From contig NW_026782782.1 in the NCBI RefSeq assembly GCF_031769215.1, forward strand, positions 124,001-188,000: DNA of 64,000 bases, given 5' to 3'. Every line of letters begins with the position of its first letter. The first letter of the stretch is position 1. The DNA comes from Ylistrum balloti (taxonomy: Eukaryota). Positions 1 through 64,000 of this stretch are shown one piece after another. The notes beneath the pieces are model-generated. The model had not been told where the DNA came from. It searched no databases and worked only from the letters and a program-made list of their open reading frames with translations. The position numbers and the translations under genes were made by a program.

Positions 1-255
1 GATTTTGGCCATTATCTTAAATTTCACAGTAGGGAAAATTGTCCTGAAATGATGAAAAAAGAAAGATTTGAGTTGGATTTGAGATCGGAAGTTTTTTCAT
101 ATTTTCTATATTTAGAAATATATCTGGAGATTATGTTGGTGAAGATATATTTAATTATCTTTTTTTTTAACCTTTAAGACGTCTTTATCAATAAAACATA
201 ATTATCATATCTCAGCGCCCGCATAAACTAAAAACTCTCCACTGTAAATGGTTAC

Positions 256-3200
256 CGGGGATATCTATGATGGAGCAGCCACCGAAGTAGTCAGAGAACA
301 ACTGGGCATTGAGCGTGGCACTCATCAGGATCACCTTCAAGTCTTTACGTTTTGGCAGCATGTCCTTTAGGTACATCATCAAGAAGTCACTGTCATCACA
401 CAACATCATTTATCATTAAGATTTGAAATAAATCTGTGAGGGCCAAGGAATATTTCATTTTATAGATATGAAAAGTAATGAAATAATTCCCTCTTAAGTC
501 TGTGGTGATCAAGTACAAGTACAGACCAGAATTTAGAAATATTATAACTTTATTTTGAGTATCATAGTCATGAAATATTCTTCAATTTTATACAATTGAT
601 AACAAGCTTTTTTAAAGGAATATCAACTTGGACATATGAATAAATACAGAGAAAGTTACGATCACCCTACCCTGCATTATGTCTATTAATGTTTGAATCT
701 TTATGATCCTTCCCAAAATATCCATTGAACTCTTCAAGTTAGACAGCTGTCTGTATGTAATGGGAATATATAACCAATAAAAAAATAATTGAGGCATAAG
801 TAACAGTACTACTGAACACCTACCTCTCCCCTGACTGTTCATTGACTTTGTCTATAACATACAGTACTACTGAACACCTACCTCTCCCCTGACTGTTCAT
901 TGACTTTGTCTATAACATACAGTACTACTGAACACCTACCTCTCCTCTGTCTGTTCATTGACCTTGTCTATAACATACAGTACTACTGAACACCTACCTC
1001 TCCCCTGACCGTTCATTGACCTTGTCTATAACATACAGTACTACTGAACACCTACCTCTCCCCTGACCGTTCATTGACCTTGTCTATAACATACAGTACT
1101 ACTGAACACCTACCTCTCCCCTGACTGTTCATTGACTTTGTCTATAACATACAGTACTACTTAACACCTACCTCTCCTCTGACTGTTCATTGACCTTGTC
1201 TATAACATACAGTACTACTGAACACCTACCTCTCCTCTGTCTGTTCATTGATCTTGTCTATAACATACAGTACTACTGAACACCTACCTCTCCTCTGTCT
1301 GTTCATTGATCTTGTCTATAACATACAGTACTACTGAACACCTACCTCTCCCCTGACTGTTCATTGACCTTGTCTATAACATACAGTACTACTGAACACC
1401 TACCTCTCCCCTGACTGTTCATTGACCTTGTCTATAACATACAGTACTACTGAACACCTACCTCTCCTCTGATCGTTCATTGACTTTGTCTATAACATAC
1501 AATACTACTGAACACCTACCTCTCCTCTGTCTGTTCATTGACTTTGTCTATAACATACAGTACTACTGAACACCTACCTCTCCCCTGACCGTTCATTGAC
1601 TTTGTCTATAACATACAGTACTACTGAACACCTACCTCTCCCCTGACTGTTCATTGACCTTGTCTATAACATACAGTACTACTGAACACCTACCTCTCCC
1701 CTGACTGTTCATTGACCTTGTCTATAACATACAGTACTACTGAACACCTACATCTCCTCTGTCTGTTCATTGATCTTGTCTATAACATACAGTACTACTG
1801 AACACCTACCTCTCCTCTGTATGTTCATTGACCTTGTCTATAACATACAGTACTACTGAACACCTACATCTCCTCTGATCGTTCATTGATCTTGTCTATA
1901 ACATACAGTACTACTGAACACCTACCTCTCCCCTGACCGTTCATTGACCTTGTCTATAACATACAGTACTACTGAACACCTACCTCTCCTCAGATCGTTC
2001 ATTGATCTTGTCTATAACATACAGTACTACTGAACACCTACCTCTCCCCTGACCGTTCATTGACCTTGTCTATAACATACAGTACTACTGAACACCTACC
2101 TCTCCCCTGACCGTTCATTGATCTTGTCTATAACATACAGTACTACTGAACACCTACCTCTCCCCTGACTGTTCATTGACCTTGTCTATAACATACAGTA
2201 CTACTGAACACTTACATCTCCTCTGTCTGTTCATTGATCTTGTCTATAACATACAGTACTACTGAACACCTACCTCTCCTCTGTATGTTCATTGACCTTG
2301 TCTATAACATACAGTACTACTGAACACCTACCTCTCCTCAGATCGTTCATGGACCTCGTCTATAATGATATGTGTTATACCCTCGAGTGTAGAATCTCCC
2401 TCCAGCGTCCGCAACACAATCCCCGTAGTACAGAACAACAGCCGTGTCAGAGATGACTGTACACAATAATTGTTATGGAGGATTACAAGTGAGTGAACAT
2501 TTAATTAGGCCATTTTTAATATCTTGTGGTAATTTTAAGAAAAGGGATTAAGACTTACCCCCATGATCAAGAAGATAAGTTTTATAAATCCCTCAATTTT
2601 TCATAGCTGTATGATTTTACAAATGCAAAAAAAAGAGGGTTATCATACCATTGATTGAAAAATAATGGGAATGAGGTTTGACAAAAAATGCAGCACCTTA
2701 GACCAAATTGAAGAAGACAATGAAATTTTACACCTACCTGTACACTGACAATAAAAATCTCCTATAATTGTAAGCAAGTACAAGAGGCCCATGGGCCTTA
2801 ATGATCATCTGAGTTCTAACATCATCATAGTTGTGTTTGATATTTGTGACCCGATTTTAAGTACATGCAATTAAACAAAATTGCTGACAAATTGTATTTG
2901 AGCCCTGCGACTCAGAATCTAGAGGGTTCACTGGAGCATTTGTTATTCTACAGTATCTGAGCCTGGAGAAGATTTCTGAAATAAAATCAAATTTGTCCCT
3001 TTTTGTCTTGCCCTCCAGGCCTCAGGGTGAACAACAGGTAAGGTACAAAAATGGACGACGATAGATCAGAAAAGGTCACTGACCTAAAAATGACTTCTTT
3101 TTGAATGTCCCTCATTAACCTTACTAATTAAATGTCTCACATTAAACGTACAAGTAATCTCCATACAATATTCCTTTTTCATTAGCCCCTTTACTACATA

Positions 3201-6200
3201 CAATCTGTCAAAGTCAACTTCTTCATGGTATTTAATGTTAAATTTTTAATCTAACAGCTAGCTGTTCATAACAGTAAAATTTCACTTCACGCTGAACAGG
3301 ATGGCCTGAATAGGAGAAATACTAACTAGGGGTAAAAATACAGAAAATATATAACAAGCATCCTTAATGACAAACTGCTAAAGCAGTTAACTTCACTGCT
3401 CTTTTGGTCAGCAGATGATCAAAAGAGTAGTATTGTCAACATATCAAATGCTCTATTGTTATCATCCTGTACTTTCTACTTACCTGAACTTTCTCCAGTC
3501 TGATCTGGTAACCAACAGTCCGACCAAGTTTCTCTGCTCTTTCTTCAGCCACACGCTCAGCCACAGCCATGGCCGAGATACGGCGTGGTTGGGTACACAG
3601 GATTGAACACATTTTCAAGTCTTTAGACTCCAGATATGAATCTAAGATAAACTGCGGGACTTGTGTCGTCTTACCACACCTAAAGATAACAATAAGTGTT
3701 TTTATATATATATAAACCATATTTATAAACAATAATTCAATATTTGTTTTCTAATAAGATTGGTCCCATGTATGAGCAGTTAGATAATTTGAAGAAGCTG
3801 TCATAGGTTTCTAATCATTACCTTTTTTTACAGGTTAACACAATATCTGATATGAAAATCCAATAATAAACAAAACACATTAATTGTTATATCTAAGTAT
3901 ATCATTATGGTATGATTTATATCCCAAACTAGCTAAAATTTTACTAATATAGTGAGATACGACATGCTGGTTACAGTTTGCTCATTTAATCTATCATCTT
4001 CAAAAGTACTGTTATAAATATACCAGTCTTGAGATCAATGTGAATGATCTGACGATCATTTTTGAGTGGTCAATATCAGTCATACCACTGACCTCAAAGA
4101 CCTAGTGACTCAATATCATTGGTCAATATTTTACCCATTCATACCACCAACCAATAACACCTGGTAACTCTAGACCAGAGGTCAATATCTTACCTAGTCA
4201 TACCTCTAAACACCAACACCTTGTGACACTAGACGTGATGTCAACATTTTATCTAGTCATACCTCTAAACACCAACACCTTGTGACACTAGACGTGATGT
4301 CAACATTTTATCTAGTCATACCACTAAACACCAACACCTGGTAACTCTAGACCAGAGGTCAATATCTTACCTAGTCATACCTCTAAACACCAACACCTTG
4401 TGACACTAGACGTGATGTCAACATTTTATCTAGTCATACCACTTAACACCAACATCTTGTGACACTAGACGTGATGTCAATATCTTATCTAGTCATACCA
4501 CTAAACACCAACACCTTGTGACACTAGACGTGATGTCAACATTTTATCTAGTCATACCACTTAACACCAACATCTTGTGACACTAGACGTGATGTCAATA
4601 TCTTATCTAGTCATACCACTAAACACCAACACCTTGTGACACTAGACGTGATGTCAACATTTTATCTAGTCATACCACTTAGCACCAACATCTTGTGACA
4701 CTAGACGTGATGTCAATATCTTATCTAGTCATACCACTAAACACCAACATCTTGTGACACTAGACGTGATGTCAATATTTCATCTAGTCATACCACTAAA
4801 CACCAACATCTTGTGACACTAGACGTGATGTCAATATCTTATCTAGTCATACCACTAAACACCAACATCTTGTGACACTAGACGAGATGTCAATATCTTA
4901 TCTAGTCATACCACTAAACACCAACACCTTGTGACACTAGAGAAGGTAACATTTCATCTAGTCATACCGCTGACCACCAACATCTTGTGACACTAGACGT
5001 GATGTCAATATCTTATCTAGTCATACCACTAAACACCAACACCTTGTGACACTAGAGAAGGTAACATTTTATCTAGTCAAACCGCTGACCACCAACATCT
5101 TGTGACACTAGATCAGAGGTCAATATTTTACCTTATCATACCAAGGACAAACAACTGGTAATTCTAGATTTGAGGTCAGTATCTTACCCAGTCATACTAC
5201 TGACCAACAACATTTGTTAGCTCTAGATCATACCACTGACCACCAACACCTAGTGGCCCTAGATCAGAGGTCAATATCTGACCTAGTCATACCAATGTAC
5301 CACTGGAAAACAATCCCTGGTAACTCTAAATCAGTTTTCAATATAATACCCATTTCTCACTACTGACAAACAACACCTAATGACCCTAGATCAGACGTCA
5401 CTATCTTACACACTCATACCACTGACCACCAACACATGGTGACCCTAGATCAGACGTCACTATCTTACACACTCATACCACTGACCACCAACACATGGTG
5501 ACACTAGATCAGACGTCACTATCTTACACACTCATACCACTGACCACCAACACATGGTGACCAGAGATCAGACGTTAATATTTTACCAGGTCATACCACT
5601 GACCACCAACACATGGTGACCCGAGATCAGAGGTTAATATTTTACCAGGTCATACCACTGTCCACCAACACATGGCGACCCGAGATCAGAGGTTAATATT
5701 TTACCAGGTCATACCACTGACCACCAGCACCAAGTGACTCTAGATCAGACATCCAAATCTTACCCAGTCATACCACTGACAACCAACACCTGGTGGCTCT
5801 CTAGAGCAGCTAGAATTTCATCTTGCATGCTCCAAGCTGGTAGATTTTGTCTCTGGTTCATCATATTCTGCAGAGCTTTGGAATTCTAAAATAAGTGTAA
5901 ACATCATTTTCACTATTATCTCTTATAATACATGTGCATGAATTCAACATTTATAATGTACGAGTACCTATAAATCCAATGCAGAAATGCACATAATCAG
6001 AGTATCTTAACATCAAAATTTCACTTAGAAAAATACTCAATTTTTTTCTAATTCACTTTAGACTTATGTTTACTTTTTTATAGCTATTTTTTTATAGTAT
6101 ATGTATTGATATTGTCAGATTAATTGGCTCCTTTAACAGAAAGTAAAAACATATCTTTATTACAGTATCACTATTACATAAAATTATTTCATTATAAAAC

Positions 6201-9200
6201 AATTTACTTCAAACTGATTCAGATTGAAGTTTTTGACATTTTAAGTTACCGGATACAAATGATACACAATAGATTTGACATTCTCTCACCTTTTTCCTTT
6301 GGTATTCATCTTTCAACTTTCTGTTCTGTTTCAGTGTCTCACCCATGTTCATTTGTTTCATGATATTACTATCTTTTGTATTGAATCGCTTTTTTTCCAT
6401 CTTAATTTCTTCTTCGTCTAACTGGTTTTCACGTTCTGCCATTCTAATCATTGTAGCTGTCTCTGATTTATAGTCTTCCTCCGAGGATGTCTGTCTTTTG
6501 AAAGGAAACATAACTGCAGATTGTTCCTCCTCCAGTTTTTGTTTCCGTCGCCAGGACTGGTTACACTCAGGCTGACTGTACTCTAGTGGCGGTTTATTAT
6601 ACAAATGTACAACAGTTGTTTCATCGTCCAGAACACTGACTAAAGAAAACACAGCAGGTGCATGCATTTCCGCACAGTCGATAGCTTCTTTTCGCAGGCG
6701 CTCTGTGATAAGCAGACACACATGAGGAGGAAAATTTGGCAGAGTGGAGGAAAATCCAACAATAGGTGCCTCTACAGGGTACAGATTATCTTCAGGAAAT
6801 CTAAATTCTAATTCAAAATCTGGCTTATTTTTCATAAGCTCTTCGTTTGGTATAAAAATCTTTTGAACAACTTTTGGAATTTCATGAGAATAATGACATT
6901 TCTTTCCAAATCGACAAAATCCTTTCAAATAGAATCTACAAACTTCAACATTTTTATCTTTTTTCTCCTGAACTGTCTCTTCCTCCTCTGGTTTTGGAGA
7001 TTTTATCAAGTCTTTAAGAGAAGGAAGATCTAGACATAGTGACCAGACTTTATTGGGAATCTTTTCAGTAAAATTGTCTTCATATATTGATTTCAAGGCC
7101 ATTATTTCTTCATTTCTTTGTTCTTCGATATCTTCCCATGTCAGACCAAGTTCTGCTAGGATTTTTTTGGGGTCCTTTTTATCCTCATCTAAGAAATTCT
7201 CATCAGAACTATTGTCATTTCCATTGTCATCAACTTCTGTCTCTAAGTTTATGTTGATGTCAAAACATTTACAGAATAAGTATTCAAATGCTGTTCCTAT
7301 GTCACCATCATGTAACTGTAGAGCTTCGACGCATCGTTTCTTCTCATACCCATATCTGTAATCAAACACAATGTACTCAAAGCATACCCATCAATTAGGC
7401 CGTATAATCATTCATCTTCAAAGTACCATTACTACCGTAAACATCCTGCAATAAGCCCAGGGGCTCCCACACTTGTCATCTTATTGAAATTCGGAGGACT
7501 TGCAAAAACAGGATGAAATTGGATTAGTTTATGATTCTATATAACTGCAATATACATAGGTGGACTTATTACATATTACCAGGCATAAATAAAGTAAGGT
7601 ATAAAATGATAATGCAAATGACACTCAACTGAATAATAATTTTAACCATGAAGTGAAAATTTTTAAAACTGCATCATACACCTGGTATGTGTCATGTGTC
7701 CTTTTAGGACTTACCAGTGATGTTAGTGGCCTAAACACATAAATCCAGACCCAGGTAGATTAAAATCGAAACCTATCTAAAGGAGTACAGATGATGGTGT
7801 GCACTTATTCAGCTGTTAAATGAATCTGGTTTATTTTTTATATTGGCATCTCCCTATAAAATTTACAAAGCATGATTATAGCTATCCAATAACAGTAAAA
7901 CAGTAGTAATCACTATCAAATCATATTGTTTGTATACAGTCCATTATTAAGTATACCTGCAGCTCTGGTAGCTTTTTATGATACCTTCCTGAGATATTTG
8001 TCTATCATATCTGAGCATATTTAAAGTAGTGTAAAAAGTTTGAGTATGAAATTGGTCTTTATAAATGAAACTTACAGATATTTGTGATGATGAGACCCTG
8101 AGTTAACAACTACGACAACACAGTTTTATCTATACACCAAAAATAACTACATCATGCAAGTGCATAATTATTGTTATCAGTGCTTTCATATTGATTAAAC
8201 TTTGGGAAGATACTAATTGAACACTGAGTTTGCTCATATTTATAAACAGCTATAACTCCAAAAATCATGAGTAGGCATCAAAGTTTTTCAAACACTTATG
8301 CAGTGATTATTGTAAGATATTCTCATGCAAGTCCAGACTTGAGTGGTCGGGTCTATGTGGCGCAGTGATAATGCACTCAACTTTCATCTATCCGTCCGGG
8401 GTTTCATTCCCAGAACGGATGTGAAAAGGTATGAAGTCACCTGCCTGACCATCTGGGTTTACCGTAGATACTCTGGTTTCCACCCACAGTAAGACCCCTG
8501 TTCATTTCCATCAAGGCCAACAAGAGTAATTTAATACAAGTTAATAGTTAGTTTCGCAATTGCTGTAAAATAAATAAAGTCCATCCTGTCTTTGAAGAGT
8601 ACCATTACTAAGAGATATAGTAGGTTTTGAAAACTTATGCCAGTCCCATAAGAAAAGCAAGATTTAAATACTTTAGTCCCAAAAATCATTCTCAAGATAA
8701 ATCCTATCTACCTGTGAAGTCAGAAGTTGATTTGAAAATCTTGTATTTATGGACAAACATTTATAAACAGGAAATTGCTTTTCATATCAGGTTTACCTCA
8801 TCAGTTTGTTAATGGCGATGTGACTAATGCATTCAGCATCCATTTTACTGCCCTTCTTTTTGCCGTAGTAGACCTGGACATCTTCTATCTGTAAAGGATC
8901 TTTGGTCATCCAGTATTGGTCCTCAGTTCTCATATCTAACTCATCATACTCCTCCTCACTGTAAGGTAATTAGGCTTAACATTGGCTAAACTGCATTTAT
9001 CAAGTAACATCATATGTAAATCCTGATATTTCATAACCAGTTGACAAAAAATAGTTTTATAAAATTAGATACATTTCATGCAAAATATGTTCACCTTACC
9101 AAAATTACATAATTGCATATTGTATATGTGTAAAATATTCATTCATGGGAAAAATAAATTTAATGATGATACCTAAAAAACAGATATATGTGTTGTCACC

Positions 9201-12200
9201 ACAAAACTATAGACAGATTTTATATTAGAAATATTTATTTGAGAAAGAGACTTAGTGAGAATGATTCTAAACAGGTGATAGATTTTACAGTCATACGTAA
9301 TACTTTCCAATAGTGTACATCAAGCTCATTACCTCATAATGTCAGGTTCTTCTCCATGGAGATCTTTGAACATGTCTCGTACCATATCCTGGTTTTCCTC
9401 ACTCATATACAGTGTTTGTAGTTTAACACGGACATCCTGTCTCCTGAAATTTTTAATATAATCAATAATATATACATTTCTGGTTTGACCTTACCAACAA
9501 AATTGATGTTACACTTTGGTAAACATGAAGTCTGGCAACATTTCCACCAAAACTGAATAAGCTATTTTGCTATTCCATCTGTTGTCAGGCTGATTAATCA
9601 GTTTGTATAACATCCAATGAATGATGATTATTACTTTTTAAAGTAACATAAATAAAAACAAAACTGTTAAAATGCAAATTCTTTTTCTATTTTGTTGTTA
9701 CTGGTCTGTAAACTGCATTTCTTTTTGGTATTTCAACATGCGTCATTTAAAACAGCATACATACCAGTATGCAACAAAAAAGAAAAATCTTTTCTTAAAA
9801 GCCAGCTGTAATTCCACTAAGATTACTATTACTTAATATACCTTAAGCAAAGAAGAGTAGACAATGGTTAGAATATACCAACTATTAACAAGCAAGGACA
9901 GACATCAATTGCAACAAGTTTTGGTACATTGCTAATTGATTTATTGGTTTGTCGACTGGTTTCGCCCGAACTATGTGGGCTTCGTCAGAACTATTGACAA
10001 GGCGCCACTGCCATATTCTTAGTGTCAAGCTTTGTGGAATTTCATTTCCAAGCATATAGTTGGTAATCAAAATAACCATCATACTTACAACTAAAATTTT
10101 TGAATAGTTATGAAAAATATGAACTCTAAAGTTCTACAATGTGATTACGTGGTGCATTTTGCACAAAAATATTTCAATTCATGTATGTTTAAACTTGAAA
10201 AAATGGAAGTCGTAAAGAGCACAAAATGAAAGTTTAAATTTCGTGACATTTTTACCTCAATATTTCACTATTTTTACTTTAAAATCTAATTTAAGGGAGC
10301 TAATGAACTTCCTGTAAATAAAGAAAACGTTTTATAATATTCTTTCTATTGATCATGAGTCTGGGATTATGTTGGTGATTATTTTTCATAAAAAAAGGAC
10401 CAATGTCACCTTTTAAAGCTGGTAATATAAAAGATTAATAGAAACAAGACAATTTAGTGAACTACAGCTTCCTACTGAAACAGCCTTGCCAAGTTGAATC
10501 CATATTCCAAGTATTAAGTTCCAGTGACAAGTAGTATCAAAGGTAGAGCTCCGACAAACTTTGTCTTTGATATAGCTTAAAGGTCAAAATGTAGGTCACA
10601 GTGACTTACTTTTGACACATGACACATTGCCTTTCCAATGTGAACCCATAACCCAAGTATGAAGGTTCAGTGAAAAGTAGGGTAGGAGATGGAACTCCAC
10701 CAAACACTTTCTTTGATCTAGGTCAAAAGGCAAATGTGGGTCGACACAATTATTTACTTTTGATACACAACACACTGCCTCCTCAAGTTGAACCCATATC
10801 CCAAATGATCAATCAATGCCTACACCGAGCAGGGTATATGAATTACCTTTATGACTGCATAAGTAACATACACAACAATTATAACATACAAATGGCATAC
10901 AACAGGATTGGCTGAAAATATTACAAAGTTATCCCCCTTTTTGCCCATGTTATATTTTCTTGAAATTAACCCTTTTTACTTCAAGTGTCTATTGTTAATA
11001 TCATTTATCATTAAAATATCTTGACCAATTTAATATCCTTTCAAGCTTTCATGTGAAAAATAAACATACTAGAAGTCTTAAATAGATACCACAAATAAAT
11101 TTAACAAACTGAAACATTGCATTGGCAGTTTGAAATGCATGTTTCTGAAAACTTAACTATTGAGACACAAGTAAATCTTATTTCCTGTTCACCTGACATA
11201 TAAGGCTGGAAACCTTAGTGATTGTAAATGAGAAATGTGTTGTCTCTTATGTTAAGTGGAACTAGTGAGAGGGACCCGAAACATGAACCTTTCACATAAG
11301 GGGTACTCCATTCGTTTATTGTATCGCCTGCATAGAATAAAATCTGATTATTTAAATTTACTGATAAAATAATGAAAATATTTACTGGAGCCATGAAACA
11401 GACAGTTCAAGATGATATATATCTAAAAGGAATGGGTAGATGTGTCGTTACATTTATTGTTTATCTTGTAACTTGTGTTACTAAAACAGCATCAGAGAAC
11501 ACTAGATTGTCATCTGGGTGTAAGGAATCAATTATGGCCTGTATTTCAATATGGGTGTTTCAACTGGCAGGTAACATTGGTGTAACAAGTGTAGAAGATT
11601 ATGATTATACAACAGGTGTGAAAGTTCAAAGCTGGATGTAATGATGAGCCTGGTCATTATGCTTTGCATACATGTACATATGCTTATGGGATATTAGTAA
11701 CAAGTTATTTCTGATGAATGCTTGCTCATTTTTGCAGATGTTGTAACTGACCAGAAACCAATGTCTGCCAGCTAATCAATCAATAGATATGACATAAACT
11801 AGCATTTGACTTCACACTTCACATTAAATAGTCTCTGTCACTAAGCTGATGGAGCATACTTCTATGGCTCAGCATGTAGAACCGTTGATTATTACCACAA
11901 TGACTCAAACTTGATTCCCTGAAGAGCATTCGGCAAGAATGTGACTATCCCTCTTCTTTCAAATATTCATTGTACATGTATATTCAAGTGTTTTTCGTCT
12001 TGGTCAAATCATATGCCATTTCAGGCTATTCACATTTCATGTTTGCGTAATATTAATTTGTATATATCAAAATGCTACTTATAAATGAACGGAGCGACCC
12101 AATTAAAGAAATACTGTAACCTTGGTCGGTCAGAACTCCTGTGTGAGTCACTCCATTGACCCCTCTCACTCTGGCCTCGACCTCTGTCACTATAATGGCC

Positions 12201-12452
12201 TCGCCCTCTGTCACTATGACCTCGACCTCTGTCGCTTCCCCGAGCCCCTCTTGAACTACCACCTCGTCCACGGCCTCTTGTAGATGGTTTTCCTGTCGGC
12301 ACCATACTACCAGGTCCTTCCAACACAATATCATCGTAGTCGTAAACGTCACTTTCATTTGCCTTCCTGCCGCTACTGCCACCACCACCTCTACCTCTGG
12401 AGCGATTAAATTTACCACCACATCTATTCGGCTTGCCACCTCTTCTACTCAT
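256..12452 (-). CDS. DHX57: ATP-dependent DEAH-box RNA helicase DHX57, 5' portion (gene continues beyond window start)
   Basis: Phase-compatible GT-AG exons: 12452-12121 (RG-rich, MSRRGGK...), 9443-9333, 8958-8797, 7355-6290 (UBA-like, CCCH finger [22 protein letters not shown]), 5885-5764, 3679-3484 (Walker [19 protein letters not shown]), 2456-2332 (IDEVHER motif II), 389-256 (LMSAT motif III). The UBA-CCCH-RWD-DEAH order matches DHX57. Confidence 0.93.
801..2363 (-). repeat. 58-bp tandem minisatellite (27 units including the authentic junction) derived from the DHX57 DEVH exon end plus 5' splice site
   Basis: Plus-strand unit taacatacagtactactgaacacctacctctcccctgactgttcattgaccttgtcta. Its reverse complement matches the exon end ATAGACGAGGTCCATGAACGATCTGAGGAGAG plus GTAGGTGTTCAGTAGTACTGTATGTT. 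Donor G at 2331 (authentic) down to 823 is exactly 26 x 58. Confidence 0.95.
2780..3090 (+). mobile_element. Non-autonomous interspersed repeat (HINE/Helentron-like mollusc repeat, degenerate)
   Basis: Begins ACAAGAGGCCCATGGGCC, the same terminus seen in reverse at 22522 and 25997; ends near a gacgacga...aggtcactgaccta tail. Confidence 0.45.
4075..5795 (-). repeat. 59-60-bp tandem minisatellite (about 28-29 units) derived from the DHX57 exon 5885-5764 end plus 5' splice site
   Basis: Core plus-strand unit ctagtcataccactaaacaccaacaccttgtgacactagacgtgatgtcaacattttat. Its reverse complement aligns to exon end CACCAGGTGTTGGTTGTCAGTGGTATGACTGG/GTAAGA. Units near the exon keep the GT; the homogeneous core mostly has AT. 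Confidence 0.92.
8343..8580 (+). mobile_element. tRNA-derived SINE, V-SINE-like
   Basis: A-box-like gtggcgcagtgataat, B-box-like ggtttcattcc, central GGGTTT..G.TACTCTGGTTTCC..CCCACA motif typical of V-domain SINEs, tail AAATAAATAAAGT. A second copy lies at 26961-27154. Confidence 0.7.
10441..10950. mobile_element. Non-autonomous interspersed repeat with internal degenerate repeats (HINE-like)
   Basis: Internally repeated aggtcaaaa...tacttt..gacaca..acac..tgcct..ccaa...gaaccata.cc blocks at about 10480-10660 and 10720-10800; no coding capacity. Confidence 0.35.
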
Positions 12453-13362
12453 TTTGATTATATATTGCCAGTCAGAACACCGTTGCACATATGGTGTTCA
12501 ACTTTTGGTAGGTGTCAATTATAAGCTTAAATTTAAAGCAACATTAGATGTAGCCCATAAACGTTTTTCTGACTATGATGATAACTCAATATACTAGATT
12601 TAACTTCACATTAAAGACTTCCACAACAAAGCCCATTCATTGCCTGACGATACCAAACATGGAACCGGACTATGCTTCTGCTTGTCATGTCTAGAATTAA
12701 CATTGACTACCGTTTTTAGAGGAGGGCATTTCATTTTATACGTAATATTTTAAAATTTGTTCATTTTATGTTTTAAGTTATTGGGCATACAGTGGGTTAA
12801 AGTTATTACAACTTATTTGGTGGACATTTTTACCTTAGAAAGAGCAAGTTTTATGCATGTATACATTTGACCCAAGAACCACTAAATAGTAAAATACAAA
12901 ACTATAGCCCTTTTATTTTTCCGTTATCACCAAATTTTTAAAATGGCATGAAGTGGTATGCACTTAGTATGGTCATATTAACTATGATATCAAAATTACA
13001 TTAAAATGATATTATCATTTATTTCCTAATGATCACTTGTAAATATGTATCATAATGTGTATCTGTATAAACTCCTATATTAATTTTTCTGATTTACATA
13101 AATATTTACACCAGTGCAAACTTTATAGGGTTTGATTACCTGGTTGATACAAATTATTTTTTTAAATGGAATTGAAATACAGCCAATACATTATGCATGG
13201 CAAACAGCTACTGACCTCATCTATGATTACACTCATATACATTCATGGCCATGATGTATTGCCAAACAAGGCTAGTACCTGTGTATAATCCAAACACAGT
13301 AATGTTAGATGGCTCAAAATGTATGAACTTGTATATCTTTCAAATTATTTTTCATGTTTCAG
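12453..13362. promoter_or_regulatory. Putative bidirectional promoter region between DHX57 and TTL
   Basis: DHX57 ATG (12452, minus) and TTL ATG (13370, plus) diverge about 0.9 kb apart. CpGs are locally retained around 12.0-12.7 kb. The TTL ATG follows a splice acceptor at 13361-13362, implying a non-coding first exon in this interval. Confidence 0.55.
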
Positions 13363-13369
13363 AATCATA

Positions 13370-16300
13370 ATGTATGGATTTGTGAAAAGAGATGTCAAGA
13401 GCAGTGTGTACAAAGCAGTTTCAGATTTTCTTGTGAAAAATTCAGCAGATGATTGGAGAAAGTTGCCAGCCAACTCAGCGTCATTCCAACTCATGTTTGG
13501 AGAAAGGAATAAATTGCCATTCGGAAGACTAGGTATATGTAAAAATCATAATTGTACAGGTGTTCAGTATTAACTTTATTTATTTGAACAGATATATGAG
13601 TTGTGTAACAAAGGTAATTATTTTTCACTGCATTCACTCTGAATCAAACCCCCAAGACCTCTGGCTGAATAGACAAACACTTGAAGTATTCTACCAAATG
13701 AGTTCAAAATCTCTTTTAGATCTAGTTCTTAGCAGAAGAAAATCTTTCTTCAATTTCTCTTTTAATATGGGAATTCTACATGTAATTCCAAAATTTAGGA
13801 CCTTCCAAATCAGTATTTCCTGCATAGATTTTTTTAAATTCTGTAGCTACTTTTATTTGTGTATGCTTGTGGACTTGAGAAATTTCTTTCAAATATCAAT
13901 GTACATATTTTTGACATGCATTCTAGTTTAGAAAGGAAAATCATATAAAAAGAAGGTTACATACATCCTTAAGTAAACTCCATATGCAGCGTGAAAAATG
14001 TAAATTTGTATCTTCCAGGACATGACCCCGGATTGGTACAACTGGTTAACTACTACAGAGGGTCAGACATTCTCTGTAGGAAGACAGCTATGGTCAGGTA
14101 CAAAGTAACTGTTACATAGAATATGAAATCAAAATGATCTACCTTATTGAAAACCAAATATGTAGCCTTAACCTACATATCCATGTCTTCAAACATGTCA
14201 TACTTAGTTATGACAAACAAGGACCTCATATTGGTGTCATCAATGATCAATTCTTTATACCAGTAACAGGTAAATTAATTATTCTAAAGACATGGTCTGG
14301 TCTGGCCTGGTTACTGACTTGTTATGACAGACAATTTTTTTTTTTTTTTTTTATTATTTTAAATGTTTTCATTTTATTAACTTAGTGACACAAATTGTAG
14401 ATACCATATTTAGATAATTTCATTTGTTTTACTTCATTTTTCTAAAGTTAACTAACATTTATGAATCAATGTGTTGTTTTTCTTTTTCTTTTAGATTATT
14501 CAAGGATTTCTACAAATCCACTGCAAAGCCAGCTCCTAAATGGTTACCAGAGTCCTTTATACTTTGTCCAAAAGATATTACAAAAAACTTGCAGAAAGCA
14601 GGTGAACATGGAGCTGTATTACTACGCAAGTCACCCAAACCTGATGAGAGGGAAGACTTTATAAAAGCAGCTGAAAAACTGGCAAAACAAGAGGCAAAAC
14701 CTGTTATATGGATAGCAAAATCTTCAGCGGGCTCAAAAGGTACTGATGTTTTATTTGCTTAGGAAGTATTAGCCATTTAAAATGCCTTCCAGTTAACAGA
14801 TTGTACTAATGACGTCATATTGGGATGTAAATAGCAAAACTTTGGAATACTTTACAGGAGATACAATCACAGGAAACATGTGATCTCATTAGCTTGTACT
14901 GTAACTTCCTCGTGTGGAATAAGACCTTCTAGATGTTTAAACAGATGTGAAATTTCAAATCAAAGGACCGGGCACTGATATAGGTCAATTGGTAAATAAT
15001 TAGACTTAAGATCATGTTAAGATCTATGGTAAGTGATTTGACTCTAGTGGTTTATTTTTCTCAGGAAACTGAAATGTTGTTGAAATATTGATTTGTCCTT
15101 TGGCAAGACACTTTACCCTAATGGCTCAGGATGAAATGTTATGGTTCTCCTGTATGTTGCTCAGTGGAGTAGTCACCAGCTACTTCAAGGATGCCCTGTC
15201 GAAAAATCACCCTGGCTGTCGAGGGGCAAGCAAACATTCACATCAAATATGTTATTGACTGAAACGCTGATCCATACTTTTCAATAAATGACATGCTTGA
15301 TGTGCATATTTGTTTGCCTCTCAACATCCAAGGTTGATATGTGTTTACAGTAGATAAAGAAAGTACTGATATCGACAGCCTGCATTATTCTTTCTGCAGA
15401 ACACCTATTTATTATGACATTTATTTTTTTCTTTTATTTACTTTATTTATCATAAACATTTTCATACATGCAAAACAAAAATTCAAGAAACAACCTTGCA
15501 AGCTTCATGCACATCATCCTTGATATCATTGTTGTTGTCATTAATGTCATTGTCTTATCACCATTATGTCATCCTCCTTCTCATCATCGTCATGACATTT
15601 ATATGATATTTCACTTACATCAATGAAAAAAGTTATGCTTACACATGATATATTTTTCAGGTTGTTGATACTACATGGTAATCCTGAGAGAAGTCTTTGT
15701 ATTCTGTGTTTCCTCTGTTTTAGGAGAAGGAATCATGATATCAAGTAATCCTGAGGAGCTGATACAGTTTGTAGATACACAGACACAAGGATTCATCGTC
15801 CAGAGATATATAGAAAAACCTTACCTGCTGAAAGGCGACAGAAAGTTTGATATCAGGTAAATGCTGTTTAAGTATTATATCTATCATAACTAGTCACTGA
15901 AGTGGCGCCAACCTCTAGACATCTGATATTTGGACAAAGCCCACAAATCCAGAGTAACAGGTTGCATGAAAGGGTCATCATGGAAAAAGATGGTATAATC
16001 AATTCTATTGTATAGTTGTATAGTGTTCAGGAGAGGTTCTATCTCATGTTTGAACATTTTCACAATAGTTAATCCAAAAATTTGGAATTTTAAAATCTTG
16101 AACAAAAATCTAGAAATATGCGGTGATTTTTGCATTTTTTTCCCATATTTGAGCTTGTCAACTCTATGAGCAACATCAGGTTGATCTGACAAAATCAGGT
16201 GAGTTGGTAATACCGTTAGTGCCCTAGAAAAGATTCCAAAATTGATCACTAACTATTTAAAGCTTAATGTTTGATTTGATCATCATGTTACAGAGGTACT

Positions 16301-19300
16301 GAATTAGGGGATAGAGGTGCTTATGACAATCCATATAGTATTACACATTTGAAGCATGATTAATATCTGTATGTGTATGCATTGTAAGATTGTAATTTGA
16401 ATACAGTGTATGGATTGGCACTGACATAATTTGGAGAGAAACATGACATTTACACCATATCATGACAGTGAAAAGAGTTATGGGTATTGTCATCCCATTC
16501 ATACTACTTGGAGGTCTTTTTTCTGAGGGGATGGTATTGTTTTTCTGTTATGGCTATTATTGGTGCATGGGTTTATCACCAAATATTCAATTTGCATGGA
16601 TACAATACTACAGCGTAAGATGCTGATAGAAATCCTGACCCTAAAGCTGATGATTTAGGCTGTAGGTGCCTACTACCATTATTATATTATTGATCTATTG
16701 GTAACATGGTTATGTGTTGATACCTTTGTCATGGGGTTATTCTTTTTCAGAATGTTTTTACGTGAGGGAGAAAATTAGATATCAAGTATCTTTATAAAGT
16801 CAGAAAACAGGACAATACCATTATTGTATTTTATACAGCATTTTCAGATTTTTCAGCCAAATAGTTGTAATAAACAGGATGTGAATCCAATCGGTTCTTT
16901 GTGATATCCATTGATATCCAGGATGACTGGTACCAGCTACAACTTCATATAAGTTATCAACTCACAGAGACAGATGATAAGATGATGATATGAGGAGATA
17001 ATGTAATCCTGCTTAAATACTAGCAAGCAATATACTGCTTGGCTAGAGAGAACTTCTCTTTAGCTTGATCGGGTAAGCGTCAGATTAGTAATCCAGGTAT
17101 CCCAGGTTCCCATCTCCTCGTGAAAAAGGAGGTGAGGTTGGATGAGGGGGTATTTCTTGCCTCAACTGAATTCAATTGTAACAGAAAAAAATTTCAAACT
17201 TGGAACGTTTATTGATGTTTTCTACAGTGAACTGTTGACCATGAAATGTTATACAGAACTGAAAATTATTGCTTTTCCATCATGTCATTATGTGTTAAAT
17301 TTGGCTGTAATCATTAGTGTAACCATTCGGATGAAATCAAAAAGCATTAAAGGTGTAACATGTATTCCAGTGAATCAGGATTTGATTTGATATATCCCAG
17401 TCAGTTTACCATTTGTCATTGTTTTGGCCAGTTTACACTTTTCTATCATAGTATGCAAGCTTATAACATTTAATGTATGAGGTTTTTGGGTCACAAACAT
17501 GTTTTCGTTTTGTTTCCAAAAATGAAATCAAACAAAATCCACCAGGAATATTACTAGCTATAGGAATATGTTCCATGTTCATCCGTGTCGCCTCGGTGAT
17601 AAAAACAGAATAAGAATGATTCTAACTTATTTCTTCATTTTTTATGTTGCTTCAGTTTTTATCACCTTTGAAATTAGATGCAGCAGCAAGTGTTCCAAAT
17701 GACCTATGTTATTGAAATAAATATTCAATACAATACTGTTTGATAAAGTTGAAGTGCTATGTTTGAAGTGAGTATTTAGGAAATCACATGGGCAGTGCTA
17801 TATTAATATATAGACTAGGTACCAGGATATATTATCTAAAATATCAGATCTAGTTTGAAATCCTGAAACAATCTTTGTGACTAATACAACACATGAAATG
17901 ACACGTGATAATAGAACAACAATATTATAAGAATAATCATCATATCAAATTTATTACAACAAAAGTGCCTGCATTACATATAAGCTCATCTGAAATGAAA
18001 ACATAATGACTATTAAAGAAGAGCACTACAAATTTTGTGAATTCCCACCAAGGATTCGCTTCATCAGTCAAGGATTTTTTCAATATTTAGCATTTTACAA
18101 CAGTTTACTATAAGTTTTACAATAGTGAATGCAAAATCACAGAAGTTTTACAGGAAATACTTGGCTGAAAATGCAATAGATGTAGAATTACTAACATGTA
18201 CATTATAACATCTGCTAGATATATGCATACCAAAAAAGCTGTTATGAAACAGATTTGTACAATAAACAATAACAAAATCATTTTTTACACAACAAAAAAA
18301 ATCATGAGCATGTGTACTATTACAAATATATCAAAACACAAGAATGTATTATTACAAAACATTGCAAAACACAAGAATGTTTTATTACAAAACATTGCAA
18401 AACATAAGACATTTATTATTACCAAACATAGCAATACATAAGAATGTGTTATTGCAATACATAAGCACTGTATTATTGCAAATTATTACATAACATAGGC
18501 AAAACATAAGACATTTATTATTACAAAATATAACAAAGAATAAATAAATACTACTACAAAAGGTGACAGAGTAAGACATTTACTCATTACAAAAAAAGGC
18601 AGAGCATAATATATTTATTATTACATAATAAAACAAAGCATAAGACATATTTTAGTACAAAATAAAGCAAAACATGATATTTACTGTAAAAAAATATTTT
18701 CTAAAAATGAGATATGTATGGCTGTGAAAGAGCACTAAATTTTAAACAAAAAATTGAGAATCAGAATATTAAACACCCCTCCAGAGAACACTGTAGTTGG
18801 TTGTAGACATCCTTGCTAGTTCATCCGTTTCCACACTCATTCCTGCTGTGACTGGCATCTCCAAGTCCATCTCTCCTCCCAGGGATGAGAGGATAAGGGC
18901 AGATAACTCCTGGACCTGGTATTGCTTGGTAGATCTGTACTGGTCAAACATCTTGCGAACACCCTGGATGATGGACTTACGGGTCAGTAGGTGGAGGACT
19001 AGGCTGTGGGCATCGTCTATTGTAGATAGAAAGACCTGGCGGTCAAGGCGGATCAATTGGTCATCTGGAATGAAAAAAAAATTTATTGTACACTATTTAT
19101 GTCCAGAGGATCAAAACTGTCATATATAATTATATTTATCCATTCTCCTGATACACAGTAGCCATTGGGATTTGAACTGAAGAAAATGTGTATCTATGCA
19201 TGAAATGAGTTTTTCAGGGTATGGCAAAATGATTATTTTAACAATAAGCTATTTATTCTTTTTGATTTATGACTTGAAAAAAAAACTAGTGAAAAATTTA

Positions 19301-22300
19301 TATTTTAAATGATTATAGTTACCTAAGAAGTGAACCTGCTTGGCAGCTCTATCATGGGCAATTAGAAGACTGTGGAGTTTCTTGGCATAGCAAACAATGT
19401 CAGGTGTTGGCAACTCAGCCATGGTGCAGAGTAGAGGTCAACTGGTGGTAAAGTAGATGTTGAGAAGTTGGTAGTGATGATGCTAAGGCAATATTGATTT
19501 CAACTTAGAAAAAAAATGATTATATAGACTCTGCTTACTTGTGATTGGTTGCTTCAATTGGTTACTTGATTGGTTGCTTAGAATGGACTCCACCTACACT
19601 TGAATGCAAAAACAAGCTTTTCATGATGTCTTAAAGGAATGTATGTGTTAGAAGTGTTCACTTCTGATAAGATCAAAGGTCTCTTGTCCAGGCATGGCTT
19701 GGTGTTACGGTACAGGTAATGAGGTCAGAGGTGGTAATGTAGGTCAGATCAAAGGTCTCTTGTCCAGGTATGGCTTGGTGTTACTGTACAGGTAATTAGA
19801 TTAGAGGTAGTAATGCAGGTAAGATCAAAGGTCTCTTGTCCATGGATGGCTTGGTGTTACTGTTCAGGTATGAACGTCAGAGGTGATATTGGAGTGAGGA
19901 TCAAAGGTGTCTTGTCCAGGTATGGCTTGGTGTTACTGTACAGATAAGTAGATTAAACATGGTATTATTGGTAAGATCAAAGGTGTCTTGTCCATGTATG
20001 GCTTGGTGTTACTGTACCGGTACTTAGATTAGAGGTGGTAATGGAGGTAAGGTCAAAGGTCTCTTGTCCGGGTATGGCTTGGTGTTACTGTACAGGTAAT
20101 TAGATTAGAGGTGGTAATGGAGGTAAGGTCAAAGGTCTCTTGTCCAGGTATGGCTTGGTGTTACTGTACAGGTAATTAGATTAGAGGTGGTAATGTAGGT
20201 AAGATCAAAAGTCTCTTGTCCAGGTATGGCTTGGTGTTACTATACAATGTGTACAAGATGGTTGTATTCAAGAATTGAGAACAACCAACAAAATTCTGGT
20301 AAATGTCGCGGTATAAAAACATTGTAGATTATTCCAACTTGAAATTGTATCTCACCTAATCTTTAACATATAAATATGAATTTATCATAACTAAGTATAG
20401 GTTATCATACTGTGTATTAAAGTATAGAAACAGTCAGATATAAAGGCATTAGACAGTCTCAACGACAATGTCCCCTATGCAATAAGTGATGATATCAAGA
20501 TGAAACTCATTTCATTTTGTCATACCCAGTCTACTAAGACCTCCAAACAAAATATATCAAACCCTGGTATTTCTGTCTTCCATCTGAATTCAAATTTACT
20601 TAATTATTCTCATGCATAGATGAGAAACCTTAAATAAGTATTTATTACAAGCTACGTCTAAATGAAAATATGTCTTAAATATCAACTGTGTAAATGTTTC
20701 ACTGACCATTATATGTTTTCTTTTGCATGTTGATAAATGTTATGTTCTCCACCATCTTATGATCATTGAATGAAATATTTACCTATATGCATATTGTATC
20801 TTATATGCTATTTGAAGTTGAAAAGTAAAGAAATAGGAAAAGTAAATGTAATTCCAATAGAGATAGTAATGGCAAAAAGATTTTAGGTGTCTTGTCCAAG
20901 TATGGATCGGTGTTACTGTTCAGGTAATTAGATGAGAGGTGGTAATGGAGGTAAGATCAAAGGTCTCTTGTCCAGGTAGGGCTTGGTGTTACTGTACAGG
21001 TACTTAGATTAGAGGTGGTAATGGAGTAAAGATCAAAGGTCTCTTGTACAGGTATGGCTTGGTGTTACTGTACAGGTAAGTAGATGAGAGGTGGTAATAG
21101 AGGTAAGATCAAAGGTGTCTTGTCCAGGTATGGCTTGGTGTTACTGTACAGGGAATTAGGTGAGAGGTGGTAATGGAGGTAAAATCTAAAGAATCCTGTT
21201 CAGGTATGGATTACTTTAACCAATTTATGATGACAAGAATACCGGTATGTCCATTTCTTTATGCAAAGTATTTTGACCAATTTTGTGGAGTAACATTTTG
21301 TTAAAACATCACTAGTGTAAAGAATTATATTGTAAGAGACATTTACACCTTTATTACTATGGCAGTTTCTATTCCAAACTATGTGTTTGGTTTAGATCAC
21401 TTCCCCTACCCTCATAACCATAGTGATATAGAATTTGTTTGCTTGGTCACTCTGTAGGTTGGCAATTATGGTGTAGGTTTTACTATTCTCATTCTCTACA
21501 CTAAAAGGACTTATTGAATGCAATGAGATTTTAGAAACATGAACAAGAGTTGGTCATCGGTTATATACCATCTTTAGTATATTGAGATTACAGGTCTAGT
21601 TTGTGATGGTGGAAATTGCATATGAATATAAGATCTGGTTTCAGATAAATCATTATACATGCTTCCAACACATCTTAACACAATTCTGAAGGCGTAACAG
21701 TTTAATGGCTGATATTTTAAGCAGTTGCTTTAACTTTTGGAATAACCTCTGATAGGACTACTAGTTTAAATGACAGTACTTACAAAAGATTTTTTTTTGT
21801 GTTGACATGTCCACAGAATCTGCTGATCCTTTACAGTTTTACTGTTGAAATCCTTGATTCTCGAATTTTTTAAAATTTTGTTTCAAAATTTAAGGTTCTG
21901 TATCTTTCCCAGGGGTGACAGTTACAGGAAATTGCTATTGACAACTTCTCTTTCAATTTCCTTGTTAAATTTTGACTGTTGATTGTTTGACAGGTTTTGC
22001 TCCATTAACAGGTATATGATACTGTTTACTTGTTATCTAAAGGCTACCAGGGGCAGATCCAGGATTTCGACTTAAAGAGGGCAAACTAAAACATCTCTCT
22101 GTACCCCATATCTTAACTACCCCTTTATTAGCTCACCTGGCCCAAAGTGCCAAGTGAGCTTATGCCAAAGCGCAATGTCTGTCGTCTGTCCGTCCTGTGT
22201 ATGTCAAGTTTTCATTTAAACAACTTCTGAAATACGGAAAGGTGTAGTTATCATATTTGGATGGAAGATTCCTTTGATGAAGCCCAACAAAGTTTAAAAA

Positions 22301-25300
22301 AAGAAATGACGTTGACCCATCTTCAAATGTGTTAAACCTTTAAATGACATTTTCTGATTATCCAGAACATCTAGGATAGTGGTATTATTCTGAAATGGGT
22401 CCTCCATATGGAGTAATTTATTATATTGCTTTAAGCATCTACTGTAGAACATATGCAAAGATATAGTATTGTTGGTCATAAAGATCCAGACGAGCGATAC
22501 AGGCCCTCGGGGCCTCTTGTTTATAGTTTCTGATTCTAATTCTATTTTTTTCTTTGATTTTGTTTGTTTATGCAAAAAAAGTGAAGTTCCATGTATGGTG
22601 AAGACAGACAGATGTTTGTCCTTTGTCTAAGACCAGGCATATAGCCAATGAGGTTGCAGGGTCAATGGAAAAGCCCTAGTGAAGGTTTAGGGAAATGATA
22701 TCCTTAAAAGTTTGAAAGACATCAGGATGGTGTGGTGACTATTTTGATAATGAAAATGTTACATAAGAAGCAGGGTACTTCAGTAAAGGTATGTATGCTC
22801 CTAGCCCTGTTGACTGCCTATGATATCCTTCAAAACATCTCTAAATGCTCTTTTTCTTGAGAAGAGCTTTAGAGATCATTCTTATTATATATAGATTGTC
22901 CCATGTGAAAATGCAATTTTTGGACTATGACATCAATAAGATAAAATCACTTGGATTTTGACAGAAAAGGCTTTATGCCTTTATTTCTTGAAAGAAATGT
23001 AGGAATCCTTTCCAAAAACATGCATGCTTCTGTTTTCCTTGGTTCCAATGGTGTTTAGTTTACTTTTGGGTACAAAGGAGAAAATGGTCTATAAAAACAT
23101 ATGTATGTCTTGTATTTAGACAAATAATCAGATTTCATAGGCCAGATTTTAGTGATGCTTTCTTATCCATGTGTAGTTTTGAGATATTTCATCTAGTGCA
23201 TGATATGGCAATGTACAAAGAATAAAATTATCATCATAAATAAATAAATGAAATATATAAACAACAACAATTATCCAATGATTGTTTAGACATTTATTAC
23301 ACATTTGTAGCACTATCACAAACTATTAAAGGTGCATCTGTGATCTGAAAAACCTCAGGACATTCATTAAGTGATTTTATATCAGTTTATTCAATATTAG
23401 AAGTTCTACAGTTCTACAAAAAATGTACAGTAACAGTTACACAATACAGAAATATTTCGACAATAAGAAAAATTACTTAACATACATGATATTTCTGGGG
23501 TTACTTTTATATAAAAGCATCAAAGATTTTAAACAGAAAGACACCCTTACATCACTAGCATTCAATGTAATCAATAGAGCACTGCCTAGACAATTAAACT
23601 GTACATTATTATGAAGTAACAATTTGATATATACGATGATATAAAACTTTTGAGTAATACCACAGTAATTTCAGTTTGCAAGCAGTTCTAAGTAGATAAA
23701 TGTTCAACATCACACACCCCTCCAGAGAACACTGTAGTTGGTTGTAGACATCCTTGCTAGTTCATCTGTTTCCTCACTCATTCCTGCTGTGACTGGCATC
23801 TCCAAGTCCATCTCTCCTCCTAGGGATGAGAGGATAAGGGTAGATAACTCCTGGACCTGGTATTGCTTGGTAGATCGGTACTGGTCAAACATCTTGCGAA
23901 CACCCTGGATGATGGACTTACGGGTCAGTAGGTGGAGGACTAGGCTGTGAGCATCATCCAGTGTAGATAGAAAGACCTGGCGGTCAAGGCGGATCAACTG
24001 GTCATCTGGAATTGAAATTTTTTATTGTACACCATATATGTTCAGAGGATCTCATCACAGTAGCCATTGGGATTTAGAACTAAAATCATGAACAATAAAA
24101 TGTGTATCTATGCATGAAATCAGTTTTACAGGGCATGGCACAGAAACAATAAGCAATATATTATTATTTGTGACTTGAAAAATAATATTGGAAAATTTAT
24201 TTTTTAAATGATTATAGTTACCTAAGAAGTGAACCTGCTTTGCAGCTTTATCATGGGCAATGAGAAGACTGTGGAGTTTCTTGGCATAGCAAACAATATC
24301 AAAAGTTGGCATCTCATCCATGGTGCAGAGTAGAGGTCAACTGGTGGTAAAGTAGAGGTTGAGAAGTTGGTAGTGGAGATGCTGAGTCAGAATTGATTTC
24401 AACTTTGAAAAAAAAATGATTATATAGACTCTGCTTATTTCTGATTGGTTGCTTCAGTCAATTTCTTGATTGGTCACAAAGGATGAATTCAAAATTGATA
24501 GCAAGCTTTTCATGACGTTTTAAAGGAATGTACAGTTATGTGTGAGTAGATAGTCACTCAGGATAAGATCAAAGGTCTCTTGTCCAGGTATGGCTTGGTG
24601 TTACTGTACAGGTAAGTAGATGAGGAAGTGTACTGTAGGTAAGATCAAAGGTCTCTAGTCCAGGTATGGCTTGGTGTTACGTACGGGTAATTAGATTAGA
24701 GGTGGTAATATAGGTAAGATCAAAGGTGTCTTGTCCAGGTATGGCTTGGTGTTACTGTACGGGTAATTAGATGAGGAAGTGTACTGTAGGTAAGATCAAA
24801 GGTCTCTTGTCCAGGTATGGCTAGGTGTTACTGTACAGGTACTTAGCTTAGAGGTAGTAATGCAGGTAAGATCAAAGGTCTCTTGTCCAAGGATGGCTTG
24901 GTGTTACTGTACAGGTATGAAGGTCAGAGGTTATATTGGAGTTAGGATCAAAGGTTTCATGTCCAGGTATGGCTTGGTGTTACTGTACAGGTAATTAGAT
25001 TAAACATGGTATTCTTGGTAAGATCAAAGGTGTCTTGTCCAGGTATAGCTTGGTGCTACTGTACATGTAATTAGGAGGGGAGTGTACTGTAGGTAAGATC
25101 AAAGGTTTCATGTCCAGACATGGCTTGGTTTTACTGTCTAGGTGATTAGAAAGAGGTGGTAAAGTTGGTAAGATCAACAGTGTCTCGTCCAGGTATGGCT
25201 TGGTGTTCCTGTACCGGTAATTAGATTAGAATTAGGTTGGGACTTGGTTGTGCATTGTAAATTTTGAACTTCATTTTCAAGATGGCCTGTTTGATTCTGA

Positions 25301-28300
25301 ATTTCATTCAATATATAAATTTTTGGCCAAACAGCATGTTTACACATACAAGGTACAATATATGTGTGAAATACAAGATTCTTAGCAAAGGAAGTGAAAA
25401 ATTAAGTAAGAAATTAATCCTTAACTTATTTGACTCAACAATAAATTTATCTAGTTGACATAATTCTTTTGTATTTTCAAATATAGAGTTGATTGACCTC
25501 ACCAAAAATCACCAAATCCTAAACCAAATAATAGATTGTTTACATATTGCATCCATTTAAAACTGGTTCCTGTTCTCTTTTTCAGTGGAAAATGATATCC
25601 ACTATTCAAAATACAGTTTTCAAAATCAACTTATTTTGACCAAGTTTCCAAGAATTAAATTTACAGTGTACATAACATGTACTTTTCTTTTTCTTTATGT
25701 AGTCTCTTACAGAAATTTAAATATCTATCTTTTGCATCCAGGACCTCCATGATTCACATGCATAACACAATATGCTGCTCTCATATGTATCATATATATG
25801 TAACATTGTTAGTTCATCAAGCCTGAGCAAAGCCAGACAAAGTTTGTGAAAAGAAATGACCATGACCTTTATTCAAGGTCACAGGGGTCAAATTTGTTAA
25901 AAACGTGAAACAACTTCTCATGAACGAATAGGCTTAGAGACATGATATTTGCCTAAGCCCTGAGGTGAGCCCTACAGGTCCATTAGGCCTCTTGTTTAAC
26001 CTTAGGTTTGCATATTTTGAAAGTAAAGCGAACATTGCTTCTGGATACTGTTGAATGCATTGTTATACTTTATAAACCCTGATATATGTCGATTGATCAC
26101 CACTGATTTGCCATATTTCATCCATATTTTCCCATCCTTGGGAAATTTTGTCTTATCAATATCTACTATGAATTTCCATTGTTCATCATAGCTAGCCAAA
26201 TAATCTAACAACTCTTTTTAACCTTCCACTGTTTCCGAGAATAACACTAGGTCATCTGCATATAGCATTAAGATTAGATACAACTTTAAATGAAAAGTGC
26301 TTAAAAAACATCTACATACATTTAAAAAAGTATCAAGAGATAAAATTAACAACTGTCATCAACATCAACATGGATAAAATCTGAAAAAAGCACCATTAAA
26401 TCTTAGAGAAGATGATATGTTTTTATATACTGTCTTTATAATTCACAAAATTTGCATCTAATATCTAATTTAGACAATTTATACCATAAATAAATTAACC
26501 CGATCAAATGCATTTCTAAAATCAACAAAAAAGGAATAAAGTCATATATTTCACATAATGACATTGAAATAATTGAATAGCATCTAGAATGCTATGTATT
26601 GCCAGGAGGAAAACCAAAATGGGATCACTGATAATATCACCTGACTCTGATATATATATCAATATTGTGATCAATATAGATGTAAACAATTTACCCAGAC
26701 AACTACGTAAATACCTTGGACATTATTGGGTTCAGTTTTATTTTTTTTTGTTATTACTGCAACAGACCATTTTGAAGGAAAACAGTCAGAGTCTAAAATT
26801 CAATTAAATGATATACATAATGTTGGTAGTAATATAGCCTTGCCAACTCTAAGATAGTCATTCAGTATCAGAGATAGGGATAGAGTCATCAATCTTGGTA
26901 CATGTAGTGTTAACTTTTCTATTTAACTCATCTTATACCTTGATCAGTACTCATGTGTAGGTGGTCGGGTGGTGCAGTGGTAATGCACTCCTTTCACCTA
27001 GTCGACCGAGGTTCAATTCCCGGAGCGGGTTTCCCGGGGGTACTCTGGTTTCCTCCCACAATAAGACCCTTGCGAGCATTACATCCTGCCCAACAAGAGT
27101 GATTAGAATAAGTTGGCATAACTTGTTTCGCAATTGTTGTAAAATAAATAAAGTTTATATATACTCATATTTAACTTAATGAAAAAGTTTCTTAGCTTGG
27201 AGCAATTCATTTGTGAATTTAGAAACATGCTCATAGTTATCTTTACTATACTGGTTGACATTGTCAGGTAATACTTCTGACTCATTAAAGGTATCATGAT
27301 TAGTGGAGAGAGTACCAGTATCCAAAAAATCTTCATTACATCATCATGCCAGTGATATTTTGTCTGCACAGTATGTGAACAATTGGACACTGTCGTGTAT
27401 AGTACAATTTTTCACTTAATAACATATACTCAACAAAAAAAGAAAAGTTAACATGTTTCCTTGGCGAATACCTGTAAATGAGTGAAAACAAAATGGCGTT
27501 TGTGCAATATTAGAAAATGGTAATGTTTTACATTACAAAATCCAAGGGGGTTTCCAAAATCATTCAAGCGTGAAAGTCTGCGACTAACTTGTATCTTTGC
27601 TTGAATTTCATAAACATTCAAACTGACAACTGTTCCTTAGATCCTTAGGACATAGAAATCACTGAATCTTGCTATCTATCAACTTTATTATTTTGCCCCA
27701 GCTGTCACAAGTACAGAGAGAAAGGGCTGTAGGCATGATCCAGACTGGGGAGTCTTGCCGTCGAGTTGCAAGACATTTTGGTTGCAGTGTTAAGACAGTT
27801 TGCCAGTTGGTAAGTCGTTTAAACCAAACTGGGTCAACATCTGTTCGTCCCCGAAGTGGCTGACCAAGTAAAACGACCGCCAGGGATGACAGTCGTATAC
27901 GATTGATACACTTGCGCAATCGATTCGTAACCGCAGTAGAGACTACAAGGACATTGTTTGGGCATCGTGTGTCTCCCTAAACAGTCCACAACAGGTTGAG
28001 GGCCTACCAAGCACGGCGTCCCTACACTGGACCCAATTTGTTGCGACGTCACCGTAATAATCGGCGTAACTGGACCCATGTTCACCGTTGTTGGGCCTTA
28101 CGACAATGGAACAAGATTCTGTTTTCAGATGAGTCCAGGTTTTTTCTGCAACACAGTGATAGAAGGTTCATAGTGTGGAGGCGACGATGGGAGCGTTTTG
28201 CGAACTGCTGCGTCGCAGAACGGGACCGCTTTGGTGGCAGAAGTGTAATGGGGTAGTATTTGTGGGGGGACTCATACCAGGCTTGTTTTGTTAAATGGCA

Positions 28301-31300
28301 ATTTGACCGGCATTCGATATCAGGACGAAATTTTAAGAACAGTGGTTCTACCATTCTTAAGATGCCATGGCGTTGGCGCCATTTTTCAACAGGATAACGC
28401 ACCAGCGCACACCAGTCGCGTCAGCAGAACATTCTTGCAGCAGAATAACGTAGATTGGCCATCTAAATCACCTGATCTGTCACCGATTGAGCATATCTGG
28501 AATGTTCTTGGGCGACACGTGAGAGAACATCAAAATCAGCAGGCAAACTTGCAGGAGCTGGCCCAAGCTTTGATTGCTGAATGGAACAACATATCTCCTC
28601 GAATTATCCGCTGCAGTTCTGTTTACTTCGCAAACGGTGGCCATTCCTGTTGCTAATGGTGTTACCTTTGAAATTGACCCCAACGTCCAGCCGAATAAAA
28701 TCAACTGAACAAAGTTTTATAATGAATCATGACTGCAGTTTTATCAGAATTGATCAGTTACTTTATTCGTACATGATTGGTAAGCGTTTATGAAGGGGTT
28801 AATTAATTAATCACAGAATAAAGTAGTGTTACCTTTCTTTTTTTGTTTAGTATATATTGCTGGTACAACTATTGAAATCACACATTAACATAGTATCATT
28901 TTTACTGGTATGTTGTCTTACACTTTCTTCTAATTAATACTTCAATTTGTAGCAGAACAAAAGTTTCACGGATAACTTCAGTAACAGAAATGAGGTTCAA
29001 GTCTATCTACTCCTTGAGAATGAATGTTGTGTCTATGTGGAAATACGAAGTATAACCTTTTACTTCCATTTCATAATTATTTGTAATCCAAATATTTGTT
29101 TTTGAGTAAATTTGAGAAAAATATTACATTTCTGTTATTTTTGCAATACACCACTAATGTTCCATAAAGTACAATCAATATATGTGAAACACTCTCATTC
29201 TTAACTGTCATAGTGATTGTTGGATTGATGAATTTAAGGAATTGTTTCTGCATCCTTTGTCTCCTAACGTGGCCGTTAGCAGGTATGGTACTGGACCTGT
29301 GTATAATGTTCAATATGTAATTTATCTATGGTCAAACACACATTTTCTTTTCTTCCCTGGCCTTCTGACACACTGGCCAGTTTTCTATGTGTCTCTTGAA
29401 TTTACCTTCAGAGATTGGTAAGATATGTAAGTTTTACTAGAATTAGCCTTTATACATTCCTTCTGTCAATATTGACTGAATTCTACAACAGTGGATGTGG
29501 TCTTACCCTCTTTCTTCTCCCCCGTCCAATGTACTAGGTCAATTACAATATCTCTCCTTAGGATAATTATAGTTATTTGCAGTGAATCCATGACAGTCTC
29601 AGTCGTCTCTGATATCTTATCGACCTCTTGGCTGTTTATATGATAAATGCATAATGCAGAAATGAAAACACTGAGAAAACAAACAGAAAATATGAAATGA
29701 CATGTATATTTATATTTCAAAATTTAATATACCACTAAGACAATGAAAAACTACACTAGTAACACAACATTATATTACAAGGTACGAGAATTTAGACACA
29801 AAAACATACAATGACAATGTATAACAACAAGATATGATAACAATATAACATTATGACACAGTGGCAAACATTAACAATGACAACAAATCAGCACAACATG
29901 GTAACACAAACATTACAAATTTACACATCATAAAAACAAAAATAAAAGGATAATATACCAACAAAGCACTAGGACACAGAAACACAGGTGTACATTAATG
30001 TCAACAACAAGCACTAAGTTAACCATGAAATTCATATTAGGTATCCTACAGATATAAACAAAGCACTTAACTATACTATAATATTTCATTTACCTAAACA
30101 GTAAACTTACAACAAAGTTTTGGCATCACACACCCCTCCAGAGAACACTGTAGTTAGTTGTAGACATCCTGGCTAGTTCATCTGTTTCCACATTCCGTCC
30201 TGCTGTGACTGGAATCTCCAAGTCCATCTCTCCTCCCAGGGATGAGAGGATAAGGGCAGATAACTCTTGAACTTGGTGTTGCTTGGTGGATCGGTACTGG
30301 TCAAACATCTTGCGCACACCCTGGATGATGGACTTGCGGGTCAGTAGGTGGAGGACAAGACTGTGGGCATCGTCCAGTGTAGATAAAAAGAGTTGGCGGT
30401 CAAGGCGGAGCATCTGGTCATCTGGAATAAAGAGGGAGTTTATATGAAAATTTTCATTGACATGATATTCTATAAAAATACTTGTAAGTTGTATTCTTAA
30501 TAAAAGCCATTCAGAAAAATATTAGATTATATATTACTTATTTTATGTTTTTTTATCATCATGTGTTTTTCATGTGATTATTTTATTCCAAATTGTTTCT
30601 TGTGTACATTCATTTTTTTATATACAAAAATCATTTACTTTTATCACAATGTCATGATATACAGTGTAAATGTATACAGGGAGAATAACATTTTGCCAGA
30701 TTTTGTACATGAACATGGAATCTGTTGTCAGTAAATACACATTACCTTCATAATTTTTTATTGAGTCCTTGAAACAATTTCATTCAATCCTCATATATTT
30801 CATGTATCTGCATGTCTCTGAAGGAAAAAAATCATTTATTGGCTTTTGACTTTAAAAAAGAATGTATCTGCAAAATAATATTAAACATATTAAAAATCTA
30901 ATTTGATTGTTATGTTTGATCCTATTAATAGAAGAAATAGACAAAATAATTGATATTTAAAGTTTAAACCTGATAACATTTATACTTATGATAATTACCT
31001 AAGAAGCTGACTTGCTTGGCAGCCTTGTCATGGGCTAGCAGAAGGCTTTGGAGTTTCTGTGCATAGCAGACAAGGTCAGAAGTGGTCATCTCAGCCATGG
31101 TTCAGTGTAGAGATAAACTGTTGATCAAGCAGTGCCAAGAGATGCTCAGGCAATAGTGGTTTCAATTGGTAAAAAAAATATATTATATAGACTCTGCTTG
31201 CTTCTGATTGGTTAATTCAGTTTATGAGTTTGATTGGTTGTTTGAAATGGACTCCACCTACATTTAGATCAAAAAGTTATAATCATTTTTAATTACACTT

Positions 31301-34300
31301 CAAAGAAAAGTACAGTTAACTGTGAGAATAATGTTCACTCCTGATTAGGTCAAAGGACTCTTAACCAGGTATGGCTTGGTGTTACTGTACAGGTAATTAG
31401 ATGAGAGGTGGTAATGGAGGTAAGGTCAAAGGACTCTTAACCGGGTATGGCTTGGTGTTACTGTACAGGTAGTTAGATGAGAAGTGGTTATGAAGGTAAG
31501 ATCAATGGTCTTTTGTCCAGGTATGGCTTGGTGTTACTGTGCAGGTAATTAGATGAGAGGTGGTAATGAAGGTAAGATCAATGGTCTTTAGTCCAAGTAT
31601 GGCTTGGTGTTACTGTACTGGTAATTAGATGAGAGGTGGTAATGAAGGTAAGATCAATGGTCTTTAGTCCAGGTATGGCTTGGTGTTACTGTACAGGTAT
31701 TTAGATGAGAGGTGGTAATGGAGGTACGGTCAAAGGTCTCTTGTCCAGGTATGGCTTGGTGTTACTGTACAGGTAAGTAGATGAGAGGTGGTTATGAAGT
31801 ACTGTACAGTAGAATACGTACTGAAGGTAGCTTTGACAAGGAATGGCTTGGCGTTACTGTTAATGCACCTTCTGATTTCACAACAAGAAATCTTTAATGA
31901 TATTCACTGGACAATAAATAGTAAGGATTTTTTTAACATATAAAGGAAAGTCAATATACATGTAATCAGAGAAATTATCAGACTATTTCATAATATGAGT
32001 TCTTTTACTCAAGAAAATGGAAACTTCCAGTTATCTTGTCTGATTTACAAGGTATTAAGTTATTTTCTAGAAATACAGTAAAATGGATATAAGTTTATGT
32101 ACCTCCTTCAGCACCAGCACCCACATTGTTCCCTGCATAATGATGGTCCTGTTTAACTTGCTGGAACTACCATACTAGTAAGCTTTGACTCTATGATATC
32201 TTGTTTGCTGAGCTTATTGTCATGTGAGTAAACATATCAGAGATATATCCCCTGATATCTAGGTGTTGTTGTGTTTTGGCTGGGTACATGGTAAATCCAT
32301 TTTGGAATTAGGGCTAGTTTTCATGCAACTGTAGTTTATAATATTTTTGATCGAAATGGGGGACTGATCATGATTGTATAGCACAATTACCCTATTGCTC
32401 TTAAAATTCATTGTATTGTTTTGTAGTATCTGTTTACTGATATTCAGCTAGTAAACAGATTGTAGGGGAGGAGGCTGTATCCGGACTGTCCCTTTATGGT
32501 ATGGACCTCATCTGTTAATCAAACTAATTCTATAACAACTTCATTCTGAGAAAATCCTATTGAAAGGGAACCTAACAATTTACCCTTATGAAAAATCTAG
32601 CCTGTATATTGGGGGACCATTCCCACTTTAATCTACAGTCTTGTAAATTCACAGTAGATTGACCTGTGTGTTCACTGAAACTTTGAAACAGGATATTTAT
32701 AAAATTCACCTCAAATTAATATATTGTTATTTAGTGGGATGGCGACTTTTGGCTTGACTTTGAAAGAGCAATACATCACACCTCTCTGTCCCACCTAAGA
32801 TTCTAATAACTTAAAAAAACAGCCAACTACAATACATATATCGACAGTGTAGGATATTGATACTTTTGTGTTAAAAAGTTTTGATACTTTTAACATCCAG
32901 GAACTGAAATATTTTTTCCTGTGAAGTTATTAAAAGTTTTGGTATAGAAACTTTTCAATTTAACTTTCTACATGATTACACCAGATAACAAGAGAGGCCT
33001 ATATAAATCTTCTCCATAAATCTTCTCCATGGTGGTGATCAAGTCAAAAACTTGCACACCCCTTCTCACAACATTCAACTATACACCATACTATCATTAC
33101 GCAACCACACAAATACACAGTCTTAAGTACTAGCAACTATCAATATAATTCATAAATAAATTCAACTTTTCTGAAAGTATAAATAATATGAAATTAAAAA
33201 ATTAATTTAATCTATTAGGAAAGAGTTTGATTTGCATATGAAATTTATCATATTCCAAAATATAAGATGGTGTTGTTTGTGAAATATGATATTATTGACA
33301 CCCCCATTTTGTTGAATATAAAGTTTAGGATGTAGTGGTATAGTTTAAGTCTTGTATAGGTGGTGATTCTTTTCTTTCCAAACTAAGTCATTACAGACTA
33401 TATCTATGTGGCTGGGTATCCAGACAAAGCATACAATATATATCCACTATTCATAAGTTCGGTATCAAGCTTTTTCGTACTTAATACAGTTGAATTTTGG
33501 ATTTTATACACTGGTGAGGTGAAAGCCGAAAAGGAAGACAATTAAACTACAAAAATTCAGCAGTTTCTCCATTGTTTTAACCTGGTTTGTCCTTTACATC
33601 TGTTTGGTCACCTACCTAGGTACCTTTGCATTACAGCTTTGGGTGACCTATACATCATTCAACTATCATTTTTGTCTTGAAATTTTAAAACCGAGGTTGA
33701 ATACCATTTCTGTATAAGTGTTAGGTGGCATGAAATGGCAGTACACAAAGCTTTAACATTGTTATGTGCTCTAGATACAATACAACACTGTCATCTGCAA
33801 ATTGAGTAGTATTAGTCTGTTGTGGTTAAAGTTGGTGACACCACACTCCTCAGTCAGGGTGGGTAGAGGAGGAGGAGTGGTTCCTTTTCAACAATATAAA
33901 TATTTGAAAAATACTTCCTGTTGAATCTGCCTAATATCTATTTCTTAAAATTATTTTTATGTATGAATTCATATTTCCATGAACAGTAATACCTCTTAGT
34001 TTATACACAAATCCCTCCTTTCATAACAAGTTGAAGGCTTTTTTTCAAAGTCTGTAAAAACAACCATTAAACTCTCTTTCTTTGATATGGCATTTTTAAT
34101 CTCACTCTTTAATTTCATCAGCTGATCTATCATACTGCATGCCTTTTAATACCATAATTTTCCCAAGTATATGTCATTATTTACTGTTGAACAATATTTC
34201 TGACAGTATGTTCAATTGGCATGGGATATTATTCTTTTACACACCGTTTTTTTTTTTTTAAACTGGTATTCAACTTCAAATTCTTTGTTTGTATATGATG

Positions 34301-37300
34301 ATGTGGGCGAACATATAACGGCCAGTTTCTCTGAGTTGGTTCCATGTTATGGTTTAAGTGTGGTGGGAGGGTGATCGGAAAAAGAAGGCTTATTGAAAAT
34401 ATATTTATGAAAGAATAAAAAATTTAATGAGGTATATAGCAGATAAAAATTCACCACTTTACTTGTCTCAAAATTGTGAGTTATTGGGTATATTTATGGA
34501 TTGTTGTTTGTGCCCCGGATCTAACAAATCTATCACATTATTCCATCTCTCTCTTGATAACTGTCAAATGAACATTGAATTACCCGAGATGATGGTGGGA
34601 ATCTTAGGGTAGTGAATTGAGTGATAGAGATTTTATTTAAAATGCAAGACAGAGGTCGAAGGTAATCATATCTACTTTATAAGATAATTAAATAATCTAT
34701 TTCTTATTTAACAGATCCTGGGTCCTACTTGATACCAACTATAATATCTATCTATTTCGGGAGGGTGTACTAAGGACAGCTTCAGAAAGCTACAAAGCAG
34801 ACGACCTTGATGCAACCTTAGGACATCTGACCAACCACTGTCTACAACTTGAGTTATCACCAAACTTTGGGGCATATGAGGAAGGAAATGAGATGTTTTA
34901 CGACCAATTTAACAGGTACGTTTTATTAACTTTAGGGAAGGGGTTTTATTGTTTCAGTGAAAAATGGGAGAAATGTGAATAAAAATGTCCTTCAAAAGTT
35001 AAGATATTATAATAAGATGTCAGCCATCATAAAATTTGATTATCATCAGATGATTGGCTGATCAAGTCACCCAACATCTGTTGTCCATCCATGATCAATT
35101 TTTGATAAAACTTTATCTTGAGAAGATACAGGATGGATCTTTCTTAGATCTCATATAAAGTTTCCCTTGGTCCCCAGTTGTGCACTCTAGATTTTGGGAT
35201 TGATTAGAAAAACAAAATGGCTGAGAACAGGTGGCCATCTTGGATTTTGACAATGAAAGTTTGTTATTGCTTTTCCTCCAGATTCTCTTAAATTCGTTAA
35301 TTTAAGGAAGATAATGGTCCCTTGTGTGTTTTTATTTTTCAACTATTTTATCTTGTCTAGAGTTCCTTCAACCAATTTCTTTTAAACTTTGAATAATTTC
35401 TATAATTAAGACATGAACAGGTACTTATTCACCAGAATGATAATCAGTTATTGCTTTATTTCCATATTTCTGTTCCTTTGGATACATTAGCTATTTTTCT
35501 TTGGCAGAAAAAAGGATGTTCACGTCTTTCAAAATGATTTGACATTATCTGATCAAAAAAATCTTTCTCTTTCTAATTCAAAAATAAGCTATCATATTGG
35601 ATAGATGTGTGATACCCCTCGCCCCCATGCCATCAGACAAAATATGGAGCTTGTGAAAATCCTCATAAGTGTTAATATTACTCATTTATGTATATACAGT
35701 TATGTAACTCATCTAAGTTTGTTTCTATTTCAGATATTTGTGGAAAAAGTCTTCTGTAACCATGGAAGCAGTGATTATACCACAGATAAAAGAAATAATT
35801 AAAACCTGTCTGTCCATAGTAAAAGAGGTTGGTATATTCACGCCCCAGTGATTTTATGAGACTCAGATATTTGAGTCATTGACTCATGATTTTCCTTTGA
35901 TATGCCCTCAAATTTTGAAAACCCACTCTATCTCTAAGTAATGGGACTGATCAGAATTTTAGACATGTTGCGGTGGACCCACTTAAAAGATTCCTACAAT
36001 AATTACTGTACCCATGGAAACACTTCAGTAGCCTTTAAAACCATGACATTGAATTGTGTTTCCTGGAGATGTTTTGGATTCAACAACTTTGTTTAATCAG
36101 CAGCTTTTATCTTGTTTTTAAGCAGTTTCCATCAAACTTCATACCTTTAATAACTATGATAAATGAGATATTTTTCCTGAGATATCTTCACTCAGATTCT
36201 AGGCATCACTTTTCATTTCAAAAATATTTTAATGTTAATGCATACATTTAACACACACATATAACATTACAAACAAATGCAATAACAATTGGGATCAAAC
36301 AACAGGCTAAGCCTATACAAGTTTTTTCCCACAAGATAGCCGGTATTATAATATGTTTTATAATATGGATTGATTAAAGTAGGTAATAGTTTTGAGGTAT
36401 AATAATCACATGTATTAAGGAAGAGAAGAAGAAAAGTACTCACACACAAGGCATCACTTTTAACCTTGGGATGCTTATGACCATGACACGAAGTTTTGGG
36501 CTCTTGAATGACATTTCAATTTGAAATTTTTGTAAAAGTATTTGCCCTTTTGTTTGTTTTAGCTTTGTCATATTTTTTTTTTTTCTTGTCAATTGAATTA
36601 CATTGACTTTATTGACATGGCATGATATTGTGTTTTCTTAGTGGTGATTCAATTAACAGTAGTTTGATACAATAATGTATTTTACTCTGTCATTGTTTTG
36701 CCCTGTATTAGTCTTATTATTGAATTGCGATAATTTTTACACCCTACTTGAGCATTGTACACCAGGCTGAGTTGGCCTGGTGTTACTTATGACCTCTGAC
36801 CTTCGGAAAAGATGTAGCAACATTCTATGGTGAATTCTCTATTACCTTTGACCTTACAGTGTACATATGTATATCTGTAACCTATGATCTTACAGCGTAT
36901 ATGTACAAGTTGTCTTGGATACCAGAGTTTCCAGCTATTTGGCTTTGACTTTATGTTGGATGATGACTTGAAGATCTGGTTACTGGAGATCAATGGAGCA
37001 CCTGCTTGTGCACAGTAAGTAGCAACTACATAGGGGAAATAACTCTAGTATTCCTCAGAAATATATTGACAACCCTTACATCCTTACAAAATATTTTGAC
37101 AGACTTGTCTATTCATTAGAAAGTTTAGGGTACATATAGATATCTTATTATTGTTGTTCTTTCATAACTCCAATATACAGTGACGATTTTACAGTTGTAT
37201 AACATACATTTCAGTATCGTAACCAGATTTCAGTGAGATGATGGTAAATATTATAAAAAAGTCACAAGACAAAACAAATTAAAAGAATTGCTATTTCACT

Positions 37301-37554
37301 CGAAGTGATGCTGGTAAAAGCCGAACAATGAAGACATCTTATTCCTCATGTGATGTTGAAAAGGATTTGGAGATATGTGTGGCATTATTTCACATTATGA
37401 AAACATCATCATTGGCTAAACTTTGATTTTTAACCTCAACAGGAAGCTGTTGCCGGACCTTGCCCGCAGTCTAGTGCAGACAGCTATTGACCCAATTTAC
37501 CCACCATCAGACCCTGGAGGAAGGGGAGAGAACTGGTTTAATCGTATCACATAA
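13370..37554 (+). CDS. TTL: Tubulin--tyrosine ligase
   Basis: Exons 13370-13532 ([27 protein letters not shown]), 14019-14097 ([21 protein letters not shown]), 14495-14739 ([11 protein letters not shown]), 15724-15856 ([17 protein letters not shown]), 34715-34915 ([24 protein letters not shown]), 35734-35827, 36896-37014 ([27 protein letters not shown]), 37443-37554 (stop TAA). Phases are consistent and the protein is collinear with vertebrate TTL. Confidence 0.95.
14971..15245 (+). mobile_element. Degenerate tRNA-derived SINE with CORE/Meta-like central block
   Basis: tRNA-like head followed by gtcctttggcaagacactttaccct (about 15095-15120), resembling the CCTTGGGCAAG.CACTT SINE core. Confidence 0.4.
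18330..18680. repeat. Degenerate ~34-35-bp tandem repeat downstream of nested gene copy 1 (probable 3' UTR)
   Basis: Recurring acaaaacatwgcaaaacayaagamwtkttattatt units. Confidence 0.7.
18769..19422 (-). CDS. Nested orphan gene copy 1, 131-aa predicted helical/coiled-coil protein (antisense, inside TTL intron 4)
   Basis: Exon 1 19422-19323 (caccATGG context, [33 protein letters not shown]), GT donor, ttccAG acceptor, exon 2 19064-18769 ([58 protein letters not shown]...VLWRGV*). 100+296 nt. Two intact paralogs have identical exon sizes. Confidence 0.85.
19520..19573 (-). promoter_or_regulatory. TATA box plus CCAAT boxes of nested gene copy 1
   Basis: Minus-strand CTATATAA at 19527-19520; CCAAT at 19548-19544, 19561-19557 and 19573-19569. 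The TATA and two CCAAT boxes are positionally conserved in all three paralogs. Confidence 0.65.
19668..20246. repeat. 76-bp tandem array upstream of nested gene copy 1, proximal block (~8 units)
   Basis: Unit aagatcaaaggtctcttgtccaggtatggcttggtgttactgtacaggtaattagattagaggtggtaatggaggt; motif starts at 19670, 19746, 19822, 19898, 19974, 20050, 20126, 20202. Confidence 0.95.
20250..20880 (+). mobile_element. 5'-truncated LINE 3' end (ORF2 C-terminal zinc-finger region) inserted into the 76-bp array
   Basis: Frameshifted translation ITKYRLS...IET.RY..I...QRQCPLCNK...DETHFIL resembles the K.RLS.H.L.IETGRY...C..C...EDE.HF C-terminus of non-LTR RT proteins; array units resume at 20886. Confidence 0.6.
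20886..21215. repeat. 76-bp tandem array of copy 1, distal block (~4 units)
   Basis: Same unit; AGATCAAAGG at 20954, 21030, 21106; terminal unit degenerate. Confidence 0.92.
22124..22522 (-). mobile_element. Non-autonomous interspersed repeat (HINE/Helentron-like)
   Basis: Minus-strand 5' end AAACAAGAGGCCCCGAGGGCCTGTATCGCTCGTCTGG and 3' end CCAGGTGAGCTAATAA form subterminal inverted motifs; tctgtcgtctgtccgtcc microsatellite near the end. Related termini at 2780 and 25997. Confidence 0.55.
23710..24321 (-). CDS. Nested orphan gene copy 2, 131 aa
   Basis: Exon 1 24321-24222 ([33 protein letters not shown]), exon 2 24005-23710 (DDQLIRLD...VLWRGV*). About 10 substitutions versus copy 1 in exon 2; no stops or indels. 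Confidence 0.85.
24420..24473 (-). promoter_or_regulatory. TATA box plus two CCAAT boxes of nested gene copy 2
   Basis: CTATATAA 24427-24420; CCAAT 24448-24444 and 24473-24469 (minus strand). Confidence 0.65.
24564..25230. repeat. 76-bp tandem array upstream of nested gene copy 2 (9 units)
   Basis: AGATCAAAGG at 24566, 24642, 24717, 24793, 24869, 25021, 25096; GGATCAAAGG at 24945; degenerate AGATCAACAG at 25171. Confidence 0.95.
25810..25997 (-). mobile_element. Short HINE-like interspersed repeat fragment
   Basis: Minus-strand terminus AAACAAGAGGCCTAATGGACCTGTAGGGCTCACCTC, related to the 22522 terminus. Confidence 0.45.
26000..26400 (-). mobile_element. Degenerate non-LTR retrotransposon reverse transcriptase fragment
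   Basis: Minus-strand translation [40 protein letters not shown]: YADD catalytic motif plus the downstream W...V...KTK motif, with an in-frame stop. Confidence 0.75.
26961..27154 (+). mobile_element. tRNA-derived SINE, V-SINE-like, internally deleted second copy
   Basis: A box ggtgcagtggtaat, B box ggttcaattcc, GGGTTTCCCGGGGGTACTCTGGTTTCCTCCCACA, same tail as 8343-8580. Confidence 0.7.
27427..28852 (+). mobile_element. Tc1/mariner DNA transposon with inactivated transposase
   Basis: Imperfect ~25-bp TIRs (tactcaacaaaaaaagaaaagttaac / gttacctttcttttttgtttagta) flanked by TA. HTH ([14 protein letters not shown]), [18 protein letters not shown] and [15 protein letters not shown] lie in three broken frames; the expected start codon position reads TTG and there is an internal TGA. 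Confidence 0.92.
30126..31098 (-). CDS. Nested orphan gene copy 3, 131 aa (most divergent paralog)
   Basis: Exon 1 31098-30999 ([33 protein letters not shown]), 577-bp intron, exon 2 30421-30126 ([22 protein letters not shown]...VLWRGV*). Same exon lengths and phase as copies 1 and 2, with many synonymous differences. Confidence 0.85.
31183..31237 (-). promoter_or_regulatory. TATA box plus two CCAAT boxes of nested gene copy 3
   Basis: CTATATAA 31190-31183; CCAAT 31211-31207 and 31237-31233 (minus strand). Confidence 0.65.
31345..31798. repeat. 76-bp tandem array upstream of nested gene copy 3 (6 units)
   Basis: Motif variants AGGTCAAAGG (31347, 31423), AGATCAATGG (31499, 31575, 31651), CGGTCAAAGG (31727). 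Confidence 0.95.
33330..34330 (-). mobile_element. Degenerate I/Jockey-type LINE remnant (RT plus RNase H)
   Basis: Minus-strand fragments [44 protein letters not shown] (~33790-33804) and FVWIPSH (~33410-33435, RNase H motif), with many stops and frameshifts. Confidence 0.65.
35050..35340 (-). mobile_element. Degenerate interspersed repeat fragment (HINE-like family)
   Basis: Contains ggtggccatcttggattttgac and tctgttgtccatcc blocks resembling the other non-autonomous repeats in the window. Confidence 0.3.
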
Positions 37555-38563
37555 ATAATGGAAAGAAGGATCAATAATGGTTCTTCTGTTTCACTGAACA
37601 TTCTATGTGTGGTAAGGAAATTTTCTGCATGAATATAACGAAAAATTGTCATTGTTTGCAAAATTAGTTTCAGGTGTTGTAGTGTCTTAGACCTCTACAG
37701 TGTTTTCCAAATCATTATAGCAAGTAAAGTTTTGTATTATATTATTGTGTGAAAATATGTGTCTATAGGTGGGCCATAACAGCTCAATCAGATGAGTGCT
37801 TACCTACACAACTTCAGATGCCCGTAGAGTGAGAGATATCAAGTTTGATCAAAGAATGACATCGATCTACTGTCAAGTTAAAATGAACCAGATGCATTAA
37901 AATTGTCTTTCGATAGATATCAGTATTCAATGGCATACCAGAAGTCCCCTCCATTCCTCCCCCCCAGGTTACATCATATGTATTTGGAAATAGTAGTGAC
38001 AGTAGTCCACTGAAGATGGGTACATACTGGTAATTGTTATTTAATAGACAAATCTGAATCTCGTTACTTAATAAAGATATATATCATCGTCATTGTTGTG
38101 TAAAATTGAAAAAATCCTTTTTTACATACTTATGAAATCTTTGCAGTTTTCATTCATTGGATGATTTTTCAAGCCTTAGAACATTACACTTTTTGAACTT
38201 CTTTTGATACTTAAAATATATTATTGTATCCAAAAATTATAAATTTATGCTGCATTTCCTGTAACTGTTCTGAAAATAAACAGTAGGGATACAAGTTTGT
38301 ACAATGTATGTACAAGAGTTTGCAGTTTATTGATTTTAAATTTATTTGAAGTATAGTTTATATACATACTAAATTCCTATATTTTGAAAACTTCTTACCC
38401 AATTTCGACAAATTCAGCCATATATGCTCTTTGATTCTTGTGATAAGTTATGTACACAACTGTCATCCTGACAACATATTTGTATGTATTCAAGTAACAA
38501 GAGATGTTCTGTGCGGTGAGATTGTACTAAGTTATCAGTAGAATTACCAAGGATACATTTGGG

Positions 38564-40010
38564 TTTTTTTTTTTTTTTTTGTAATTTTTTATTTTTAAGC
38601 ATTTTTTACAAGTATAGTTAACATCACATAAGCATACACACACTCCACACACAGAAACTTCCATACTTGTATAGGATTGCAATCAATAACTTAAGTATAT
38701 TGTAGATAATATCCTAGTTTACACAACATTCTTATCTTCATAGTTGCCATCAGCATTAGAATATTGCAATCAGGGTTCATCCATAGATATATAATTAAGA
38801 AAATATGGTTTTCAAAAACCAATTACCATTTCTATATACACAACAAAACACATGACTTTGTCATCTTTATTACACACGCACACACACTTTCCTTCCACAT
38901 AGAGAGACAGAGAAAAAGAAAGAGAAGAAAAGAGAGGGTGATAGTGGGCTAAACATTCATATCACATCTATGTATCTCACTCACCAACAATTTTTAATCT
39001 TTTTCACTTACATTTTGAAACCCTCACACACTTTAGAGGAGAATAGCAGAGATAAAAAGAGACAAGCAAGGAACAAGACAGAGGTCTTTGGGCTAGTGGA
39101 AGAGAGAAAAATTATATTTGAGTATATTGAAAATCTAAAATACACAATGAAAGGTCATTTTATTCTTTGTAAAGTCTGCTAGTCCTGGAGAAATATTTAG
39201 CTTGTTAACTATGAGTATGATTGAAAGAGAAAGGGGTGAAGAAAAAAAAAATATATATATATACTATATTGGCCTAGTAATTATAATGTTATTATACAGC
39301 ATCACAGAGTAAAGCCAACTGAGGGAAGACTACAGTATTGATACTACACAGTAAAATGAAACTACATCGGTCTATATAATGCATGCAATTTTTCAGCATA
39401 ATCAAGTTATCCTAGTGCAGATTGTAAAATGTTTACATACATTATATTTGAAAGTACTCATACAACAATAGACACATCATAAATCCTACATTATTAAGGG
39501 TTTTCATTTTACAGTGAAGTATATTTACCTGCACAAATTATTATGCAATTTCCATCAAAGACTTCCATTTTCTCCATTCATTTTCAAATCTGATCTTTTT
39601 GGAGTCCCTTGACTATTTGCTATATATTTCTGAACAGAGTAATATTCTTTGATATAATTTACAAGTGCATTAATGTTTAATCTTCTATGATAGCATCTAG
39701 TCTTATAGATATAATTCTTAATAATTATTAGTATTACATTGTCAATTTTTGCTGATGTAAGCATTTGATGTTGTAATGAAAATCCAAAGAGAAATTTTTC
39801 TTTATTATAAGCAAAAGGAATAACAAGTGCTTCTAGAAGTACTTCAAGACTTTGTAAAAAATTTTGTACTTCCTGACATTCCCACATGATGCGGATTATG
39901 GTTTCCTGTTCTACATTGCATAAGGGACAGAGTGGACTGGCAACTAAACCTAATCTGTAGATAAAGGAGTTCGTTGTCAGAATATGATGGACTAATCTAT
40001 ATTGAAACCA
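38564..40010 (-). mobile_element. 5'-truncated L1/Tx1-clade LINE 3' end with poly(A) tail
   Basis: Minus-strand translation RLVHHILTTNSFIYRLGL...LCPLCNVEQETI.R.MWEC..V..F...LFG...NVILIIIKNYIYK...YSVQKYIA (zf-RVT type C-terminus; ORF 39555-39887), then a 3' UTR ending in AATAAA and an A-run at 38564-38580. Confidence 0.7.
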
Positions 40011-41201
40011 TTGTAGTTTTGTATTTTTAGTTACTTTAAAAGGAATTTTGTTTTTTATACATTAAGGGCTTTAATACATTCCTTACATTATAGCTAGACT
40101 TTTCTTATACTTTGGCCTAGGTAGGACTTTAAGTGAACATGAGGTATACTCCTGGCACACCAAAAGAAAATTAACCAGCAGTGTAAACAGTTGCTGGATG
40201 TTATAGAAACAAAGTTGTAGGTGACAGTAACAGATGTTTCAGGTCATTTCATGTTTGCTTTGTTTAACTACAGCAATTACAAAGAGGAAACTTATAAACG
40301 ATATCAGCAAAGAGTCTTGGGTGGGGGGGGGGGAAACCTCACTTTTGTTATTTACCTTTTATTTTTATTTTTTTAAGCTATTATACTGGCCAAGCTGTGA
40401 TATATAATGTTTGATGTTGAAGTGATCATGATTATGTTATATGTCAGAAAATAAATACAAATCATATTTGTACATTTGTCTCAACTCTTGTTTATGATAT
40501 TATACTATAAGGAATAATCCCAATACTGCTGTGTAAACAGTAACATTGACTAAAATTAAGCTGAGAAGGTCGAGGTCGATGAACTCACCTTACAAAGTTA
40601 TCGTACCACGTCGTGAACGTGATCAGACGACTCGAATATCACATGACTTTCAACGACTGGGACCAGACTGCGAATGTTGCATAATAAACAGCACAGCTTG
40701 TTAGATAGAGTTAAAGCACCTGGATAATCCCTGTGTGAATCATCTTCTGTAAAAAAACACATCCTGAATATCAATGTGGATTGCATAAGGAAGTACTGCT
40801 TCAATTAGTGTTTTGTCTGAGCCCCCTATTGACATTGGCACATCAAGGTATTCATAGTGCTTTGAACGTGGAAAATTTCAGCAAACATTGATGATACATG
40901 GTGTGTTGGTAATGGGAAATATAAAGTCAATACCTAACCACAATCTGAAGTGTTTGTTTACCCGAGAAACAGTTTGCCTCTACTTATACAAATACAAACC
41001 AGGGAGATATCTTTATCGAGAAAATGTTTGTAAAACATCATTTTTTTTAATTAAGACAGGTATAAGGCGAGAGATATTTGGCTTCAAGTAAGTTACAGTC
41101 TCATAGAGAGAAAACACATTAGATTGCACCAATGTAGCCTGTGTTCTTCATGACATAGTAAGGCGTTTCTCCAAATATTTCGAGGGTCAAGATGCAGTTG
41201 C

Positions 41202-42205
41202 ATTTGATATTTGACCTCTCTGAGCATTCGATATTTGACCTTATTGAAGATTTGATATTTGACCTCTCTGAAGATTTAATATTTGACCTCTCTGAAGATT
41301 TGATATTTGACCTCTCTGAACATTCGATATTTGACCTCTCTGAAGATTTGATATTTGACCTCACTGAACATTCGATATTTGACCTTCCTGAAGATTTGAT
41401 ATTTGACCTCTCTGAACATTGGATATTTGACCTCTCTGAAGATTTGATATTTGACCTCTCTGAACATTCGATATTTGACCTTCCTGAAGATTTGATATTT
41501 GACCTCTCTGAACATTCAATATTTGACCTCTCTGAAGATTTTATATTTGACCTCTCTGAAGATTTGATATTTGACCTCTCTGAACATTCGATATAAGACC
41601 TTCCTGAAGATTTGATATTTGACCTCTCTGAACATTCAATATTTGACCTTCCTGAAGATTTGATATTTGACCTCACTGAACATTCGATATTTGACCTTCC
41701 TGAAGATTTTATATTTGACCTCTCTGAACATTGGATATTTGACCTCTCTGAACATTGGATATTTGACCTCTCTGAACATTCGATATTTGACCTCTCTGAA
41801 GATTTGATATTTGACCTCTCTGAACATTCGATATTTGACCTTACTGAAGATTTGATATTTGACCTCTCTGAACATTGGATATTTGACCTCTCTGAAGATT
41901 TGATATTTGACCTCTCTGAACATTCGATATTTGACCTTCCTGAAGATTTGATATTTGACCTCTCTGAACATTCGATATTTGACCTCTCTGAAGATTTGAT
42001 ATTTGACCTCTCTGAACATTGGATATTTGACCTCTCTGAAGATTTGATATTTGACCTCTCTGAACATTCGATATTTGGCCTTCCTGAAGATTTGATATTT
42101 GACCTCTCTGAATATTCGATATTTGGCCTTTCTGAAGATTTGATATTTGACCTCTCTGAACATTTGATAGTGGAATTCTCTAAACATTTGATATTGAACC
42201 TCTCT
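41202..42205. repeat. 24-bp tandem minisatellite (~42 units)
   Basis: Two main variants, gaagatttgatatttgacctctct and gaacattcgatatttgacctctct; no indels visible. Confidence 0.95.
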
Positions 42206-43747
42206 AAAGAACTAGTAAAGCTAACTATAAAGCATATAAAGGGTCCCTGTGGAGTTTCGGAATCCAAATATACTTGGTTTATGTTTTCCTCTTTCGAAAA
42301 CATTAGTATTGGAAGAATTGAGTAAGAACGGACCTAATCAAGCAAGCAAATCTCGATCGTTCATTTCGAAAATAAAAACAATGTTTGTTTGAAGATTTTG
42401 CTTCCGATTAAAGCAAATGCATCAAGCAACTGAAATTTTGTTTTTACGTCTGAGTCAAAAGATGGCACCGAAAACGTTTAAACCTTATGTAGATATTTAT
42501 TTCAGGACCCTCTCGACTGGACAACTTTATGGCATTGTGCACTGTTATTACTGTAGCATTTTGTATTCTAAACTTGGCATTCCCATGACGACAGTGACCT
42601 CCTCAATACTTTACAACTATGATGTATTGCTAGGTGGAAAACTACAGCAGTTTCACATAATCTGCCGAAGGAGGAGACATTACCAGAAATAACAGGTACT
42701 TGTAGATAAAATACTTAAACATTCTAACAGACCACATGTATGCTTAAATAAAAGTGTGATCAGTGTCTGATAACTGGGAAATATAACGTTGTGGCGTATA
42801 ATCTTTGTTAAATGGAGTCAAGGAAAGACGAGCACTGATTAATAGATTTTGAAAAAAAAATTAAAGGAGCTATTTCTGTTGTTGTTTAGCTAAACATAGA
42901 CATGTTTGACTCCTGCTATATACAAAGTATTCAGTCTTCGTGACACGTTACTTAAGAAAATTGATTTAAAGACGAATATAACATCAACAAATGGTTACGG
43001 ATTTATTTGAAAAAAAAGGAAAGTTACAACAATCCAATTTTGTCAACTTGTTACAAGGTATTTATTGAAGAAAATCTCAAAAAATGTTTCTGTATATCGT
43101 GAAGTTAAACAAAAAGACATATCTTTATTGAAGGTGTTTTAAAAGTAGTTAAAAAGAAATCATTCACAACTGTCTGGGTTTAACTGGTTACCTTTGTTAA
43201 AACTCGGTCACGGGTACTGCGTCATTGCACTGAAGTCGTACTAAAACAAACTGTGTGTTATTATTTATGGTACAATACAGACGAACAGATCACGTGTCGC
43301 CTTATGATGAAAATTATAAGAAAATAATATTAACAACATAACTAGAATACGGTTAAACTAGCAAGTACCCCGTTGTTTGCTACATATCTCCATAACGTAG
43401 GAATCTTATCTTCACCTATGAACAAGTGAGTTAACGTTTTGGCGTATTGACTGGTGACGTAAAGGTCTTGATTTTTGGTAGGATGACTTTAATTTCAATT
43501 CTGACAAACTTTTGGTTCATAACGTCATAACGAAGTGTTCATAACTTAAAAGCTGCATAATTTGACCTTGACCTTAAGTCAGTTGACTTATATATTTCCA
43601 ACCAAATATGCTGCATAATGTTATAGCAAAATGATTATCTGTGAAAAGATCCAAAATCTGACAATGACCTTCAGACCAAATGACCTTTTGACATTGTTTT
43701 TGACCTCCGTGTGTATTTTTGTAACCAGAACATTTTGATCACATTTT

Positions 43748-45534
43748 GGGTGCCCTCAGACAGTTGGGTGCCATCAGACATTAGGTCCGAATGCCCTCAG
43801 GCAGTCGGGCTATCAGACATTAGGGACGGGTGCCCTCAAACAGTCGGGTACCGTCAGACAGTAGGGTCGGGTGCCCTCAGACAGTTGGGTGCCATCAGAC
43901 ATTAGGTCCGAATGCCCTCAGGCAGTCGGGCTATCAGACATTAGGGACGGGTGCCCTCAAACAGTCGGGTACCGTCAGACAGTAGGGTCGGGTGCCCTCA
44001 GACAGTTGGGTGCCATCAGACATTAGGGTCGGGTGCCCTCAGACAGACGGGTGCCATCAAACATTAGGATCCGGTGCCCTCAGACAGTTTAGTGCCATCA
44101 GACATTAGGGTCGAGTGCCATCAGACATTAGGGACGAGTGCCCTTAGACAGTCGGGTGCCATCAGACATTAGGGTCGGGTGCCCTCAGGCAGTCCGGTGT
44201 CATCAATATTAGGGTCGGGTGCCCTCAGACAGTTGAGTGCCATCAGACATTAGGGTGGGATGCCTTCAGACAGTCGGGTGCCATCAGACATTAGGGACGG
44301 TTGCCCTTAGACAGTCGGGTGCCATCGGACATTAGGGTCAGGTGCCCTCAGACAGTTGGGTGCCATCAGACGTTAGGGTCGGGTGCCCTCAGACAGTTGG
44401 GTGCCATCAGACATTAGGGTCGGGTGCCCTCAGACATTAGGGACGAGTGCCCTAAGACAGTCGGGTGCCATCAGACATTAGGGTCGGGTGCCCTCAGGCA
44501 GACATTAGGGTCGGGTGTCATCAGACATTAGGGGACGGTTGCCCTCAGACAGACAGTCGGGTGCCATCGGACATTAGGGTCAGGTGCCCTCAGACAGTTG
44601 GGTGCCATCAGACGTTAGGGTCGGGTGCCCTCAGACAGTTGGGTGCCATCAGACATTAGGGTCGGGTGCCCTCAGACATTAGGGACGAATGCCCTTAGAC
44701 AGTCGGGTGCCATCAGACATTAGGGTCGGGTGCCCTCAGGCAGTCCGGTGTCATCAAACATTAGGGTCCGGTGCCCTCAGACAGTTGAGTGCCATCAGGC
44801 ATTAGGGTCGGGTGCCATCAGACATTAGGGACGGTTGCCCTTAGACAGTCGGATGCCATCGGACATTAGGGTCAGGTGCCCTGAGACAGTTCAGGCAGAC
44901 GGGTGCCATCAGACATTAGGGACGGTTGCCCTTAGACAGTCGGGTGCCATCGGACATTAGGTTCAGGTGCCCTCAGACAGTTGGGTGCCATCAGACGTTA
45001 GGGTCGGGTGCCCTCAGACAGTTGGGTGCCATCAGACATTAGGGTCGGGTGCCCTCAGGCAGTCGGTGCCATCAGACATTAGGGTCGGATGTCCTCAGAA
45101 AGTTGGATACCCTCAGACATTAGGGTCGGGTGCCCTCAGGCAGTCGGGTACCATCAAACATTCGGGTCCGGTGCCCTCAGATGGTTGATTGCCATCAGAC
45201 ATTAGGGTCGGGTGCCATCAGACATTAGGAACGAGTGCCCTTAGACAGTCGGGTGCCATCAGACATTAGGGTCGGGTGCCCTCAGGCAGTCCGGTGTCAT
45301 CAAACTTTAGGGTCCGGTGCCGTCAGACAGTTGGGTGCCATCAGACGTTAGGGTCGGGTGCCATCAGACATTAGGGACGGTTGCCCTTAGACAGTCGGGT
45401 GCCATCAGACGTCGGGTGCCCTTAGGCAGTCGGGTGCCATCAGACATTAGGGTCGGGTGCCCTCAGACAGTTGGGTGCCATCAGACATTAGGGTCGGATG
45501 CCTTCAGACAGTTGGGTGCCATCAGACATTAGGG
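43748..45534. repeat. GC-rich composite 23+18-bp satellite with higher-order structure
   Basis: Alternating gggtgccatcagacattagggtc and gggtgccctcagacagtt; 121-bp duplication (43748/43869); ~550-bp blocks recur at 44131, 44682, 45228. Confidence 0.95.
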
Positions 45535-48500
45535 AAGCGTCAACGAACACGATGACAAGAGAACAAACCATACATAACATATCAGATGTGTCTATATCGC
45601 TGGGTAAATCATTTGTTTGTCCATCCCTATCTCTTTATTGAGTAATAAATATATAAGCATCACCACACTGCTCAACTAGGTCAGAATGACACTTGAAAAT
45701 TACAAATAATAACTACAGTTCGTGTATAATGAATTTAAGTAATTAGTTTCCGTACCAATATGAACTCTTCTTTTCCCCTACGAAATGGTAGTACTGAGTA
45801 ATTTATGATATTGATTTTCACGACCAGTTGATAGAGTGTTCACTATTGCGTAACTAGGTCAAGGTGACACATTACACATTATCTGATATTAAAGGGCAGT
45901 GACACCTTGTCGTCTTTTGGGTTTTTTTTTGGGGGGGGTGGGGGTGGGGGAGGGGTTCTTCAACATCATATCTTTTTTATAAATCAAATTACTTAATCGG
46001 GTTTATATTTTGAAAACGGACACAAATTGTAACGTTGATTTGATACAGTAGTGAAATAATATGGTGATCGGTAACCGTATAGAAATTTTCATTTCATCTG
46101 ACAACCAGTTAAAGACAGTTAAAGATGGGGAATTTGTTGGCTTCCTCCTTTTAAACCGAAAACAAAAATACCTACCTGCTTAACTTTTTACAGAAAGTAT
46201 CGGATCTTTTATAAAAATTCTGAAAAAAAAACAAAGCACGATAGTGTGTCTAAGTTTTAAGAAATAAAAGATATTGATATTGAGTGGAGTGTTTTATAGA
46301 GCATGATGTTGAATGTCGGTCTTATAACTGACGAATAGTATAAGAAGTATATTTCTCGTATAAATATTTCCTCGCAAAATTAACAGCGAGGTGGCACGTT
46401 AACTACATCTTTATGTTTTACTTTTTTATAGCGGGTTTGTTTTCAAGAAATTATTATCATATGTTAGGGACTGTACACTCGAAAAAGATAAACCCTTGGT
46501 TGCACTAGAAATAGTCATGTTATCCGCATTATCTTAGTAAACACCATCCTGTCACCTAAAACGATAATAGCTGTAGTTCCACAGCTATTTTAATGAGGCT
46601 TCACCATGGCTCCTTTTAATTATGTCGATGTTCCTCTATTTCTATAGTAATTGGGTTTTTTTTATATCATAATCAACACTACGTTTTACTCGAGTTTTGT
46701 GAGTACAGTATTTTAGATATATAATTCTAATTGTCGCCGCAATCATTACAATATCATCCCACGGCCCCAGCGCTTATTCAGTGGTTCATGAAATTTTTTA
46801 ATTGTTGTCAATGGAAAAACAAGTACTATCAGAATACAACTGACTCAACATCAATCTGACCTGTCTCAAACTATTTTCCATTTTTCTTTAAATCACATTT
46901 GAAAGTTTACTCTTACCACTGGTTAAATCTAACTCACCTTTGAGCAACTGAAGCCAGTTGGCAAATTTTTACTTATGAAAAAATATGTATCACTTCCTTA
47001 CCTCACCTTATTTTTCTGTATAATTGGACCCTCACTCTCACCCATCCAACTCTGCTTTTAAAAAGCATGCGAAATCAGTGGTTTGTCTGAAAAATTAAGA
47101 CCCAAGACCAGGAATGTGGGCAGAAAGGAAAAAAAGGTAAAATACCCGAACGAAGTAGTTTGTTCTGGAACAGCCCATTAGGATGAAATCACTAACAATA
47201 CTATTTCAAGCATAACCACCAGCGTGTCATGCTACACAGACTATCCCAATGTTAAAGAATTTCGCAATCACACAGCTGGTGAATCAATGTAACAAAACAC
47301 CATTGTTTATGGTGTTACTGGGGTCAGCGACAGATATCTTCGGCCAATCAAGATTCAGTTGAAAGGAGAAAGGGATTCCCCAGGGGCTATTTTTAACAGA
47401 AGCTATGGTATGTAATGACGAGTTGCTATGTTCATGCACACTACAATGGGACACCATCTACGTATCATGGTGAGTATTTCTATTCCATATATTGTCACAA
47501 TCTGATGTTTCACTTATGTAAATAAGATGGGGATGAAACATAAAACATCATATAATACTCTTATGTAAATTTCTGATAGCTACCATCGACATGGCCATAT
47601 TGTAAACTTATTAACTTAACAGTGGTATATTTTATTTCATGAACGTCAGCTATTACGGCCTTTTTGCGTTTGCTTTTACCTGGCGCGAAAAGATAGGATA
47701 CTGACAGAAGTAAGAAGTGAAAGTAGATAGAGGGATAAAGGGGTCGGGATAGAGATCGGGTCGACCGTTCCGGTGTTGTAGAGTGTGGGATAACTAAAAG
47801 GGGATCGGCATAGAGGTGCTCCTGTGTTCCTCTGATGTAAACTATATGTTAGAAGTTGACTCCGTAAACTTAAATCTGACCACAACTAGACGAGGTGCTC
47901 GGATTGACGATATAAAATATATTGCCTTTTTTGTAAGTATGCTTTATTTTTTTATTAAATTATTATAACTTTAAATCCAAGCAAAACTTTTTTCCTTTTT
48001 AAAATCAAGACACGTGGCTTATGGAAACGGCCTCTTGTCTGTAATCAGATAGTGATGTCGTGACAGATAGGCTTGTCTGAAAGGTCCATATGCACAGCTA
48101 TAAAAACCGGCGTTATTCATGGGCAGTTTGTCTTACTCTCCTTTACGCAGGATATGAATTCCAGGTAAACACAAGGTTATAGCTGTAGTTGCCTTGTGTT
48201 AACATTCATAAGTAGTCACAATGCAACCTCATGTAGAGCGCCCATTGTGCTTACAGAAATTGTTTATGTCCTTAATCTATCAATTCATCATATATTTCGT
48301 CAATGTGTTACAAAAGTCTGTAACATACACGACGTTTAAATTGAGCATAAGCATCGTATAAAAAAAACCTTAAACTACATACAAAAAATACGTAACGATT
48401 TAACAAAATAAGAAGGGTATTAGATTACAACGGATACAAACCGACTCTTCTCACTTCTGATGGCTATTTATGATTAGCTACGAGTTATCAGATGACAAAA

Positions 48501-51500
48501 TGATAACAAGTTTTCATGTTTTTTTTTTGGGGTTTCTTTTTCGGAAGCCGAATTGACTATAATACATTGTAACTATTTTTTTTTCTATAATCTAATTACC
48601 GCCTCATCACACTATTTTCGACCTTAGTGTATATAGTATTGTGGTACGTCCGTACACTACGTACGTCAGCGTTAATATGTGTCTTTTGTCTGATGAAGGT
48701 AACCGTGTTGTCTTTTTTGTTTTATTTGACCGTGTTGTCATCGAAACGTCACGCTCTAATATTCTTTTCCAATGTTACCATATAAAGGACACTTATAGAA
48801 AAAAATCGCCCACGGCCTAGTCATGGCCAAAGTGTAAACCATTGATGTACCTGTAGTTGTCTGAGATGATGAAAGCTGTCGGTGATGTTAAATAGTTATT
48901 TACTTCATTTAGAGTTCGAACTTTATCAGTAAATAACTGTGGTTTAGAACTGAGATATTCTAAACAAGACACAACAAGATTGTATCATAAAGAACGCATC
49001 AACCTGATGTTGTCATTGTTCACCTTTCGATGTAGAAATAACCTTTTTCTTCCAACTCCCATAGCTTGTTTGTGAAAATGTAAGTGTACTTGCTGAAATG
49101 ATTATTTATCGATGAAGGAGAGATAGTCAATTTTTCCCCGGGTTTTGACAAAACATGAACGTTATATTTGAATTATTTTAAATGTACAAAAGTCCTGCGT
49201 TTGGTACTTTAGATTTTTTTGTGGAAATTACTTCAAACAGCTAAACGGTTTTACAAAAGAGCTACCCACAAGTGTATAGAATCTCGATAGGTTAATTTAC
49301 AATTTATAATTAGATTTTTTAAACGTCGTTTTAAATGATGTCAAATGAAAGGATTGTTCAGAGTAAACCAATTGTAAACTATTATTTGAGTAAAATCATA
49401 GGAAATGACGAATAAGTAATTAAATTACATTCTTAAGTTGTCTTGGCTTTCTAACGCCTGGGGCGAAAAGTGTAGCTATTCAAAATAGGTGTAGGATTCT
49501 ACCAAAAAGAAGGAGATGGGGGACTAAATGTATTGACCACATAATTCAATTAATTCAAAGAATTTACACACACACAAACAGAAAAATTCCCCATCAGAAT
49601 ACTTAAGACACTAAACTTGTAGTGACGAACAAGCAACTTTAAAAGGAATTTAGAATTCGACATTCCAATAAAGTCTGTTACTACTTGAAAAAACACATAT
49701 TGTAAATATTATTTTGGATAATAAATGTCACAATTTAATGGTAAATAAACCAATATTGAAAGGCCAATGATAAAATAAAAAGGTATTTATATATTTCACA
49801 AGAGAGTCTCTTAGATACAAATTGTTGAATAGAAATAAGGTTTTATCACATAGCTATTCAATACAAGGTCATATTTTAAAATTATGTGAAAATATATTGA
49901 CATTGACATAAAAATTTTACAGTAATAAGCGATAATGAACTATTGGTGACGTTACACGGTACTAAAGTGTTCATTCCTACTATTCATATAATGTGCTCGA
50001 GTTTCGTGATTTTCCATTGAATTAAAACTATTTGGCCTATATCGCCGTCGTTATTTACCTGACCCATTTAAGTAAGATTATTAAAGCATCATATCGTAAA
50101 TATCGTTAACCATCACCGAAACTAATGTTGTACATATCTAATATAGGAAATGTACTTGCAAATTGCTGAAACCTATAAAAGTGTAGTATGGATTGTATTG
50201 TTTATATAAAAAAACAATGTACACGACATGGACAGGTGCGTGACCAAACATTATCATGCCTCCGAAGATTAAAAATCACAATGAAATAACTCTCCAGTAA
50301 TGTGAATGTGTTTAGCAATAATGATCATACCAAACCCTACTTATATGAATCATGTCGCTATTTCATTTCATCTGAGAAAGATGTTATTTAAAAAAAATCA
50401 GATATACCTATGTACACATCCTTCGTCAGGAAACCATGTCATGACGTAAATTCCAGTAAATCTAGTGATAATGCATTCGGGGGTCACAGAGGACAAATAA
50501 TTGGCTATCAACGCTCATCGTTACTACTTTATATAAAAATGTTATACACGGTGAACGTAAACCTTCAAACACATGACATTTCCTATCTCGAAATGCAAAT
50601 ATGTAAATAAATCTTTAGTTATTGTGAAAAAGGGGGACAACACAAGTAAATAGCACCTTTCAAAACAAATTAGGAATCCTATTTACCACAGAATGTTAAT
50701 TCCGACCATTTCATGCTGGTTGGCACGACAGAAGTAACCCCGCGTTATCGCGTTGGCGGGGTAGTTGTGTCGCCACCATCATAGAACCAAATAATTAAAT
50801 ATTACAAAATGATTCAAATGTGTTGGCTTTATCACGGAAATCAATGGAGTATACTTGGAAAATTCATACCGTTGAGTGGTAAATCGTTGCAAGCTTAAAG
50901 ATCAGAATTAGGGTTTGAAAAAATACAACCTTTTCTAAAGTGTCAACACACTGAAATGTCATAACCGGAACACTGTAGAATGACACTCCTGACAATCACA
51001 TTATAGTGGCTAAACCATTCTTCAGTAGAAGGTACCTAGGTCTGTTACATGACAGGGTAGTTCTACAGCTTTCTTTATTAGTGATTTGTTTATGTATATA
51101 TATCGAATAGTTATGTAGGTCATTCTACTAAGGAATGCTGGGAACCCTTTGGCAAATATGATTTATCGCAGCTGCCCCTAGATGTGAGATAAAGCCAGGG
51201 TTGGCTGGTTAGGTGGTCCCCCTTGGCTTGGTCAGTTTCTAGGTAAGATGTACATTTGATATTTAGTTCCGTGTCTCATAAAATCTGCATGTCATTCATT
51301 CTATCTTTTTCGCTTCGGTTTCATTACCTGAGTGTTAACGGACACTGGCATATAAAACATTTTTGTATTGAGGTCTGCATATATAAAAATAAAATTTCCG
51401 GGTAGTCTGTGCTAAAAATAGATGCTATTTAAAGAACATCTGTTCCATTATTTGGGTTTTATGTACATTTCACATTGTGTTTCATCTCCGAGCATTCCTA

Positions 51501-51780
51501 TCACGATGAAATAGCCCTTGACAATTGCTCTTATTTCTCCAATTACGAATTCCTCGGAACACTTTTATACATGTATGCAAGAAACACGAGCTTGAATTGT
51601 ATTTTAACAGAGTTCTTCTCCTGTGTTGATATATTTTACCCGATTAATTAAATCTGCCTGATTATTCTAATTCATTTTGACTTTGGGACATTAGAGTATA
51701 GCATGACTTACCTTTTTATGTTCCCCGTCAATATTTGATTATGGAATCAATCAGTTTTTACGTATCCAGTGTCTACATTT

Positions 51781-51866
51781 TTTGTGTCTCCTGTCAGTAT
51801 TTTGGTGTCTCCTGTCAGTATTTTGGTGTCTCCTGTCAACATTTTGGTGTCTCCTGTCAGTATTTT
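51781..51866. repeat. 21-bp tandem repeat (4 units plus degenerate copies to ~52005)
   Basis: Unit ttttggtgtctcctgtcagta. Confidence 0.85.
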
Positions 51867-54312
51867 AATACTGCATCGCTCACTGTTTTGTTGTCTCGTC
51901 AACATTTCGGTATCACCTGTCAGCATTAAAATCTGACATCACTAAAATTTTGTCGTGCCCAGTCATCATTTTGGTGCCTCCTGTCAACATTAAAATTTGG
52001 CATCACTAACTTTTTATGGTGCTTCTACGTAGGGTACCTACTTACATTTTCTTCCCTGTTACTATAACTTTGACAATGAACCAATAACGAGCATTGTTTA
52101 TTTTGATTCACAAAATCAATATGTTTTGTATATGGCGATGTAAAACGTTGCCTTTGTCTGGTGTATACTGGACTTTATCTAGTCAACATGCTACAGAATG
52201 TCCAGCCTTCTAGGATGGACCAGGCCTAATATATGCAGTTGAAATGTCACTAGCCCAGACCCAATGTCATTGTATTGTATTTACCACTTCTGGTTATCTA
52301 TGTGTATGTGTCACAACATCCATACTCCATAATACAATGTTTTATATGTCATTATGGCATGCATGTCACAATAAGATGACGTCATGAAGGGAATCCCTGG
52401 AAAAGTCCGTGCCTATTTATTTATTTCATTAGGAAGGGATTCCCAGTAAATAACACCCGTCTATTGTTGTCACGTCATTTAGATTCGTGCCCTTTTTAAG
52501 TGTTTTGTGGACAGACTTGTACCGGCCCTAGGGGTTATAACTGATCACACTTACTGCGATATAATAGGACATTGTTGAGTACAATTCTATACACGTGTTG
52601 TTAGCTTAATGCAATCGATTGCGAATAAACATACAATCAGTTTGGGGGGGAAAAACTCCAAAGTAGCTTAGTTATCCATACTCTATTACTGGAGCAAATG
52701 CCAAGATCACGTGTGGCATTCAAGCGTTTTTTGATAGTCAGCATCAATATCCCCAAAAGGCTTGTAACCCTGTAACCTGTACCGATGTAATTATACATGA
52801 AAATGATATTCTATCTTGAAATTCAAGAAAAATGTTAATTATACAAACTACTCATCACACTATCAACCTCAAACTGCTCTGTCTATTGACCCGGAATATA
52901 GGGAAGATAAAAACCCCGGTGTTGCTGTCTTATATAAACCTGTAACTGTCATAGCCAACACATAACGATCAGTACATTGACGGGTATACATCATACAATG
53001 GATTTCGTTACCAGTACAGTTTCATCGGTTAGTACTTGTATCACATTTCTTCAGATTCTATAAATTATAAGGAATATTTATGTTCGCCATTTTCTTATTT
53101 CCATCCAAATTATTTGAAAACAAAATAGATCGATAAATTACGTCAAAATATCAATCAAAGACGAAAAAAATTTAAATTCCAAAACAGGTTCGATAGACTT
53201 TGATGCGAGTTTTTAAAGAGAATAATATTGAAAACCGAAATGTTTGTTAATTAAGTTTATATAAGAAAGAATCGAAGTGGACCAACATTGGCGTGTCCTT
53301 ATTCGGCACAACATATATAGCCAAACCATGTATCTTTTGGTTATCTAAGAGACTTTTCACCACATACTATTCGCAATTTAAGTATTTGATGCAAACAATC
53401 ATATTTTCTAAAGGGATTTTTTTGTGGCCAACGTGATGGTAATGCATAAATCAAAAGAACAAAAGTTGACATAACATAGATAAAACCATTACTTTTCCTT
53501 TTACAGGTCATATTTCACCTTTGAGCATTATCGATACTAAAGTTTTATTATTTTTGTTCAAATATTGATGTAAAAAGTTCGAAAAAGAGTGTACTTTTGT
53601 TTATTCAAGCATATCTGCGAACATCGTAAATGTTCATTTAATATGCCCGTGAACACTATAGTCACTACTAGTATCAAATTTACGAGAAATAATGGAGTAT
53701 ACAAGTGACAGGTCGACAACAGAATCTGTAAAACGAATATGGTTTTGTACCCTGTGATAAGATGTCGTACCGTGTGGTGAGCAATCAAGTTTAACATTTA
53801 GCATTTAAACTTCAATGAATGAGAGGTAGAGCGGCTTATTGTGGAGATATCTATAGGAACAGGTATAGATACTCTCCTTAATATGCAGTTCTATTTCATC
53901 GTTTGACACTTGTCAGAAAGCAACAAGTTTTCTGACTAACAAAAGCAAAGGAGAGAACTGCATGCCAACAGAACCATCCATGGTAAGTTAATACAAATTA
54001 GTTAAAATTGCAGCCTTTTGTTGCCTGTACATTTGAACAACATGGAAGCCGATGCATTTGTGCAAATTTTGCGACACGTTTTAAGACATTCATAATGAGA
54101 CAATCATTCTAATGTCGAGTGTCAAGAAGAATTTGTGTAGATATTGATTTCCACAAATGGTATTGCAGTCAGTCAGTTGTTATTCTAACCAATCTGTGTG
54201 TTTATCTTTAATTTCAGACATTATCGATTTATCTCGGTTTTTATCTTCACAGAATTTCACCGTTACGACGCTAACTACATCATTTCCTGTCTGTTACCCT
54301 GATTATCCGGCA

Positions 54313-57300
54313 ATGGACTGGCTGTACCTCGTGAACGGACTGGTCGCACTTGTTGCCGTGATTTGTTTCTACATGATCTTGTCAGGCGACAGCGATATAT
54401 TACTTCAACTAAAGGAAAGATTCGGAAAATCTCCAGGTACGTGTTTTAGTTAGAATGTCATTATAATTGCTACATGTTTATTCTCCTTTGTCTCCTGTGG
54501 TTAGAGTAACAGGCCAGAATACACCTTATCATGCGTGATGTTTTCAAATGATATTTCCTTCCTTTATCGTGAAAATGACATCGTAAACATATAAGTATCA
54601 ATAAATGAAATGACTCTGGACAAACTCCTCACGTATCTATTATGTTTTGTATTTAGAATGTTTGGCTGAAAAAGTGGTTTGGATCACTGGAGCCTCCAGT
54701 GGGATCGGAGAAGCTCTTGCTTATGAACTTGCACGTGCACGATGTCGTCTGGTGTTATCTGCAAGGCGGGAAAATGAGCTTGAACGTGTGAAAAAAGAAT
54801 GCATCCGTAAGCTTTTTCTACATAACATTTCCATCAAAATTTATCTCCATTCTTTATCAGTCTATTGCCAGTACAGCGTAATTAGGAAATTGGTGTGTTA
54901 TTTCAGGACCAATACCAAATAAACTCTTTTCATTTGCAATATACTTTATAGTGAATCAATGTTTTCTAAGAAAGTTAGTACCATTACATTTTATCATTCT
55001 AGGCATTGGTGGTCTCAGTCAAGACGATGTTTTAGTATTAAAACTTGACATAAAGGCATATTCGGACCACGAACCTGCTGTTCAACAAGTCTTAAAGACG
55101 TTTCAAAAGGTATGTATTGTCGTGTTATGTACACCATATCATAGTAATCACCACGCATGACGTATCCGGTGAAGTTTTACACAACGGAGATACTAGTATT
55201 AATAATGGTAATTGTGGTCAGTTTTATCTGCACTAAATTTTAACACATCGTACGGTAGGTTCCTAGTGCTAAACCTGTGTGTCTACGATTAAGAAAACGT
55301 AGTGTCATCACAGACATCCTATCGGGCCATGATGTAAAATGGACCTTTTTACTAAATATGAAAAATATTTTCATAAACAATTACATTTCATTTCATCATT
55401 TGTGAGAGTGGGGTTTTACTTCATTAGCAGAACGCAATAATAAATTTAACAATTTTACTTGAGACTTGCATATACAAATGTAAATTTTTAAAATACATTC
55501 CATTACAACAGATAGATATATTGGTCAACAACGCTGGACGCACTAACAAAGGCGAGTGGACAACTACCTGCCTGGCTGTTGACCTGGAGCTGCTGGCTGT
55601 CAACGTTTTAGGGCCGGTATCCCTAACACGAGCCGTACTCCCTCATATGATGTCTAGGAACCAAGGCCACATTGTGGTAACCAGTAGTGTGGCTGGCAAA
55701 CTAGGTATGTTTTCTGAATTAAAACACAAATCTTGGTTACCTGTGGTGTGACTGGTAAACTAAGCGCCATTTCTGTCCTAAATCACGGGACCACATCGTC
55801 GTCACCTTACGTGGTAAGATGTATAAAACATTTTGGGTGTCAGTTGTGGATAGTAAAGTGGCTACATGGAGACGGTCATCGATGAAGCAGAAGACTTTTT
55901 TTCCGGAACATGTTGTCTTATTCTCTTTAAGCTTTTTAAAGACTATCCCTGTAATCTCTTCTTTGTTCACACTATGTCTTAGTTTCGTCGAATTTGAGTT
56001 CTAATGAAGATTGTGTTGATGTCGCATTGAATATTGCTGTGGCAGGTAAACTATGTAAGTTGTGTAGGACATTGCACTACAAGTATTTAAACCGGTTAGC
56101 TAAGTAAGCTTCTAAAACACACCGTATTTACCATTATTGCGACAGATAAACTATTTTAGTTTTCTGAACCAGAATTTAATAATATCACACACCATGTGGT
56201 AGTTAAACTAGGTAATCTGTCTGTGTGAGGTTAACTAGGTGGGACGTCAGTGGTAGTGTATCTACAAGCATTGTGCTGATAACATAAGACGAATATGTTA
56301 TTCAACATAGACATGCATAGTTATATTTAGACGAAAAGTAAGATATAGTACACTCTGCAAGCAGGATCTTTTTGCACTCATCCTTCACATTGCCTCTTTG
56401 ACCTTTTCAATTCGTAAAAAATGATGCTGATATACGTACTGGTGTCGTCTTAATGACTCCTATAAACTTAAATTTTAAGCGCTTATTACCGTCTGATTCA
56501 CCTGCTACCTGTATATGTGTATATATTTCATAGTGTATATATTTTGTTTGTATTACGTATATAGCTCGTGTTTATCTTGATCGTGTGACGCTAGGTACTC
56601 CTCCATACAAGTGCATGACGTATTTATATACTTATATAACTATATACAATTTATCCTATATTTAAACCCACTATTTTCATGAAGTGTCTGATGACATGTT
56701 TGTAATTAGGTGTCTGATGCTTGCAGGTGCAGCATTGTATGCTGGCTCATATTTTGGATCAAAACACGCACTTCAGGTAAAATATACGTCATTACTTTTA
56801 CATGCATTACTTGTTCCATTAAATATTAATTTGCTTTTATTAGCTATGTAGTGATATTGATGTGAGGTCAATGTACGTTTGATGCAGGGTAATAAAATGT
56901 TAGATGGTAAAGCTCTTATTGAATATATTCACTTTAATCACCTTATCTTTAAACTATCTATTGCGCAAGCGTAGTCAAAATACAGCAGAACATTAAAGAT
57001 CCCCTTAAAGATTGACCTCTTGGGTATATGACTGTACAAATTCCCAATCTGGTGATAACAGGTTCTCAACAGGACACCCATACCATTATCAATCAATATA
57101 GTTACTCTGAGTTACGCGACAAACACTACATTATGACCGCCTACTAAGAACAAAGCCTTATCCATAAAAAATTCTGCACATGATTAGATTCTTTTGTCTA
57201 CAATATATATATTTAGGGATTATAGAATCATCTTTGTATATTTCCTCGCCATATATGAAACCCTTAGGACCTCCAATTAAAAGGCTAAATACGATACTTT

Positions 57301-58304
57301 ATGGTATGCTTTAATTTAGTAAAGGAATTTTAAGAAAAAGGAACAAAGGCGTAGTATTAAAATATCACTTGCAAATTATATTTGTGACAAAATGTATGTG
57401 ACTGTGTAATGTCTGTCTTCTCTGTGATTTGTTAATGCTCAGCCATGTTATATTCATTAGGGCTGGTTTGATTCTCTAAGACCAGAAGTATATAGTAAGA
57501 ATATAGCCGTCACTTCCGTTTGCCCAGGACCTATCTATACCAACCTATTACAGGATGCATTAAAAGAAAAAGAAGGGGAGGTAAGTGATTACACAGTATC
57601 GATACCACTGTAGAAGATTGATGTCTAATATTTCTTCGATGATCATTGTAACATATCAACGCATCTTCAGTATTTTATAAATTGTTACATTTCCAACTAT
57701 TGTAACACGAGCACACAAAAACATGTATATATAATCAGGTAGTAGAAATTAAAAGTTTCAGATTAGAGTGATCTGCTATTCATTATAGAAGATAGTTGTC
57801 TGATTCAAATCTTTATGTCTTTATAAAGGTTTTACAAGGTAGAATGGATCCTAATAAAAATCGGATGTCCTCGGCGAGATGTGCTCGATTGATGTCTGTG
57901 GCCATTGCAAATCGTTGCGATGAAGTATGGATCTCGACAACTTCTGGTCTAGTCTCCCTTTATCTAAACCAGTATTTCCCTGGCGTTTTCAAATGGTAAG
58001 TAGCAATACAACTTTTCTCCTCATAATTGATATCAAGGTGATAATTCTATTGAATCATATACGTAATCACTAACCAGGTCAATACTTTTTATAAAAAGAC
58101 TAATCACTGTAATTTAGGATAATAGATGAGAATGCATATGAATTTTGCTTAATAAGAAGTATCAATTCTCTTCCATAAACTTATTCAGTAGCTAATTGTT
58201 TCTGTTATTTTTACAGGCTCATCAAAATCTTTTCAAATAAATTAATGGCTGATATTGACAATGAATTAAATACAAACGAGGAAAAACAGACCAAAACAAA
58301 CTGA
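54313..58304 (+). CDS. DHRS7: Dehydrogenase/reductase SDR family member 7-like
   Basis: Exons 54313-54436 (hydrophobic N-terminal anchor), 54657-54806 ([23 protein letters not shown]), 55003-55109, 55512-55704 ([20 protein letters not shown]), 56727-56776 (YFGSK, YxxxK), 57461-57580 (CPGP), 57829-57995 (RCARLM..AIAN..DEVWIS), 58217-58304 stop. The N-anchor and RCA..M.VAIAN..EVWI motif fit DHRS7. Confidence 0.85.
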
Positions 58305-58581
58305 AGAAACATATAGTGACAAACATGACGAATACTAAACGAGAGAATGAAAAAAATCCATCAATGTGTAATTTCGCGCTGTTAATTCATAATGTTTTAA
58401 GCATTCCGATCACAGGTATCGGTAGTTTTCCTCAGCTTCATTAGCAATTGAGCAGTATTTTTGCCTAGCGAATGTTTGTCCAGACACTCAGGAATATTTA
58501 TTCAGCCTAGAAACCGGTGATAATTGCGTCGAATAATCATACAGAACTCATAGGAAATTCTAATCAATGACAAATTATCAA

Positions 58582-58660
58582 AGAGAGAGAGAGACAGAGA
58601 GAGACACACAGAGAGAGAGACACGGAGAGAGAGAGAGAGAGAGAGTAAGAGAGAGAGAGG
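58582..58660. repeat. (GA)n-rich microsatellite
   Basis: Interrupted gagaga run downstream of the DHRS7 stop. Confidence 0.9.
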
Positions 58661-59643
58661 TGTAAAGTTTGCTACGAATCCTTTCACAATGAATCTGATC
58701 GATAATTTAGTTATTGTGACGTTAGATTAAACTGCTTTGTAATCATCCGCCTGTCATGATACCCAGTCCTGAATCTACAGTATTTGCGGTTGATTATTCA
58801 GTTGCCTTTCAAGTGGTTGTGATATTGTGTGTGAGAGTATGTGTGTGTATATATAGAAATGTGAATGTGTTTAATGTGTATTATATGTGCGTCGAGAGAT
58901 TCATAATTTGTGAATGATTTGCATTTATTTATATAAACCTGAATCTGTTTGCTACGGTAAATGTTCGCTTGATCCTTTGTATGCAGAATGATCGGAACTA
59001 AAGTTGTGAGTACTTAAGTGTTGTATGATATAATTAAACACACGGTTGACTGTATTGTTCCAAGCTTAAACAAATTTCTTTTGTCTTTAAATCTAACAGT
59101 AAGATGAGCTTTTACATGTATTATTTTTGTTGTTAAATTGTTATTATTATATTAATTGCTATACCGTTGCGTTTATCATTTACTAATTTTACACTGTTAA
59201 TAAACGTTAAATGATAAAGTATGTCATATCTCCATGCATGTCATTTGTGAATCCGTTCTTGTGTATATGTATCAGTAACGCCCCACCCCCATCCAACAAA
59301 CCCTAAACCCTCTCCTCCTAAACCCCACAGTTGGTACAACATAAAACAAACACAATATGCATTCCATTTTTATCTCTCTTTTTGTTGGAGAGGGCGCGTT
59401 ACGTGTGATCTATGTCTGTCCTGTCACGTCACGTCCCGAATCAATCTTAAGTGCCTCTCTACTCCGCAGTATCATAACACCAAGTTATACAGCATTATGA
59501 TAGTCATCGGTCATTGTTAAAGGACAAAAAGGTCAAGTATATATATCGTGATATATTAAAATGTTTGTTTTTAGACATATTTCCCAACATCAAGTCAAGA
59601 CACAACAGAAACATATTTCCTGTTTATGAAAAAAATGTTGAAC

Positions 59644-62600
59644 TTAAGTCGGCCAATCCCTGACACCATCTAGATAACTATCATCGCTGAGTCTAACGCC
59701 AGTCCTGTGGCTTGTCGGATCCTTAAATGCCGCTCTGTAAACATTAAGAGGTTGCGGAGGGATGACGGAGGTTCCGACGTCACTCGGCGAGACTGGCGAC
59801 GTCCGACCTATCAGACTACGAGTAGACAATGACGACCCTGGCCGCTTCTGAGGCTGTCGAGTATAGCCTCCCCTGGAAATGAAAAATACCCTGAACTGTA
59901 CAGAAATAATGATTATATGAAAAGCAATATAAATACATATCAATAAAGAGCAATTATAGCACTTTGTTTCGATCGATATGATTATCCAACAGTAACCAAT
60001 ATCGAAACATGTATGTGCATCTAATGGAACTAATGTTTAATCTAATGGAAAGCTTAAGGTCCCCATCGTTTTGATTGTGACTTCACAAATTCGTGACATT
60101 ATTTGCATTTTGACGTAACCAAAGAAGGGACATTGCGAGAGAATGTCCCCATTCTAGGTTTTATATCAGTGTAACTAAGATGTGAAAATAATCTCAAGTC
60201 CCTCCTTAATATTACAATATAAAATCAGTTAAATCTTTCTAACATGATTTTATTCCAAATTACCTGTCATGACACTTGGGCCTGATAAGGTAGTGCCATA
60301 ATGCGGCCATGATAGCTCCAACTGCCGTACCAATGGGAAATCCTATCAATCCAGCTACTAAATCCTCCTTGTCCAGTCCATTTGTCCGAGCCTCGGGAAC
60401 TGGAACTGGAACCTTAACTGGTTTTCCGTCGACGTTACACATACAGTACGATTCTTCTGGAGAGGAGCATCCCTTCGGAAATACACATTTAGGTTTTAAC
60501 AAGTGAATTTAATTTCATTGGAATTAAATATTTGGTACCTTTGAAACGAGAGCAAAATCTGAACAAAAGATAGATTTACACGAAGACCCAAGGAATGTGC
60601 AATGATACTGATTACTGAAAGGCAAGTGTCTTCTACTACATCGACGATACCAATCATAGAAATCGTGGTCAGTCCAAGTACGTGATGTTATGTTCTAATG
60701 ACTAAAACGACTAGGTAAACTATGTTACTAACTCGCACTGCACACGTCCAACTTCGTTTCGCAAACACAAATAAAATATACCAAATGTTATCATTATGAT
60801 TACCATCTTGTAAACCCGTCAGACTGAGAAAGTAATATGTTACTATCCCGAAATGGACAGTTTACAATAAGAAAGTAGAAATCGTACAATTTGATCTAAT
60901 AACTCTTCCAAAGAAAGCACCTATGGTCAAAAACATAAAACACTTTCAATATGTCTTTAATCTCAATGGAAAGGATACAATTTTTCACAATACATTCAAT
61001 TTGCCCCAATTTATTAATTCTTTGTGAATTTGGGAATCATATCCTCTCGACAATGTCTAGTGACAACAAATCATGTATCAAGGTTCTGAGCTTTACCTTG
61101 TTTTGAGGTCTCTCGCAGTTGAGTCCTAGATAATTTCCTGGACAATCACAAGAATAGCTGCTGCCGTGTCTGGTACATGCCCCTCCATTTAAACATGGAT
61201 TAGGATGACAATAGTCGATTTCTAGAAAAAAAATCTATTATTAGCTTCGAACCATTCCAGATCAGGTTTGTCTCTACAAGTTGAACAATGAAGCAGTAGT
61301 AGAAAACAATGAAACACGGATACAACCTTTGACAAAGATATATTAAACACTGGAGGAATCGATGGTTCTGTTAACATCGAAAAAATTACCGTTTTAAAAA
61401 TACCTGTTTGACACGTGGTTCCTGTGTATTTAACCGGACAACGACAAAGAAATCCCCCAACCATGTCTTCGCACGTGCCGCCGTTCTGACAAGGGAGAGA
61501 ACTGCACTCATCTTGTTCTATAATAATTGAAGTCATTTGCTTAGGTACGTCATCTTGTTTATGTAATTGATTGATTGACTATTTAGTTGTCGAGAATGTT
61601 ACTATGTAGAGGTATACCTACCGTATTGGCATGCGTTTCCCATGTATCCACTTAAACAAGTGCAGTTGAAGCCAGCTGGCGAGGACATACACGTGCCAAA
61701 GTTCTGACATGAATTGATTGCACAATTATCAGTATCTGGTAACAATAAAGACATTGCTTTTAATCAAAATCTGAACAAAATATAAGATGGCAAGGCATTG
61801 CACTCATTCTCAAAGCAAATTAATAACACAATCTAATATAAGAATACCATGCATAATAATTACATACCTTGGCACTGCCTTCCAATGAAGCCAGATGGAC
61901 AAAAGCAAACAAATTCCGAAATACGATTCCAACAGGTACCGCCGTTAAGACAAGGATTGCTGGAGCACTCGTCTATATCTGTAAGTAATTCAGGATATAA
62001 TTGGTGAAAATGTCATTCTGAACATCGCTAACTAGATGCGACAAATATTTATATGTGTACTCATAATGATATCACATGTAGTTACAGCAATATATGCGCT
62101 GCTAAACAGTAAATCTTTGACATCAATCATTACTTTGCAACTCTAAACAAGAGCAGAGGAGAGAAAATGAGAGAAAATGAAAATGGATGTAAAAGGAGAG
62201 ATCGTCACATAAACATAAGGCAGCAATAGTATAAACACATAGAATGTTACAGGAAAAGACAAATAGTCGAAGGCAATAACAACCTTGTGAGGTCTTCAAA
62301 GTTATGCAGGTTACCAACATCCAAGCACATACATAATACACATACATTCGCATCTTTCGAAAAACCCTTTCCTTCAATCCATTTTTGGTAAGAGAGATCT
62401 TGATAGATCATATTGATATTGCATGACACTCAAAAGCTGCCTCTCTTATGCAAACATGTCTTTGGAGTTAAATTACTATGACTATTGGGGTGCTAACAGA
62501 GTAGGAATAGACAGACGGACGACCGCAGACAGAAGAACGGACAAAAATAGAGAAAAAAAAACGTAAAATACATTACTCAGATGATGAGGCTATAATCACA

Positions 62601-62773
62601 GACGATTACATACATAATGACAGCCTCGAAGTTCGCCGTCCGCTAGAGACATTGGTTACCTGTGTCACATGTTCTACCCGTGAAACCAGTTGGACAGCTA
62701 CATTTGTACGTGTCCAGATCCAGGGAGCAGGTTCCATTGTTAAGACAAGGTCCACTGTCACATGGATGGACGG
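59644..62773 (-). CDS. Single-pass membrane protein with Notch-type EGF repeats, 3' portion (5' exons outside window)
   Basis: EGF exons 62773-62660, 61978-61868 ([16 protein letters not shown]), 61517-61404 (all phase 1-1), then 61221-61097; Cys-rich exon 60694-60539; exon 60472-60264 with [28 protein letters not shown]; terminal exon 59872-59644 (Ser/Pro-rich tail, stop). The 60473 acceptor is weak. Confidence 0.82.
62420..62605 (+). mobile_element. Non-autonomous interspersed repeat 3' part (HINE-like)
   Basis: gacagacggacgaccgcagacagaagaacggac microsatellite followed by a ctcagatgatgaggctataat terminus. Confidence 0.35.
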
Positions 62774-64000
62774 CTGGAACGATAACAATAAATATAGCCA
62801 TATATAGATAGGATTATATGGAAACACATTCTCATCAACGTTGTTCTTGATATTTGTACTTCTTAGAAGGAATTTAGTCTGTAAATGTCCATTTTCATTT
62901 CTCTCAATGTTTTTAAAACAGAATCAAAATATGTTTTTGGACAAAAAACTTTTTTTTTTAATACACACTGTATTGTGTTATAAAATGGAAAGAACTGAGT
63001 GTTGTTGTTTAGAAAAGAGAACCATACCTTCAGCAACGAAAGTAAAACAGCGCTGGGGACTCGTCATGCTGAAAAGATGTAAACGTGAAAAGTAAAACAG
63101 ATTTTCTATTAAGATGTTGTTGACCATGTAAGGATTCCCGTCCTTATTCTCATCGCGTTTAACTCTCGCGATGATCTAGGCAGATATCCACACATATGAT
63201 TTTTGAAAACTGGATTAAACTTTCATGAATTGAAAGGAAGAACGAAGCAAATAATAAGTTATAATTTGCAAAAGAAACATGCAATATAAAGTACGTAAGC
63301 AATACCAGTTTTTGATGCCAGGATTTTATACAATGTCATTCATACCCGTCGCATTCAAATGTCATCACCCCAGTTCAATCTTCTAAGGGATTATTCTCAA
63401 AATTTGTACAAAAGTTACCCGATTACAATACCCTGGCTAAAAAGATGTTTCTGGACCCACGATAAAGGCCAAGGTCACTGTTGTCATTTATAGAAATGTG
63501 GGAACAGGGATAATCACGTCTACAGACATGTTCTAGTTTCCAATCAGTTACTGTAAGATTGACATACATTAGCTGTTGTATGTTAAATAACGAATTTTTA
63601 TGATGATAAAAACTGTTTCATTTTCCCAACCGTTATCCTTACTGTGTAAGACAATAACTCATTATTTATGCAGATAAACTTAAAATCAACTGCACCTCAA
63701 ATTTTTAGCATGTTGGTGTTGGTATATATTTTGAATATTAAAATAAATGTTTTTGTAGCTTATTGTAAACTTACTTTCAAAATATCGTATATTGTGAAGA
63801 TAAGACTGTACAAAACACACGCGAGTAAATAACACCTTTAAATACAAATGTAAGTTCACTAGAGTTGAGCCAAACAATGAAATAAACTGCATCATACAAC
63901 TATTTCGTCTATTTAGGACTCGTCAGAGATGCTAAAGACATTAATTCTTGGAGTTTGAAGGTCACTGAGTAAACTGGTCAAAATAAATGTGAAGAAGCAC

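What the first reader, a model, noticed from the sequence alone, without database searches (positions are those of the whole stretch)
18769..31798. Triplicated antisense gene module (orphan 131-aa protein + promoter + repeat array) nested in the 18.9-kb TTL intron
Seen: three intact minus-strand genes with identical exon sizes (100+296 nt) and splice phase, good start contexts, and a conserved TATA with twin CCAAT boxes. Each is followed about 145-155 bp upstream of the TATA by a 76-bp tandem array. The ORF track shows only fragments because of the intron. The protein shows a heptad-like pattern (L..AH..A..QV..L..QL..L..., [10 protein letters not shown]) and I cannot assign it to a named family. 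From unverified memory it resembles uncharacterised multicopy molluscan proteins with an AH..A..QV...GVR.M.YEY signature. Inference: a self-contained, independently regulated gene family expanding inside a housekeeping host intron.
Basis: partly seen in the sequence, partly recalled or inferred. Interest (0 to 1): 0.8.

Follow-up and report, generated by a model that had tools for sequence, protein, structure and literature searches.

The report
Scallop gene triplet with conserved TCF-site arrays
Three tandem copies of a small, uncharacterised mollusc-only gene sit backwards inside an intron of the scallop tubulin-tyrosine ligase gene, and each is preceded by a tandem-repeat array whose core carries a textbook TCF/LEF (Wnt-pathway) binding site and has stayed almost unchanged across four scallop genera, so it is probably a natural multimerised enhancer.

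Summary
There are three minus-strand two-exon genes (100 + 296 nt, GT..AG, phase 1). Each has a CCAAT/CCAAT/TATA promoter and an upstream 76-bp array. All lie in the ~18.85-kb intron of tubulin-tyrosine ligase in Ylistrum balloti.

NCBI already annotates the genes as 131-aa "uncharacterized" proteins. dN/dS is 0.14-0.22. The protein is not an orphan: a profile search finds 125 representative clusters, and every named one is a mollusc. No Pfam family, solved relative or paper was found. The predicted fold is a generic long alpha-hairpin plus a short C-terminal helix.

The main new result concerns the array. It occurs nowhere else in the 648-Mb genome, yet it precedes every orthologue in Pecten, Argopecten and Mizuhopecten (periods 71, 71 and 62 bp). 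The 52-nt core consensus is identical between Ylistrum and Pecten, and 47 of 52 positions agree in all four genera. Introns and 3' flanks are at the random baseline (dS about 0.55-0.6). The core ends in CCTTTGATCTT, the canonical Tcf/Lef probe sequence. The array-less paralogues each keep one such site in the same orientation.

Best reading: a selected tandem enhancer, probably TCF/LEF-responsive. No RNA or binding data could be obtained. The nesting in TTL looks incidental. The scan had already noted the TCF-like sites on this same stretch (s1-236942).

The parts
18769..19064 (-). Copy 1, exon 2 (296 nt, includes the stop codon)
   Evidence: Equals P0001.
19323..19422 (-). Copy 1, exon 1 CDS (100 nt, ATG in a CACCATGG context, donor TTAG|GTAAC)
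19519..19575 (-). Copy 1 promoter: CCAAT boxes and TATA box (GTCTATATAA)
   Evidence: The elements are conserved in four genera.
19668..20246 (-). Copy 1 array, proximal part (8 units of 76 bp)
20330..20880 (.). Interspersed-repeat insertion that splits the copy 1 array
   Evidence: at least 37 other genomic copies at 65-87% identity.
20885..21209 (-). Copy 1 array, distal part (4 units)
23710..24005 (-). Copy 2, exon 2
   Evidence: Equals P0002.
24222..24321 (-). Copy 2, exon 1 CDS
24419..24448 (-). Copy 2 promoter core (CCAAT to TATA)
24564..25231 (-). Copy 2 array (9 units)
30126..30421 (-). Copy 3, exon 2
   Evidence: Equals P0003.
30999..31098 (-). Copy 3, exon 1 CDS
31182..31211 (-). Copy 3 promoter core (CCAAT to TATA)
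31350..31799 (-). Copy 3 array (6 units; none keeps an exact CTTTGAT)
15723..15860 (+). Host TTL exon on the left of the 18.85-kb intron
   Evidence: PF03133 positions 79-121.
34713..34925 (+). Host TTL exon on the right of the intron

Best explanation
These are three tandem paralogues of a real protein-coding gene that is conserved in scallops and belongs to an undescribed, mollusc-restricted family of proteins of about 130 aa. The predicted protein is a long antiparallel two-helix hairpin, followed by a disordered linker and a short conserved C-terminal helix. Each copy is an autonomous transcription unit with a TATA box and two CCAAT boxes. About 140-160 bp further upstream lies a tandem array of 6-12 units that acts as a multimerised enhancer. 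The 52-nt core of each unit is held by purifying selection and ends in a canonical TCF/LEF-type HMG-box site (CCTTTGATCTT) in a fixed orientation relative to the gene. The most likely mechanism is that many copies of a composite site recruit TCF/LEF, and hence beta-catenin, together with at least one other factor that binds the rest of the core. This would give strong, signal-dependent transcription, much as synthetic multimerised-TCF reporters do. The array probably arose by tandem amplification of an ancestral single site of the kind the array-less paralogues still carry. Nesting in the TTL intron is a positional accident of this lineage. SHOWN: the gene structure, selection on the CDS, array conservation and locus specificity, the motif identity, and the motif footprints at the paralogues. 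INFERRED: enhancer activity, TCF binding, Wnt responsiveness, and what the protein does.
For: Gene: the exon model equals the NCBI proteins. dN/dS is 0.14-0.22 in all 15 pairs. Intron position and phase are shared with the distant paralogues. Array under selection: it is unique to this locus in 648 Mb. It lies upstream of every orthologue copy in Pecten, Mizuhopecten and Argopecten, always in the same orientation relative to the gene, even for opposite-strand copies. The 52-nt consensus is identical between Ylistrum and Pecten, and 47 of 52 positions agree in four genera. Unit-to-unit identity is as high between species as within one (0.887 against 0.866). By contrast, introns and 3' flanks are at the shuffled baseline and dS is 0.55-0.62. 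TCF-type site: CCTTTGATCTT equals the canonical Tcf/Lef probe (PMC3057579). The 10-mer occurs 14 times in the window against 0.14 expected, all inside the arrays. It is intact in 12 of 12 Mizuhopecten units and 30 of 31 Pecten units. Each array-less paralogue and each of its orthologues has exactly one gene-sense copy at -150 to -290, with P about 0.001 per promoter. In the C309-type paralogue the site sits in a 30-nt block that is identical between genera. Saccostrea copies carry two ATCAAAG sites at about -300, together with twin CCAAT boxes. Multimerised TCF sites before a minimal promoter are the standard design of Wnt reporters (PMC9285942; PMC8421206). The promoter elements are conserved in four genera.
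Against: The whole 52-nt core is conserved, not only the TCF site, and the block GTAACACCAAGCC is at least as invariant, so another factor may be the main one. In the copy 3 array, 0 of 6 units keep CTTTGAT (they read CCATTGATC or CCTTTGACC), yet its gene is still under purifying selection. SOX proteins bind variants of the same HMG-box core (PMC9285942). No C-clamp helper site (GCCGCCR) is present in the arrays. The Mytilus member has no such site within 600 bp. The motif test at the paralogues was made after the motif had been seen in the arrays.
Confidence: 0.62

Rival explanations
1. The arrays are selected cis-regulatory or chromatin elements, but TCF/LEF is not the operative factor. Possible alternatives are enhancers for factors that read the invariant GTAACACCAAGCC block, the CTGTACAG palindrome or the two TACCTG (E-box-like) motifs; SOX-type HMG proteins; or insulators that shield the small genes from transcription of a host or neighbouring gene.
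For: The whole 52-nt core is conserved, and its middle block is as invariant as the TCF site. The copy 3 array has lost every exact CTTTGAT but keeps the rest of the core. SOX and TCF read related cores. Natural Wnt enhancers are composite.
Against: The only core element that recurs at the array-less paralogues and their orthologues, and in oyster, is the TCF-type site. That site matches the optimal TCF sequence rather than the SOX-preferred variant.
Confidence: 0.27
2. The module is a mobile element or a gene captured by one. The arrays would be its internal repeats, and the intronic position would reflect insertion.
For: Family members lie in different contexts in different species and are often antisense inside unrelated host introns. 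The Mytilus member is intronless. The Argopecten neighbour gene Dcc1 is on another contig in Ylistrum.
Against: There are only five family loci in 648 Mb, and the array is found at this locus alone. No member matches a transposon domain or any shared Pfam family. dN/dS is about 0.2 with a conserved intron phase. The C146 paralogue sits in the same TMEM232 intron in both Ylistrum and Pecten, so that position is old and stable. The real transposon pieces in the region are separate insertions.
Confidence: 0.04
3. The arrays are neutral minisatellites that simply travel with each duplicated gene and are kept uniform by concerted evolution, with no function.
For: The arrays duplicate together with the gene. 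Units within one array share private variants, for example in the copy 3 array. Period and copy number vary between genera.
Against: Concerted evolution cannot keep the consensus identical between genera whose introns and synonymous sites are saturated or at dS 0.55-0.62. The period changes fall in the spacer and not in the core.
Confidence: 0.04
4. The genes are annotation artefacts or unexpressed relics.
For: No RNA evidence was obtained here. The database entries are predicted models.
Against: All copies in four genera have intact frames. dN/dS is 0.14-0.22. The start context, splice sites, promoter and poly(A) signals are conserved. The family spans bivalves and gastropods.
Confidence: 0.03

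Closest known systems
Synthetic multimerised TCF/LEF reporters (TOPflash type) and natural Wnt-responsive elements
   Same: Several to a dozen copies of the optimal TCF site (CCTTTGATCTT) lie in one orientation a short distance upstream of a TATA promoter.
   Different: This array is natural and evolutionarily conserved. The repeated unit is a 62-76-bp composite with about 40 further conserved bases of unknown function, and no helper site is present. Known natural Wnt enhancers have dispersed, heterogeneous sites rather than an exact tandem repeat (from and my own knowledge). Wnt responsiveness is untested here.
Regulatory minisatellites (VNTRs) upstream of genes
   Same: A tandem repeat with units of tens of bases lies next to a promoter, and its copy number varies between paralogues and species.
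   Different: VNTRs usually evolve fast and are species-specific (my own knowledge). Here the unit core is essentially frozen across four genera, and a homologous single site exists at the paralogues.
ESCRT-III / PspA / Vipp1 N-terminal helical hairpin
   Same: These are the top Foldseek rows, and the CHMP4B hairpin superposes at rmsd 1.0-1.5 over 78-79 residues.
   Different: No row reaches E 0.001. Z is flat at 10-12 across many unrelated hairpins. There is no sequence or Pfam similarity. The protein has 131 aa and lacks helices 3-5. The resemblance is a common arrangement, not evidence of kinship.
Nested antisense genes in introns
   Same: The whole cluster lies inside one intron of TTL on the opposite strand, and the paralogue does the same in TMEM232.
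   Different: This is nothing unusual in itself. The host differs between family members and species, so no host-guest functional link is indicated.

Membership tests
TCF/LEF-dependent Wnt-responsive element | Sequence match to the TCF/LEF HMG-box consensus | tested here: met
   The core ends in CCTTTGATCTT, which is identical to the canonical probe. It occurs 14 times against 0.14 expected in the window.
TCF/LEF-dependent Wnt-responsive element | Sites conserved among related species and paralogues | tested here: met
   Met in four genera and two paralogue groups. The exception is the copy 3 array (0 of 6 exact).
TCF/LEF-dependent Wnt-responsive element | Physical binding by TCF/LEF | not testable with these tools
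   Needs EMSA or ChIP.
TCF/LEF-dependent Wnt-responsive element | Activation that depends on beta-catenin or Wnt signalling and on the sites | not testable with these tools
   Needs reporter assays or pathway perturbation.
TCF/LEF-dependent Wnt-responsive element | Helper site GCCGCCR near the HMG site (only for C-clamp TCF isoforms; not obligatory) | tested here: not met
   None in the arrays; the single match in the window is at 61477.
ESCRT-III / PspA superfamily | Significant sequence or profile similarity (Snf7 or PspA families) | tested here: not met
   No Pfam hit for the query or for 68 members. No PDB sequence hit.
ESCRT-III / PspA superfamily | Hairpin followed by helices 3-5, length about 200-240 aa | tested here: not met
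   131 aa: a hairpin (6-49, 53-94) plus one short helix (115-128).
ESCRT-III / PspA superfamily | Structural match clearly above unrelated helical hairpins | tested here: inconclusive
   Foldseek E is at best 0.095. VIA Z is 9.9-11.8 over 50 unrelated entries.
Transposable-element ORF | Transposase, RT, integrase or other TE protein domain | tested here: not met
Transposable-element ORF | Dispersed multicopy distribution in the genome | tested here: not met
   Five loci only, and the array is unique to one locus.
Transposable-element ORF | Non-syntenic positions among related species | tested here: inconclusive
   The paralogue is syntenic in TMEM232. The main cluster's neighbours differ between Ylistrum and Argopecten.
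Nested intronic antisense gene cluster | Lies entirely within one intron of a host gene, on the opposite strand | tested here: met
   TTL exons at 15723-15860 and 34713-34925 on the plus strand; cluster at 18769-31799 on the minus strand.

The most novel reading that the evidence does not exclude
Scallops carry a naturally evolved equivalent of a TOPflash reporter. A single ancestral TCF/LEF site in the promoter of a mollusc-specific gene family was amplified into a 6-12-unit tandem array and then frozen by selection across the scallop radiation. This would make these genes high-gain direct targets of Wnt/beta-catenin signalling. Their small helical-hairpin product would then be a lineage-specific effector or feedback component of that pathway.
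Probability: 0.35. Interest if true: 0.75.

Novelty: new variant of a known kind. Interest (0 to 1): 0.6.

Why it matters
Three reasons.

1. It would give molluscs an endogenous, sequence-defined candidate read-out of TCF/beta-catenin activity. Genetic tools are scarce in molluscs, and the element could be lifted straight into a reporter.

2. It is a clean natural example of how one transcription-factor site can be amplified into a tandem array and then held by selection. The period drifts (62, 71, 76 bp) while a 52-nt core stays fixed. That allows enhancer 'grammar' (site number, spacing, partner motifs) to be studied with evolution as the mutagenesis.

3. It flags a mollusc-wide protein family (125 representative clusters) that has no Pfam entry, no solved relative and no paper in the searched library. 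The family has clear conserved motifs (RKS..GVR in helix 2 and a C-terminal [FY][CS]x[FL]xR tail) and is ready for curation and experiment.

The nesting in TTL and the triplication are ordinary by themselves.

Tried and rejected
- Pfam on the exon translations and on 68 family members found nothing shared.
- Profile searches against PDB sequences found nothing.
- The ESM Atlas feature search gave a best score of 0.78, below the tool's noise guidance. The Atlas shape search gave only generic helical rows.
- Foldseek and VIA-align on two models returned only generic hairpins, so kinship with ESCRT-III, prefoldin, ROP or ING was rejected.
- Rfam found no match over 18000-32500. Two array units fold no better than shuffled sequence on either strand (z +1.26 and +0.24), so a structured-RNA reading was rejected.
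- A genome-wide satellite or TE origin of the array was rejected.
- The 'CAG site' of composite Wnt enhancers resembles ACAGTAAC in the core.
- Short ENA and Logan contigs encoding family members were checked as possible transcripts. They are genomic or metagenomic, with ORF calls running into intron sequence, so they say nothing about expression.
- A literature search for six locus identifiers returned 0 papers.
- TTL exons were sought in the Pecten, Mizuhopecten and Argopecten loci and none was found within the fetched flanks.
Full report
WHAT IS THERE

The window is contig C925:124001-188000 of the 648-Mb assembly of the scallop Ylistrum balloti. On the minus strand between 18769 and 31799 lie three homologous modules. 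Each has a 100-nt first coding exon that starts at an ATG in a CACCATGG context and ends TTAG|GT. Each then has an intron of 258, 216 or 577 nt ending TTCCAG, and a 296-nt second exon ending in a stop codon. The split codon gives phase 1.

After that I worked with the database proteins those searches returned. P0001, P0002 and P0003 are NCBI 'uncharacterized protein' models of 131 aa and are identical to exon 1 + D + exon 2 of copies 1, 2 and 3.

For openness: one local script concatenated the two exon strings of each copy only to check the reading frame.

A 30-nt promoter core, running from a CCAAT box to GTCTATATAAT, occurs exactly three times in the window against none expected, at 19519-19548, 24419-24448 and 31182-31211. 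A second CCAAT box lies 20-30 nt further upstream. AATAAA or ATTAAA signals follow the stop codons by 150-400 nt.

The 76-bp arrays start about 140-160 bp upstream of the TATA boxes. A fourth array at 20885-21209 has no gene of its own. The 550 bp that separate it from the copy 1 array are an interspersed repeat with at least 37 other copies in the genome, so copy 1 originally had one array of about 12 units. A broken Tc1/mariner element (HTH plus DDE_3) lies between copies 2 and 3.

HOST GENE

TTL-domain exons on the plus strand lie at window 15723-15860, 34713-34925 and 36908-37018. The second matches residues 202-271 of solved tubulin-tyrosine ligases at E 1.8e-26.

IS IT A REAL GENE?

Orthologues of 131-132 aa and 80-85% identity exist in Pecten maximus, Mizuhopecten yessoensis and Argopecten irradians. 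Nei-Gojobori dN/dS is 0.14-0.22 for all 15 pairs of Ylistrum and Pecten copies. dS is 0.14 between copies 1 and 2, 0.40 to copy 3, and 0.55-0.62 between the genera. An exon-2 tree groups the copies by species with support 0.97-1.0. This means either lineage-specific duplication or homogenisation by gene conversion. Pecten has at least five or six copies in both orientations and Argopecten has four.

Two distant paralogues exist in Ylistrum, on contigs C146 and C309, at 40% and 30% identity. Both have the same two-exon build and a phase-1 intron, and both are annotated as proteins of 130 and 129 aa.

I did not try to get round this.

THE PROTEIN

Pfam finds nothing. A profile of 12 family members, searched against 1.84 billion representative proteins, finds 125 clusters at E <= 0.001 and 32 at E <= 1e-10. 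Most are proteins of 90-160 aa. Every member that carries a name is a mollusc protein and is labelled uncharacterised or hypothetical:
- scallops, Mytilus, Saccostrea, Crassostrea, Pinctada;
- Mercenaria, Ruditapes, Dreissena, Mya, Potamilus;
- the gastropods Lottia, Haliotis (many near-identical copies) and Littorina.

The unnamed members come from read or metagenome assemblies. Scanning 68 members individually against Pfam gave eight unrelated single-member weak hits and no shared family. Profiles of 12 and of 68 members find no sequence in the PDB. No paper in the searched library mentions six of the locus identifiers.

AlphaFold2 with the 68-sequence alignment gives pLDDT 86.3 and pTM 0.71. 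The model has helices 6-49 and 53-94 forming a long antiparallel hairpin, a low-confidence linker, and a helix at 115-128. The shallower alignment gave the same topology.

Fold searches return only generic hairpins. Foldseek E is never below 0.095. VIA Z runs flat from 11.8 to 9.9 over 50 unrelated proteins: IpaB, ESCRT-III/Vipp1, prefoldin, SMC arms, ROP and designed bundles. That lies inside the range the tool itself calls uninformative for helical proteins. I therefore file the protein under no known family.

The family-wide conserved features are L.LHLL.RKS[IV]..GVR in helix 2 and a C-terminal [FY][CS]x[FL]xR tail.

THE ARRAY IS THE INTERESTING PART

It occurs nowhere else in the 648-Mb assembly. 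A homologous array nevertheless precedes every orthologue copy in the other three genera:
- Pecten: 71-bp units, 7-8 per array, four arrays in the fetched locus;
- Argopecten: 71 bp, 7-9 units, three arrays;
- Mizuhopecten: 62 bp, 12 units.

The orientation relative to the gene is always the same, including for the Pecten copy on the opposite strand. This shows that array and gene duplicate as one module.

Cutting all 94 units in register shows a 52-nt core (printed). Its consensus is identical in Ylistrum and Pecten, and 47 of 52 positions agree in all four genera. The length differences fall in the spacer. Individual units are as alike between Ylistrum and Pecten (0.887) as within Ylistrum (0.866).

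The neutral yardsticks from the same loci are saturated. Between genera, introns align at 0.49-0.59 identity and 3' flanks at 0.42-0.53, against 0.43-0.47 for shuffled sequence. Synonymous divergence is 0.55-0.62. Within-genome homogenisation cannot produce identity between genera. The core is therefore under strong purifying selection.

It is not a known RNA. Neither strand folds better than shuffled sequence. With a period of 76 it cannot encode a repeat protein in one frame.

WHAT THE CORE CONTAINS

Read in the gene's sense, the core ends in CCTTTGATCTT. An earlier first-stage note on this same stretch (s1-236942) had pointed to TCF/LEF-like sites, and I tested that lead. The string is letter for letter the commercial canonical Tcf/Lef gel-shift probe (PMC3057579). 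It is also the site used in synthetic Wnt reporters (PMC8421206). Multimers of such sites before a basal promoter are the standard Wnt reporter design (PMC9285942).

In the window the 10-mer occurs 14 times against 0.14 expected, always inside the arrays. The site is intact in 12 of 12 Mizuhopecten units, 30 of 31 Pecten units, 17 of 24 Argopecten units and 16 of 21 units of Ylistrum arrays 1 and 2. It is intact in 0 of 6 units of array 3, which read CCATTGATC or CCTTTGACC.

The strongest support comes from the relatives that have no array:
- The Ylistrum C146 and C309 paralogues each carry exactly one gene-sense CCTTTGATCT, at -290 and -154. The chance of this in shuffled upstream sequence is about 0.001 each, and the 9-mer is absent from the 61 kb of non-array window.
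- Their orthologues in Pecten and Mizuhopecten each keep exactly one, at -173, -195 and -169, and none in reverse.
- In the C309 type the site lies in a 30-nt block that is identical between the genera.
- Three tandem Saccostrea copies carry two ATCAAAG sites near -300, together with twin CCAAT boxes.

A TCF-type site at a fixed distance and orientation is thus an ancestral promoter feature of the family. The scallop main group has multiplied it.

The rest of the core is equally conserved and unexplained. It includes an almost invariant GTAACACCAAGCC, an 8-bp palindrome CTGTACAG and two TACCTG motifs. No C-clamp helper site is present.

MECHANISM AND ODDS

I put the chance that the arrays are selected cis-regulatory elements of these genes at about 0.9. 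I put the chance that TCF/LEF is an operative factor, making the genes Wnt/beta-catenin targets, at about 0.5-0.6. Composite natural Wnt enhancers, in which other motifs potentiate TCF sites, fit the conservation of the whole unit.

What the protein does is unknown. The hairpin suggests an oligomerising or adaptor role. Its conserved basic patch and C-terminal tail are the obvious places to mutate.

IS IT MOBILE?

Family members are often antisense inside unrelated hosts:
- TTL (this window);
- TMEM232 and an IFT122/WDR19-like gene in Pecten;
- a Sec7-family gene in Mytilus, where the member is intronless;
- an NVL-like AAA-ATPase gene in Saccostrea.

The main cluster's neighbours also differ. 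Argopecten has C1q and Dcc1 genes beside it, while Dcc1 is on another contig in Ylistrum. No spanning host is listed for Pecten or Argopecten.

Several observations argue against a transposable element. The C146 paralogue sits between the same TMEM232 exons in Ylistrum as in Pecten. There are only five loci per genome, no transposon domain is present, and selection on the coding sequence is strong. The move into TTL is best seen as a lineage-specific relocation or rearrangement, and the nesting as incidental.

VERDICT

The triplication and the nesting are ordinary. The family is real, mollusc-wide and undescribed. The noteworthy finding is a deeply conserved, locus-specific tandem array of composite units carrying an optimal TCF/LEF site, which amounts to a natural counterpart of a multimerised reporter.

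Noticed in passing
window 18313-18691; L006 2940-3127 and 11269-11519; L018 7986-8788 and 11014-11863; L017 11621-13983: A second, AT- and TG-rich minisatellite (units of 21-34 bp) lies directly downstream of the stop codon of copy 1 and of most orthologue copies in the other scallops. The Pecten and Argopecten units look related (TTGTCA..TTGTAAT-type). It may be a 3' UTR element or only a repeat-prone flank.
   Followed up: partly
L006 11003-11148 and 17117-17191: In Pecten the last 36 nt of the coding sequence, including the stop codon, are tandemly repeated 2-4 times just after the gene.
   Followed up: no
window 31350-31799: All six units of the copy 3 array have lost the exact CTTTGAT (they read CCATTGATC or CCTTTGACC) while keeping the rest of the core. 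Copy 3 may be regulated differently from copies 1 and 2.
   Followed up: partly
L006 (PmB against PmC): These two Pecten copies have nearly identical exons (dS 0.056) and promoters (0.84 identity), but their introns align at the random baseline (0.53). This suggests gene conversion confined to exons and promoter, or intron replacement.
   Followed up: no
L019 6001-6399; L020 1-555, 6001-6604, 8774-9380; L024; L026: Family members are repeatedly nested antisense in unrelated host genes: Sec7-family (Mytilus, intronless copy), NVL-like AAA ATPase (Saccostrea, three tandem copies), TMEM232 and IFT122/WDR19-like (Pecten). That is five of eight loci examined, which seems more than chance but may reflect intron-rich genomes and annotation habits.
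   Followed up: partly
window 27669-28656 (+): Broken Tc1/mariner-type transposase (HTH_23 plus DDE_3, in several frames) between copies 2 and 3.
   Followed up: yes
window 20330-20880: A ~550-bp interspersed repeat (at least 37 other copies at 65-87% identity) is inserted into the copy 1 array.
   Followed up: yes
window 41119-42325, both strands: Long open frames on both strands lie over a coding-like minisatellite (repeats of the SERSNIKSS / SERSNIECS type, 394-aa ORF). I did not examine it.
   Followed up: no
P0052 (Mya arenaria, 421 aa), residues 269-370: One family domain is fused to the C-terminus of an ankyrin-repeat protein. This is the only multi-domain context seen and a possible hint to partners.
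   Followed up: no
P0040 cluster (Haliotis asinina, H. rubra) and P0054 cluster (H. cracherodii, H. rufescens): Abalones carry many near-identical 153-158-aa members under numerous accessions, so the family is also amplified in gastropods. Their upstream regions were not examined for arrays.
   Followed up: no
window 6209-7369 (-): A large exon with RWD and CCCH zinc-finger domains belongs to the DHX57-like gene upstream of TTL. Earlier notes of the scan describe junction-derived minisatellites in that gene.
   Followed up: no

Follow-up and report, generated by a model that had tools for sequence, protein, structure and literature searches.

In the synthetic Wnt reporters TOPflash, Super8xTOPflash and others like them, 3-16 high-affinity HMG sites are placed before a basal promoter. 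The published HMG consensus of TCF/Pan is SCTTTGWWSWW (PMC4154663), and the site CCTTTGATCTT is the one found in published synthetic TCF reporters (PMC8421206, PMC4154663). Invertebrate TCFs use a Helper site, GCCGCCR, through their C-clamp (PMC4154663, PMC8421206). A promoter repeat with a site of this type is known from the human IDO1 promoter VNTR, whose repeat unit contains a LEF-1 site, with binding detected by ChIP and tested by mutagenesis (PMC3181322).

Here we analysed a 64-kb stretch of Ylistrum balloti DNA (the window), which contains three paralogous two-exon genes in antisense orientation, nested inside a TTL intron. All three are encoded on the reverse strand and their products have 131 amino acid residues: copy 1 (LOC132562792, 18769-19422) shows exon 1 at 19422-19323, an intron of 258 bp and exon 2 at 19064-18769; copy 2 (LOC132562794, 23710-24321) shows exon 1 at 24321-24222, an intron of 216 bp and exon 2 at 24005-23710; and copy 3 (LOC132562791, 30126-31098) shows exon 1 at 31098-30999, an intron of 577 bp and exon 2 at 30421-30126. 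The gene family is restricted to bivalves, and its product is an uncharacterised protein of about 131 residues with a predicted helical hairpin. Pfam and PDB sequence searches with this protein gave no match, and its language-model look-alikes all scored below 0.8. A first AlphaFold model had a pLDDT of 63; a second one, based on 24 members of the family, had a pLDDT of 84 and shows a long helical hairpin and a C-terminal helix. With this second model, all Foldseek matches were ESCRT-III/PspA-like hairpins below significance (best E 0.08) and those from the Atlas were generic hairpins, therefore no function was given to the family protein. A literature search found no paper mentioning these loci.

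The minimal CCAAT/TATA promoter expected behind the arrays was found at all three genes, as two or three CCAAT boxes and then the TATA box GTCTATATAA, about 91-105 bp before ACCATGG. On the reverse strand, the core promoter of copy 1 (19520-19573) shows GTCTATATAA at forward-strand positions 19520-19529 and three CCAAT boxes (ATTGG on the forward strand) at 19544, 19557 and 19569; that of copy 2 (24420-24473) has the TATA box at 24420-24429 and CCAAT boxes at 24444 and 24469; and that of copy 3 (31183-31237) has the TATA box at 31183-31192 and CCAAT boxes at 31207 and 31233. The arrays are located in front of this conserved promoter, at about 140-160 bp and more from the TATA box and about 245 bp upstream of the ATG.

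Tandem Repeats Finder reported 76-bp arrays at 19668-20246 (7.6 units), 20885-21209 (4.3 units) and 24564-25231 (8.8 units). With four array segments of 76-bp units and 80-90% matches, the repeat is a minisatellite in the sense of head-to-tail units of 10-100 bp. Array 1, in the orientation of the reverse-strand gene as are the other two, is a single array of about 12 units, interrupted at 20247-20858 by about 610 bp of inserted single-copy sequence with a depth of 7-12, the same as the flanks. Its proximal part (19668-20246), upstream of copy 1, carries CCTTTGATCT (gene orientation) in four units, and its distal part (20859-21209, about 4.3 units) carries the intact motif in three, the unit that adjoins the insertion being degenerate. 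Array 2 (24564-25231), upstream of copy 2, carries CCTTTGATCT in seven units and shows a higher-order period of 152 bp. A third array, absent from the original prediction, lies upstream of copy 3 (31350-31870) and consists of 5.9 units (31350-31799) and one degenerate unit.

Exact matches to AGATCAAAGG number 14 in the 64-kb window, all on the forward strand and none outside the 76-bp arrays, against 0.14 expected in shuffled sequence. The 14 positions originally claimed (19670, 19746, 19822, 19974, 20954, 21030, 21106 and seven in 24566-25096) are all exact, and ten of them read GGTAAGATCAAAGG. The full 11-bp HMG consensus SCTTTGWWSWW has 16 matches in the window, 13 of them within arrays 1 and 2. 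Array 3 contains no exact AGATCAAAGG; the TCF motif is intact in none of its six units, which show ATTGATCT (three units) or TTTGACC (three units), and the core of a second conserved block, CACCAAGCCATAC, is intact in all six. The gene of array 3 nevertheless shows a dN/dS of 0.11-0.16, indicating purifying selection, therefore at least one copy can do without the motif. Because a repeat multiplies any content of its unit, the motif count inside one genome is not independent evidence, and the decisive evidence is comparative.

Homologous arrays were found upstream of the 12 gene copies examined (12/12) in Ylistrum, Pecten maximus, Mizuhopecten yessoensis and Argopecten irradians. All 12 arrays show one common orientation, 6-12 units and an array end 245-304 bp before the ATG; the unit has 76 bp in Ylistrum and 62-71 bp in the other three species, and unit number is rather stable between paralogues and species, which gives no support to the copy-number tuning put forward in the original prediction. 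In every species the module was tandemly duplicated together with its array, and the main clusters of Pecten and Argopecten are located outside any host gene with the array still present. Between species, the genes have diverged with a dS of 0.40-0.79, values that rest on 131 codons only, and a dN/dS of 0.11-0.22. Interspecies blastn produced alignments in the array, promoter and exons only. Alignment region by region gave array identities of 0.70-0.84 (z 15-34), comparable to exons, whereas the intron, the 3' flank and the DNA on either side of the array (further upstream, and the spacer down to the CCAAT boxes) gave scores like those of shuffled sequence (z < 2.2, Ylistrum pairs). Neutral sequence between these genera is saturated. 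Since the array kept its place and orientation while the nearby non-coding DNA diverged, it is very probably a real multiplied enhancer.

Each unit contains two independently constrained blocks, block B (CCTTTGATCTT) and block A of about 38 bp, and the consensus units of the four genera are identical at 45-49 of 49 core positions (92-100%). Consensus columns that differ between species amount to one of 31 in block A, three of eight in the linker, none of ten in block B and most of those in the spacer; within-species agreement with the consensus is 0.96, 0.90, 0.96 and 0.80 for block A, linker, block B and spacer, respectively. When conservation of the motif was compared with that of the rest of the unit, a check proposed in the original prediction, the outcome favoured the motif: the 102 units of the four genera showed it as one of two constrained blocks, with a variable linker and spacer; its conservation is not above that of the second block. 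Block A, which reads TCTAAT followed by TACCTGTACAG(T/C)AACACCAAGCCATACCTGG, has no known binder, and because it is conserved as well as the motif, TCF cannot account for the whole unit.

The identification of block B as a TCF/LEF site was borne out, as CCTTTGATCTT matches the TCF/Pangolin consensus at 11 of 11 positions. This anatomy, its constraint and the identity of the motif are direct observations. The full 11-mer is intact in 62 of the 102 units (Pecten 32/38, Mizuhopecten 5/12, Argopecten 12/25 and Ylistrum 13/27), and most of the remaining units keep CTTTGAT. The Helper site GCCGCCR is found in 0/102 units on either strand in the four species. CCGCC is present only in Argopecten, as ACCGCC about 10 bp downstream of the TCF-type site, and the consensus units of Ylistrum, Pecten and Mizuhopecten contain no CpG. 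Thus, among the features of TCF-dependent enhancers, the units show the HMG consensus and conservation beyond neutral, but not the Helper site.

Seven distant family members, from Pecten, Mizuhopecten, Saccostrea and other bivalves, do not have such an array. Within 500 bp upstream of these genes, strict CTTTGAT/ATCAAAG cores were observed nine times against 1.08 expected for the same loci (Poisson p = 2e-6). All nine are located between -311 and -169, with one to four per carrying promoter, and at one array-less locus the core site shows a 16-bp tandem duplication. The sole intronless copy of the family, likely a retrocopy, has no TCF core. Many family members are nested antisense within introns of large genes.

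Taken together, it is highly probable that the 76-bp arrays are a functional cis-element, and a TCF-type site fits block B best. Whether TCF itself binds block B is an even call, and a Wnt response of the arrays is a somewhat weaker prediction. The best overall explanation would be a conserved cis-regulatory repeat, with TCF and a block A partner, acting as a naturally multimerised enhancer, a proposal that we hold with evenly balanced confidence. The binding protein, the direction of its effect and its dependence on a signal are what we infer, as follows. The arrays would serve a bivalve-specific family of helical-hairpin proteins of about 131 residues; most likely, 6-12 phased copies would recruit TCF together with a partner on block A, and TCF would activate the adjacent CCAAT/TATA promoter with beta-catenin, or repress it with Groucho. 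Ancestrally, promoters of the family probably carried one to four scattered TCF sites, of which one was probably amplified inside a minisatellite in the scallop lineage. A more far-reaching and rather doubtful proposal is a natural "TOPflash", in which dense perfect TCF sites, Helper-independent, each with a co-factor site and derived from one amplified ancestral site, would let the gene family report Wnt/beta-catenin signalling directly and with high gain.

The alternative that survives best, although unlikely, is that the array is a functional enhancer with block B bound by another factor, either a nuclear receptor of the HNF4/RXR/COUP type or an HMG protein of the SOX type. The original prediction had itself warned of an overlapping DR1-like element, AG(A/G)TCAAAGGTC(T/A), and in favour of this reading Argopecten units with TGACCTTTGATC (15/25) are one mismatch from DR1, and some Ylistrum units show AGGTCAAAGGTCT. 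However, the DR1 reading fits less well than TCF. The pattern TGACCTTTGA[CT]C is found only in Argopecten (15/25 units) and in no unit of Ylistrum, Pecten or Mizuhopecten; column 38 of the half-site differs between species, the G at column 39 (half-site GGTC) is present in only 0.50 of the Pecten and 0.67 of the Ylistrum units, and both columns vary within and between species. The paralogue promoters share ATCAAAG and not a GGTCA half-site, and their 3' flanks are unrelated (AAGTGA, AAGGAT, AAGGGC and AAGAAA), therefore there is no conserved second half-site. A DR1 element, defined as two conserved AGGTCA-type half-sites with one-base spacing, was thus rejected, as its half-site columns are variable and it is not common to the paralogue promoters. 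In relation to SOX proteins, the HMG core WWCAAWG is generic and is also recognised by them; however, block B shows GAT after CTTT, which is the preference of TCF, and SOX prefers CTTTGTT/CATTGT.

It is less likely still that the array was selected for another role, as a boundary or insulator against host-gene transcription, for nucleosome phasing or as the template of a U1-site-rich upstream antisense RNA. The opposite strand of the unit shows 5' splice-site-like sequences, CAG/GTATGG and CAG/GTAATT in four species and GAG/GTAAGA in three, and the antisense nesting of many family members speaks for this reading as well. However, the array is kept in the main clusters of Pecten and Argopecten, which are not nested. 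An Rfam scan of 18000-32500 matched no array and gave only a chance mir-2582 match (E 0.15) outside them; no conserved RNA structure was found, with two-unit folds of z +0.6 and +0.9 in Ylistrum, and a Pecten antisense hairpin of z -4.4 is not conserved and relies on a G specific to Pecten. A pair of units covers 142-152 bp, near the length of one nucleosome, and some arrays show higher-order periodicity (152 and 143 bp), but the unit length changes between genera (62, 71 and 76 bp), therefore phasing is not conserved. Furthermore, the short TCF core without an array in paralogue promoters fits a factor-binding site.

Regarding the origin of the repeat, summed contig depth in a low-coverage DNA run was about 60 for the arrays, 9 for the flanks and 6000 for a transposon at 22.1-22.7 kb. 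The arrays thus have about 6-7 times the depth of the single-copy flanks, consistent with about 27 local units, against about 600 times for the transposon 2 kb away, and on this depth a genome-wide or transposon-associated satellite was rejected. In the same run, one low-depth contig has an additional unit, about 75 bp long, at 21087-21152, although short-read contigs are unreliable in repeats. Across about 84 kb of scallop loci (L001-L004) and in the 64-kb window, every array adjoins a gene copy, and with the arrays masked the window contains no other unit copy, only matches of 10-15 bp with E > 0.1. Splice-junction ("mirage") minisatellites, whose unit copies an adjacent exon-intron junction, are frequent in this genome, but such an origin of the unit was rejected, since the masked window holds no further copy of it and the array is kept in species where the module has other neighbours. 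A neutral or transposon-derived minisatellite, carried along by module duplication with its motif by chance, is very improbable and appears largely refuted already: other minisatellites are abundant in the window, the module and array were duplicated in tandem in every species, any unit motif is multiplied automatically and array 3 has lost it, but a neutral array would be expected to diverge like the saturated intron and flanks (dS 0.4-0.8) whereas identity between the consensus units of the four genera is 92-100% across 49 bp, depth shows no genome-wide repeat family, the window holds no further unit copy and the motif is also present in the promoters of array-less paralogues.

A conserved cis-regulatory repeat bound by TCF and a partner would be of interest in several respects. 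Wnt cis-regulation is almost unstudied in this animal group, and the array, if bound by TCF, would be the equivalent in nature of the Wnt reporter in widest use, its unnamed gene family a candidate Wnt target, and the locus a test both of multimerised HMG sites without Helper under an invertebrate TCF and of the contribution of the 38-bp block. The native element is a possible reporter for bivalve embryology. The natural "TOPflash", if true, would run counter to a published statement that natural Wnt enhancers lack such clusters, and selection would be maintaining both the sequence and the unit number of a minisatellite. It is rare for a minisatellite to stay constrained in the sequence and orientation of its units, in its position and in its rough copy number once neutral DNA is saturated, and the array is thus a clean system for the origin of homotypic enhancers by tandem duplication.

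The likeness to TOPflash proposed in the original prediction holds in part. As in TOPflash, many same-orientation sites of the high-affinity type lie directly upstream of a minimal promoter with a TATA box; however, there is one site per 62-76 bp instead of close packing, each site is paired with the conserved block of about 38 bp, CCAAT boxes are located between array and TATA box, the Helper is absent and array 3 has no intact sites. Furthermore, unlike synthetic TCF reporters, the scallop array is natural and evolutionarily conserved, and its response to Wnt is a prediction. It resembles natural Wnt modules (such as nkd and Notum of Drosophila, Axin2 and Sp5 of vertebrates) in its clustered conserved HMG sites near the promoter with partner motifs alongside, but natural modules differ from it (Archbold et al.): invertebrate modules rely on HMG-Helper pairs and the scallop units do not contain GCCGCCR. 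The IDO1 VNTR is likewise a natural promoter tandem repeat with a LEF-1/TCF-type site per unit; it is a human polymorphism, whereas the scallop array has 6-12 units kept in four genera and its binding of TCF is a prediction. Finally, SV40 carries 72-bp repeats, and gammaretroviral LTRs show U3 direct repeats of about 75 bp, followed by CCAAT and TATA. The viral enhancers and the scallop array both combine sites for several factors in each repeat of about 70-76 bp, with CCAAT and TATA boxes after the repeats; unlike the viral enhancers, the scallop array shows no sign of an LTR or virus, has many more units, belongs to a spliced cellular gene and is inherited with that gene across species.

The window, from the scallop Ylistrum balloti, carries three paralogous genes on its minus strand (LOC132562792, LOC132562794 and LOC132562791), each with two exons and a 131-aa product, and all three lie antisense within a single intron of a TTL (tubulin-tyrosine-ligase family) gene. 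The original prediction of a multimerised TCF/LEF-like motif upstream of the first two was confirmed and extended: AGATCAAAGG shows 14 exact matches in the 64-kb window (shuffled expectation 0.14), all on the + strand and exactly at the predicted coordinates, and 10 of the 14 have the form GGTAAGATCAAAGG. All 14 are held by 76-bp tandem arrays. Array 1, upstream of LOC132562792, is a single array (19668-20246 and 20885-21209) interrupted by a single-copy insertion of ~610 bp; array 2 (24564-25231) is upstream of LOC132562794; and array 3 (31350-31799), previously overlooked, is upstream of LOC132562791. Thirteen of the 16 window matches to the 11-bp TCF consensus SCTTTGWWSWW fall inside arrays 1 and 2. 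The CCAAT/TATA promoter predicted behind the array was found at all three genes: in each case ~110 bp separate the array from a pair of CCAAT boxes, which are followed by GTCTATATAA, a ~95-bp leader and ACCATGG. Furthermore, a very high-copy repeat, presumably a transposable element, lies between gene modules 1 and 2 (22100-22700), with a summed contig depth of ~1100-6300 versus ~9 in the flanks. Pfam and PDB searches found no relative of the 131-aa protein. AlphaFold, with a 24-member alignment, gave a confident model (pLDDT 84) in which a long helical hairpin and a C-terminal helix are predicted, and fold searches with this model returned only ESCRT-III/PspA-like hairpins, all non-significant.

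Orthologous loci were fetched from Pecten maximus, Mizuhopecten yessoensis and Argopecten irradians and compared with Ylistrum. A homologous array is directly upstream of 12 of 12 gene copies in the four species, always in one orientation relative to the gene, with 6-12 units and an array-to-ATG distance of 245-304 bp. Units measure 76 bp in Ylistrum, 71 bp in Pecten and Argopecten, and 62 bp in Mizuhopecten. Intact reading frames in all 12 copies and dN/dS of 0.11-0.22 mark these as genuine genes under constraint. Their divergence between genera is considerable (dS 0.40-0.79), a distance at which neutral DNA is saturated. Interspecies blastn alignments are limited to array, promoter and exons. 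In a region-by-region test, where global alignments were scored against shuffled controls, identity between species was 0.70-0.84 for the array (z 15-34) and 0.75-0.87 for the exons; the intron, the 300 bp upstream of the array, the array-CCAAT spacer and the 3' flank were shuffled-like in all Ylistrum pairs (z < 2.2). Over the core, the species consensus units are identical at 45-49 of 49 positions. Since a neutral minisatellite cannot show such identity at a saturated distance, the array is under purifying selection, and the arrays very probably act as cis-regulatory repeats.

Per-position conservation was analyzed on 102 aligned units from the four species. Block A, TACCTGTACAG(T/C)AACACCAAGCCATACCTGG, differs between species consensus in one of 31 columns, with a within-species agreement of 0.96, and continues over the unit junction as TCTAAT to a total of ~38 bp. 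It is followed by the linker ACAAGAGA (three of eight columns, 0.90), block B, CC-TTTGATCT (none of 10, 0.96), and a variable spacer which holds the length differences (most columns, 0.80). Conservation of the motif above the rest of the unit was therefore borne out against linker and spacer, where it is clear, but not against block A. No CpG is present in the Ylistrum, Pecten or Mizuhopecten consensus unit, and the Argopecten one has a single CpG, in ACCGCC. On the + strand of the window (19668-25231), opposite to the small gene and sense for TTL, each unit shows three 5' splice-site-like sequences, CAG|GTATGG, CAG|GTAATT and GAG|GTAAGA, which add up to ~80 decoy donors inside a single TTL intron. 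Two of these sequences fall inside block A and are for that reason conserved in all four species.

When its 3' T is included, block B reads CCTTTGATCTT, which matches the TCF/Pangolin consensus at 11 of 11 positions and is the same site present in a published synthetic TCF reporter (PMC4154663; PMC8421206). Block B is best read as a predicted TCF-type HMG site, and the arrays may be Wnt responsive. The alternative, a nuclear-receptor DR1 element, requires a GGTC(A/T) half-site at columns 38-42. Among the four species, Argopecten alone shows a near-perfect DR1; column 39 is retained in just 0.50 of the Pecten and 0.67 of the Ylistrum units, and column 38 varies between species.

Distant promoters of the family also favor the TCF-type site. 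A profile search of 1.8 billion proteins yielded 39 family representatives, and those looked up were all bivalve: further Pecten and Mizuhopecten paralogues, Saccostrea oysters and Dreissena. None of seven distant loci shows a 71-76-bp array; nevertheless, the 500-bp stretches that precede their ATGs contain nine strict CTTTGAT/ATCAAAG cores, against 1.08 expected from same-locus background (Poisson 2e-6), and all nine are between -311 and -169. CCTTTGATC is found at -174 and -171 in two Pecten paralogues, one Mizuhopecten paralogue carries four cores within 100 bp, a 16-bp tandem duplication of the site among them, and one Saccostrea gene has two reverse-orientation cores followed by two CCAAT boxes. 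The sole intronless copy (L009) lacks such cores and probably arose by retroposition without its promoter. The array-less promoters share the bare TCF core, whose flanks are unrelated, and have neither block A nor a second nuclear-receptor half-site in common. This common core suggests that the TCF-type site is ancestral in the promoters of the family and was amplified by scallops inside a minisatellite.

Unrelated arrays of 39-41-bp units are located 1.5-3 kb upstream of distant paralogues at two loci (L006 4268-4530 and L012 1-948). Their units contain (A/T)(T/C)ACCTGG, also found at the block A end (ATACCTGG), and L012 has a single AATTACCTGTACAGG at -420. Boxes of the CAGGTA/CACCTG kind are bound by ZEB/Snail-type factors, and TAATTA by homeodomain proteins. 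These shared motifs may offer a lead to a candidate block A reader.

Family members are repeatedly antisense within introns of large unrelated genes (window 18769-31098; distant loci L005-L009, L012 and L013), and no sense-orientation nesting was found among the nested members examined. Besides TTL in Ylistrum, the hosts are an AAA/NVL-like gene and a TUDOR/DEAD helicase in Saccostrea, TMEM232 and an IFT122/WDR19-like gene in Pecten, a CUB/LDLa gene in Mizuhopecten and a Sec7 gene in another bivalve. Such a pattern is reminiscent of a gene that is mobile or often relocated. A second minisatellite, TG/CA-rich with TTGTATATTGTAACATTGTA-like units of ~29-34 bp, lies just 3' of the gene in Ylistrum (18313-18691), Pecten and Argopecten (L002 11105-11889; L004 7986-8788 and 11128-11863), so the duplicated module is repeat-flanked on both sides. 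In Pecten maximus (L001), the final 10 codons plus stop (TNYSILWRGV*) make up a 36-bp unit that is tandemly repeated in 2.1-4.1 copies, a "stop-codon minisatellite" (11003-11148, 17117-17191 and 21595-21669). Furthermore, NCBI isoforms X1-X3 of Pecten LOC117322063 (L001 10001-17150) combine exon 1 from a given tandem copy with exon 2 from the copy that follows, which indicates that read-through transcripts splice over the whole module, array included.

Several findings count against a simple "natural TOPflash", as the original prediction described the arrays. Helper site GCCGCCR, which invertebrate TCFs bind via the C-clamp and which is described as indispensable at several targets in flies and worms (PMC8421206; PMC4154663), is present in no unit of any of the four species. 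Array 3 shows an intact TCF site in none of its six units (three ATTGATCT and three TTTGACC) and the block A core in all six, while the gene downstream of it remains under constraint. The number of units is rather constant and not obviously "tunable"; one low-depth contig with an extra unit is the sole hint of polymorphism. As for other origins of the repeat, a genome-wide satellite (depth ~60 in arrays, ~9 in flanks and ~6000 in the nearby transposon) and a copy of a local exon junction were ruled out, no Rfam family matched the repeat, and no conserved RNA fold was found in it. In contrast to TOPflash, the scallop sites have a spacing of 62-76 bp, and every one of them is tied to the unexplained block A. 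In view of the statement of Archbold et al. that clusters of this type are absent from natural Wnt enhancers, a conserved natural array of multiple TCF sites would be a notable variant, and one that is directly testable.
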